The notes under the pieces were generated by a model. It was not told the DNA's origin. It saw only the letters and a program-made list of their open reading frames with translations, and did no database searches. Source: Geosiphon pyriformis uo1 (lineage: Eukaryota; Fungi; Glomeromycota). Taken from it: DNA of 64,000 bases. This document shows positions 1 to 64,000 of the stretch, piece by piece. The first letter of the stretch is position 1. Each line of letters starts with the position of its first letter. A program made the position numbers and the translations under genes. The stretch lies in contig JAAOMT010000445.1 in assembly GCA_016748015.1 (NCBI GenBank), positions 434,001-498,000 of the forward strand. Reading direction: 5' to 3'.

Positions 1-97
1 ATTTAAGTATCTTTTAAAAAATTAAATTTTCTTTTTTATATGATTAGGGAATTTAGTTTTAATAAAGCCATAAAAACTTTTTATAAATGATGTTTTT

Positions 98-132
<35 letters not shown>

Positions 133-488
133 TTATGATTTTTATAGTGACTTTTCAATAAACTAAAAAATATCTTAAATCAAAGATACCGATTATAACC
201 ATTTGATGTTATATAGTATCTATTATCTATTATCTAATTCTTTACCCTCTTTTAATATTTTTTGATTATGTACTTGAAATTTTACACAATCAACAAAAAG
301 ATATGTTTACTTGATCTGGGAGATGAGATTTTTTTTAAAATAAAAGAAGGTGTAAAATCCTAATAGGTCGAAAGCTTTTACAATTTAATAAGCGTGAGTG
401 TGGGGTAAATTGTGCATAATTGAAAAAAGTAGGGAGTAAGGGTATTACTTGAAATAAATGGGTATGAGAATAAGATGAAGTAAAGTTA

Positions 489-670
489 AGAGTTTTTCCG
501 TTGTTTATTTATTTTTAACTCGATTCAATTTTGACCAAGATAAAGACTATAATTGAATGGATTCAATTAGTAAAATGAAATTACTTTAAATAAGATTGAA
601 TAAAATTATGAGTTTTTCCGGTGTTTATTTATTATAAACTCGTACCAAGATAAAGACTATAATTGAATAT
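489..670. repeat. Imperfect local direct duplication (~60-70 bp, offset ~120 bp)
   Basis: gagtttttccg.tgtttatttatt...accaagataaagactataattgaat occurs at ~490-558 and ~610-668. Confidence 0.8.
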
Positions 671-961
671 TTATATAAACAAAATGAAATTTGAAATACA
701 TTCAACTAACAATGGCAATGAATCTATCCTACCTTTAAACAATAGTGTTAAGCAAATATCATTTAAGTGCATTTTCTAACTCAAAAGATTAAAAGTAATG
801 TAAAGAGAATGAGGCTTATACTTTTTTGGCCATTTTTGAAAATAAGAAACGTGTAATAAAAGTGTGGGGGTAAAAAAAGAAGAAGCCTAAACCATTGTAA
901 ATCGCACTGTCTATACCATCTTCTGCAGGTATACTACTACTACTATTACTACTACTATTAC

Positions 962-1015
<54 letters not shown>

Positions 1016-1888
1016 TACTATTATTATTTTTGAGCTTTTTCAAGTTTAGACTTAATTGGATATAAAAATCTCTTTCCATTTAAATTTATTTTATTTTTAG
1101 GATTTCATATTGTACAAAATCTAAATTTTTGAATGAGGAATTTTCGGGATTCACTTGATGATTTATTTATATGTATATAAGTATGAGTAAATAGAATTTC
1201 TAAATTTAATTCTACCAAAAAAATTGAAAAATATTAGAATAAGGAAAAATAATGGGCTTAGGTAAATTTAGAAATATTCTATAAGGGATTTTTAATAGAG
1301 GAAAAGACTTTTTTCTGAAATGAATGTGTGAGCGGAAACATTTTGTGGGAAAAAATTTTAATCTGCATTAAAAATTAATCATTAGATACTCCTTTTTTAA
1401 AGTTTATAAAGATATTAAAAGAAAAAATTACATGAGATTTCTTTTTTGAAATCTCGGAAAAAGTGAATTCTCAATAGTATTTTTGTACAAGTTTCAATAA
1501 GTATTTGTTTTTTAAAAAAAAAATCACATACAGGGAAAAAAAATTACTAAAATTTAAATTTGGGCTGAAAAATCAAACATGCAAAGGCATGCAGTGGAAA
1601 AATTGTGCCCTATGACCGTGAAAAAATAGAAAGCAAACAGGCATATATAGAATTTCGCATGAATCAATGATTCCATGAACAGCTGATCTTTAATTAGAAT
1701 CAGTCATAATAGATCAACTTTTTTTTTCTTTACCCATTAAAAACAGTATCATTCATAGCGACAATAGAGAACAATGAGTATAAACCACCACATTTTTGTT
1801 AAAAAGGCTTAGAAATAGAAATTTTTTTATTTGTTATCGGATAATATTAAAATCTTTTAAGAAAATTATTTTTCATTTAGAATAGTTC

Positions 1889-1940
<52 letters not shown>

Positions 1941-3446
1941 TTATATTATAATATAAAGATGTGACGAATAAGAAATTCGGAAAGTCTTCCGGAATACTAA
2001 GTCTAGGTAACGATGACTAAAATCTCACAGAATTATTTTTCATTTTGAAAACCCGGATTAAGGATGGTACGAGAATAGATTTTCGAAAATTTTTACCAAT
2101 TATATGACTAATATAAATCTAAAGTTAATATTTTATTATCATGACCCTTTATTTCTGATATCGACAGACAGACAAACAGACAGACAGATGGATGGATGGA
2201 TGGATGGATGGATGGATTGAAACAAAAAAACTTTGCATTGATCAAAAAATGAAAGCTTTGAACCGATGTTCTTTGAAAATTAATGCATCAACTGTATATA
2301 TCAGTATCTTTTCTGTCTATTTGCGATAAAACAAAATTTCTTTCATTTGCTTGGCAAAAAAAAAAAGAAAAGATCCTTGCATTCATTGTACCTCAAGAAA
2401 ATGGCATAATAAAAATTGAGCACAAGAAATTATTGTTTCTCACGACAGGAATCTGAACTAGTTTGATCGTAAAAACTGCGTAAGTAATACTTTTGTTAAA
2501 TAAAAATATAATCTAATTTGTTTAATTTGAGGATAGTATACGAATAAGAAAATATAATATAATATAATATAATATAATTGAATGAATTCAAAAATAACTT
2601 TTGATATCGAATATTTTTTGAAAGATTATAAAAATTTGTAATAGAATTCTCATTTTTGGTTCCACATAATTACAAATTTATTAGTAATTAGACAGATTGG
2701 GGATCTCTTATCCAAATTAATTATCTTGCATTCTAGATAATGTACGTACCAAAATTCTTGTACAACAAAGCTATCAAAAAAATTATTCACTATTTTCTTG
2801 ATCAACATTTCAAGACTCTCGTCCTTTTAAACCTGATTCAAAAGCAAGAAATTTATTTGGGTTAAAAGTTTCAGGGTTGAGGAGGAAGGAAGATACAATG
2901 TTGAAGTTGATCATCAAGTTTTTTCAATTTGATTGTACTACAGATAATTAATAATTCAATTTTATCGTCACTATTTGATAATGTTAGTAATAAAGTATAC
3001 AGATTGAATAAAAATCTACATAACAAACTGTGTTTTGTAAATAATTACAAATTTATTATAAATTAAAAATATCTTTTTGCAGATTTTCATAATCCAAAAT
3101 TTTTTTTAAGCATTTTAAGAAATCCCAATAAATTCAAAGTTTTAGATTCTCAATATCATTGGATTTTCAAAATATTTATAAAATTTAATAATACTAATAA
3201 GGGCTAGCGATATTTAGATATAAAATTTAAGATCAATTCCCAAATCAAAACGTTGACAACGGTGATTGAAAAACAAGGCTAAAATTTAATGAAACTTTAC
3301 CTTTTTCGTTTATTATTGCTCGGCTATTCCCGACTATCCTCATCGTCAATGGAACAATATAATAAATATCTCAATTAAGGTTTTACGAAAAGGTGTACTC
3401 ATTCGTTTTTCTCCTGCTTATTATTAACTTTTTCTAGTTAAGTAAT

Positions 3447-3497
<51 letters not shown>

Positions 3498-3952
3498 ATC
3501 ATAAGATCATAGATCTGCTGATACTCACTACACTTTTGATATATATTGACTTTTCCCGGATTTTTTATCGTAAATTGGATACTAAATAAATTTTTCAATC
3601 TTAGGAGATTCTCACTATAACTAGGGTTGTGAATTGATGACCATTGCACGAATATATCAGAAATTAATGTTCATTTAAAATCACTAAATCAACAATGCCA
3701 TTTTATCATTATAGAAAAAAATATTTATAGGATGCGGCTTAAACCTGTTTTATCGTTTCGAATCAATAAAATAGTGTTTACTGTATGACCCGAAAATTTG
3801 CCTGCGCAATTGCAAAGTCCTTTTAATCTGAATATTTTAAAATGAAGGTTTCTTTTTATGAGTTAAAATATTATCTGCTATAAAATTAACAGCTAACGAA
3901 AGGATGCTAGAAAAGTGTGCTAAAAAAAAATTAAAAGTTTTAAATACACAAC

Positions 3953-3998
<46 letters not shown>

Positions 3999-4487
3999 GT
4001 AATAAATCTTATTTGAAAGAAATTGGAATTACCAAATAGGGAAATAATATTGTTTCACAATCACCTTTCAAAGAATGATCAACGATACGGAAAATTTTAT
4101 AAAATTTCGATGCATTGATGATCGAGGTGATCTTTTAAACAAGGTTGAATGAATTTTTGAGATTTTTTGCGTTGACATTCATTATTACTTTAAATCGGAT
4201 CAAAAGTTCAATTTTTAATAATGATTTCTATTTTAGGAAAATTAAATATGAAATCACCCTGAATTATCTGAATGTTTTTTAAAAAATATCATGAAAATTT
4301 AATAATCTGTTTTCATAAATATATATATTTTATTTTCAGATGTCATAAAATGAGAATTTTATTAAAATAAACTAAACAAAGTCTAATTAAAACAAAATAA
4401 AACAGAATAAAAAAGTTATAATATAATGTTAAAATTTTGCAATTTATGATAAAAATAAAAAATATAGTGATGGTTAATTAAAAATAG

Positions 4488-4626
4488 TGTTGACGTAATT
4501 GAAGATAATGTTGACGTAATTGAAGATAATGTTGACGTAATTGAAGATAATGTTAACGTAATTGAAGATAATGTTGACGTAATTGAAGATAATGTTGACG
4601 TAATTGAAAATAATGTTGACGTAATT
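4488..4626. repeat. 21-bp minisatellite (tgttgacgtaattgaagataa) x ~6.5
   Basis: Directly visible, near-perfect tandem copies. Confidence 0.95.
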
Positions 4627-4735
4627 GGAATAATGATAATGTGACTAGAAGGTAGTAGAAATTTTGATGATTTTTTCTTAAATGATGACATCAGATTTTC
4701 ATTTTTAGTGCTTTTATTATTACAATAAATTTTAT

Positions 4736-4767
<32 letters not shown>

Positions 4768-6539
4768 TAAAATTATATTTAAAATATTTATGAAAAATGT
4801 AAAAAATAAATTTTTAATAATATTAATATCAAATATTAAATATATATTTTATAAATTATTAAAATTATTATTTTTAATAACATATTTGCATATTTGCATA
4901 TTAATAATTAATATAATATAATATAATATAATATAATATATAATATATTTATTATTTGATTGTATCAAATGGATTTTGTTAACTTTAAAACTTTTATTTT
5001 ATTATAATCTCCAATTTCCAATTTTTTTATTTTTATTTTGATGCAGTTTTTTAAAAATTTTTCTTCAAAAATATATTTTTTGAATTATTTTTATTATGTC
5101 AATCAGTAAAAAACTTATTCTTAAAAGAATTATATTAAATTAGGTTTATGTATAAAGTTAATATTAAAAAGGTGAATTATTTTAAGTATTGTAATTTATA
5201 AATGGTATATAATAAAAAATAGTTTTATTTTTCTAACTTTAATTTATAATACAAAAAATATTTTATTATTAAATTTTATTTATTTATTTATTTATTTTTA
5301 CAGTATTTAGTAAGAAAAATTCAATATTAACGCTTTCATGATTTGAAATAATTCATTTTTCATAATACTTAAAATTTATCAGTTAATAGAACATTCATAA
5401 TAATGAGAAATATTTTAATAAAAATCAGAAAATTGCTAATCCACTAAAGAAATATCTTGAATAAGATGCTGAGAAATTTTTTAAACATTATGTTGTGCTT
5501 GAATTATAAAATAATAGTATTTAGATAATATTAAGAGACGGTCAATTTAATACAAAAAAGTAATTCGATAACTGAAAATAGTTTGGTTATTTGTCATTAA
5601 ATAGATGAAAAACTTTAGGTTTTATTCAAGTGCAATAACAACAAAAAAATGAAACCACTAAAAAAATTTTTTTGTTGATTGTTATTATCTCAGTTAAAGA
5701 ATAACAAAATATATATAAAATGCAGTAATTTTTCTGTGAAAAATGCTATAAAAAAAATATCCCTATTCCAAAACCTCTAAAAATCATTTCAAAATTTTAA
5801 CAGGTAGAATATTTACATTTTATCTTATATATCTGGTTTTTATTACTTATTGACTGAAATTTTTCAAAGCAACAGGATTAGGATATGAAATAATCTATTA
5901 AAATGGCTGGGAACCAACTAAAATTTTAGAAAAAATGTTTAATGTATACACTGAGTTAACAAGACTTGGGATTTGACTTTTATTTATTTTTTAATCTTGT
6001 TATTGTTAGTTGCATAGATTGTAAACAGTCAAGAATTTTGAAAAAATAATCTTGTATTTTTTTAAAATCGAGAAGGAATATTTAATAGATTAAAAGGGCA
6101 GCAATAGTGTTACGAAAAGTTGTCACATTAGAAAGCTTCTTTCTCACCTCTACATATATTTTTAATTATCATAAAATTGAAATGTGTGAAGTTGTTGAAT
6201 ATTTTTGGCGCAATAAATCTTAAATTGATCGCTAAATTTACTGATGTTATTTCCTCTTCCTGCACAAGAACGTCCGAATTCTGGGTATTTGTCTTACTTG
6301 CCATTCACGTAAGCATGTATGGAAATTGCTTTGTTACGGTAATCAAATAAAAGCACAGCCTGTCCAGGATAAATTTTCAAGGTTGGTTTACATTGTCATT
6401 TTACCAAATGTGTTTCTTTCCCCACTGAAAGTTCTGATTATAGATGTTCCTCTTGATAAATACTCGTATCTCTTCGACCTGTAAATTTGAGCCATCTGTT
6501 CTATCTATTGTAAGATATTAGACAACCACCTTTATAACA

Positions 6540-6880
6540 ATGTAATAATGAAATATGGGCATCAATGGTTATTCTAGCAGGATAATAATTCAAAATACAA
6601 CTCAAATAGTGTGCTGTATAATGACTTTCAAGCAAAACTCCCATGTCATATTCTGCAATGGCTATTATGTAACAGATATTTAAATCTTATTAAGAATATT
6701 TGGGTTATTTTGAAATATAACATGAAAAAAAATTCAAAATAATGATGACAAAAAAAGTGTCTTGAAAAATTTTATTTGGGCTGTTGGAAAAAGACTGAGA
6801 TAATATTAATATTTGCAACATGCCTTCCCTTATTCAAGGTTGTATAGATTCAAATGGTCATAGTAAATATTAATTTTATA
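6540..6880 (+). mobile_element. Tc1/mariner transposase C-terminal relic
   Basis: WLF*QDNNSKYNS...ILQWLLCNRYLNLIKNIWVILK...IQGCIDSNGH corresponds to the DDE_3 motifs FQQDNDPKHTS, WPS.SPDLNPIENIW and CI...G. Confidence 0.6.
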
Positions 6881-7554
6881 TATAAATTAAAGCAACATTG
6901 ATATTAAGTGGAGGGGAGGTTTGAGTAAAAAAATCTATTGAAAAAAAAGTTTTCATGGAAAAATTTAAAGGATTTTGTCAGAAGTGAAGTAAACAATATT
7001 TTATACAATTTAAAATATTTTATTATGTCATAAATCCTCTACAACTTAATAGGTTATTTAAATGCTTTAATGGAATATACTTCAAATAAAATTAGAAATA
7101 TAATATTGCTTAAATAAGATTTATCATTTAATGAAAATATGATTTCAAAATACGAGTCTGGAAAAATTGCTTTTTAAAATATTCTAAATTTAAAATATAG
7201 TATTATAAACTTTCGAATAAAGCTTTCAAAGGTATTTTTTAATATATTCCAATTTGAGGTAATCACTTTAACTCTTAAGCAAATATTTTTTCTTTCATAA
7301 TAAGTATTTCATAAATTGAGTTTATTCAATTATGTTTATTCTTCATTCAATTTATATAACTCTTTTTTTTTTTTTTTTAAATAAAAATTTCTCTATACGA
7401 TGCTCTACTACAATTTTTGTTTGGGAATTTCGATTAGGAATTATAAGGTTAATGAATTCTCTCATGTCACTTTTTGGAAGGTAATTAACGTAAGCCTAAA
7501 GCTTTTGTTTCTATATATACAGCTTCTCAAGAAACTCATAAAGGCTAGGCCACG

Positions 7555-7887
7555 ATGAATAATAACAACAAGAATAACAACAAGAATAATCATAATAATA
7601 ATGACGATGGAGCTGAATGGGGAAAACTATATCAAAGACCTACTGCAATTATTTCAGTCGGATTAACCGTGTGAGGAACGAGCAAAATAGCTCAAGAAAT
7701 GACCACAGACAATAGTGCCAAGAAAGCCTAGGAGTTTATCAGGGATATTGGCAATGGCTCATTGATCGGGGCTTTAGAAGGGGAAATGTTAAGAAAAATT
7801 TCAAGTAGCACAGTAGCAAGAAATATGGCTGTTGCGTGTACTAAAATTGCGGTAGCTTCTTATCAAAGCTGGTACCGTAATCGCTAA
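7555..7887 (+). pseudogene. Small intronless pseudogene (~110 codons) with two in-frame stops
   Basis: TATA-like ctatatatac at ~7511. Frame reads MNNNNKNNNKNNHNNNDDGAEWGKLYQRPTAIISVGLTV*GTSKIAQEMTTDNSAKKA*EFIRDIGNGSLIGALEGEMLRKISSSTVARNMAVACTKIAVASYQSWYRNR*. The stops (TGA 7672, TAG 7729) are each one G>A change from TGG. Higher GC than flanks. Confidence 0.5.
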
Positions 7888-9815
7888 TAGCTGGTATTTT
7901 ACTAATTATTTATTCTGTTGAAAGAATTATATGAGCTATTAATAATATCCAGAATAAATTTTGAGAAATGAGGATGGGAAAACCAATTAAATCACTTGAC
8001 CCACAGCAAGATTCTTTTACATGAATGAGCTCTAGGAATTAGGAAATTAGGAAATTAGGAAATTAGGAAATTAGGAAACTAAAAAAGTATTTCTCAATGA
8101 ATATCCACTTTCTTTTCAATATTTATTATAACCCTTAATTTCTTTTCCTTCTCTCCCTTTTCCCCTTTTCTTTCTTTCTCAAGTTGAAAATATTTTAGTA
8201 AATCAGGATTATAAAAGATTTAACGAAATCATTTTGATTAATTGAATAAAAGTTTTTTTTTTCAAATTATTTTGCAATAATCAATGTTTATTTTAGTAAA
8301 ATTAAAAAAATTCTTTGTGTAATTTTTCAAATACATTTGAAATTTAAAATCTATTCAAATGATTTACAATTATAATCTAATTATATTTGTAAAAAATAAC
8401 ATTCACATTTTGAATGAAATAGCACGTTTAATGAATATAATAATTAAAAATAAAACACCATAATAATAAAAAGTAATATGATTTTGGATAGAAACTTTTG
8501 AAATTTTTAGGGGTAATTCTTTATTGAGTAAAAAATACCAATAGACAATGATTAATGAAATTATTAATATCATCATAAATATATTATACTAAATATATAC
8601 TGACAATTGATTCTAATTAAAAATAGCTTGGTATTTATAAAGTTTTTATTCTAAAGATATTTTATAAATTTTTATTTTTAAGAAAAACAACTTGATTATA
8701 ACATTAAAAGGGGTCGATCCCTATCGATTAATAATTAAAAATGAAAAGAAAAGAAAATATGAAATAAAAAAATTTTCAAATTTTTGTTTTTCAAATATTA
8801 ATGAAAATATTTATTTTCTAAATTTACTTTGTAAAGTTCCTAGATGGTAATTTTGATACTCGTAATTCCTTACTTTTTCATCATCGTAAACAGGTTTATT
8901 TTTACAACTATTAACTTATTGTCCACCTGTTTATATGTCTCCTTAAACATGTATGATTATGCCATCAAACTTTTATAATTTTACAAGAAAAAAAATGAAA
9001 TATTCAGGAAAATTTTAGGCAGAAAAGTTTTTTAAAATAATACTTGCTTGCTCTATGAGTCTAGAATATCTTGTTTTTTTCCCCCTTGGCATGTTTACAT
9101 CAATGTTATTGAAAAAAAAAAATCATTTGATCAAAATTCATCCCAAATAAATAGTTGACAAATTTCCCGAATAAAAAACTTTAAAATATCCCCTTTTTCA
9201 ATTACTAAAAATAGTACAGGAAAAATAAATTAATATCTAATGTTAAATATTTTAATATGTTCTATTTTAGATATTAAAAAACGAAAGAACCTTTCTTTTT
9301 TTCTTTTTTTTGAGTAGGTGAATGAAAAATATGATTAAAGATAGTTTGAAAGAATTTTTATTTTTAAGATTGATCATTAAAAAAATTTCCAAAATTATTT
9401 ATCCCTGAAAAATATAAATTACTTTTTAAAAGAAATATTTTAAAGTTGTTACTAATAAAATATATAATAAACATTAAAAAATTTATATATTTTTCAAAAA
9501 TGTGTCAATACAGATAAACCCTTTTATATTTTTGACTATTTCGAGATTAAAAGGAAAAACATGTGATAATATTTATTTTTTGGGAAAGCTTGGCATGAGA
9601 AATTAAGAAAAATTTTTCCGGTTAATAATTATATAATAACATAATTAAATTTCCAAATCATATGAGATCAATTTACAAAAAAAAAACAAACTATTTTTAA
9701 TGATTCTAAATATAGTAAAAATAAAAATTTATCAAGTTTATTTTTATTGAAAAAGAAAAAATCATTGTTATCAAAATTAACTTTTAAAAAAATATTTTAA
9801 TCATTTATTAAATAT

Positions 9816-9884
<69 letters not shown>

Positions 9885-11032
9885 TTTATTTCATCAAAAT
9901 TTTTTACATATATAATTTGTTTAATTAAAATGACTTTAAAATTAATTTTAACATAAACATCCAATTTCAATTTCAATTTTGAAACACATTTAAACTCATA
10001 ATGATAAAGTTCGTTTCATGGAATTTTTTTGAATTTTTTTGAAATTTATTTTTCGCTCAACTCTTTATTTTCAAGAATCTTCTCATTTCAAATTTCCTTT
10101 TTCCTTTTTACGTCTTTTCTTTTAACTTTTTACCCATAACCTGTCGGATTATTATTGTTATTACATTCAACAGCATTATTGAGATAACCATTTTTTATAG
10201 AGTAATTTCTTTTTTCATCATACCCATTTATATCTCACATGCATTTGAATGATCCATTTCCATAATAATAATTCTAAAGTTAGATTTAAATTTAGATTTA
10301 TTTTTATTTTTATTCTTATTCAATCTAAACTTTATTTTACCTAATGCTTATAATTTTTTCATTACACTTTTTTCATAATTCCGATTCTTTTTGTTTCGTT
10401 TTTGATGCTTGCTTGTTTAAAAGAGAAATCCCTATCCTATTGTTACGACTATTCTTTGCTTCAAGATTTATCATTTATTTGCTCACATGAAGATAGGTCA
10501 GACTTTTATTTAACCCCAAATGACTCTGATGGGAAAATTTTTAGCCATTTCTTTTTTTTTTTTTTTTTTTTTTTTTTCGATTCTCGAATCTTGTTATTTT
10601 TATCTAAATATTTTCTTACCTATTACGTGGCTTAATAACTGAATAGTAATATTACGCCTTTTTGAGATCTGAAATTTTTTACATCAAATGATTTTTTCTC
10701 TGGGGGATTCTGGACCAATAACTTTTAGCGATTGATCTACTACTACTACTATTACTACTACTACTACTACTACTATTACTACTACTACTACTACTACTAC
10801 TAATACTACTACTACTACTACTAATACTTAATCTAAAAATTATAAATCCAAACCTTAACATATTAATAATAATAATAATACGGGTAACTCTTTCTAATCG
10901 TGCTATTTAACCATTTATCTCACCCCCCCCCCTCATGTATCACCCGTCATATACAAAGTTTCTGTTTTGATCCTGATTCATCAAATTCTAAACCCTAAAA
11001 TCCACCATTTATAAGTAAATAAATTCTCTCTA

Positions 11033-12395
11033 NNNNNNNNNNNNNNNNNNNNNNNNNNNNNNNNNNNNNNNNNNNNNNNNNNNNNNNNNNNNNNNNNNNN
11101 NNNNNNNNNNNNNNNNNNNNNNNNNNNNNNNNNNNNNNNNNNNNNNNNNNNNNNNNNNNNNNNNNNNNNNNNNNNNNNNNNNNNNNNNNNNNNNNNNNNN
11201 NNNNNNNNNNNNNNNNNNNNNNNNNNNNNNNNNNNNNNNNNNNNNNNNNNNNNNNNNNNNNNNNNNNNNNNNNNNNNNNNNNNNNNNNNNNNNNNNNNNN
11301 NNNNNNNNNNNNNNNNNNNNNNNNNNNNNNNNNNNNNNNNNNNNNNNNNNNNNNNNNNNNNNNNNNNNNNNNNNNNNNNNNNNNNNNNNNNNNNNNNNNN
11401 NNNNNNNNNNNNNNNNNNNNNNNNNNNNNNNNNNNNNNNNNNNNNNNNNNTCCTGCTGCCGTTCTTACCACCTCAACTATTACCGATTCATTAATCGTTG
11501 CTACTTCATAGCTGCTGATGATGATGATCAGGTGATATGCGTTAAATAATATCAGTAATAACCGATAACGACTTGTCCGAGAAACTTGAGAACTGGAAAC
11601 GAAAAACTTGGAAATTTTTATTCGGCCTTTATAAACATTAACGTTAACAAAGACGACGATAAAATTCGGAAACAAAACCTAACTATCCACCTACCTACCT
11701 ACCTACCTACCTACCTACCTACCTACCTATCTACCTACCTATCAACCAATCATGAAACTTTTTATCCCTTTTTTTTTCATTGGAAAAAATATACTCTTCA
11801 TATAAATCAATTTGATTCGTCAAAATCAAACCAAACTACTCTTTAAAATTCCAACCGTAGTAAACAAACACACGCTTAATAATCTCTCTAAGTAACTACC
11901 AATCTAATATAGATTTTATTTTTTCATGATTATAACAATAATATCGTTTCTCTTTTAAAATATTTAAAAGACACACGTACACACACACACACACACACAC
12001 ACACATCCACACAAGAAATATACAAATATATAGATTTCATATATAAACCTTATGCCAATATTAGCCTATAGAGACCATTAATTGCGAATGATAAATGAAA
12101 ATGGAAATTTAGCAGGCTAGCTTTTTGAAATGAATTCTTTCTTTATCCCTATTCTCGTGTTTTTAATCTTGAAAGCTTTTAACTTATACAAATCTTTTAA
12201 TAAGAATTCTTCAACCCATCATCAATCAATTAATTGATCAGTNNNNNNNNNNNNNNNNNNNNNNNNNNNNNNNNNNNNNNNNNNNNNNNNNNCTGAGAAT
12301 GATCATTTGAGTATCTATTCTACACCTTGCTTAATCAAATCAAGCCAAAGAGAAAATCATTGAAAGTGGCAGATGCACGCTGTAAGCAATAGGAT

Positions 12396-12463
<68 letters not shown>

Positions 12464-12469
12464 GATAAA

Positions 12470-12527
<58 letters not shown>

Positions 12528-13508
12528 TAATAAAAATAATTAGAGTACCGTAATATTAATGTAACGAATGGACGAAAAGGAACAAATAGGTACATAAAAA
12601 TACAAACAAACAATAATATCCTAAACAAATCAATAAGGTATTCACATAGGGCTGTTGCAGATAAGTGAACTCTTAGTTTTCTACTATAACAGTCTCCTAC
12701 CTTGAGAATTTACCGATATCCGGAAAGTAGGCACAAATAAAATTTTGTTGTATTATCTACTCTATAAATTTATATGAATAATAAATAAATACCTTGTTCT
12801 AATTATTATCTATTAANNNNNNNNNNNNNNNNNNNNNNNNNNNNNNNNNNNNNNNNNNNNNNNNNNNNNNNNNNNNNNNNNNNNNNNNNNNNNNNNNNNN
12901 NNNNNNNNNNNNNNNNNNNNNNNNNNNNNNNNNNNNNNNNNNNNNNNNNNNNNNNNNNNNNNNNNNNNNNNNNNNNNNNNNNNNNNNNNNNNNNNNNNNN
13001 NNNNNNNNNNNNNNNNNNNNNNNNNNNNNNNNNNNNNNNNNNNNNNNNNNNNNNNNNNNNNNNNNNNNNNNNNNNNNNNNNNNNNNNNNNNNNNNNNNNN
13101 NNNNNNNNNNNNNNNNNNNNNNNNNNNNNNNNNNNNNNNNNNNNNNNNNNNNNNNNNNNNNNNNNNNNNNNNNNNNNNNNNNNNNNNNNNNNNNNNNNNN
13201 NNNNNNNNNNNNNNNNNNNNNNNNNNNNNNNNNNNNNNNNNNNNNNNNNNNNNNNNNNNNNNNNNNNNNNNNNNNATGCCAGTGTTAAGCGGTGTCGAAA
13301 CCACGATTGAGATTCGACGTGGTGGGGATAAGATTTTGGAGAGTAATCGTAAAGTCCCGATTATCGCCGTTACAACTAATACCCTCAAAGATCAGAGGAA
13401 AGTGTACACTGATGCCGGAATGGTAAGTCTCATGAAAAAAAATTTCACTTTTTACTTTGTTGGGTTAGTCGTTTCTGTCTCTGTTTCTTGGCACATATGT
13501 GCCAATGT

Positions 13509-13549
<41 letters not shown>

Positions 13550-15301
13550 CGTCTCGTGGCTTCCATTTTCTCCGAGTTGTACTGCTGCGCCAATAAAACT
13601 ACATCCTCAATGTCGATCAATTTTACGGATTAATATTCACCCGAAATTTCCATGGAATTGATAATAATAACCGGTCTTCGGTAACTCCAATTTCGGACAT
13701 GAAAANNNNNNNNNNNNNNNNNNNNNNNNNNNNNNNNNNNNNNNNNNNNNNNNNNNNNNNNNNNNNNNNNNNNNNNNNNNNNNNNNNNNNNNNNNNNNNN
13801 NNNNNNNNNNNNNNNNNNNNNNNNNNNNNNNNNNNNNNNNNNNNNNNNNNNNNNNNNNNNNNNNNNNNNNNNNNNNNNNNNNNNNNNNNNNNNNNNNNNN
13901 NNNNNNNNNNNNNNNNNNNNNNNNNNNNNNNNNNNNNNNNNNNNNNNNNNNNNNNNNNNNNNNNNNNNNNNNNNNNNNNNNNNNNNNNNNNNNNNNNNNN
14001 NNNNNNNNNNNNNNNNNNNNNNNNNNNNNNNNNNNNNNNNNNNNNNNNNNNNNNNNNNNTATTGAAGCTATTCAAAACTAACTGAATGAAAATTTTCATG
14101 AAACTAGTTAACGTCCATTGTTAAATAAAAAAGTTTCCTATTTTGGTATAGACTCATGACTTTTAGGGGTAATCAATGAAATTTTGAAACACGCAATCTA
14201 TGAGTTTGTGTGATACTATTCGAACTTGAGAATGCTAAACAAGTAACAATGACCTGATTTTTTCGAGTTTTTTTTTTTTTTTTTTTTTTTTTTNNNNNNN
14301 NNNNNNNNNNNNNNNNNNNNNNNNNNNNNNNNNNNNNNNNNNNNNNNNNNNNNNNNNNNNNNNNNNNNNNNNNNNNNNNNNNNNNNNNNNNNNNNNNNNN
14401 NNNNNNNNNNNNNNNNNNNNNNNNNNNNNNNNNNNNNNNNNNNNNNNNNNNNNNNNNNNNNNNNNNNNNNNNNNNNNNNNNNNNNNNNNNNNNNNNNNNN
14501 NNNNNNNNNNNNNNNNNNNNNNNNNNNNNNNNNNNNNNNNNNNNNNNNNNNNNNNNNNGTCGCGTTTTTTTCGAATCTGTTTTCATGTTTCTCTTGGACA
14601 ATTTCTTTTTTTGAACATCGTCCACCTCAATCTTGATATTCCTGCCACATTGTACATATAATTCACTCATTTGGATAGATTTTTGGTAATAATATCGAGC
14701 AAACTTTAATGACAGGTCGTTTCTCTTTTTCTTATTACTTAGTTTTAATTCTTCTTCTTCTTGTTCTTCTTCTTCTTCTTTGTTTCTCTTTAATTTCTTA
14801 ATTTTTAATCAATTTTTTTTCATGTATATAAATTTTCCTTTTTTGTTAGTAATATATTCATAAAGAATGTGTCTTTTTATTTTTCTTTCTATAATGGATA
14901 TTATCTTCATAATATCAAATACACATTTCCTATATATCTATAGACACACACAATTCATTTCATTTCATNNNNNNNNNNNNNNNNNNNNNNNNNNNNNNNN
15001 NNNNNNNNNNNNNNNNNNNNNNNNNNNNNNNNNNNNNNNNNNNNNNNNNNNNNNNNNNNNNNNNNNNNNNNNNNNNNNNNNNNNNNNNNNNNNNNNNNNN
15101 NNNNNNNNNNNNNNNNNNNNNNNNNNNNNNNNNNNNNNNNNNNNNNNNNNNNNNNNNNNNNNNNNNNNNNNNNNNNNNNNNNNNNNNNNNNNNNNNNNNN
15201 NNNNNNNNNNNNNNNNNNNNNNNNNNNNNNNNNNNNNNNNNNNNNNNNNNNNNNNNNNNNNNNNNNNNNNNNNNNNNNNNNNNNNNNNNNNNNNNNNNNN
15301 N
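11033..15301. other. Region with six assembly gaps (11033-11450, 12243-12292, 12817-13275, 13706-14059, 14294-14558, 14969-15301)
   Basis: Runs of N; all X-rich ORFs here are artefacts. Confidence 0.98.
13276..13422 (+). CDS. Exon fragment of a response-regulator receiver (REC) domain (hybrid histidine kinase or response regulator); rest of gene hidden in N gaps
   Basis: MPVLSGVETTIEIRR...VPIIAVTTNTLKDQRKVYTDAGM matches the MP..dG...IR / PIIA.TA / AGM pattern of the C-terminal half of fungal REC domains. Followed by donor GTAAGT at 13423; flanked by gaps 12817-13275 and 13706-14059. Confidence 0.75.
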
Positions 15302-15381
<80 letters not shown>

Positions 15382-15393
15382 GTAATAATAATA

Positions 15394-15424
<31 letters not shown>

Positions 15425-16508
15425 AGGATATTAATAATAATAAAATATACATAATTTTTATGGATAATCTCATACGAGATCCCGGTAAAAAATTTCCCTC
15501 CTCCTACTCTTTCACTTCCACTTCCCAATTCATCCTCTTAAAAAAAAAAAAAGTTTAAATAAATCAGTTTATAGATATGATCACAAATACAGAATTGAGG
15601 ATAAACATTTACCATTCTCTTTTTGTGAATGGGCAAAAAATTCAACAGAAAAAAAAATCTTTTCTTCTGAAACAAATTAGGTTTAAAGTTTAAGTTTGGT
15701 TGATCCTTGCTACCGAAATTTCGTTTTTCGAATGGAAAAAAAAAGTCTTTGTTCTTTCTTATGGTTTCTCATATTGAAAATCAGTGAACTTTGTTTTTTG
15801 TTTTTTTGAATGAGTGATTGTTAGCAACATAAGGCAAAAAAAATTTTTTGACCGACCGACATAAAAAAGAATTCCAACTTTTTCCATTGTGCTGACCTGT
15901 TGCAAACAATTTGATATGAAGCGTGTGAAAAAAAAAACAAAACAAAAAAGAAAAGAAACAGCTCAGACGAATTTTTGTTAATGGCTGGACAAAATTCAGG
16001 GAATAAAAATAAATTTCTTTAAGCCTAGATTTTTAAAAGAAGTTATTAAAAATTTTTAAGCAAACTTCATTTGATCTTGTTCCGAAAAGTCCCGTTTTTG
16101 GTATTGGAAAAAGAAAACTTTTTGGGATGTCTACAAATTAGGATTAATATGAATGAAGATCAAAGATCGCCTCACCGCAGTAATAAGGATTCCCGTTTGT
16201 GAGTTAACTTTTGAGGTCAGTGCTTTTTGCACTAAATATGATTGGATAAATTTGTAAAGTCATGTGTAGAAAATATTTTTTTTCCCACGCATTGGGCTCT
16301 AAAAAAATCAAAAATGAAAATTGTTTCAGAGTGAATTTAAGTCTGAGACAATTTTATTTTTTTTATATAGCATCTACAAAGTATTTTGACAATCTTGCAC
16401 TACTATATAGTAAATTCAAACCATAAAAATTATAAAATGTACTATCTGTTGTAGATGTCAAATTTTGGGCTTGTGGATTCATACATAGATGCATAGATAC
16501 ATATATAG

Positions 16509-16509
<1 letters not shown>

Positions 16510-16539
<30 letters not shown>

Positions 16540-16586
16540 CATACATACATACATACATTCATACATACATACATACATTCATACAT
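16510..16586. repeat. (ACAT)n tetranucleotide microsatellite
   Basis: Directly visible. Confidence 0.9.
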
Positions 16587-16801
16587 TCAATCAAAATTTA
16601 ACATTCCTAACGCTAAAATCTTTCGTACTACAGTTTTTCTGTTTGATTTTTTTTTTGCATTCCCTTTTTCAAAAATCAGCAGATTGGTATTTCTAAAGAA
16701 AACTATATTGCAAAAAAAAAAAATTTTTTTAATCTTTTTTTTATCTATTTTACCCCACAATGTTTTCACATGTTTAGTTTTTTATCGAAAAAATTTAATT
16801 A

Positions 16802-16846
<45 letters not shown>

Positions 16847-17593
16847 GCAGTTATCGTTCTTTTAGCATTCTTTTCATTGATAAAAAGTTTTTTGTATTGT
16901 GAAAATCAAATAATTGATTGATATTCTAAATAACTTTTTGAATTTCATTAATTTTTTAAATAACATTGAATTATAATTAGGTCAATTAAAAGGATGAAAA
17001 ATCAAAAAAAAAGATTTTTCACGGTAAGACTATAAAAAAAAAAGATTTTTAAAATAATTCTCAAAGTGGTAAAATATGAGCGAAAAATCTTGATCGATTA
17101 TAATTGGTTCGACTTTTTCATTTTATGAAACCTTAAAAAATTTCAATATTTTTATTCAATAACCATTATTGAATTTGTTCATAAAACTCAAAAAATTTAC
17201 ACTGATCCTAATTGGTTTCATCATCATCATTATAATCATTATCATTATTATCATCTACCCCACAATCATATTTTCTCAAGCCTTATGCAAGATGCGTCTC
17301 CTTATGCAAAAGTGATCGATCATAAGACCTTTTAAATTTTTTTCATGGTTTCCTATTAAAACCATTTGAAATTTATTCCGAATGCCAATTGATGCATTTC
17401 TTTCATGTCAGAGTATATTAGCCATTTTCTATTTGTCAAGCTAAAAAGTGAGGATATTAAACTTGGTGAAGGGGATGACTATAGTATGGCGTTGAGTCCA
17501 CGTTTGATTTTTTTTTTCTAAAGACAGTAAAAAATTTATTAATATTGTGTTATACTTGATTATCATCTGCATATCTCACTTAAACCCTTATTG

Positions 17594-17594
17594 C

Positions 17595-17638
<44 letters not shown>

Positions 17639-17783
17639 AAACAACAACAACAACAACAACAACAACAAAAACAACAACAACAACAACAACAACAACAAAA
17701 ACAACAACAACAACAACAAAAACAAAAACAACAACAACAAAAACAACATCAACATCAACAACATCAACATTAACATCAACAAC
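17594..17783. repeat. (CAA)n microsatellite with CAAAAA/CAT interruptions
   Basis: Directly visible; source of spurious polyQ/N/V/L ORFs. Confidence 0.95.
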
Positions 17784-18616
17784 GACCAACAAGCATATGA
17801 AAGAAGTGAAACAAGGCCCTGGACAATAATAGTCATGATCTTTATTGTTTTTGTTTTAACATGAACATGCAATCTATTTTCCCAGAGAAAATTCTCAAGG
17901 AATGGAAAAATGTCTCCGCAACATTTCTTGTTGACATTTCAGTTCATGCGATTTGATTGATCATGCAAGAATTTTCCCATAGAATAGTCAGATTAAACTT
18001 TCTGAAAATTATTTTACGTTTTTCCGAAAACTTTTTTTGTTCTTTTGATTTTAATTTTTGGTCAAATATCTTTTTATGGAAAATGAATAAGATTATTAAA
18101 TGATCTGAATGTAACTTTTCTTTTTGGATTCATATATATAAAGTTAAATTGATTAAGAAACGCAAAAAAGGGAACAAGTCGTAGATTAAAAATTTTTGAA
18201 TTGATCTATTTCACAAATAGTTTTAAATCATTTCATTTTTCTTTTATCTTTCCACACAATCTTTAAAAAGTTTTTTATTTTTTTGATTGATTCTCTATTT
18301 GACTTTAATCGTCCTATAAATTTAGTAAAAAACTTTTTTATCTAGATAGGAAATAAAAATAGTTTATATTTAATCAATATCTACGTTGCACTCAAAAGGC
18401 TCAGCTATTATTATAAAAACAAATACTTTGAATGAAAACTTTTGACACCCCTCAGTTTTAGTTAATGATATATATATACTATATATATATATATCATTAA
18501 TTGTCACAGATGTGGTCGTAAAATTATCGAGTTCAAGAATTTAATTGAGTATCGAGTGCCGAGAACAAGAATCACAACATTTGGTAAAAAAATTCATGCA
18601 GATAAGCGGATACGAC

Positions 18617-18805
18617 CTACCATATGTTTATACCTTTAAACATCTGTTCCCGATGTGCAAAATTTTTCCTAGTACCCGGAAATTTATCCAATTTACTATC
18701 AAGACCGCCCAGAAAACCTAATTTAGTTGATATTGTCAAACAACGGGCATGCTGCAGTGTCATGCAAAAAAAAAGAAGAAGGCACAACAGATAAAAGAGC
18801 TTCAT
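18617..18805 (-). CDS. Candidate small secreted peptide (62 aa, or first exon of a longer gene)
   Basis: ATG start; MKLFYLLCLLLFFCMTLQHARC looks like a signal peptide (basic N, hydrophobic core, A-x-C cleavage). Locally higher GC with CpGs retained. A GTAGGT donor overlaps the stop, so it may splice. Confidence 0.4.
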   Translation of the reverse strand: MKLFYLLCLLLFFCMTLQHARCLTISTKLGFLGGLDSKLDKFPGTRKNFAHREQMFKGINIW

Positions 18806-18872
18806 CGAATTAGAAGTGTTCTACCTTAGCATTGGTTCTGATCAATTTTTTTTCTTAATTGAATAGTTGTTG

Positions 18873-18965
<93 letters not shown>

Positions 18966-19534
18966 TACTATTACGAGAATTTTTTAATGAATTTCATTAT
19001 TGCGGATGATGATGAAAAAAAATAATCTTTTTTGAGGAAACTAAAGACAAATAACTTCAAATTAATCCCAAACAGCGGCTAGAAATAATTTGTTTTATAA
19101 TCATTTGATTAAAAATTTCTAATTTCACTACGGCCCGAAGGATCTAGCAAAAAAAAAACCATTTATTATTCCAAATATCCAATCATTTTTACTCTCGTTT
19201 CGATTTTCTTTAAGCTTGGCGTCTCACTCTTTTCAACAATTGTATTCATGAAGATCCTCCGTTTTTTGTGGGCTAATTTCTTTTGGATAATCAAATGTTT
19301 AAAAGGTAATGAAAACGAAACACTGTACACTGAATATTTGATAATCGCCGATTGTTACAACTTTTAAACAAAGAAAAATTAGGTTCCTCAAAGTTCTTTT
19401 TTTCTTTTTCTTTTTTTTTTTTAAAAAAAAAAAAAAAGGAGTACAGTAACATTTCTATTATTGATTTCCCGGCTGGGTTGTACCCGCTGTAAATTATCAT
19501 GATCATTATACTTTATCAAGAACATTGAGATAAA

Positions 19535-19758
19535 TATTATTATTATTATTACTACTATTACTACTATTACTACTATTATTATTATTATTACTACTATTAC
19601 TACTATTACTACTACTATTATTATTATTATTATTATTATTACTACTACTACTACTACTACAATTACTATTACTACTACTACTACTACTACTATTACTACT
19701 ATTACTACTATTACTACTATTACTACTACCACTACCACTATTACTACTATTATTACTA
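19535..19758. repeat. Compound (TAT)/(TAC) microsatellite
   Basis: Directly visible. Confidence 0.9.
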
Positions 19759-22667
19759 GATTTTCCTTATAAACCGAGGCCTGAATTTTTAGATAATCAT
19801 TTTACGGAGATTAAATGGTAGCTATTCCACATGTGAAATTCAGAAATTTCTCACGTTAAATCATAATCTGATAAGATCATCATATCTTTAATTGATCGAA
19901 ATTAAAAGTTTATGTGATATCATCGTGATGTCCCAAAAATACAATCGTAATTATCGTGAATCGAATTGATGATTTCATCGATTCCATTCTATTCGATTTG
20001 ATTCCATACCAAACTCATTTCTACAAACGATTAATGAAATTCCCAAGTAAAGCTTGGAGATATTGTAATTTTATTTATAATTTTTAAAATCTAGCCATTT
20101 TTACTATAAAAGAATTTTCTGTACATGATATTATAACATTTTATCCACTACGCTAAACCTAAAATTATAATTATAATTAACATATGCTTTAACTTGCACA
20201 TCTTTTTAAAAATATTCGAATATTCTTTGAAATTTAAAACAGATCTCAAAAGTTTTTACTTTAATACCGATTTATTATTTAAAAGATTTTTTTAAACCAC
20301 TATGAAAAAAATCTTTTAATCCCTTTTTGGAATTGCACGATGAAATCAATTTAAAAATAACTTTATTTAAATATTCATTCATCATTCATCATTCATCATT
20401 CATCATCCATAATCGGTGATTTATGATATTTCCTTAAACGACCAAGCCCTTTATCACACTTAACCTAAACACTTTGTAAAGACAAAGGCAAAAATTAAAA
20501 ATTAAAAATTAAAAATATCTTTATGACTAGGTTTTCCACCTGATCTTTAACAAATTTGATTAATAATGAATTTATAATCATACACAGTCCAGAATAGATG
20601 GTCCATTTAGTCTGCAAAAAAGATTACCAAAACAATATTATTTTAATATAATGAATGGTAATGAATCACAAATTTGTTTTAAAAAGTATCTGTTTTTCCA
20701 AAATTCCTATTCTGTAACAATGAAGCCACATCCTATTATCTCTAAATTAAAAACGTTGGGTAAATGGCGAAAAGTTTGATTATAATTTAAATCCCTGAAT
20801 GCAAGATTTGCATTTTTGTTGGCGGCGTGACCATTGATTGATTTCTGATAGTACGACTCAAAACTTTTAAAAATACAAAACGCGAAATAACTCCTTAAAA
20901 AAAACGGCTAAACTCACATCCTGGCTAAATTTCGATAATTAAATAAGTCAGCTGAGAATTATATATGAAGAAATAATTATAACAATATATTATTGAAAAT
21001 CTTGATAAAAATTAAGGTTTAACTTAATAATCTTAAAAAGCTATAGTGAAAAATGAGTGTCATATTTAGTGCATTGTAATCAATTACTTTTAAAGTAAAT
21101 AGCCAAATACCTTAATATATCTATTATATTATTTTTGGGATTAATTCTATACGAATTGATTGCCTAGTGAAAATTCGAAATTTCCTAGTTCATAGACGTG
21201 ACCAAATATTATTTTACTTTTTATTTCTTAGACACTTGGTATTGCGTAAAGATTAGTGAACCAATAAATTTTAATTCTGTTAAACTAAATACAAGAATTA
21301 TCAAGTTTTTACAAAAAAATCTATTAATAAGTGTGTAAATATTAAATTTTCTTTCCAAAAGAACTGATCTGCTGCTGGTTCTTTCTAGCACTTTTTAAAC
21401 TTTTACAGATCTTTTTAAAAATTTTTAAATATGAAACACAATTTGATATTTTACGAGCTTTTATCATGAAAACAAGTATGAAATTTCAAAAATTTTTGTT
21501 ATTCAAAATGACGGTAAAAAATAGTGTACCATTTGACTTGAGTAAAAGAAAAGATTATAAAATCTTTTGAGAGAATTTTGAAAGTAGATTAAAAAATTAA
21601 TTAATTATTCAAGTAATTAAAGATTTTTTGTAGCACAATTTCTTTATAAACGTGTAAAAGTTAAATCTTTAAACTTTGCTGCTGCTTTTATTTTTAATAA
21701 AAATAAAAAGAATTAAAATTGAATTCTTCAGAAAATCACAGAGAATTTAAATACAGTCAAAAGCTTAGGGATCTCATTTAAATTTGGCAATAAATGAAAA
21801 AGTCAAATAATTTTTTCCCATATAAAAATTTTGAATGAATTAACTATTAATTAATATGGTCTTCTTTTAATATTTTAATGCTATTGAAAAGTATAGAATT
21901 ATGTTGATGATATATATATCCATGAATTAAAACATGGAGTACCATCGACCGTTTGAATGACTTTATGAAATTTTACATGATTCGAATTTTTAAATTCCTT
22001 TTTAGAATTTATCATTGAAAAAAAATTAAAAAAAATTGCCTCATATTAAATTCAATTTTTGTGCTTTTGTTAAAATATTGAATTAAAAATATTTGATAAT
22101 TAGAAAAATAATAAAAAAGTCAGATTTTCAAAAAATTACAAAATTTTTTTTTTCCAAAGATTAATGAAAACAATGTATTTAAATATTCATTTATTTAATT
22201 TTTTGATCTCAATGATTTATTTTAATAAAAATCTTGATTATTCACAAAAAAATATATATATATATATATATATTATTTAATTTTAATTCATATTTTCATT
22301 AATTAAAATATTAAAATTTTAGTTAGATTAACAATATAAAATTGTATTCAATGTATTTATTTTTAAATCATAAAATCATATACATATTTAAAATTCAAAA
22401 AAAAAATTTTTTTTTTAAATTTTTAACTTCGGAAACAAAACTTTTGATAAATAGAAACATAAATAAATAAATAAATAAAGTATATTGAGAATATGACTTA
22501 AATTTTTATAAATGATAAATATTTAACAATTTTTTTAATCTTAAATTATTTACTTTTTATATATTAAAATTCTTTTATAATTATTGCAAATAATTCATAA
22601 GAAAAATATTTAAAATTTTTAATATATAAACAAAGATTTTAAAACTTTTTTAAAAAACTTTAGTCAT

Positions 22668-22699
<32 letters not shown>

Positions 22700-23997
22700 G
22701 TTACTCTTTGAATGGCACTAAAAATTTTCTTCGTAATATACTCTGTATTAGTCAAGAATATCTCTTTCTCTCGAGAAATTTTTATAAAATTTTTATAAAA
22801 AAAATAATAGGTTTCATACTTTACAATTTCCCTTATCATCTTATTGAGTGTGATTCTCAAACTCGTTTCAATCATGAAACTCTTTTTTAATTTAGGCGTT
22901 TTCCAACTAGATAAAATTGAGAACGGGTAAGTATTGCGATGAAAAACAATTTTGGACAATTTTTCTTTTTTTTAAGTGAGGCTAAAGAAAAACCAGTATT
23001 TAAGATTAGGTTTGTTATTTTTGAATGAATGCAGCTTATAATCTTTAGCAAATCGTTTCTTCTCTACAGTTTACTTTGTACTCTGAGGATACATATCATA
23101 ATTTTAGAAATTTATTCTCGAAACTTTCAAATGTAGAAAACGCTATAGGATTTCCTTCAAAATAAATTCCTCCAATCATTTACCCAAAAATAATCATTTC
23201 TATTTTCAAAATATAAAAAAAAAAATTTTTTGAACAAATTTTTTAATCAAAAGTTTTAGAGTTTATAGCTATTCCAAATGAAACCAAATAATAAATTTAA
23301 TAGACATCTTGATTAAATAAACCATTTAGAAATGAGTTTATTGAGATTCTTGAGAATATAAAAATAAAAATATACAAATTCATACAAATATTTCAGATGA
23401 TTTTGAAATTTTAAGAATTGAGTAAAAATTCATCCACAAAACTTTCTCACCTTTATCAATAATTTGCTTTTAATAGGGATATTTTCATCATAAAAAAAAA
23501 AGTTTTTTTAAGGAAATATAAAAAACCGATATCTAAATATTTACCAATAGAATTTCTCATTGTATTTCTTGAGAATTTTCAGAAAAAACTATAAAGCTTT
23601 TTATAAAAAATTTGAGAAACAAAAATAATAAAAAAAGAAAAAAGATCTAAATTAAAAATTTAAAGGGTATGATTTTCTCATCTAACAAAGAAATTTTCGA
23701 CCACTAAACATAAATTGAAAAATTAAAGATAGCACAAAGAAAACCAAGAAAGTTACATGCATTTAGTATAATCCAAGCTAAATTTAACTTAATCTTGATT
23801 AGAAACTTGTTCTCCACCCTGATGAATCTTCAATAGAATGTAAAAAGACTTTGCTTTTTTTGATTGTAAAAAAGTCGAACATATTTTTAAAAAACATTTA
23901 GAACAAAAGTTTATTAGAAATTTTAGAATGAGCCAATTGAATTTTCACTTTTGTAAAATAATTTTTAAGAAATTTGAAATCTTTGATTGTTTGAATC

Positions 23998-24235
23998 CAC
24001 TCTCTTTCTACCAATCATCCTGACGGTTACAAACCCTAAAACTAGAAATGATCCAATAACCATATTTAATACCATAATCCAAGTTGCAAAGATGGTTCTC
24101 TTGATAAAAGATGCAACCTCTATATGTTACATAATAACTAGAGCACAACATAATAAAGCTGTTTGTAAAGCTTTATCAGAATGTGTTCAATTCAAGCAAA
24201 AATGTTTAGAGCAAAAGGATCCACCCTTACTTTAA
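23998..24235 (+). pseudogene. Decayed, inverted partial paralog of exon 1 (four-helix bundle) of the MLKL-like gene
   Basis: NTIIQVAKMVLLIKDATSICYII---TRAQHNKAVCKALSECVQFKQKCLEQKDP aligns with NTTIQVAKMVPFIQNAAEICDVIFQLATTAQHNKVVCKALSERVRIKQKWLEQEAP. 5'UTR-like ctctctttctaccaatcatc is also similar. No ATG at the orthologous start, early stop, no downstream exons seen. Confidence 0.85.
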
Positions 24236-27200
24236 CCTCTAAATAAATATTAAAAAAACGAATTTTATACAAAAAAAAATATACTTAACCTTGAATTATA
24301 ATTTGGAAGTCACGATATCTATGATTTTATTGTATCAATTAAAAAAAAACATTTTTTGCAAAATTTTAATAGACAATATTTTATTAAATTAATAAAAACA
24401 ATTAAATTGAATAAAGTTTCAAATAAATTTTTTTTTATAGTAGAAAAAAATAAAGTTTATTTAAGATTATTTTGAAAATATCTTAAATATTTTTCCTTGT
24501 AGATTTATTTTAAATATTGAAAATACATAATTGAAAAATAATTACAAAAATTTTATATATATCTATTTTTACTATAAAAAAAAACTATAAAAAAACTTTC
24601 AAAATATGTCACAATTTAATAATCTCAAATTATATTTTTTTAATTATACAATCAAAAATTATTAGATTCTAATAAAATTAAATAATTTTATTCTTCATAT
24701 TATTATAAATAGTTTTACTGAAAAAAATTTTTTATTTTAATTTCGCTTTCTTAAAGTTTAAAAACTATTTAATACATAATGTATGTATTAATTTTTATTT
24801 GATTTAAATAATTATTCATCTTTTTATACTTAAAATAATAATTCCAAAACAATTGACCACATTAGATATATTTGTTTAATGATAAGTTTTATTTGTGCAT
24901 ATGTAATTTTTCGGAGTTTGGTTCAAACTACTATTACAATTTTTGAAAATTGAAAATTGAAATATAGTGGCAATTGTTTTTACAAATTTACATTTAATTA
25001 TATTTTTAATTCTTCAAATAATAATTACTAATATATTTGACTTCAATATTATTGAAAAAAAAAATTTTATATTAATTCAAAAAATAAATAATAATCAATT
25101 CTGTTTAATTAATTTAATCAAATTAATGTAAAAATTGAATATAAATAAATTATCTGATTTTAATCCCGACATAATTATTTTTTGAATAATATAATATAAT
25201 AACTTAAATATAAAATTATTGTCGAATTTTAATATTAAAATAATGTCATTGTAAAGATTTTATCTGTTTTTAAATTTTAATTATTTTTTTGTTTTTTTGA
25301 TATAATCATTATTACATAAAAAAAACAAAAATGTAATATTAATTAATATGTGTTATAAAATTATTTTTTGTTTTATTTAAAACAAGAATTATAAACATAT
25401 ATTAATTATATAAATATTATATTAAATAGTTTCCAAATATTAAATTTTTAATAAAATTTTTTTTTGATAATAAATTATTATTTTATTGAATTAATAATTA
25501 AGTAATCTTTTAATAATAAAAACAGAAATAAATTTAAAAATTTAATTTAAAATAATATTCACAACCAATAAAATAATTTTGACAATATATTTATTATAAA
25601 TAAATATTGTTTCTAAAAAATTAAAGAATTTCAAATTTTGTTTTCTAATAATGCTTAAAATTATTTCAAACACATATATTTAAAGAAATACAATTCGATA
25701 TTAAAATATATAACTCTTTTAATTTTTGAAAACCTTTGATTATTTTAACTGATAATTACAATGCTTATAATAAAATGATAATATTACATGATTTCCACAA
25801 TCGGATTTTCACGCATTTAATTTTTCACAAAAAACAAACATTTCGCTATTCGAACCGCTTGCATATGTATTCACTTAAAAAATTAGGAAAATTTTAAAAG
25901 AATAAGGTGATTTTCTCTAGAAAAATTATTTTAAGTTAAAAATTATTTAAATCATCCATCCATATACAAAGTTGATTTTCATTTGTTTTCTTCATCGCTA
26001 ATAATTTCCCTAGTCTTTTGATACCCTTGTTCAACTTGTCTTTGTTCTTTAATTTTGCCTTTCTGAAAACCGATTCTTGTGATACTTATTCATATTCTCC
26101 ATTTCAATTTCAAATTCTTCCGTGTCAGTTGTGAGGTAGATATGTTCAAATACTTTTTTTTTCAATTTTCTTGAGATCTGTTAAAGTAGAGCAGTCCAAT
26201 AGAATATTTCGTACATTTTGCGAAACATAAGGTGTAAAAAAATGAAATCAAGAGACGAAACAATAAGGATACTCATAAGGGAGAGACTTTGGGTACATTA
26301 TTTACGATGCCTTCGTTCAGTGGTTAAACATTTTATTTACTAGGCGAGAATTATATCTTCATTAAACTTCTTTTCCATTTTGGGGTCGCGCGACCTATTT
26401 ATGCGCGATTTATGGTTGATCTTTACACTATAGCACCATTGTGTAAAATTCTACAAGTTACAGACCAAAGATGGTGAAGAGAATGCTTACTTTTTAAAAA
26501 GAAAACTTTAATCTAAAAACTCAATACATCTAATATCAATAAACCTTTTCAAACAACTAAATTACTCTAATTATAAGTACTATCTTCGAAAATTTCATAA
26601 TCTTAGTATTTACTATCCGAAATTTAGAAACGTAGCAATGATCACAGCTATTTTGTTGGTTGCCAACAAACCCTCTCTTTGGAAAATAATGAATCTACTT
26701 TATTCATAATAAGCAGGCTTCTCATTCTAATGATCAAAACACACTTCGTGCAAAACTATGATGAATTTTTCAATTATAACAATTTGAGTAATGCAAACTC
26801 AACTTCTTTATTCAACCACCCTCAATGCCACCTGCCACCGCATCCAGAATTAAGAAACCCCAAGTTACGAGAATCTCTACCCTTAATGAAGATTTTTTAG
26901 CTTAGCCACTTGATTGAGAAATCATTAAAACACCAAGAATTTCTAAAAATTTTATTGGTCCAGCCTGGTTTATTATTTTAGGACACAAAAATTTCCGCTT
27001 CCGGCCCTTAACATTTATACTACATTCCCCCGATGCTTAATCGTCACTCCAAATCACATACAACAATATTAAAACTTCTGGAATAATGGGAAAGATTTCA
27101 ATCCGCACAATCAAGGAAAATTCCATTTTAGATAGCGAAAAAAAGGGTCCAACTGACCAAAAAAATTCATCACAAATATTGCGAAATTGATTGGACAAGC

Positions 27201-27342
27201 AATATGACTATTTCTTTACATACATTAGAGACCAAAAGGTATACTAGTCTTTAATTCACAATTTCAATACATTTTGCGGCTGATAAATAAAAAAACATCC
27301 AAAAGGAAAATGTACAAGATTTTAAATTCAAAAAGATCAGAT

Positions 27343-28209
27343 GATAAGCCTCAAAAAGTAATGCCCATTTGCATGGGTAACCCTTTTAAGAAAAACAAAT
27401 TCCTTTTTGACAAACAAACCTGACATTTAACGACTTGCCAATATTATAAAAAAAAATGATGTTCACTTGGAAGTGCCCATAACAATAAAAGCTGCTTTAT
27501 CATCAAGTATAAAAGAACAAGAAAAAATTAAAAAATCACATGTTCCAGTCCTTTGCAACCATGAAAAAAAATTAATTTTATATAGAGCCATCAGCACTAC
27601 TCTGGAAAATTTAGGTCTTAACTGTAGTCTGTCAACTGCTACAAATGTACTGTACAACTCCGGAATTTGTTTACATATTGAAGCAATGAATCTTTATTTC
27701 TTAGAAACACATACTTAAATGGTGCGAGGAAAATAAAATAAAACCGTTTACAATTGGACAAAAAATTATCTTCTCCGACGAGACGAGTGTGAAAATTGGG
27801 AAATAATTAAAACAACCAAGAGTTTGGTGGCACAATGTAGAGAACTTTAATGCGAGTTACTTGGTGCCTACTTTTAAAGTGGACAAAATTGTAATGGACT
27901 GAGGGTGTTTCACAAAGGGATTAAAAGGATCATTAGTATTTTGTGATGAATAGAAAAAAAATGGTGAAAAAATAAATAAAATACTTACCTTGAAATATTA
28001 AAAACCAGTTTTATATCATTTCAGAACACAGTTAAGGTGCTAACCGGAAGCTAGTCAATTTTTTAGCAAGATAACGCATCGATCCATACTGTGGAAATGA
28101 GAGAAATTAGTTTGATCTTTTTTATTTGGTATAAATATAAAATAAAACGGAAAATCATCGAAATTTTTGTGTTCAATTTTAAAATGGGCGTTAATTTTGA
28201 GTTACTGTA
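27343..28209 (+). mobile_element. Internally deleted Tc1/mariner element with degenerate terminal inverted repeats
   Basis: HTH-like RAISTTLENLGLNCSLSTATNVL; IIFSDETSVKIG (~27765); GCFTKGIKGSLVF; F*QDNASIHT (~28060). Right end aaaatgggcgttaattttgagttactg+TA (28181-28209) is the inverted match of left ctcaaaaagtaatgcccattt (27350-27370). The third catalytic motif (SPDLNPIE) is missing. Confidence 0.75.
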
Positions 28210-29059
28210 TAAAAATTTTTATTTATCTTTTTTCGAGATTCTCATATTCTAAATTGAAAATCTTTGAAAAAGAATGTTAAGTTAATGAGAATAATGATTA
28301 ATATAACCATTATAGACCAATAATTTATAGGCTTTAAATAATCTTAATACTTTTGATATATTTGGAAAATTTTAGAATTCTAATATTATCATATTTGATT
28401 TCAATTAATATTTTTTTGTTGATATTCTCAAAATTATAGATGGATTTATTCAAATTTTTTGTCAAAAAAGTTTAAAATTTCTCATAATTTTCAAGGCTAA
28501 CTTTTTTTCGCTGGGTATTCTGAATAGGAAACGCCCACTGAAATTCTAAATAGAATAAGCTTTTAAACTAAACTTCAACTAAGAAAATGGTAAAAATAAA
28601 ATATGTTTATACTCAAAAAATACAGAAATAAATATCGAATTGGAAACCGAGATTTAACTCTATTTTGGAACTTCCGAACCTTATCAACGGAAAATCTATG
28701 AATTACCTTCTTAAGACAACTGAATACCGTCGATTTCAAGGTAATCTATAGAACTTTCGGCAAGTGTGTCATGGATTTTGCTTAGAATAATTTCTCCTAC
28801 GGTAAACTTTTATAGATGATTAATCAATTAAGCCAACCTTATTAAAATAACAAGTTTATCTTGAGAATAAGAATCAATGCAACAAAATTTTGAATTCGTG
28901 AAATGTTTTATTTTATTTCATTTTGAATATTTACAAGAATAAATAATATCTATTTTTAGAACGTGTATCGGATAATTTAGGGGCAAAAATTCAATCTTTA
29001 AAAATAAATAAATAAATAGAAAAATGAAAATAGTTCTTTCACTAATTTTAGATGTTCGA

Positions 29060-31664
29060 TTAGGCCAACACAATAGTATTCACACTCTCACGGCTATCTT
29101 GAGCAGCTTGTAAATCTCCAATATGTTGTTCTTTTAAACTTTGTTGTTTTTTATACACCTGAACTCGTTTCATTAAATTATCGAATTTACCTTTAACATG
29201 TTTATTTTTCATCTCAGGAGGATTAGCTGCCATGTATTTTTTCAAGAAATTTTCAGCTCCGTCCAAATCAATCGGCTGGGCATGTAATCCATCCAATAAG
29301 ATCTCGGCATATAACAAATAGGCTCTTGGCTCCTGATTTCGCGTTGCACGTTTCAAAAAGTCCATCCCAGCAGTTTGATCATAACTACTTCCTTTCAAAC
29401 ATGCATGAGCATACATATACTGTGCACGCGCAATCAAACGTCGTCTACCAGGTTGCGATTGAGCTTCTGCTGCTTGTTTTAGATAAACCAATGCTTGATC
29501 TTCATCACGTTCAACCCCTGAACCACCTTCATAAAGAAATTTACCGGCATAGAATTGTGCGAAAAAGTTTTTTTGTTTAGCGTAAACTTCAATGAATGGC
29601 ATTGCCTCATTTATTTGACGATTTTCCTTTATCATTTCTTCTAGATGTTCCCAGTCGGGTAATTGGTCCCCCGGTTTTATGGCTGGAAGTTCTGATATTT
29701 GGACTTCTATTTCGGCCTTTGAATTTGCAAACGTCATTTTTAATAATGATGTTTCATTGATAACTTCGGAGTTTTCAACTCCTGGTAGTGGGGAATTGGA
29801 TCTCGGAGCTTGAATACCCAAATCTGAAGAATTATTTTGGTGAAATAATGAAGATGACGACGAAGATGAAGATGACGAGGATTTATGTTTCTTAAATTTC
29901 TCGGCAAGTGAACGCAATTGAACTGCTAAAGATTGCATGGTAGGACGTTTAGTGGTTGCTTCTTGCCATGCTGATTCCATTAAACTACGATAGTCTGCTG
30001 GAGTGTCTGAAGGAATTGGGGATGGCCTAGAACCAGCTAATATAGCTAGTGCTACCTCGTTAATCGAGGAAATGTCAGTGAATGGTAATGCTTGTGCTGC
30101 AATTTCCCACATCACAATACCAAAGCTATAGACATCCATTGGTTTACTATATGGAATCGATTTTAATTTTTGTGGTGCTGTCCATCTATGCATTGAAATC
30201 ATTTTTTGAAAAACGGTAATTGAATGAGTCAAGGTTAGAATTTTGACTTTAAATTATTCAACTTTACATTCCATTTAATTAATACCTCGTTCCTGCAGTC
30301 AGGTAAGCAATCGAAGTTGTAGCCTCTCCTCCGAATCGGCTCATACCAAAATTGCTTAATTTGGGTGTCATATTTTCGTCGAGTAATATGTTATGACTGG
30401 ATAATTGAGAAATAAAGAAATCTTATTAATCAGAGATTATAAAAATTACATTCAAAATAAAAATTTCTCCTTTTTACCATCTAACATCATGATGAAGAAT
30501 ATCTCTTGAGTGACACCATGAGAGAGCATTAGAAATACTGGCGACAAATTTTGCTTTTAGTTTCCACTCTATTCCCGGGTTGTTATATAGATACGTCTCG
30601 AGGTCACCGAATTCGGCCCATTCGGTTGCCACATATAAATAGTCTGATTTGATTGTGGTTCCATAACTAAATGATGAAAAAGAAAATTGCTTGTTAAATA
30701 TTTAGCAATTCAATATTTAAATAAGGTTCGATCCATAATAAAAATCTCAACTTACAACTTTTCAATAGTAGTACAGCTCTGAAAATTTGAAAGCAAAACA
30801 ATCTGTTTATAAATACTATCTAAAGTCTCTTTTTTTATGTCTTTCATATTCCCAAGACGTTTTAATGCCACATACTCTCCATGTGGAACAAATAGTTTTT
30901 TCTGAATTTGTTTCAATTCACCACGATAAACAGGCGTTTCCTCTTCTGCTTCATCGTCCCCAAAATCTTCATAGTTGATTTTGCTCTCTTCTATTTCTTT
31001 TGGAGTAGCACCAACACCTTTATTGTTTAATGCAATCTTAATTAACTCCCTCTCTTCTCGATCATGCTTTTCACGTTCGTGAATAAATTCTTTGACTAGA
31101 GTGTTTGTCTCGGTAATTACTGATTGAGCATTGGAGATTATAGAATGTGTGTCGAAGTCGAGGTCAAGATGAAAATCAGCTTGAGCCTGATCTAGTCTTC
31201 GTGTGAAATCCTCATGCATTGCTTGTACCTGATTGAAAATTATGAAGAAAGAAGAAGTTAGAGCAGAAAAAAAAATATAGATATTTGAAATGGTTTCTTA
31301 AAAAAAAACCTACATCATTTGCCCCAACAATTTTCATAACTTTCTTCATGAACCGACTACCAAAAGGTCCAGGTGCTCTTAACTCCACAATATAATCCCG
31401 AATTTCTTTTAGGATACTAATATACTGCTCAAATGCCTTTTGGCATTTCTCCGATGGTGCTTCTTGCTCTAACCATTTTTGCTTGATTCTAACACGTTCT
31501 GATAAAGCTTTACAAACAACTTTATTATGTTGGGCTGTAGTTGCCAATTGAAATATAACGTCACATATTTCCGCGGCATTTTGTATGAAGGGAACCATCT
31601 TTGCAACTTGGATTGTGGTATTGATTGCGGTCATTACATTGTCAGTAATTGTAGAGTTTGCCAT
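29060..31664 (-). CDS. MLKL-like protein: N-terminal four-helix bundle (MLKL_NTD/HeLo-like) + TKL-type pseudokinase + Ser-rich linker + ~3 Sel1-like repeats; 749 aa, 5 exons
   Basis: Hand-spliced exons 31664-31314, 31228-30756, 30666-30478, 30396-30286, 30185-29060. All introns GT..AG, phases consistent, total 2250 nt ending TAA. N-terminus IFQLATTAQHNKVVCKALSERV...LDQAQADFHL fits the MLKL N-terminal domain pattern. Kinase motifs VALK, EWAEFGDL, HHDVRCHNILL, KLSNFG, RWTAPQ, DVYSFGIVMWEI. Sel1-like AQFYAGKFLYEGGSGVERDEDQALVYLKQAAE. Confidence 0.88.
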
Positions 31665-31666
31665 AT

Positions 31667-31708
<42 letters not shown>
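31667..31708. repeat. (GAT)n / (ATC)n microsatellite immediately 5' of the MLKL-like ATG
   Basis: About 14 units ending a few nt before the start codon at 31664. Confidence 0.9.
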
Positions 31709-34050
31709 GTGAGTGGTAAAAGAAGAGGTAGGTATAACTGAGATAAGTATGAATAATTTTTAAGATTCAGGTCTACAGAATCTCGAGAAAAAAGTATAAA
31801 ACTTAGTATGTATATCAAATACAACTGCCAAAAATCAAAATTTTGTTTTTTTGAGTCAATCACTTTTGTTTTTTGGACAACATCTTTATATAGAAGATTC
31901 GCTTTAACACACAATATATAAAAGCGGGAAGATATCCTTGGAAAAAAGGTGGATAAAAGTTTTGCCTAGTTTTGTGAAATGTGTAACAGACGCATATCAT
32001 TAACGTTGTTAAAGATAAAATGGGCTTTCGTGTATCACTGAAGCAGGGTCAAATTTTCAAAGTTTATGAGAATGTATCAGGTATGATGAGACAAAGCAGT
32101 AAAATTGAAAAAAAACAAAGCATTCTTTCAAAAGTATGTTTGAACAAAGTACATGTACAATGTTTCTTAAATGATAAACCGTGTGACAATGAATAATTAT
32201 AATTTTAGCAAGTATAGTCTCACAATGTCTGAATTAGTGGTAAAAAATCTTTTTTTGAATCTTGTTTTTCAAATTATTTTTAGATTAAAGTTTGACTGTG
32301 TGATGAATTTCTCATGAGAATTTTTTCTTTGTTACTACTACTAGTAAGACATTGGATCGTTATGAAACAAATCTGTTTGTAATGTATTGTTTTCTTTATT
32401 AGGTGAATTTTAACACTGTCATGAATATATGTACACACGGAGGAATAACATTGTTTTACTAAAATTCACATTAACATCTGGGTAATTTTTTTTTTTAATA
32501 TTGTTTTGTGAGAAACTAATTTCTCAATCATTTCCTAATTCAGAAATAATTTTTATCAATCTCTAGATATGTTACCCTTTTTTTTTCAAATAATTTTTTA
32601 TTTTCCCAAGAAAATTTTTAGAGTGATAATTTGCAAGCTATGAATGGAATAGCAAAAATTTTTTTACCGAAATTTTTAGAGGAAATAATTATATCAATGT
32701 ATAATAAAAAATTTGGTTTGCAAGTAAAGTTAACATTTGATTAAAAGGGAATGTTTTTACTGAATTAATCTCTCGAAAAAAAATTACGAGGGATATTGAA
32801 AGATTTTCCGGGAAAAATGAAGATATCATGATAAAATTCTAAAAAACAAATGAATAATCATATATTTGATAAATGAACAACTTGGAAGACTGTTTAATTT
32901 TTAAAAAAGAAAAGATATTAGATTATAAATATTTTTTATAAATTTGCATGTGATATAAATTTTAATCGCATTCAAATTTTTTCATAGTATCCTATTTTTA
33001 AAAATGCAACATTGAGAATAAAAATTTGGAAACAATCAAAAATTGAATCGATGACTTTTGTTGAACGCCATACTAAATTTTAGTTTAATTGATCTGTTTA
33101 AAATTTTATTTCCTACTAATATCGTGAATTAGCTAAGTAAGTAAAAAATTACTTGAAAATTCGTTTTTGACATGACTTTTCATTAATTTTTCGTTTTCAT
33201 TCAGTTATAATATTTAGTTAAGACCTATTTCCCATCATTATAAATTCAACTATTAAATTTATTTGAAATTGATGAGATTGATATCTTGTTTAAAAATAGG
33301 ATAAAGCATTTATCTCTTTCAAATTTTCATAACTCTAATAAATAAAAGTAGCATAAATTTATTTAGAAAAATAATTTTTTTCCTTAAAGCTCATTTTTGG
33401 ATAAATAAATAATATCTTTATATAAAAATTATAAATAAACAAATTATTAAATTTAATCTATAATGAAAAGCTGTAAAAAATTAGGACACTGAATTCCAAG
33501 ATCCTTTTTTGAATTTTCTTTCTTTCTTGAGATCCTATTGTCTGATTGGGGAACCTAAATAAAGTTAACATTGTGTTCATTACCACACATTTCACAGAAT
33601 TTATTTAGTTAATATCAGTGCATATTAGAGAGTCACAGGTTAAATTTGTCTCATTTCTAATAGAAATCCGAAAAATACCACTTTGAACCAGCAATATTGA
33701 CCAAAAACACAGAAAAATACCCAAAATAAATATTTTTGGTCCTTGTTTCAACTCCTTTCGGGTAAAATTTGTGCTAAACATTATTTACATTACAAGATCG
33801 ACTATCCCAACTGATATGATCAGTTAAAAACGCGTTTCATGATTTTCAAAATGCGTAATATAAAAATGGGACAATGCTAAGCAGTGAAGAACAAAGCTCT
33901 TTATGTTGCGTCGAGTAAGTTAAGAAAATTTCTTAAAATGTCGAAACTATAGAAGCCAAGAAGCATGTTCAAAGAAAATCTTTAGCCCAGTCCTCTATCA
34001 ATTTTCCTAATATTTTTTATACCTGAACTTCTGAAAGTTCTTTCATTCTA

Positions 34051-34123
<73 letters not shown>

Positions 34124-34178
34124 CATTATCATCCAAAATTTCCTACAAAGACGCCGGTCGTTTTTAAATTTTATCACA

Positions 34179-36984
34179 ATGCAATTGATGATTTCTTTCC
34201 TTTCAGCGACACCTATTTTTCGTCTACTTTTATTTATATTAATTTTAATAATTTTGAACATTGAAAATTCCACGGCACAATACACCAAAACTGTTTACCA
34301 GGAAGAAAATACAATAAATACTTGGCCCTTTAAGACATACAATTATCCTGATGGAACAGTAGTATTGAGACTTTCCTCATCCTCAGGAAATTCAGCAAAT
34401 ATTCCTATGCAAGTTTTTTCGCCAAATGGAACATTGACATCATTTAACTTGCAAAGACAAGATTTATTTCCTCAAAAGGCAGATAATGAATTTTTTCCTT
34501 TGTCCCCTGGGTTTATTTTATGGATTTATCCAAGCCAAACTAAGTTAACAGTTGAAAATTTTGATACTTCGAGGACATATTATGGAAATTTGATTTCTTT
34601 AAAAGGGAAAATTGTTCAAAGGTTTGTTAGAATTCCTCAATTATATGTTTTTTTAACTACCAAACACCATCATTTTTCACCTTATTTTTTTTTGATCTGA
34701 TCCTTAGTGGTATATTTTTGGGATCGACGCAGTTATATGATATTGTAAATAACGTTGATCAGTCATCAAGTTTCATGCTTACCATTCAAACAAAGAATAC
34801 CTCCGAGATTCAATGGAAAATTTATGCAGAGCCGTAAGTTTTTTACAATTCATTTCTCTTGCTTTACTAATCAGCTGTATTTTAAAAATTTCAAAGTTAA
34901 AAATTTGACCCTTTTGTTGCAATAGAAATCCTTTAGCTCCGAGAATTAAAAAACTTTATGATGGTATCTTGGCAGTCCCATATAATATTAGCACACATAA
35001 AGCATTTGCAACAGTTGAGGGTGGTTTTGGCCTAGCATTTTCTACAAAGTCTTTTATAAATAGTGGTAGAACAAATTACACGATTCCTCCAAAACTACCA
35101 TCAAATTTGAATGTAACCTCGAACCTACTGGAGTTAGTAACTTATGTTACTTTTATGGAACCTAATGCAACAAATTTTGGGAAAATCTTTTTAATCGATC
35201 GAAAAATTAATGCCTCTCAATATATCGACGACAATATAACCCAATGTTTTGCTAAAATTTATGGAACCGGGTTTGAATGTAGTATTGGCAGCGATCGAAT
35301 ATCTTTCTTAAGAAGTGGTGCTGTATTAGTTATTACTCCCTCGGTCACTAGGTCTCAATTAAATAAACCGTTACCTTACGGTGGAATGTTGATTGAAGAT
35401 CCTGTTGGTTCGCTCGGGATTTATGACGAAAATGGATTTTTTAAACAAATGTGGCCTCTGCCTGTCCCTGATCAAGATTTCGGTAATTTTTTTTATGATA
35501 TCTTGCCAAATAATACCATTTGGGGAGCTTATAAGGCAGGTGAAGATACGAATATTACCGTATTTCAAGCTGATTTACCGAAATTCTTTTCAGGTCCGAA
35601 ATACATATCATTTTTCAAACTTTTCTCTCTCTTCGTTTTTGGTGAACTAGTTTTTTATTTTTTTCATTTTACAAATCTCACTTTAACATTAGATAAAGGA
35701 TTTAATAATCCAACAATTGATTCAACATCACCTTCACCAAATACCGTAATCCCTCTAGGGTTTGATAAACTTATCATCACTTATACTATGCAAATTAATA
35801 TGTCAGTAAAAAACGTTTCCATATATCAAAAAAATGGGGACTTTTTGAATTTACGACAAACTTTTTCGGCACAATCACCTTATTGTATATTAGAAACAAA
35901 TGGAAAAACAGTTTCGGTCACAGTACTAAGCAGTACTTTTAACATTCCTAACGCACAATATTTTGTTACTATTGATAATAATTTCGTAAAAAATCAATTA
36001 TTGGATGAACCTTTGTTTGGTGTTGCTAAAAATGATTGGACCTTCACAACAGCAGGTAATTCGAATTTTAAAATGAAATTTTTTGAGTACGAATTAATCT
36101 AAAATTAATATTTTCTGATCTAGTTGAAAGAAAAAATGAATTTGCAGGTAATTTTTGCTCTTTTCATTATCAATAATTTCTATTTGATATCTTAAAATTG
36201 AATTTTCTTTTTTTTATAAAAACTTTTAGACTCATATGATGGTTTGCTACGTCTAACCCCAGACGGTACCTCCTTTTTCAAAAGACTTTCAAAAACAGAG
36301 GCTAAAGAATTTATTGAGCAATTACGTATCGAACTATCGCAAATTATTCCGATCGACTTAACACGAATTAAAACTTCAAATCGTCAACAGGACGACTCCT
36401 CGACTCCTAAATCACAAACTCTTCTCCAGTTTACCATTCTCACTAATCAAAATGCTTCAGATGGTAATTCATTGGAAATTGCCAATAATTTAAATATTTT
36501 GATTCAGAATAAAGCTATAACACAAATTAGCCTCAATAAACACACTTCATTTTTGGATAGTGATTTTGGATATAAACTTAGTCGTGAGTATTAAAATTTA
36601 TTTGTTTTCTGATATTACTTGAACAGATTAAATATATCTATTAAAATTTTTCCTCCATTGACTTTAGCAAATCTGTGGGAAAAGTTAAGAATTAAATTAA
36701 TTGTGGTTGGCGTTCTCTTGCTTGCCTTAATTATAATTTTTTTCTGGGCCAGGTGGAAATTTCCAGAGGTAAATTATAGATTAATTAATACTTGAGTAAA
36801 ATTAATCTACAAAAAACTTATATTGACCATTTTTTGTAGGGTAAAAACTTTATCATTTTTGGTCAAACATTACTTTTTGTTGATTTGGGTCTTGATATTG
36901 CATTTATTTTAAGAAATGGGAAAGATATTCCAATACTTTTTATCCCAAGGTAAACCGTTTTGCCTATTTTTAAAGAATTTCATG

Positions 36985-37015
<31 letters not shown>

Positions 37016-37640
37016 TCGATCAAACTTTTATTTTTACACTAATTTTTTTTTTCAACAGCCTAGTTATCCTTATTTCTTCTGTCACCTTCAATTCAGCATT
37101 GGCGGTATATATCTTAAGTTATGAAATTCGAAAAAACCCAGAATGTCATCAATGGTTTCGAAATTACACCAAACCAGCCTCTTTGCTCACTATACTAGCA
37201 AGCGCTGACATTGAAGCTCTAAATCTTTTCTCGTCCCGTTTTGCCGGGCTGAAAATATTTGAAGCACCTTTTTCAAAGTATATCCAGAAGCTTATTTTCT
37301 GGGGTAGTTTTTGTAACTTATTTATTGAGGATATACCACAATTGATTATTCAAGTATGTATTTTTGCAATCTGTAGACATGAATAAGAATTTGATCTTTT
37401 AAAACTTTTATTATACTAATTCCTAACTATTTAATCTTAATTTTGCAGATATTTTATTACCAATCAAGCGTGGCTTATGATAATATACCTTTCCTGACTC
37501 TTATCACAAGTTCCATTAGCGTAATTTGTAATTTAATAGGTCGCGGGTATGATATTGCTGTCAAAAATACATCTAAGGATAGCGATAATCATAATGACAT
37601 AGATATGTCATCTAATAGAAACCTCGACACCAATCCTTAA
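34179..37640 (+). CDS. Receptor-like multi-pass membrane protein: signal peptide, beta-rich ectodomain with Ig-like (Big_5/SbsA-like) module, juxtamembrane alpha/beta domain, ~6 hydrophobic segments with XK-related-like motifs; 891 aa, 10 exons
   Basis: Hand-spliced exons 34179-34621, 34708-34833, 34926-35593, 35693-36055, 36124-36147, 36230-36583, 36668-36768, 36840-36949, 37059-37353, 37449-37640. All introns GT..AG, total 2676 nt in frame. Signal peptide RLLLFILILIILNIENSTA|QY. Ig-like PTIDSTSPSPNTVIP...YFVTIDNNFVKN...WTFTT. Hydrophobic segments LIVVGVLLLALIIIFFWA, LLFVDLGLDIAFIL, LFIPSLVILISSVTFNSALAVYIL, ASLLTILASADIEAL, FWGSFCNLFIEDIPQLIIQIF, IPFLTLITSSISVICNLI. Confidence 0.85.
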
Positions 37641-38359
37641 AAAGATTGTTCAAATAGGATAGCAAAAGATGGATGAGTAATGTTTAAGTGAATTTTGTAG
37701 ATCGAAATGATTTTACCAAATGTAAATTTTTATGTGCGTTATAGTATACAATATTTAAATTGTAGAGAACTGGCAAATAATTTAATTTAATAAAAACCCT
37801 GTGTAATGTAGGAAAAACTTGTGATGGGCAATAAGAAAAATATGAATGAAAAAAACTCGTGATACTATGTAGTTGAAAGATCATGATGTTTGTCTAATCA
37901 AACTTGTTCCCATTGGATACAGATGTTCAACTAAAAGTTATTATAAATACCACAAAAGAGATCGTCAAGTAAAAATTTAATTCTAAAACTCAAATAAATT
38001 CAATATCAAAAAACCATTTCAAGCAACTGACTTACTATCATTATAAAGTGATACCTTGGAAAATTTCATAATTTACAAACTTATCAATTAATCATAAAAA
38101 ATTACTAGCGTAAACTATTATAAATCTTTTAATTATAATGGTTTGAATAATGGAAACTCCACTTTCTCATTTAGTAATGAGAAGAAAAGATAATTCCTAT
38201 AAAAGTAATACTGGTTAAAAGTTATTTGCATAGTAATTAACTTCATTCTTTTTTAAATTTTCAAATTGAAATGGTAATATAAATAAAATCTTATATATTT
38301 TCCATTTTTTTTGATGAACTATTATAACATCTAATAAATTAATATGTAATAGAGATTAT

Positions 38360-41300
38360 TGTAAAGCTATATATAAACAATAATGCTTTTTTTGGTGTAT
38401 TGAAAGAAATTGATATGGAGAAGTTGGCTTTAGTTGTTGATAATTTGTCAAATGACAAGGCTGCTAAATTGTTAAGAATACCTAATGAACTATAAAAACA
38501 TTGTGGTAAAGAAGTGTCAAAGTGTCTTTTGAGATTGTTAAATTTGTGTTTGACTTTGGGTGTGGTTCTAATTCCATAAAAGAGAGTATGGATTTCAATA
38601 ATCCCAAAACCTTATAAATAGAATAGAGTTTTGACAAATACTTAGTCTATTGTACTAATCAAAACAGCTCGAAAAATCTTGTCTAAAATTTTTTCTGATC
38701 ATATATTATCAGCTTGTAGCAAATTTGACATTTTTTGCAATGACAACTTTTCTGTGTTGAAGAGTACTTCAACTTAGTCTTTCATTTTTGTCATAAGATT
38801 AGTGATCAAGAATACTCTAAAAAAGAATCAAGAGTTTTAATTAGTATTACAAGATATGTACAAGGCTTATGACTCTGTAGGCTGGTATTATCTGAAAGCT
38901 AGTTTGTATTGTGTTAAAATATGCAGTCAATTTATCAAATTTTTTGGTGACATTCATGTGAATTGGGTCAACAGAGTAATGACAAATTTTGGACTTTTAA
39001 ATGATTATAGAGTACATAAAAATTTGAATTAAGATAAGATTTTCTCTTCACTTTTTTGGAGAATTTTCTATGATCCACTTTTGTGTAAGGTCAAGAAACA
39101 TAAACACTTATGTAGATACCAAGTTAATATTAGATTTGTAATGAAAACTGATAGAGTTAAACCTATTAAAGAAAAAACTTTCTTTTTTACTGCTGCTGTT
39201 TTCATTGATGACATAATTTGGATTAGAAATAATTAAGCTTCTACTTAATACATTTTGAATATTGTTAGTAAATTTTTTGATATTAATAACATTTTAATTA
39301 ATAATAATAAAACTGTGGCTATTTTTATCAATCAAAATATTAAGATTGTCTCATTGTTAATTAATGGCTTGCTGATTTCAATTGCTAAAAAAGATAAATT
39401 ACACAAATACTTGGATATTTTTTTGTCTACTAAGAGTCTCTTTAAGTTTAGCTTGGCTTAAGCTTATGTAAATGTCAGGTTTTTTTTTAATGTAATGTTA
39501 AAAAAAGCAATTATGAATAAACAGTTTTTTTATTTAGTTTTGGCTGTCTTACAGCCCATAGTTAGTTACTGAATACAGTTTAGTTTTGTTTCATTAGACA
39601 TGTATTACAAGTAGAATGTAATAATTAAAAAAATTTTAAAGTCAAGACTGGTCTACTATGTAACTTTCCCAATAAGTCTTTGCATTAACTATTTTTGTAT
39701 AGTCTAAAACCTTTCAAACAAGTGCAGTTTAAAAGAAAATTGGCTTTATTGGTTTTATTTTTTAATGTTTATGGTATTTTTGGGTGGTTATTTAAACATA
39801 GATTTTTGAATTTACAGATTTTGGAATAATTTCCTTTAAATTTTTTGCAGTTTTTTGTCAAGTTGTGTGTTAGTTTAGTGAATAATTTCTTGGCTGGGAT
39901 TGTAAAAATTTTTTTAGACAATAAATTACCTTTAAAAAACAATATGTTTAGTGTTTTTTATGGTTCTGGTAGATTTTAATATTTGACATCTTAGGGCAAC
40001 TTTTGTATTATAGTTTTGTTCTTTCTTTAAAGTAATTTAGTATTGTATTTGGTAACAAACTTCTGGGCAAAAAAAGAAACATAATGGACTAAAAGACATT
40101 TTGGTCATAAAAACAATTGGATCTAAAGGGTTTTATGCCTTGTAAATTTGTATTAACATCTGAGTTTTTGAGTAAAAATATTCATTTAAAGACTGAGTTT
40201 ACTGTAGTTTATAAATTGTTTATGTTAAATGTTTTGGAATTTGAGAAGTTCTTTGAGTTATGAGATAGTTTACTAGAAATTTGGTCTGATTCTATTAAAG
40301 TCTACACAAATAAGTCCTTGAAATGTGCTGGTTTTTTTAAAATATTATATAGAATAGCTGCTTACTTTTTGGCTGTAAACATAAGTATTGGAATTAAAGT
40401 ACATAAACATTTGTTTTCTATTTTGGCTGAACTGCAGGCTATTGTTTTGGCATTGGAGTGTGTTCTGTCTTTATGTGCCATTGTTTTGTATCTAAACAGC
40501 CAATTTGCAATTAATGTTTATATATCTAAAGCTTTGTTTGCTGTGCTTGATTTTTGCAATTAATGTTGGATTAAAAGAAGACATATTACCAATCTAATTA
40601 ATAATAAAAACATTTTAGTTAAATGAGTGAAAGTTAAAAGACATTCAGAGATTTTGAGCAATGTTAGAATAGATGTGATTGCTGATAAAGCCACTTTCTC
40701 TTTTTTTTTCTTGCCAATTGGAATTTAGAAGCAGTTTTTGGTGGTTAAAGATATGACTGTATTTGATAATACTTATTATTTTATTTGTAATCTGTACCAG
40801 TCAATTTGTCATGTTTGTTGGAAGACTGGTCTTAATTACAATATAATTTTGAGTACTATGATTAAGAAGATAAATTGGGCTGCCACCTTAAAAGTTTGAT
40901 GTTTTAATTTGTATATGCTGTTTGAATTTGTACACATACTTAATAAAATTAGTGCATAAACAGCTGCCAGTAGCAGTTAAGAAAAGATTATATAACAAAG
41001 ACTATTCTGGTGTACTATGTTTGCTGTATAGTAAAGTAGAGTTGTCTAATAATATTTTTACTTGTGCTAATGATATTGGTATCTGCAAAGACATTTTGGT
41101 TAAAGTTTCTGATAAATAAGTGTTATTGGTAGACATTTTTTGCTTACTTTTTTTTGCTGTTTTGCAGTCACTTTTTCTGTATTCTTTAGATGTAAATCTG
41201 TATACTACAATTTGCAAGAGCTTTGTGCTAAAAAACTGGTATACTGAGACTGTTTTGGTTTTTAATGGAAAAAAAAAGTTGCTTTAATTCTTATTAAATA

Positions 41301-41560
41301 TGTGATGTTTCTAATAGAATTGCATCACACTAAGATGTGATATGTTAAGTTCAAGCACAGAATAGATATAGAGAAAGCTGAATTGGTCAAAAATGATGGT
41401 TTGGTTTCAGGTTTGTTATGTAGTATAGTGTTTATATTATTAAATGAAATGGTTTATATGCTTGATGTTGTAAAATCTTTTGCTGTTAGTTTTGGTAGGC
41501 ACAAAATGTGTTATTTTTTTTGGTTTAAATAGAAATACTTATAATTATATAAATATGTAA
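38360..41560 (+). mobile_element. 5'-truncated, heavily mutated non-LTR retrotransposon (LINE): RT + RNase H + C-terminal zinc finger
   Basis: LSNDKAAKLLRIPNEL (RT domain 0); QDMYKAYDSVGW (~38850); FIDDIIWI (YxDD-equivalent, ~39200); RNase H AELQAIVLALECV, YLNSQ, VKVKRH (40290-40690); CLLYSKVELSNNIFTC (~41015). Many stops and frameshifts. Confidence 0.88.
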
Positions 41561-41588
41561 TGTTGTTTTGTCTGACCTAAGTGACTGG

Positions 41589-42546
41589 TATTGCTAAAAA
41601 ATTTTGGTCTCTTTTTTTAAATATTGTTAATGCTTAATTGTTGTAAATTCATGTTTTCTGGAAGTAGTTGAATCTCTAATACTAAATTTATTTTCAAATT
41701 ATTTTTTATAATTTGAACTATATGACTTATAAGTAGAATAACCAATTCTATGCCAGTTATTTTATATAGTTATATTGTAATAAACATCAACTTTTTCTTA
41801 GGAATTACTCATCTGAAAGTTCACTAAAATGTGTAGTTATTTTGTAATAAAAGTTAACTTTTCTACAAGAATTTCATTTGTAGGCTACCCTAATGGTTAT
41901 TATAAAAATAAAAAAAAAATAAAAAAAATAGAATTTTATTAAAAAAATCGTTTTTTATTCAAACTTGAAGTTATTAATAGTTTTACTGAAATTGGTAGCT
42001 AATCAATTTCAAAATATTAGTTGGGTCTTAAAAAATTTCAAGTGTAATTAATTCGAAAATTTAAGTTTTTAAATTATTTGATATTTATTATTTTTTTTTA
42101 AAGAAGATTAATATATTTTTAAGATAAGATTGATTTTAAAGAAGATAATTCCTAGTTAAATATATTTTCTTAAAGAGAGAAATTTTTTTTTTATACAACT
42201 TGTTATATTATTAGTCTATAAATTTGAATTTTTCTCTTTGCTATAATTTTAATAAATTAACAATACATTTTGGCAAACTACAAGTTATTTCAGTAAATTA
42301 TTCATAATTTCGGTGAATTTCTACAAAATTTGACGAATTTTTGAATGTTACATAGTTCAAAATATTGTGTAATTTAATCATTCTAATTTTTATTATACAA
42401 ATTGGGTTATTAATTAAATAGTAATATTTAATAATTTGATTAAATGATAAGTAATAATTTAAAATAATATTAATATATGCTAATTAATGATAAAAATTAT
42501 AAAAGTAATTTTATGTTAATTACTGATTAAAATTCTATTGGTAAAA
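41589..42546 (-). repeat. 3' LTR of outer Ty3/gypsy element
   Basis: Reverse-complement similarity to LTRs 46863-47786 and 55606-56580; preceded on the - strand by PPT-like gctcagtcttaaagaaaaaatta. Confidence 0.8.
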
Positions 42547-45500
42547 TAATTTTTTCTTTAAGACTGAGCTTTATTCAAGTTCAAGTATTATCTGTAATTT
42601 CAAGATAGTAATCCAAAATTATTGAAGTAATTTGGTTTGAAACTTGTTAAAATTTCAGTTTTGTGAGTTTGCCAATATATTGAATCTTTATTGGTTAGAG
42701 TATTGGATTTTATAGAACATTTTTACAAGTATAAAATAAGTTATAAAGTCTATAGACAGCTTTAAGTTTGTAATAAGTGTTTGTTAATTCAACTGCTGTT
42801 TTGAATTCATTGTAAATTTGTTTTTGTATAGCTATTAAAATAAGATTTGTTGTTTCAAGTTTCAGTTTTTATTCATAAAGTGTTCTTTTAATATAAAAAT
42901 ATATATATAGTTTTGTTTATTAAAAAATAGTTGAAGCTTTTATTAAATTGTAATATTTGGTAAAATATCAATAGAAGCAAATAAAATATTTTCTTTTAAA
43001 GCTTGCTTTAAGAGTTTTGGTAATTGAATTTCAAAAGAACTTCTTATGTTTTTTCTATAAGAATAATATTTCTAAGAATTATTTATTACTGAAGCTGTTG
43101 ATTTTTTTTGAATGTAATTAATTTGACTTCCATTAATTATTATGAATAAGTTAGAGAGTGTTTTTAAAGCTAATATTAATTTTTGAAATATTTGTTAAAT
43201 GTTTTGGAAAATAAACATTATAATGTTAAATGAAAATAAAAATTAAAAGAATAAAAAGAAATTATTTTGGTATAGAAATTTTATATGTTTTTTTTTTTTT
43301 TGGTTTGGATATTTTCTGGTAATTATTTTACTATTTTTGTTTTAATGTTTCTGTATTTTTAAAAAAAATAACTAATAAAATTAAATGTTTAGGTTTGTTG
43401 TTGTTCTATTATAATTATTGGTTCTAAATTTTGAGAAATATTTTCAGAGTTAATTAAAAAAGAATGTATAGCAATTTGTGAAATTAATAGTTCAAGATTG
43501 TTTTTAGAATAATAGTGTTTTAGTCAATCTTTATGTGCAACTTTGGCTAAAATTTTGTCTTCAAGTTTTAACTTGTATGATTTATTGTCTAATATTTTGT
43601 GAATATAAAATAGTCTGTTCTATTTATGTTCAAATTTGTTACTTTATTGTTTTTTAGCCTTAGTTCTGTATAAGAAAACTTTGTTTTCAACTTTAAATTT
43701 GTTGATGACTGGTGGCAATTTGTTATTATGCTATTTTTTTTGTTGTATTGAATATGTTTTTATTGTGAAATTAATTGGTAGTATTGCTGTTTTCTTATAA
43801 GTAAAATTAAATGATATATGTTTTGTAATATCTTGTTTTAATGTTCTATAAACTAATAACATTAATAGAATAAAAATATCTTATTTCTGCTCAAAATCAG
43901 TTGAGATTTTGGCTAGTAATTTACACAGTATCTGGTTAAAATGTTTTATAAGTCTATTTGTTTGGAGATAATAAAATAATAATAAAAGTTTTTGACATTA
44001 AATCATTCACAAATTTTTTGTATCAAGTTGTTTACAAAGTGTGTTCCTTGGTTAGATAAGAGTTTAATTGGATATTTATGTTTACAAATGATGTCTTTAT
44101 AAATGAAATTTGCTATTGTCTTTGCATCTGCTTTTTAGATGGCTCTGGCTTTAGGACATTTAATAAAATAATCTACTATAACTGTTATATATCAGTTTTT
44201 TGAGTGGTGATAAGTAGTGATCCGACTAAATTAATTCCAATTTTGTCAAAAAATTGTTTAATTTTGATTGAATTTAATAGTTCAGTAGAGCAAATTTTTT
44301 CTCTTTTTTGACAACTATTACAAGATTCTACATATTGTCAAATATTTTTTTGTATATGGAACCAAAAGTAATGTTCAAGTATTTTCTAAATAGTGCTATT
44401 TTTTTCTAAGTATGCTGCTAAAGAGTTTGTGTGCATGTTGTATAAAATTGTCTTTTTTTTATTTTTTTGTACTAATTGGAGTAAGATGGTTGAATTTTGT
44501 TAATTTCAATAATAAATTTTGTTATAATAGATAAAATATTGTTTTGATTGTTGTTGTAATTGGTGTTTTTTATTTAAAAACAAGTTTTTAGGCATGATAA
44601 GTGTCTCTAAATAGTTTTTAATGTTGGTGTAATTTTTTGGATCCATTGTTTGTTGATTTGTTGATTGTTGTTAAGCTGATAAGTTGTAGTGAATTGTTTA
44701 TTAGTGTTAATCTTACCTTATTTTTAAGAAACTATTAATATTTGTGTGTAATTTTTTTGGTTTGTGGTGTACAATAAATTTGTAATCAGCAAAAAAGTCA
44801 ATCCATCTAATTTGTTTGGCACTAAGTTCAGATCTTTTTTTGTTAAGCCATTTAAGGTCAATATTATCTGTAATAATATTAAATTTTTTGCCATTTCAAA
44901 AATATTGTTAAAAATATTTAAAAGCCTATATAATAGCTGTTGTTTCTAATTCAGTTGATCCATATTTTGTTTCTGGGGGTTTTAGTGTTCTGCTAACATA
45001 AGCAATAACTTGTTTATTGTTATTGTTATCTAATTATAATAAAATAGTACCAAATGCTGTATATAAAGCATTAATAATTAATTTGAACTATTTGTTAAAG
45101 TTTGAATAAACAAAAACTGTTGTTGTTATTAATTTTCTTTTAAGAGTTTTAAAAACTTTTTGCTGTTCATTAGTTCATTAATATGGGGTGTTTTTGTTAA
45201 TAAAATAATTGAGTAATTTTGCAATTTCAGAAAATTTTTTGATAAATTTTTAATAATAAGAGACTAATCTAATAAATTTTTTTTAGTTTTATAGTGTTTT
45301 AGGAAATTTTGAAGTTTTTAGCAGTGCTAATTATTTTTGAATTGGGTTGAACTCTATCTTTGCTAACAATGTGTTCAAAAAAAATTAAGCTTGTTTTTCT
45401 AAAGTAATATTTTTCAATATTTAACTTTAATCTTGCTTTTTGTAATTATTAAAATACTTTTTACAAGTAGATTAAATAAGCTTTAAATATTGAAAAGTAT

Positions 45501-46862
45501 ATATTAATATTATCAAGATAGACAATTACTAATTGTCATAAGAATTCTTTATATACAATATCTATAAGTTGCTAGAATGTTGCCTGTATATTGCAAAGTC
45601 TAAATAGTATTACATTAAATTTGTAATTTTTTTCTTGGATGGTAAATGCTGTTTTGGGTTGGTCTTTGAGATCTATTTCAACTTGCCAATATCTGCTTTC
45701 CAAGTTTAAAGTTAAAAAAAACTTGGTTTTTTCAAGAGCATTTAGCATGTTGTTAATTCTTAAAAGAAGGTAGATATCTTCAATCATCACACTATTGAAT
45801 TGACAATAGTCTACACAAAATTTGATTTTCTTATTTTTTTTTTACCAAAAACTACTGGTAAAATTCAAAGACTTTTTGATAGTTAAATAAGACTATTGTT
45901 AAGCATTCTTTGTATTTTTTTTAATGAATTGATGGCTGGTAAGTAAAACTTAATAGACTTGTTGGTATTTTAGTGGAGCATTTTTTGTATGGATTTGGTG
46001 TTAAACAAGATTGGTTTTTTCTAAATTATTGTTGTTTTTTGCAAAAATATTAGCATATTCTATAATAAACTGTTTCTATTATTTTTGTTGTTGGAGTTCT
46101 AAGGACTCTATGTTGATTCAAGAAAGTTTTTCTTTAATAAGATAATAGTTTTCAATAGTAGACAAAATATTTGGGTTTGTAAAAAGGGTGTATCTCATAA
46201 TTTCAATGAAATTAAAAACCATTTAAGAAATTTTATCTTAGAAGATATTGCTATGTATTATTTTAATTTTTAATCTATTTAATAAAACAATAGAGTAGTT
46301 GTTGAGATTATAAAATATAACTTGGAATTTTTTTATTTTTTTTGGAATATAGACATTTGAAATTAGAATTTCATGTTTTAAATAGATTTGTTGGGTGGTG
46401 GTTTTGAGCAAATGTAAATTTTGTGATATTCTCCAAAGAATAATATATTAATTGGTTATAGAAGTCGAAAAATTTGGTAAAATTTATTTTGTGTATTAAG
46501 AGCTATATTTACTGGCATCATAAAATGTCCAGTTAGACCAAAAACTTAGGTTTCTCTATTACTTTTGCCTAATTGTTCTTAATTATTAACTAATTATAAA
46601 CTCGAAATGTTAATTAAGAGTAAATAAATTACTTGAACAATTTTTTCAGCATGCTCAATTTTGAATGGTTTATCAGTTTTGTTTTGTAGCATGATAATAA
46701 TGTCTTTTGTATATTCTGTGTTTATAATTTTTCCTCTAATATTAATTTTTTTGCTTGCAAATAATGATTGGAAAGCAATTTAAACTATTGCTTCTGGTGG
46801 AATTTCAAAAGCAATTCTGAAATTGATTTTTGTTAGGAATTTGGGTTAAAAAATTAAGGTGT

Positions 46863-47786
46863 TGTTACCAATAGAATTTTAGCTATTAATTAGCATGAAA
46901 TCATCCTCATAATTCCTACTATTAATTAGCATATACTATTATTATTTCGATTATTACTTATTATTTGATCAAATTATCAAATATCATTACTCAATTAATA
47001 ACCTAATTTGTACTATAGAAATTAAGATGATCAAATTACACAATACCTTAAACCATTTAATATAGTCAAAAATTCGCCGAAATTGATGAAAAATTGGCCG
47101 AAATAATCAATAGTTTGTAGAAATAACTTGGAGTTTACCAAAATGTATCTTTAGTTTATTGAAATTGGAGCAAAAAAAAAAGTACAAGTTCAAAGACTAG
47201 TACTACAACAAGTTGTATAAAAAAAAAGCTTTTCTCTTCAAAAATATGTATCTTCTTATAGTATCTTACCATAATATATTACTTTAGATATCTTAATTAT
47301 AACAAATTATCTTTTATAAAATCAAATAAAAATTAAATATTCAAAAATCAAATTCTTAAATTAATATACTTGAAATTCTCTCAACACAACTAACGTTTTG
47401 AAAACGTTTTCCTTGTTAGAATTCTATTTTTTTTACATTTTTTTTATTTTTTTCTTTTCTTTTCTTATTATAATCATTAGGGTAGCCTACAAACAAAATT
47501 TCTGTAAAAGAGTTGACTTTCATAGCAAAGTAACTATACATTTTTTAGTGAGCTTCCAGACAAGCAATTCTTGGGAAAAAGTTGACATTTACTACAATAT
47601 AACTATACAAAACAACTGGTATGGAATTGGCTATTCTATTTATAAGCCCAGCAGTTCAAATTATATGAGATAATTTGAAAATAAATTCAGTTATTGGAGG
47701 TTCAACTGCTTTCAGAAAATGTGAAATTAACAACAGACAGACATTAACAACATTCAAGAAAAAAGACTAAAAAACTTCTAATAACA
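46863..47786 (+). repeat. 5' LTR of inner element
   Basis: TGTTACCA...TAATAACA termini, followed by PBS; direct repeat of 55606-56580. Confidence 0.9.
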
Positions 47787-50700
47787 TTTGGTGCTCTTTT
47801 ATAGAAATAATACAGCAATAACAACTTCAAAGTGGCGACCACACCAGACACAAAAACTCTAGAGTATTACCAGTCAATTTACATTCACTACAAGCAAAGA
47901 TTCAACATCCAAGACGAAATTAAAATTTTCAAGAAATCATTATACCAATATATTGAAAATCACAACATTTCAGAAGTTAGAAACAATCTCTACAATAATT
48001 TAATACACTACTCACAATTGGAAACTGAAGACCTTAACAGTAAAACACTTGCCACTTACTTTCAAAAACTTAATTTTAACATTATTTAGTATTGTAAAAA
48101 AAAATACCCAGTACAGTCTAAATACTCTCTTAACTTTAAATCAGAACCAAAAAACAGCAACAACAGAAAACAGAAAAAGAAAATTCGAGTTAGCCATACA
48201 ACTTACATACCAAAAACAACTGCCAAATACTTATAAACACCTGAACAAAGAACCAATATCAAATTACCACTTTCTATTACATCATTTCTAATTTTACTTG
48301 CTTAACTACAAATACCAAATTCACTACTTATTTATTTCTTAAGACTAGAAGATTTTCAGTCACCTAAAAGTCCTACTTAATAACAGAAACTTATATCAAC
48401 TAGCACCAATATTATTAATTACTTACAAGAAAACAAAAGTAATTATTTAGAAAACTTAGAAAGTAAAAAAACTGAATTAGAACAAAAAGATACCCCAAAA
48501 AATAAAGAAAAAATGACAACTGCTTACCTTACAAAAATTTCAGAATTTACTAGTAAAGATAATGATACCAGTCCATAAGAATGACTTGACAAAGTCCAGA
48601 AAACAGAAGATGTAAATAAATAGAATACAGCAAGAATGCTCAAAGCGATCCCATATTTTCTCTAAGGAACAGCAGAAGAATGGTTTAAAAACTTAGATGC
48701 ATCTTTTGAAACTGGCAAGCATTTAAAAATGCTTTTTTACAATAATTTAATAATAACAATACTTCTATTATTCTTTGAAATTGGTTTCGAAATATTAAAC
48801 AAGAACCAAGTGAATTAATTATAACTTATCTAAGAAAATTCAACAAATTTTTCAGAAGAATTTGCCAGTTAAAAACAAATGAATACTATTCTAATGCCCA
48901 AATTTTGGATTAATTTATTGCTAGATTAAAAAATAAACTTATAAAAAAAGTGCATCTATATTCACTTGAAAATTTGGTTACTGCTATCCAACATACAAAG
49001 AATTATGAAAATTGGTTAACTTACAAAGAAAGTTGAAAATTATTTTACCAACCAACAAAGGCAACAAAAAACACAAAAATATTAGCCACTACAATGATAA
49101 AACCAAAACAACTACTTATTATTATCAAACAGTAAAACCAAAATTGTCACTATTGTGGGATTCTAGAACATTGGAAATAAGACTGCAGAAAGTTACAAAA
49201 AGACCAACAAAACAGAAGTAATTAACATTATTTTTCAACACAACAATCTCATTATTAGCCTTTACCATCAGCCTATTATTCTTCAAGATCTCAACAATAA
49301 AACAATTACTATTAGCCTGCCCTACAGCAGTAATATTTACAATCTATACCAATCTAACAGTATCAACAACTATTTATACAACAATATCAAGTACCAACCT
49401 AAAAATTGGTCCAGCAAAACCAGTTCATATTTCAAAATCAATTTCAGAATAATAACAACAGAATCAACCCAAACAACTAATTAGTTCCCCAAAATTCTGG
49501 TCAGCAAAGATCCAATCATTACCATACTCAATTCAGTTATCTTACAATGCCAGAAAAATTGGATTTTCAACAAACTGCACTTTTTGAAGATAAAGCTACA
49601 GCACCAAAATTAAACCTTTCAAACAATACTATTTGACCAGCTCAAATTGCTCAATATGCCAACCTCTTAGATATTTTTCCATTTGAATTTAAAGCAAATG
49701 AATTATCATTCTTGCTTAGCAATACAACAGTCAATAAACAAAAAACAATTACAGCAATATATACAGAAGCTAAAGTTAAAGGCAAACCTATTTGGTTAAT
49801 TCTAAATAGTGGATTAGTTAAAAGTATCATTACCTACTAATTAATGCAACAACTTTAACAAACTGTTAACAAATCTGTTCAGACAGTCATTGTTATAGCA
49901 GATAAGATAAAAAAGACATCAGTAGGAAAAATTAATAATTTTCCATTTACTATTGATAGAATCATCATTCCAGTTAAAGTTTTAGTCATAGATGCACCTT
50001 AATATCAAATTCTGGTCGGAAATGATTGGCTTTTCAAGGCCAATACAAGTTTAGATTGAGAAATCCAAGAATTGAAGATTTTATACCAAAAACAATACAC
50101 CAGAGTACCTGCTATCTGTAATACTTTTAATAAAAGATCTGAAAAAGCCCTAGTATTTGAATTTGAAGAGAAGAAAGAATTACCAATTACTGAAATCTTT
50201 ATGGCTCTTGGATCACCATCCAATTGGACTGAGAAAACAGAACAAGAATTCTTTGAGGAGACTAAAGAATAAAATGTAGTTAAATATTCTATACCAAAAC
50301 CACGGAAACAACCTTCTTATATTTTACTTAAATGCAAAAATTACAACAAAAAACTTTCATCAATGAAAGCATGTATTTTTCCAGAAGAGGAATATGAAAC
50401 TTACACCTGCTATTTTTGCAAAACATGTCATAAAAAACGATTTGAATACTCTAAATGAAATGAAAAATGGAACAACACTTCTTGTCTCACATGTGAAGAT
50501 ATGCTACCAGAAGAATACAACTGGATTAATGTTATAATAAGAGGAGAAGTATGTAATCAAATCTGCCAATATGCCCTATCAATCTCAAAAAAATCAAAAG
50601 AGAAACATCCTTTAATATAGCTTATAATAGTGCTTTCAACAAACTCTACCACTATCCTCATGATGCTGAAATGATTTTTGACTTAACAATAGCTTTAATC

Positions 50701-51079
50701 AATAGAGCCATACAAGAAAATGTTCACCAAATAAAAGAAATTGAATACATTAAATACACAATAGAATTGGCTAAATTCAATTATGGAAATAAAGTAGAAA
50801 CATATTACCAAATTGCAAGTTACACTTATCCAACCCAAGAAGCTCAAATTCAACAATTAGAGCAAATAAATATTTAATTGTGTAAAAAATACATCATGTC
50901 TTGTGATAATAAATGGTGTTCAGAATGCTATGTTTTTAGCATTCTCTTATTCAATAAAGATGACCAAAAGGAAATTAAGTTTGGAGAACTCAAGCCAAAA
51001 GAAGAAATTGCAACAACTCTAATCTACTTTACTAAGAACCAATCAGTCCTACAACTCAAATATTTCAACAATAATGATT

Positions 51080-51475
51080 AAGGAATCAAACCAGAAAAAG
51101 TACATGATATAGATGCTGAATATGATCTATAATACTCAAGAAAAAATACTTTGGTCCTCCAACCAAAATTTTTAATAAAAACTAACCTCAGAATTGCTTT
51201 TAAAATACTATCAAGAGCAATGTTTCAAATTGCATTCAGATTATTATTAGTAAGCAAAGAAATTAATGTTAAAAGAAGAATTATAGATGCAGGATACATT
51301 ATGCTACAGAATGAAACTAATAAACTATTCAAAATTGAACATGCTAAAAAGATTGCCCAAGCAATTTACCTACTTTTAATTAACATTTCAGATTTACAAT
51401 CAGTTAACAACAAAAAACAATTAGAAAAAAGTGAAAAAAGAACTCAAAATTTTGGTTTAACTGGACGATTTACAG
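51080..51475 (+). pseudogene. Retrotransposon-encoded dUTPase domain (decayed)
   Basis: KPEKVHDIDAEYDL (AGYDL motif), QIAFRLLL (motif 2, degenerate), RRIIDAGY (GxIDxGY), KKIAQAI, SEKRTQNFGLTG (RG..GFGSTG motif). Confidence 0.75.
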
Positions 51476-54400
51476 TTCCAGTAAACATAGCTTTTAATAC
51501 ACAAAATGAATCTTACTAGATTTTTTAACTTCTTTAACCAATTACCATTTTACTTTTTGGAGAATATCATAAAATCTATACTTGATCAAAACCAATTACC
51601 ACCCAACAAATTTTTAAATCCAATAAACAAATCTGTTTAAAACATAAAATCTCAATCTCAAATATCTATATACCAAAAAAAATGAAAAAATTTCAAGTTA
51701 TATTTTACAATCCAAACAACTACCTCATTGTTTTATTAAATAAATTAGAAATTGGAATCATATATAGCAATATCTTTCAAAATGAAAACTTTCAGATGGT
51801 CAGCAATTTCATCAAAATTGTAAAACATACACTATTCTCAAATCCAAATATTATTGCTACTACTGAAAACTAACACTTTTTGAAAGAAAAACTCTTTCGA
51901 ATTAATATGAATTCTTTAAAACCTTAATAATAAAAACAATTGAAACAGTTAATAGCTGAATTCGCTGATATATTTGCAAAAAACAACAATGATTTGGAAA
52001 AAACTGATATTGTTCAACATCAAATCTACACAAAAAATACTTCACCAAAATAACAACAAGCCTATCAAGTTCTATCTGCTAGCCACTAATTTATTAGAAA
52101 AGAGATTCAAAGAATCAATAATAGATTAATCTAACTATCAAGAAGCCTATAAATCTTACCAGTAGTTTTGGTTAAAAAAAAAAATAGAAAAATCAGATTT
52201 TGCATTAACTATTACCAATTGAACAATGTGATAATTGAAGATGCCTACTCTTGTTCCAGAATTGATGACATGCTAGATGTCTTAGAAAAAATCAAGTTCT
52301 TCTCAACTTTAGACTTGAAAAGTAGATACTGACAAGTTAAAATAGATCCAAAAGATCGACTCAAAACAGCATTTACCACCCAAGAAGAAAACTATAAGTT
52401 CAATATTATGTTTTTTGGACTTTGCAATATATTAGCAATATTCCAGTGACTTATGAATGTTGTATATGAAAAACTTTTATGGCAATCAGTAGTTGTCTAT
52501 TTTGATAACACTGATGTGTATTTACCAAGTTTTGAAGCTTACCTTATCTACTTGTAAGAAGTTTTTCAATGATTACAGAAAGCAGAATTAAAGTTGAATA
52601 TTGAGAAATATCACTTTGGAAAAACAAGTCTAATTTTTTTTGGACACATTATTAGCAAAAATGAAGTTAAACCAAATTCAAGAACAATCAGTGCTGTTAA
52701 AAACTTTCAAACTTCCAAAAATACCACAGAGCTACAAAAATTTGTGGGATTAGCCTCCTATTATTAGAAATTCATAAAAAAATTTTCAGAAATTGCCAAA
52801 CTATTCAATTATCTTACCAACAAAAACATATCATATAAATGGACTAAAAAACAACAGAAAGCATTTGAAACTCTCAAAACAAAATTAACAACAGCCCCAG
52901 TTCTTGCTTACTCAAACTTCAACAAATAATTCTAACTAGTCACTAATGCTTCACACATAGCATTTGGTGTTATTCTATCATAATTAGATAAAAATGGCCA
53001 GGAACAAGTCATTGTTTATGTCAGTAGAACACTTAAACCAACAGAACTCAAATATAGTTCAACTAAATTAGAAGCTACCACAGTCATTTGGGCTCTTAAA
53101 TACTTTCAACAATACTTGAAGAATGGAAAAAAATTTGATATTTTAACTAACAATATTGGCCTTAAATGCCTCAATAAAAAGAAAACTGAACAAAGTGTTA
53201 AACAGTCTCAATAAAATAACTTTTTAGCAGACTACAAATATATTGTACATTATAAACCAGGAAAACTACACACTAATGTTGACAGTCTCTCAAGAATGAG
53301 ACAAGATTAATACCAACAACAATTCTACTACAACTTACCAACCTATTAACAAAAATAACTAAACAATAATAGATCTCAGAAATTACAACAACATTAAAAA
53401 CTATTTAAAGACTCTTACTATATTAGAAAATGGGTCTCCAAGTAAAAAACATCAATTATAATACCAATCAAAACAATATTTTATACACCATAACAAAATC
53501 TATTATAAAAATTGCAAAAATTTAAATCAACTACTCAGATTAGTACAAAAGAATGAAAAAGAAACAATTCTATACAACATGTACACAAATTTTTTCTCAG
53601 CACACTTGGGAAGAAATAGAACAATTCAAAGAACTTTTAAACATTATTTTTGGCCCCACATGCAAAAAGACATTTGACAATATGTAAAATTTTATGATAG
53701 TTGTCAAAAAAGAGAAGGAACTCGCCCCACAGAACTTTTAAATCCAATTAATGTTGGACAATCTTTTGACAGAATTGGAATTAATTTAGTCGGACCATTA
53801 CTTATTACAACTCAAGAAAATTATTATATTGCAGTTGTAATAGATTATCTCACCAAATGGTTTGAAATGAGAGTCATTTAAAGAGCAGATGCAAAATCAG
53901 TAGCAAATTTCATCTATGAAGACATTATTTGTAAACATAAATACCTAACTGAATTTTTATTTAATCAAGAAATACATTTTGTGAACAACTTAATACAAGA
54001 AATTTGTGAACAATTCAATGTCAAAAGACCTCTATTATTATTTTATTATCCCTAAACAAATGAACTTGTAAAATGGTTCAACAAAACATTATGTGAAGCT
54101 TTAGCCAAAATCTCAACAGATTTTGAGCAGAAATAGAATATCTTTATTCCATTAGTGTTATTAGCCTACAAAACACTAAAACAAGATACTATAAAGCACA
54201 AACTATTTGATCTTACTTATGAAAAGACAGCAATATTACCAATTAATTTTACAATAAAAACATATCCAGTGCAATCAATCAATGAAGAAAACTTTCAAAA
54301 AACACTTCAAAAAAAAGTCTACACTTTTCTTAGTACACTGAAAAGAAAAAAACAAATAGTAGCTACTTATATTAAACACTTCTAAGCTTAACAAAAAGAA

Positions 54401-55605
54401 AGACATGATAAAAAATTGCCACCAGTTATCAACAAATTTAAAGTTAAAAATAAAGTTTTCTTACATAAAACTAAGACTGAAAAACAATAGAGTAGAAAAT
54501 TTGAACATAAATGGAATAAACCATTTTATATTCATGAAATTTTAGGCAATAGATTATACAAATTAAGATTTGATGACAAAGTTCTAACAAAAGTTACACA
54601 TAGAGATAGATTGAAACACTATCATTTCAGAAACAATCCTGAACTATTAATTCTACAAATTGGTATACATTCCCCTTTAATTAATCCTGTAATATTTTCC
54701 AAAATTTAGAACCAATAGTTATAATAAAACAACAACTAAACTTGAATACTTAATTTAACATTTTATAATAACTTTTTTAAAATACACAAAACATAAACCA
54801 AAAATAATAAATAATTATAAGAAACATTCAAAACCAAAAACAAATAAAAACCTTATACTCAAAAATAATTTTCTTTATTTTTTTTCAAATTTCATTTATT
54901 AGTTAGTCATTTTTATCATAATTATTTCTCGAAATATTCAATAAATATCTTAAAAATTAATGTTAGCCTTGAAAATACTTCCTGATCTATCCATAATAAT
55001 TAATAAAAGTCAAATTAATTACATTCAAAAAAAAACCACAATACTAGTAGTAAATTATTCTTAGAATTATCACTTCTATAGAAGAAAAACAAAAAGCTAT
55101 TCTGGAATTCAGTTACCAAAACTGTTAAAGCAAGCACTAAAAAAAAATTTTTATTTGCCTCTATTAATATTTTACCAAATATTACAATATAACAAAAACT
55201 TTTACAACTTTTTAATGAACAGAACAATAACTATACCCTTATCTATAGATATTTTCACATTGGAAAAACACTTTATGAACGAAAACTGAATCTTGAAGCA
55301 ACAAACATCACTTCTGAAGCTATACAAAAACAAATTCACAATGAATTCAAGACAGCAGCTGAATCAACAAACATTTGCTACAAACTTAGAGCAGCATTTA
55401 GACTCTATAATTTATTTAACACTTGTAAAAATGTCTTACAAAAATTTAATACTTTAGCCAATAAAGATTCAATACATTAGAAAGCTCACAAAACTGAAAT
55501 TTCCACAGTTTTTAGATTAAATCACTTCAATTATTTTGGACCACTATCTTGACATTACAAATAATACTTAGACTTCAACAAAGCTCAGTCTTGAGGAAAA
55601 AATTA

Positions 55606-56580
55606 TGTTACCAGTAAAATTTTAGCTATTAATTAGCATGAAATCATCTTCATAATTCTTATTATTAATTAGCATATACTATTATCATTTGAATTATCAC
55701 TTATTATTTAATTAAATTATCAAATATTATTACTCAATTAATAACCTGATTTGTACTATAGAAATTAAGATAATCAAATTACACAATACTTTAAACCATT
55801 TAATATAGTTAAAAATTTGCCGAAATTGATAAAAAATTGGCCGAAATAATCAATAATTTGTAGAAATAACTTGGAGTATATTAAAATGTATTTTTAGTTT
55901 ACCAAAATTGAAGCAAAGAGAAAAATGCAAGTTCAAAGACTAGTGCTACAACAAGTTGTATAAAAGAAAAGCTTTTTTTTTCAAGAAAATGTATTTTTTT
56001 ATAGTATCTTATTATAATATATTACTTTAGATATCTTAATTATAACAAATTACTTTTTACAAAATCAAATAAAAATTAAATATTTGAAAATTAAATCCTT
56101 AAATTATTATACTTGAAATTTCTTTTACAACTAACATTTTGAAATTAATTAGCTACCAATTTCAGTAATCTGTTAGTGACTCCAGATCTGGATAGAAAAC
56201 GTTTTTCTTGTTAGAATTCTATTTTTTTTACATTTTTTTTATTTTTTTATTTTTTTTTCTTATCATAATTATTAAAATAGCCTACAGACAAAATTTTTGT
56301 AGAAAAGTTGACTTTTATAGCAAAGTAACTACACATTTTTTAGTGAGCTTCCAGATGAGCAATTCTTAAGAAAGAGTTGACATTTACTACAATGTAACTA
56401 CATAAAGCAACTGACATGGAATTAGCCATTTTACTTATAAGTCCAGCAGTTCAAATTATATGAGATAATTTGAAGATAAATTCAGTTATTAAAGATTCAA
56501 CTGCTTTCAAAAAACGTGAAATTAGCAACAGACAGACATTAACAAAATTTAAGAAAAGATACCAAAAATCTCTAATAATA
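55606..56580 (+). repeat. 3' LTR of inner element
   Basis: Follows the PPT, starts TGTTACCA, ends TAATAATA (terminal CA mutated to TA); direct repeat of 46863-47786. Confidence 0.9.
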
Positions 56581-59500
56581 ATGTCTTTGTTTGAATATTA
56601 TAAATTATATTTAACATCAATTTTGTGGACTTTTTTTGGTTTGATTTCTTGGTCATTGTTATTAAAATATTTAAGTTATAGGACTGGTTAATTTTTAATA
56701 AGATAGATTGAGATTGTTGCAATTTTTTTTAGTTTTTTCAAATTTAATTTTATATTCATTACTTTTACTTGACAGAGGAATACTAAAAGTATAATATTCT
56801 AAACATTATTGATCATCACAAAACATGACACATTCTTCATATAATTGAATATTCATTTGTTTTAATTATTAAATTTGAGCTTTTTTGGCCAAATAGATAT
56901 AGCTTGTAATTTGGTAATAGGTTTCTACTTTGTTTTCATAATTCAATTCAGCTAATTTTATAGTGTATTTAATATATTCAGCTTCTTTTATTTGGCAGAC
57001 AATTTTTTAAATTCTTTAATTAATTAAAATTATGACTAGTTTATAGATTATTTTGGTATTATGTAGATAATAGTAGAATTTGTTAAGGGCATTGTTATAA
57101 ACAACATCAAATGAGATTTTTTTTTTACTTTTTTAGTAATTGAAAGTACATATTAGCAAATTTGATCACAAACTTCTCTTTTTCATTGTAATATCAATCT
57201 AATTGTATTTTTTAAGTAATATTTTTTCACATGTTAAACAAAATTATTGTCCTATTTTTTATTTCTTTTTAGAAATTCAAATCATTTTTTATAACATGTT
57301 TTGCAGAAATAGCATGTTTGTTTTTTGTATTTCTCCTTTAGAGATGTGCAAGCTCTTATTTATAAAAGTTTTTTGTTGTACTCTTTGTATTTTAATAGAA
57401 TATATAGTAGTTTTTTTTGTGATTTTAGTGTAAAATAATAAACAATATTCTATTTTCTGGTTTTTTTAAAGATTTTCTGTTCTGTTTTCTTAGCCCAATT
57501 GAATATTAATCCAAAAGCCATGTATGTTTTAATAATTGGCAATTTTTTTTTTCAAATTTGAATACCAGGGCTTTTTTTGATTGTTTGTTAAAAGTATTAC
57601 AAATAGCAAGTACTCTACTGTATTGTTCTTAGTATAATATCTTGAATTTCTGAGTTTTTTATTTAAGTTTGCATTGACTTTGGGAAATCAATCATTTTTA
57701 ACAAGAGTTTAGTATTGGAGTACATCTATTATAAACACTTTAACTAAAATAATAATTTTATTAATTGTAAAAAAGAAATTGTCAATTTTTTCTATTGGAA
57801 TTTTTTTATATTATCAGCTGTAATGATGACTGTTTGAGCTGGTTAGTTCGCATTTTATTTGAGTTGTTGTATCAATTAGTAAGTGATAATACTTCTAGCA
57901 AATCCACTATCTAAGATTAAACAAATTAGATTTCTTTCTACTTTGGTTTTAGTATACATAGCTGTAATTGCTTTTTGTTCATTGACTTCTGTATTGCTAA
58001 ACAAAAATGGTGATTTATTTGCTTTAAATTCAAAAAGAAAAATATCTGAGAGATTGGTGTTTTTAGCAATTTTTGCTAATGAAATCATATTACTGGAAAA
58101 ATTTAATCTTAATATTGCAGTTTTATTTTCAAAAAATGCAGTTTGTTGAAAATTCTGTTCCTTAGACATAGTTAGATAATTGAATTGAGTGTAATAGTGA
58201 TTGGATTTTTGTTGAATTGTTTTAAGGAATCAATTGATTGTTAGAATTAATTCTGTTGTTGTTTGTTGTAAAGCAATTTTAAGATACAAATTGGTTTTGT
58301 TGTACCAATTTTCTGGTTGGTACTTGGTATTGTTAAGTAAGTAGTATTTGATATTGTTAAACCTGTGGCTTATATTATTGTTGTAGAACAGGTTAATAAT
58401 AATTGTTTTGTTGTTAAAATCTTGAAGAATTATAAGTTGATGGCAGAAATTGGTAATAAAATTGCTGAGGTTAGAAGTAACATTGATTATTTTTAAATTA
58501 TTAGTCTCTTTGTATTTTTCTACAATTTCATTTTCAGTGTTCTGAAATTTCACAATAATGGCAATTTTATGGTTAATTGTTGAATGATGATAAAAAAAAG
58601 TTGTTCTAATTTTATTATTGTAATAATTAATTTGTAAAGTAGTTTTCTATTTTTTTAGTAAGTTGATCAATTTTTTTTTCAGCTGCTAATTTGGTTTTAC
58701 TGATTGTAAGATTGACAAGTTTGATGCAGTTTGCTTCTTTTATTGCTATTTTGTAGTTTTTTGCATGTTAAATAACTGTAGCCAAGTCTTCTAAAGCATG
58801 TAGACAAACTTTTTTGATGAGTTTATTTTTTAATCTTGCAATAAATTGATCCAAAATCTGGGTATTGAAATAGTAATCATTGGTTTCTAATTGTTAAATT
58901 TGTTGAAGAAACTTGTTAAACTTTTCAAGATAGGTTATAACAGATTCAGCTGGTTCTTGTTTGATGTTTTAGAATTGGTTTCAAAACGTAATAGAAGTGT
59001 TGTTGTTAGTAAATTGTTTTAGGAAAGCATTTTTGAATGCTTGCCAAACTTTAAAGAATTCAACCAAGTTTTTGAATCATTCATCTGTAGTCCTTTAAAA
59101 AAAATAAGAAATGGCTTTAAGCATTCTGACAGCAGTCTATTCATTTACATTTTCTGCTTTCTGGACTTTATTAAATCATTCCTGTGGACTGGTGTTAGTA
59201 TTTTTTCTGTAAATTCAGTAATTTTTGCAATATAGATAGTTGTTATTTTTTTAGTATCTTTGTTTTCAATGGTTTTTTTTTCTGTAAATTTTGAAATGTC
59301 TTTACTATTATTAGAGTAATTGCTTTGGTTTTTTGCTAAGAAATCAAAAAGATTAGTACTGGTGAATATTGGTTTAAACTGTTGTATTAGACTTTTTGGT
59401 AAAATAAAATTTTCTGGTTTTGAAAACTAAATAAGAAATAAATTTGGTGTTTGTGATTAAACAAAAAAAATTGAAAATAGAGTGACAAAAAGTGGTAATT

Positions 59501-60151
59501 TCGAATTAGTTCTTGGTTTAGGTGTTTATAGGTGTTTAAAAATTGTATTTGATGTGTTGAGTATTGTTTGAATTGGTCAGGTGTTTTTTTTTGTTTTTTC
59601 TACTTGTTTCGAGTTCAGATTGTGAATTAGCAAGATATTTTTTTTTGCAAAATTTGATAAATTTGTAATTTAATTTTTCAAAGTAAGTAGCATAGTTGTT
59701 AGCACTAATGTTTTCTGAATTTCTGTTTAAATAGTAAATGAGATATTCAAGAAGGTTTCATTTAATTTTTGTAATATTGTAGTTTCCAAAAAAATAATTG
59801 TTGATTTTGTTTTCAATGTATTAGAAAAGTGTTTTCTTAAAAGCTGTGATTCTATTTTGGATTTCAAATTGTTGTTTACAATATGTATAAATTGATTGAT
59901 AGTACTTTAGAGTTAAAATATTTGAAATAGTTACTTCTTTGAATTTATTGTTGCTGTGTTATTTTTATGAGAAAGCACCAAATATTACCAAAAGATTTTG
60001 ATCTCTTTTTTTGAATGTTGTTAATGCTTAATTGCTGTAAATTCACATTTTCTGGAAGTAGTTCAATTTCTGATAACTGAATTTATTTTTAAATTATCTT
60101 CTATAATTTGAACTGCTGGGCTTATAAGTAAAATGACTAATTCTATATTAG

Positions 60152-63135
60152 TGTTATAGGTAATTATTTAGGTGTTGGAGTAAATAACAAACTTATAATT
60201 TGGTGCTCAATAACTATTTTGAATAATGTTGGTATTACAGTTCAAGAATTTAATAAGAATTATAAATAATATAAATTAGCCAATCATGAAATAGCACAGC
60301 AACAATTTATAAAAAGAAATGATTTACAAATAACAGCAAGCACTATCATGCAATAACAGCAAGCACTATTTTACAATAGCAGCAAGCACTATCATGTAAA
60401 AGCAGTAAGCATTATTTTACAATAACAGCAAGCACTATTTAAAAATAACGGAAATAGAGTATTATAAGACATTATTTTGTAAAACAATAATTATATATAT
60501 ATACAATAATTTTAATGATGAAAAATTAAACAAGCTTCAACTAAAAGCAACAAATATCTAAATAAAATCTTATTCAAAAAGAATTAATAAAAATAATAAA
60601 TTGAATAAACATCACAATTACAAGATTAACAATAAAATTCACATAACCTCTCTAGCAAATGAAACTATTATTCCATCTCTGAACCCTTTGAAAGAATAAT
60701 CTCTGATCAAGATTATTTACATGGTTACTAATTAAATTGAAAAAGCTTTATTATATACTTAGAGAAATTGCAAAAAGGCTATTAACATTCCGTGTTTCTA
60801 AATTAGAGAAACACATTAGGCAATTGCAAAGATAGCCTCAAAAAAGACCCCAAACAGTAGGTAGATTTCAAATTAGCCTCTGAGAAGGAGTACACAACAT
60901 ACAAAGACAACTAGAATTAAAGAGAAAACTTACATCACAACATTAAGAAAAAACCTTTAGTACATTATCATTAATATCCAACACATAAAATAGAGAAATT
61001 CATGAGAGATTGATTGCAATTAAAATGGGAGATCAACAATTAAAATATACCAAAAAAACACTCTCATAACATTTGGTGAACTCTACGAGAAAAGAAAATT
61101 AAAAAAAACTAATAATTAGCAATAATTCATTGCTAAAAAAAGAAGAAACAAAAGTGGCAACAAAAACCCCTACCCTTACTGTTCTTGAATTCTGTCATGT
61201 TATTTACACACAAAATCAAAGTGATTTTAGATTACCAGAAGGGTGTTGTTCAGCAGAATCTGTTCTCACTTATTATATTAATGCCAGAATAAATTACCAT
61301 ATAAAAAAAGAAGAAGAACTACATGATGCGAAACTTGGATTGTATAGAGAATTATCACAATACACTACAAAGGAAGTAGCAGTAATAGCCATAACTATTG
61401 TCAAAATCCATTACAAAATTGAGCAATATGCCAACAAAAAACACGTCCACAATTCAGAAATTAATCACAAAAAAAACCAGTAAAAACTAAGAACACTTGC
61501 TCAAACACCAAAGAAAACTGTCACTCAATCAATAAAGAAACAATGTACTTATTTACCTGAAAATAAATCATACTATTTTTCACCAGAAAATAAGATACAA
61601 ATTTCATTAGAAGCTGTATCATTATCAACATCAACTCCACAAACACCAAGAACTTCTAGTTATACTGATAAAATTAAACAACGTAACTGAAAAGACATAC
61701 TAATTACAGAAGGATATTTATCACTATTCTAAAACCCTTTTTTTCAGCCAAAATTCGGAATAGGGTTTGAAAACCGTGAAGAGAAATCTGAATCGGAATC
61801 CAAAAAAGAGACCAGTAAAAAAACAATTACAAGACCAGTTACTGGAACAAGCAGCCAGTTCAGAAACCAAGAAACTTGTGATCAAGAAAAAGAACTGGAT
61901 ATAAGAAAAACCACCTTTAAGAATGCTCAAGAAAATATTATTCCACCTTCTCTTATACCAATAAGCTGACCAGCAGAAAACGGTGATGAAATGGCCACAC
62001 TATACATCACAAGACTAACAGATTTCTTAGAAGAGGAAGAAAAAATGGACATGCACACATGGCTCAGAGAAGTGCAAAAAGCCATCTAGGCAAATAACTG
62101 GAGTGACCAAAAAGCAATCCAAATGTTACCTTTCTTCCTAAAAGGCACTGCCAACTCATGATATCAAAGCTTAGAAACAAAACTCATGAGCTTCACCAAA
62201 TTCAAAGATGCACTTTTAGAGTATTTTAGCAATCCAAATGCTGTAATCCAACTACAGAACAAATTCAATACTATCAAGCAAAGTACAAGTGAAACTGTTA
62301 CCCAATATCTTGCTTGATTTAATCAAATTTGCCATCAGATTGAAGCAATTGAGCAAAGATACTATACCAATTCTCAGGTTTTAAATCAATTTATTAGAGA
62401 ATTAAAAAGCAGCATTTTAGGAAAAATATGTTCTGTCCACTCTAATTCATTATCAGAAGCTGTTACACTTGCCAAAGTCTTTGAATCGGCTAAGAAAAAA
62501 GCTAAACATAGTCAAATGGTTAACATGATAATTGAGAAAAACAAGACAGAAACTTTAGAGAAGAAAGTAGCACAATTAGAGGAGAAACTCTCTAAAAAAA
62601 TAAAAAGTTATCTCACCTCGGACCCAGAAAGAAATAATACATACCAACCACCTCAGAGACACAACCAGGAATTCAGTAGCAGTCAAAATAATTGCTCATC
62701 GCACCAGAACTTCAAAACAGAAATGTGCACCTGCCATTTTTGCAAATATGTAGAACATTTGATTAGTCAATGTCAAATGCGAATGATGCACGAGGCATGC
62801 GAGAATAATTATTACGTGCCACCCCAAATGCCCAGAAATCAATACACGCCAATATTACATCAATACCCCATTATGTACCAAAATCAAAGAACTTACCAGC
62901 AACAGCCCATGATAGCCAACCAAAATTGATGTCTTAAGCCCCAAAATCAGCCCATGTGGAATCAAAATATGTTGGTTCAGAGAAACCCAAACCATGTAGA
63001 ACCTAATCAGCAAACAAATGCAAACTACCCAAACTACCTAAATTTCCAGCCAACTTACTTTAATATATTGAAAAACTTAAATCTCAGTGTTACCTGAGTA
63101 GAAAAACCGATCCAAAGTTATGAAGAAATGTGACC
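60152..63135 (+). mobile_element. Third LTR retrotransposon (different LTR family): 5' LTR + gag, truncated
   Basis: LTR 60152-61071 with inverted termini TGTTAT...ATAACA; PBS tttggtgaac; gag-like WLREVQKAI*ANNWSDQKAIQMLPFFLKGTA (~62060); CCHC knuckle CHFCKYVEHLISQC (~62735); no pol seen before the repeat at 63140. Confidence 0.8.
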
Positions 63136-63139
63136 AAAA

Positions 63140-63335
63140 TGTGACATAACACAGAATAATGCGAAATAACGTTGAATAATGCGTTATAACGTTGGATAAC
63201 ATGTTATAACACAGAATAACACAGAATAGCATGCAATAACATAGGATAACGTGTTATAATGCAGGATAACACAGAATAACATGTAATAATATCAGATAAC
63301 ATGTTATAACATAAAATAACTAGCAATAACATAGA
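63140..63335. repeat. Degenerate 10-bp tandem array (acagaataac / gcgttataac variants)
   Basis: About 19 imperfect decamers, most ending in ATAAC or ATAAT. Confidence 0.8.
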
Positions 63336-63490
63336 AAAACGAAGCAATAAGAGAAACAACAAAACAATAGCTAGTGATAGCAAGACAATTGAAACCAATC
63401 CTGTAAAACCAAAAGAATGTATAAAAGCAAGTAATTGTACAAGTAAGAAAGGACAGAGAAAAAAATAGATATGAACCTCTAGACCAGAAA

Positions 63491-63900
63491 TTAAAATATC
63501 CATACCCCTTTATCCTTTATTATCTTCCCTATTTCATCTCCTGAAGTAAACCAATTATTAAAAGAAATCAGAATCACGAATTCATGTTCTTGAACTTCGT
63601 AGAATTTACATGAATTAACTCTTGTCTCATACCTCCGTTTTAGAACAGATGCTTTTAGCATAACCGCCTCAAACCTATTAATAATTTGGACCAATTGCTC
63701 TTGATCACGGTGATTGATGATACTAATTTATCTTTTCTCACTTTTCTTTTTTTTTCTTTTTCTTTTTCTTTCTTTTTCTGTCTTAATTTTTTTGTAGAAC
63801 GGCAACATAGTAAAATCGACTGTTTGGGAATAGACTTCGTGATAGTCTGGTAAAAGAGGGAAGCTCCCCCTAAGTTTTGGATATTAACATTATCTTGTTA
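63491..63900 (-). other. Possible coding or pseudogene fragment running off the window edge
   Basis: One frame reads QDNVNIQNLGGASPLLPDYHEVYSQTVDFTMLPFYKK(K/R-rich)*ISIINHRDQEQLVQIINRFEAVMLKASVLKRRYETRVNSCKFYEVQEHEFVILISFNNWF...; CpG retained; no family recognised. Confidence 0.3.
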
Positions 63901-64000
63901 ACTTACCAGAAGGGCAAAAAAACAACACCAGACCCTAATGACTGTGCTCGTTAGCTCGGACAAGAAAGCTCACATTTACGAAAAACATTGCAATCAACGA

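What the first reader, a model, noticed from the sequence alone, without database searches (positions are those of the whole stretch)
29060..37640. Head-to-head pair: MLKL-like executioner + Ig-ectodomain receptor with Xkr-scramblase-like tail - candidate fungal immune/cell-death module
Seen: the only two intact genes in 64 kb are divergently oriented with ATGs ~2.5 kb apart (31664 and 34179), isolated among TE relics. Established: MLKL four-helix bundles and fungal HeLo/HeLo-like domains permeabilise membranes in regulated cell death; XK-family proteins (Xkr8, CED-8) expose phosphatidylserine in dying cells; fungal and plant immune sensor/executor genes are often genomically paired. Inference: a surface sensor and a cytosolic 4HB-pseudokinase-Sel1 executioner may be co-regulated as a non-self-recognition or symbiont-control circuit. 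Adjacency alone does not prove this, since both families are probably expanded in this lineage.
Basis: partly seen in the sequence, partly recalled or inferred. Interest (0 to 1): 0.8.

Follow-up and report, generated by a model that had tools for sequence, protein, structure and literature searches.

The report
Two immune-like genes, probably chance neighbours
In the symbiotic fungus Geosiphon pyriformis, a gene built like the animal cell-death protein MLKL faces a predicted surface protein that carries half of an animal lipid-scrambling protein; both genes are real, but their relatives do not travel together, so they look like neighbours rather than one circuit.

Summary
Both genes are real and divergent, with start codons 2.5 kb apart. 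Gene A (749 aa, GenBank G9A89_009058; four introns spliced in an RNA run) has an MLKL-type helical N-terminus, a degenerate kinase and a Sel1-like tail. This family was already noted in Glomeromycotina. Gene B (891 aa, 10 exons) has a signal peptide, an ectodomain with CopC/Big_5 Ig-like and SEA-like domains, an anchor helix and a membrane unit. In a 95-pLDDT model of its closest paralog, that unit best matches Xkr scramblases (Z 10-12; the N-terminal repeat of Xkr8/Xkr9), and an acidic triad is kept. The pairing is not supported. The genome has at least 25 A-type and 71 B-type loci, and this is the only head-to-head A-B pair found. The closest paralog of each has unrelated neighbours, eight family loci in five other species are unpaired, and the one run assembled A but not B's first exons. 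No one-to-one orthologs were available, so the cross-species test is family-level only. 'Only two intact genes' overlooks a receiver-domain gene broken by assembly gaps. This scan had already noted both families on other DNA of this genome.

The parts
29060..31664 (-). Gene A (G9A89_009058, 749 aa, 5 exons): MLKL-type helical N-terminal domain, helical linker, degenerate TKL-type kinase, Ser-rich linker, Sel1-like repeats
31314..31664 (-). A exon 1: MLKL_N-like helical domain (aa 1-117)
   Evidence: No direct Pfam hit. 6 of 9 in-genome family members hit PF22215, best E 9e-6. The profile finds MLKL structures only weakly, E 0.3-0.6. hhalign to a PF22215-positive Diversispora protein gives 98% probability. 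Top Atlas hit 0.95 is a Mucoromycota cluster with some MLKL_N members.
29915..30934 (-). A kinase domain (aa 217-465; exons 2-5; coordinates approximate). No GxGxxG loop, VALK Lys240 kept, no alphaC Glu, HRD reads HHD (Asp335 kept), DFG reads NFG, APE reads APQ: predicted pseudokinase
   Evidence: PF07714 E 6e-39; motif positions; alignment. Loss of activity is inferred.
29063..29650 (-). A C-terminal Sel1-like helical repeats (about aa 555-748)
   Evidence: PF08238 E 4e-7. This is the only well-modelled part of the AlphaFold model, pLDDT 60-88.
31665..34178 (.). Intergenic 2514 bp. The 1.55 kb next to A (31694-33212) is 72-81% identical to DNA upstream of the A paralog on C385, which has no B gene upstream
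34179..37640 (+). Gene B (891 aa, 10 exons: 34179-34621, 34708-34833, 34926-35593, 35693-36055, 36124-36147, 36230-36583, 36668-36768, 36840-36949, 37059-37353, 37449-37640): predicted surface protein with about 14 N-glycosylation sequons in the ectodomain
   Evidence: homologous exons in the same order in in-genome paralogs
34179..35593 (+). B signal peptide and N-terminal ectodomain (about 410 aa); fold not tested, no Pfam hit
   Evidence: homologs in Gigasporaceae and Geosiphon
35693..36055 (+). B CopC/Big_5-type Ig-like domain (exon 4)
   Evidence: 14 of 83 family members hit Big_5, best E 1e-5; paralog model matches CopC at Z 10.7, rmsd 2.1, 99 aligned
36230..36583 (+). B juxtamembrane alpha/beta domain, SEA-like (exon 6)
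   Evidence: Paralog model matches SorCS2 957-1066 (Z 8.5) and the Trop2 ectodomain (Z 8.0); moderate evidence
36668..36768 (+). B anchor transmembrane helix (exon 7), which would place the Xkr-like unit's start in the cytosol
   Evidence: Hydropathy, model helix 253-281; topology inferred
36840..37640 (+). B Xkr-like four-helix membrane unit (one repeat) with Asp708/Asp712 and Glu820-x-x-Pro823, then a cytosolic tail of about 30 aa
   Evidence: Paralog model: Xkr4 Z 12.0, Xkr9 Z 11.8 (chain 8-190), Xkr8 Z 9.9 (13-195); PF09815 in 4 of 83 members, best E 3e-4; conservation
24026..24223 (+). Decayed copy of gene A's first exon (53-60% identity, stops follow, no other exons)

Best explanation
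Two independent genes, each from a family expanded in Glomeromycotina, have come to lie side by side in a repeat-rich part of the Geosiphon genome. They do not form a dedicated circuit. Gene A most likely works as an MLKL-like switch: an inactive kinase domain and Sel1-like repeats hold back, or release, an N-terminal helical bundle that acts on membranes. Its layout and homology are shown; pseudokinase status, membrane attack and any cell-death role are inferred. Gene B most likely works as a surface glycoprotein whose ectodomain binds something outside the cell. Its single Xkr-like repeat with buried acidic residues may thin or scramble the membrane or bind cations, perhaps as a dimer. The fold is shown on a paralog model; activity and dimerisation are inferred. 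If the two families ever act in one process, it is not through this gene pair.
For: Family sizes: at least 25 A-type loci and 71 B-type loci including relics. This is the only head-to-head or intact-intact A-B neighbourhood in those lists. A's paralog on C639 (40-66% identical by exon, open frames) faces a methyltransferase and an HMG-box gene, with no B in 20 kb upstream or 10 kb downstream. A's paralog on C385 kept 1.55 kb of A's upstream DNA but has no B in 20 kb upstream. B's closest paralog (C541) lies among LPMO_10-like genes and an elongase, with no A. Two Diversispora MLKL-kinase clusters have no B within 10 kb, and six B loci of Ambispora gerdemannii (2), A. leptoticha, Rhizophagus irregularis, Funneliformis mosseae and Gigaspora rosea have no A. 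Each family clusters with itself: 9 of 25 A and 11 of 71 B within 20 kb. Run X1 assembled spliced A but nothing on B exons 1-2, and its word share for the whole stretch (0.19) is about what the A contigs alone cover. Gene B sits in a Geosiphon-only clade of 19 copies (96/95 support), and none of the other 18 has an A-type locus near it in the lists.
Against: No one-to-one ortholog of either gene was found outside Geosiphon, so a young species-specific pairing cannot be excluded by synteny. A short B-family relic (about 55 aa, from another subclade) lies 5 kb downstream of the broken C385 A paralog; the chance of one such neighbour among the 23 other A loci is about 0.23. A kinase fragment without an MLKL-type domain hit lies about 4 kb upstream of a B locus on C675, on the opposite strand; it was not read. 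The RNA evidence is one small run kept as contigs, which cannot prove absence. Locus lists are lower bounds, and flanks of most B paralogs could not be fetched.
Confidence: 0.8

Rival explanations
1. One reading: a dedicated two-gene module in which B senses an outside cue and activates A (or A's Sel1/pseudokinase guards B), driven from a shared divergent promoter, giving lipid exposure and membrane rupture for non-self or symbiont control.
For: Both genes are intact, divergent and isolated among retroelement relics. Both resemble parts of animal cell-death machinery. Fungal two-gene death clusters exist (het-S/nwd2; about 80% of fungal gasdermins with their protease; PMC10197012). A B relic lies near the C385 A paralog.
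Against: The pairing is not repeated in about 23 other A loci, about 70 other B loci or 8 loci of 5 other species. A's upstream region was duplicated without B. B was not assembled in the run that shows A. B's cytosolic face is only short loops and a tail of about 30 aa. Neither protein has a RHIM-type core or a protease, the links used by known fungal pairs.
Confidence: 0.07
2. The neighbourhood is accidental in origin, but the genes are loosely co-regulated, or both families gather in the same repeat-rich, fast-evolving compartment (a 'defence-island'-like bias) without direct partnership.
For: Expanded kinase/Sel1 and orphan genes in Rhizophagus lie in gene-sparse, methylated, TE-rich regions (10.1101/2021.03.30.436303). 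Two independent A-B proximities under 10 kb were seen against 0.28 expected under a uniform model.
Against: One of the two proximities is this ascertained locus and the other joins two broken copies. The same paper notes Geosiphon has a non-compartmentalised genome. No co-expression was seen.
Confidence: 0.13

Closest known systems
Glomeromycotina MLKL-Sel1 proteins (TCDB 1.A.105 homologs noted in silico, PMC8778642)
   Same: MLKL-like domain plus Sel1 repeats, found in Glomeromycotina; gene A aligns end to end with Diversispora MLKL_N-kinase-Sel1 proteins at about 25% identity
   Different: Gene A belongs to a small Geosiphon subfamily whose N-terminal domain is too divergent for a direct Pfam hit and which has a Ser-rich insert; no function has been tested for any member in the papers I found
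Animal MLKL (necroptosis executioner)
   Same: Order of helical bundle, helical linker and kinase lacking catalytic motifs
   Different: Extra Sel1-like tail; different degenerate motifs; no RIPK3/RHIM partner known; membrane attack untested
Xkr scramblases (Xkr4, Xkr8, Xkr9, CED-8)
   Same: Best structural matches of B's membrane unit. D-x3-D and E-x2-P spacing is like Xkr8 D26/D30/E141 and Xkr4 D125/D129/E313-P316 (PMC12334663, PMC8500837)
   Different: B has one four-helix repeat, not two. It has a 650-aa ectodomain and an extra anchor helix, and no recognisable regulatory tail. Sequence identity is about 10%. Scrambling is untested.
Fungal two-gene cell-death clusters (het-S/nwd2; gasdermin/protease)
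   Same: Adjacent genes, one with an MLKL-related membrane-targeting domain
   Different: Those pairs recur across genomes and have an amyloid or protease link (PMC10197012); this pair does not recur and shows no such link

Membership tests
MLKL-like (4HB-brace-pseudokinase) | N-terminal domain homologous to MLKL_N | tested here: met
   Met at family level: PF22215 in 6 of 9 aligned members, hhalign 98% to a PF22215-positive protein, weak MLKL PDB hits. No direct hit for gene A alone.
MLKL-like (4HB-brace-pseudokinase) | Four-helix bundle fold of the N-terminal domain | tested here: inconclusive
   The AlphaFold model is helical there but pLDDT is under 50 with a 7-sequence alignment; no fold search was run on it
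MLKL-like (4HB-brace-pseudokinase) | Kinase domain lacking catalytic motifs | tested here: met
   No Gly loop, no alphaC Glu, NFG for DFG; Lys240 and Asp335 kept. Sequence-level only.
MLKL-like (4HB-brace-pseudokinase) | Oligomerises and permeabilises membranes on activation | not testable with these tools
   Needs expression assays
XK/Xkr scramblase family | Xkr N-terminal repeat fold (TM1-4 with intramembrane helices) | tested here: met
   On paralog P0018 (44-61% identical to B over most exons): Xkr4, Xkr9 and Xkr8 rank 1, 2 and 9 of 48,161 chains, Z 12.0/11.8/9.9, rmsd 3.7-4.2, 151-169 aligned. Z under 13 can be chance for helical bundles, but PF09815 hits in 4 of 83 members agree.
XK/Xkr scramblase family | Two internal repeats, 8 transmembrane helices | tested here: not met
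   The protein ends after one repeat of about 180 aa
XK/Xkr scramblase family | Buried acidic stairway residues (Xkr8 D26, D30, E141) | tested here: inconclusive
   Matching spacing (D708, D712, E820-x-x-P823); conserved in 82%, 78%, 72% and 100% of family rows. The residue-level structural alignment was not available, so equivalence is inferred from position and spacing.
XK/Xkr scramblase family | Phospholipid scrambling activity | not testable with these tools
   Needs a proteoliposome or annexin-V assay
Fungal two-gene sensor/executioner cluster | Pairing recurs among paralogs and orthologs | tested here: not met
   family-level and incomplete sampling
Fungal two-gene sensor/executioner cluster | Recognisable molecular link (amyloid motif or protease) | tested here: not met
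   No RHIM-type core in any exon and no protease domain. Other amyloid motif families were not scanned.
Fungal two-gene sensor/executioner cluster | Co-expression | tested here: inconclusive
   One contig-only run: A spliced, B exons 1-2 absent

The most novel reading that the evidence does not exclude
The Glomeromycotina B family (650 clusters at 50% identity with E up to 0.001, fragments included) are ligand-gated 'half-Xkr' surface proteins that scramble or thin the plasma membrane when the ectodomain binds. In Geosiphon this copy has been recruited beside an MLKL-like gene into a young, co-regulated death or symbiont-control circuit. The full claim, with the pair functional, has a probability of about 0.07. 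The half-Xkr receptor part alone is more likely (about 0.3) but does not depend on this locus.
Probability: 0.07. Interest if true: 0.85.

Novelty: new variant of a known kind. Interest (0 to 1): 0.3.

Why it matters
If the pair were a circuit, it would be the first surface-receptor-to-MLKL death module in a fungus, and in one that houses cyanobacteria. The evidence says it probably is not. What remains of value is gene B's family: an apparently undescribed fusion of a receptor-like ectodomain to one Xkr repeat. It gives a natural test of the proposal that the N-terminal repeat's acidic vestibule drives Xkr scrambling (PMC12334663). Gene A is one expressed, intact member of an MLKL-Sel1 family that has been noted but not tested. 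Neither point needs the neighbourhood.

Tried and rejected
Single-exon PDB and Pfam searches found nothing for A exon 1 or B's membrane exons; only family profiles and the fold search did. The AlphaFold model of gene A was too poor (mean pLDDT 44.5) for a fold search. Foldseek on the B paralog model was swamped by antibody Ig domains. Unannotated 867-aa and 826-aa genes inside Diversispora MLKL clusters looked like possible B genes but are another MLKL-kinase and an unrelated protein. A segmental duplication of the whole pair on C385 was rejected: homology stops 1.55 kb upstream of A, and the B relic there is closer to another subclade (63-69% against 46%). Literature searches found no description of the B family. 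Left out: I did not build or search a joined spliced model of either gene. Searches were exon by exon, or used public proteins returned by the tools (P0008 for A; paralog P0018 for B). Only 5.9 kb could be laid on reads, so B exons 3-10 were not tested for RNA.

Full report
Source. Homolog searches returned proteins of Geosiphon pyriformis (locus tags G9A89) on contigs whose lengths equal those of this assembly: 189,892 for C385 and 570,197 for the window's contig. The window is C623:434001-498000 of a 128-Mb, 792-contig genome.

Observation. Exon-by-exon frame checks give two intact divergent genes. Gene A (minus, 31664-29060) has five exons. Contigs of run X1 skip exactly its four introns, and the public protein P0008 has the predicted 749 aa. 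Gene B (plus, 34179-37640) has ten GT-AG exons and 891 codons, with homologous exons in the same order in paralogs. The ATGs are 2514 bp apart. The rest of the window is mostly retroelement relics. It also holds a receiver-domain-like exon at 13276-13421 among assembly gaps and a decayed copy of A's first exon at 24026-24223, so 'only two intact genes' is not established.

Gene A. Pfam gives a TKL-type kinase (aa 217-465, E 6e-39) and a Sel1 repeat. The first exon has no direct hit. However, 6 of 9 aligned in-genome relatives match MLKL_N, the profile finds MLKL structures weakly, and it aligns at 98% probability to a Diversispora MLKL_N protein. The kinase keeps the beta3 Lys and catalytic-loop Asp but lacks the Gly loop, the alphaC Glu and the DFG Asp, so it is probably inactive (inference). 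The AlphaFold model was reliable only for the Sel1-like part. MLKL homologs with Sel1 repeats were reported in silico as restricted to Glomeromycotina (PMC8778642).

Gene B. Pfam does not place it. A profile of its main membrane exon finds 650 clusters at 50% identity, many of them fragments. Those I named come from Geosiphon, Ambispora, Funneliformis, Acaulospora, Entrophospora and Rhizophagus, with Gigasporaceae. I folded the closest paralog, P0018 residues 236-700, with 83 sequences: pLDDT 95, pTM 0.88. It shows a CopC/Big_5 Ig-like domain (Z 10.7), a SEA-like domain (Z 8.0-8.5), an anchor helix, and a unit whose best matches among 48,161 chains are Xkr4 (Z 12.0) and Xkr9 (Z 11.8), with Xkr8 at Z 9.9. 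The Xkr9 and Xkr8 matches cover their N-terminal repeat. Four of 83 members also hit PF09815. B has Asp708, Asp712 and Glu820-x-x-Pro823, conserved in 72-100% of rows. This is the spacing of the Xkr8 D26/D30/E141 and Xkr4 E313/P316 residues; the Xkr8 residues are needed for scrambling (PMC8500837, PMC12334663). Equivalence is inferred, because the residue-level alignment was not shown. B lacks the second repeat, so it is Xkr-like but not a family member by the two-repeat criterion. Its N-terminal 410 aa were not modelled.

Is the pair a unit? Within the genome I counted at least 25 A-type and 71 B-type loci, relics included. Only three A loci have a B within 20 kb: this gene, its own relic in the window, and the broken C385 paralog. 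That paralog has a short B relic of another subclade 5 kb downstream on the same strand. A uniform model gives P about 0.13 for at least one A-B neighbourhood within 5 kb, and 0.23 for one further neighbour within 10 kb among the other 23 A loci. The C385 copy shares 1.55 kb of A's upstream DNA but has no B in 20 kb upstream. The C639 paralog faces a methyltransferase. B's nearest paralog lies among LPMO_10-like genes. In other species, two Diversispora MLKL-kinase clusters contain no B, and six B loci from five species contain no A. Both families cluster with themselves instead. Gene B falls in a Geosiphon-only clade, and gene A's best outside hits are 25% identical, so these are family-level tests and not ortholog synteny. 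In the single available run, A is assembled and B's first two exons are not. That run is small and contigs cannot prove absence.

Mechanism. Most likely the two proteins act separately. A is an MLKL-like switch in which a pseudokinase and Sel1-like repeats control a membrane-active helical bundle (layout shown, activity inferred). B is a glycosylated surface protein whose single Xkr-like repeat may thin or scramble the membrane (fold shown on a paralog, activity inferred). Known fungal two-gene death clusters recur across genomes and are linked by amyloid motifs or proteases (PMC10197012). Neither feature is seen here.

Earlier scan notes. Other agents reported both families on other DNA of this genome, and three further proposed partners for MLKL-like genes that did not hold. 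I treat these as unchecked leads. They do show how many partner readings this family invites.

Limits. Joined spliced models were not built or searched. Flanks of about 30 B paralogs could not be fetched. Locus lists are lower bounds.

Verdict. Observation partly confirmed; protein identities supported; module not supported (probability about 0.07). Interest 0.3, carried mainly by the half-Xkr surface-protein family rather than by the pair.

Noticed in passing
window 11451-13421 (+), among N gaps 11033-15301: Exons of a third gene. The piece at 13276-13421 resembles a response-regulator receiver domain (Pfam E 0.09), probably the end of a hybrid histidine kinase or related protein, cut by assembly gaps.
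   Followed up: partly
window 24026-24223 (+): Decayed, inverted copy of gene A's first exon about 5 kb beyond A's 3' end; about 80% DNA identity to the C385 paralog and 77% to gene A.
   Followed up: partly
L044 (G000:C385:154500-164499): Recent paralog of gene A (89% DNA identity over 2.5 kb) with a stop in exon 2 and a frame break in exon 5, annotated as G9A89_001607; a B-family Ig-domain relic lies at L044:7765-7950.
   Followed up: yes
G000:C675:263647-264066 (+), near B locus C675:256443-258129 (-): A kinase fragment without an MLKL-type domain hit lies about 4 kb upstream of a B-family gene in divergent orientation; kinases are very numerous here (670 candidates), and the DNA could not be fetched.
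   Followed up: no
L049-L050 (G000:C541:434000-453499): B's closest paralog and a broken tandem B copy alternate with at least three LPMO_10-like genes, which may be a local tandem duplication of a B plus LPMO unit.
   Followed up: partly
window 41589-60166: Nested, partly inverted copies of decayed Ty3/Gypsy-like retroelements (71-84% identity over 1-3.6 kb) that produce the alternating GC and AT skew.
   Followed up: no
L058 (Diversispora epigaea; P0009, P0010): MLKL_N-kinase-Sel1 proteins with an extra, apparently intact kinase fused in front of the helical domain, a possible one-chain kinase plus MLKL arrangement (or merged gene models).
   Followed up: no
G000:C623:205139-205537 (+): The strongest MLKL_N match in the genome lies on the same contig about 260 kb from gene A and belongs to a different subfamily.
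   Followed up: no
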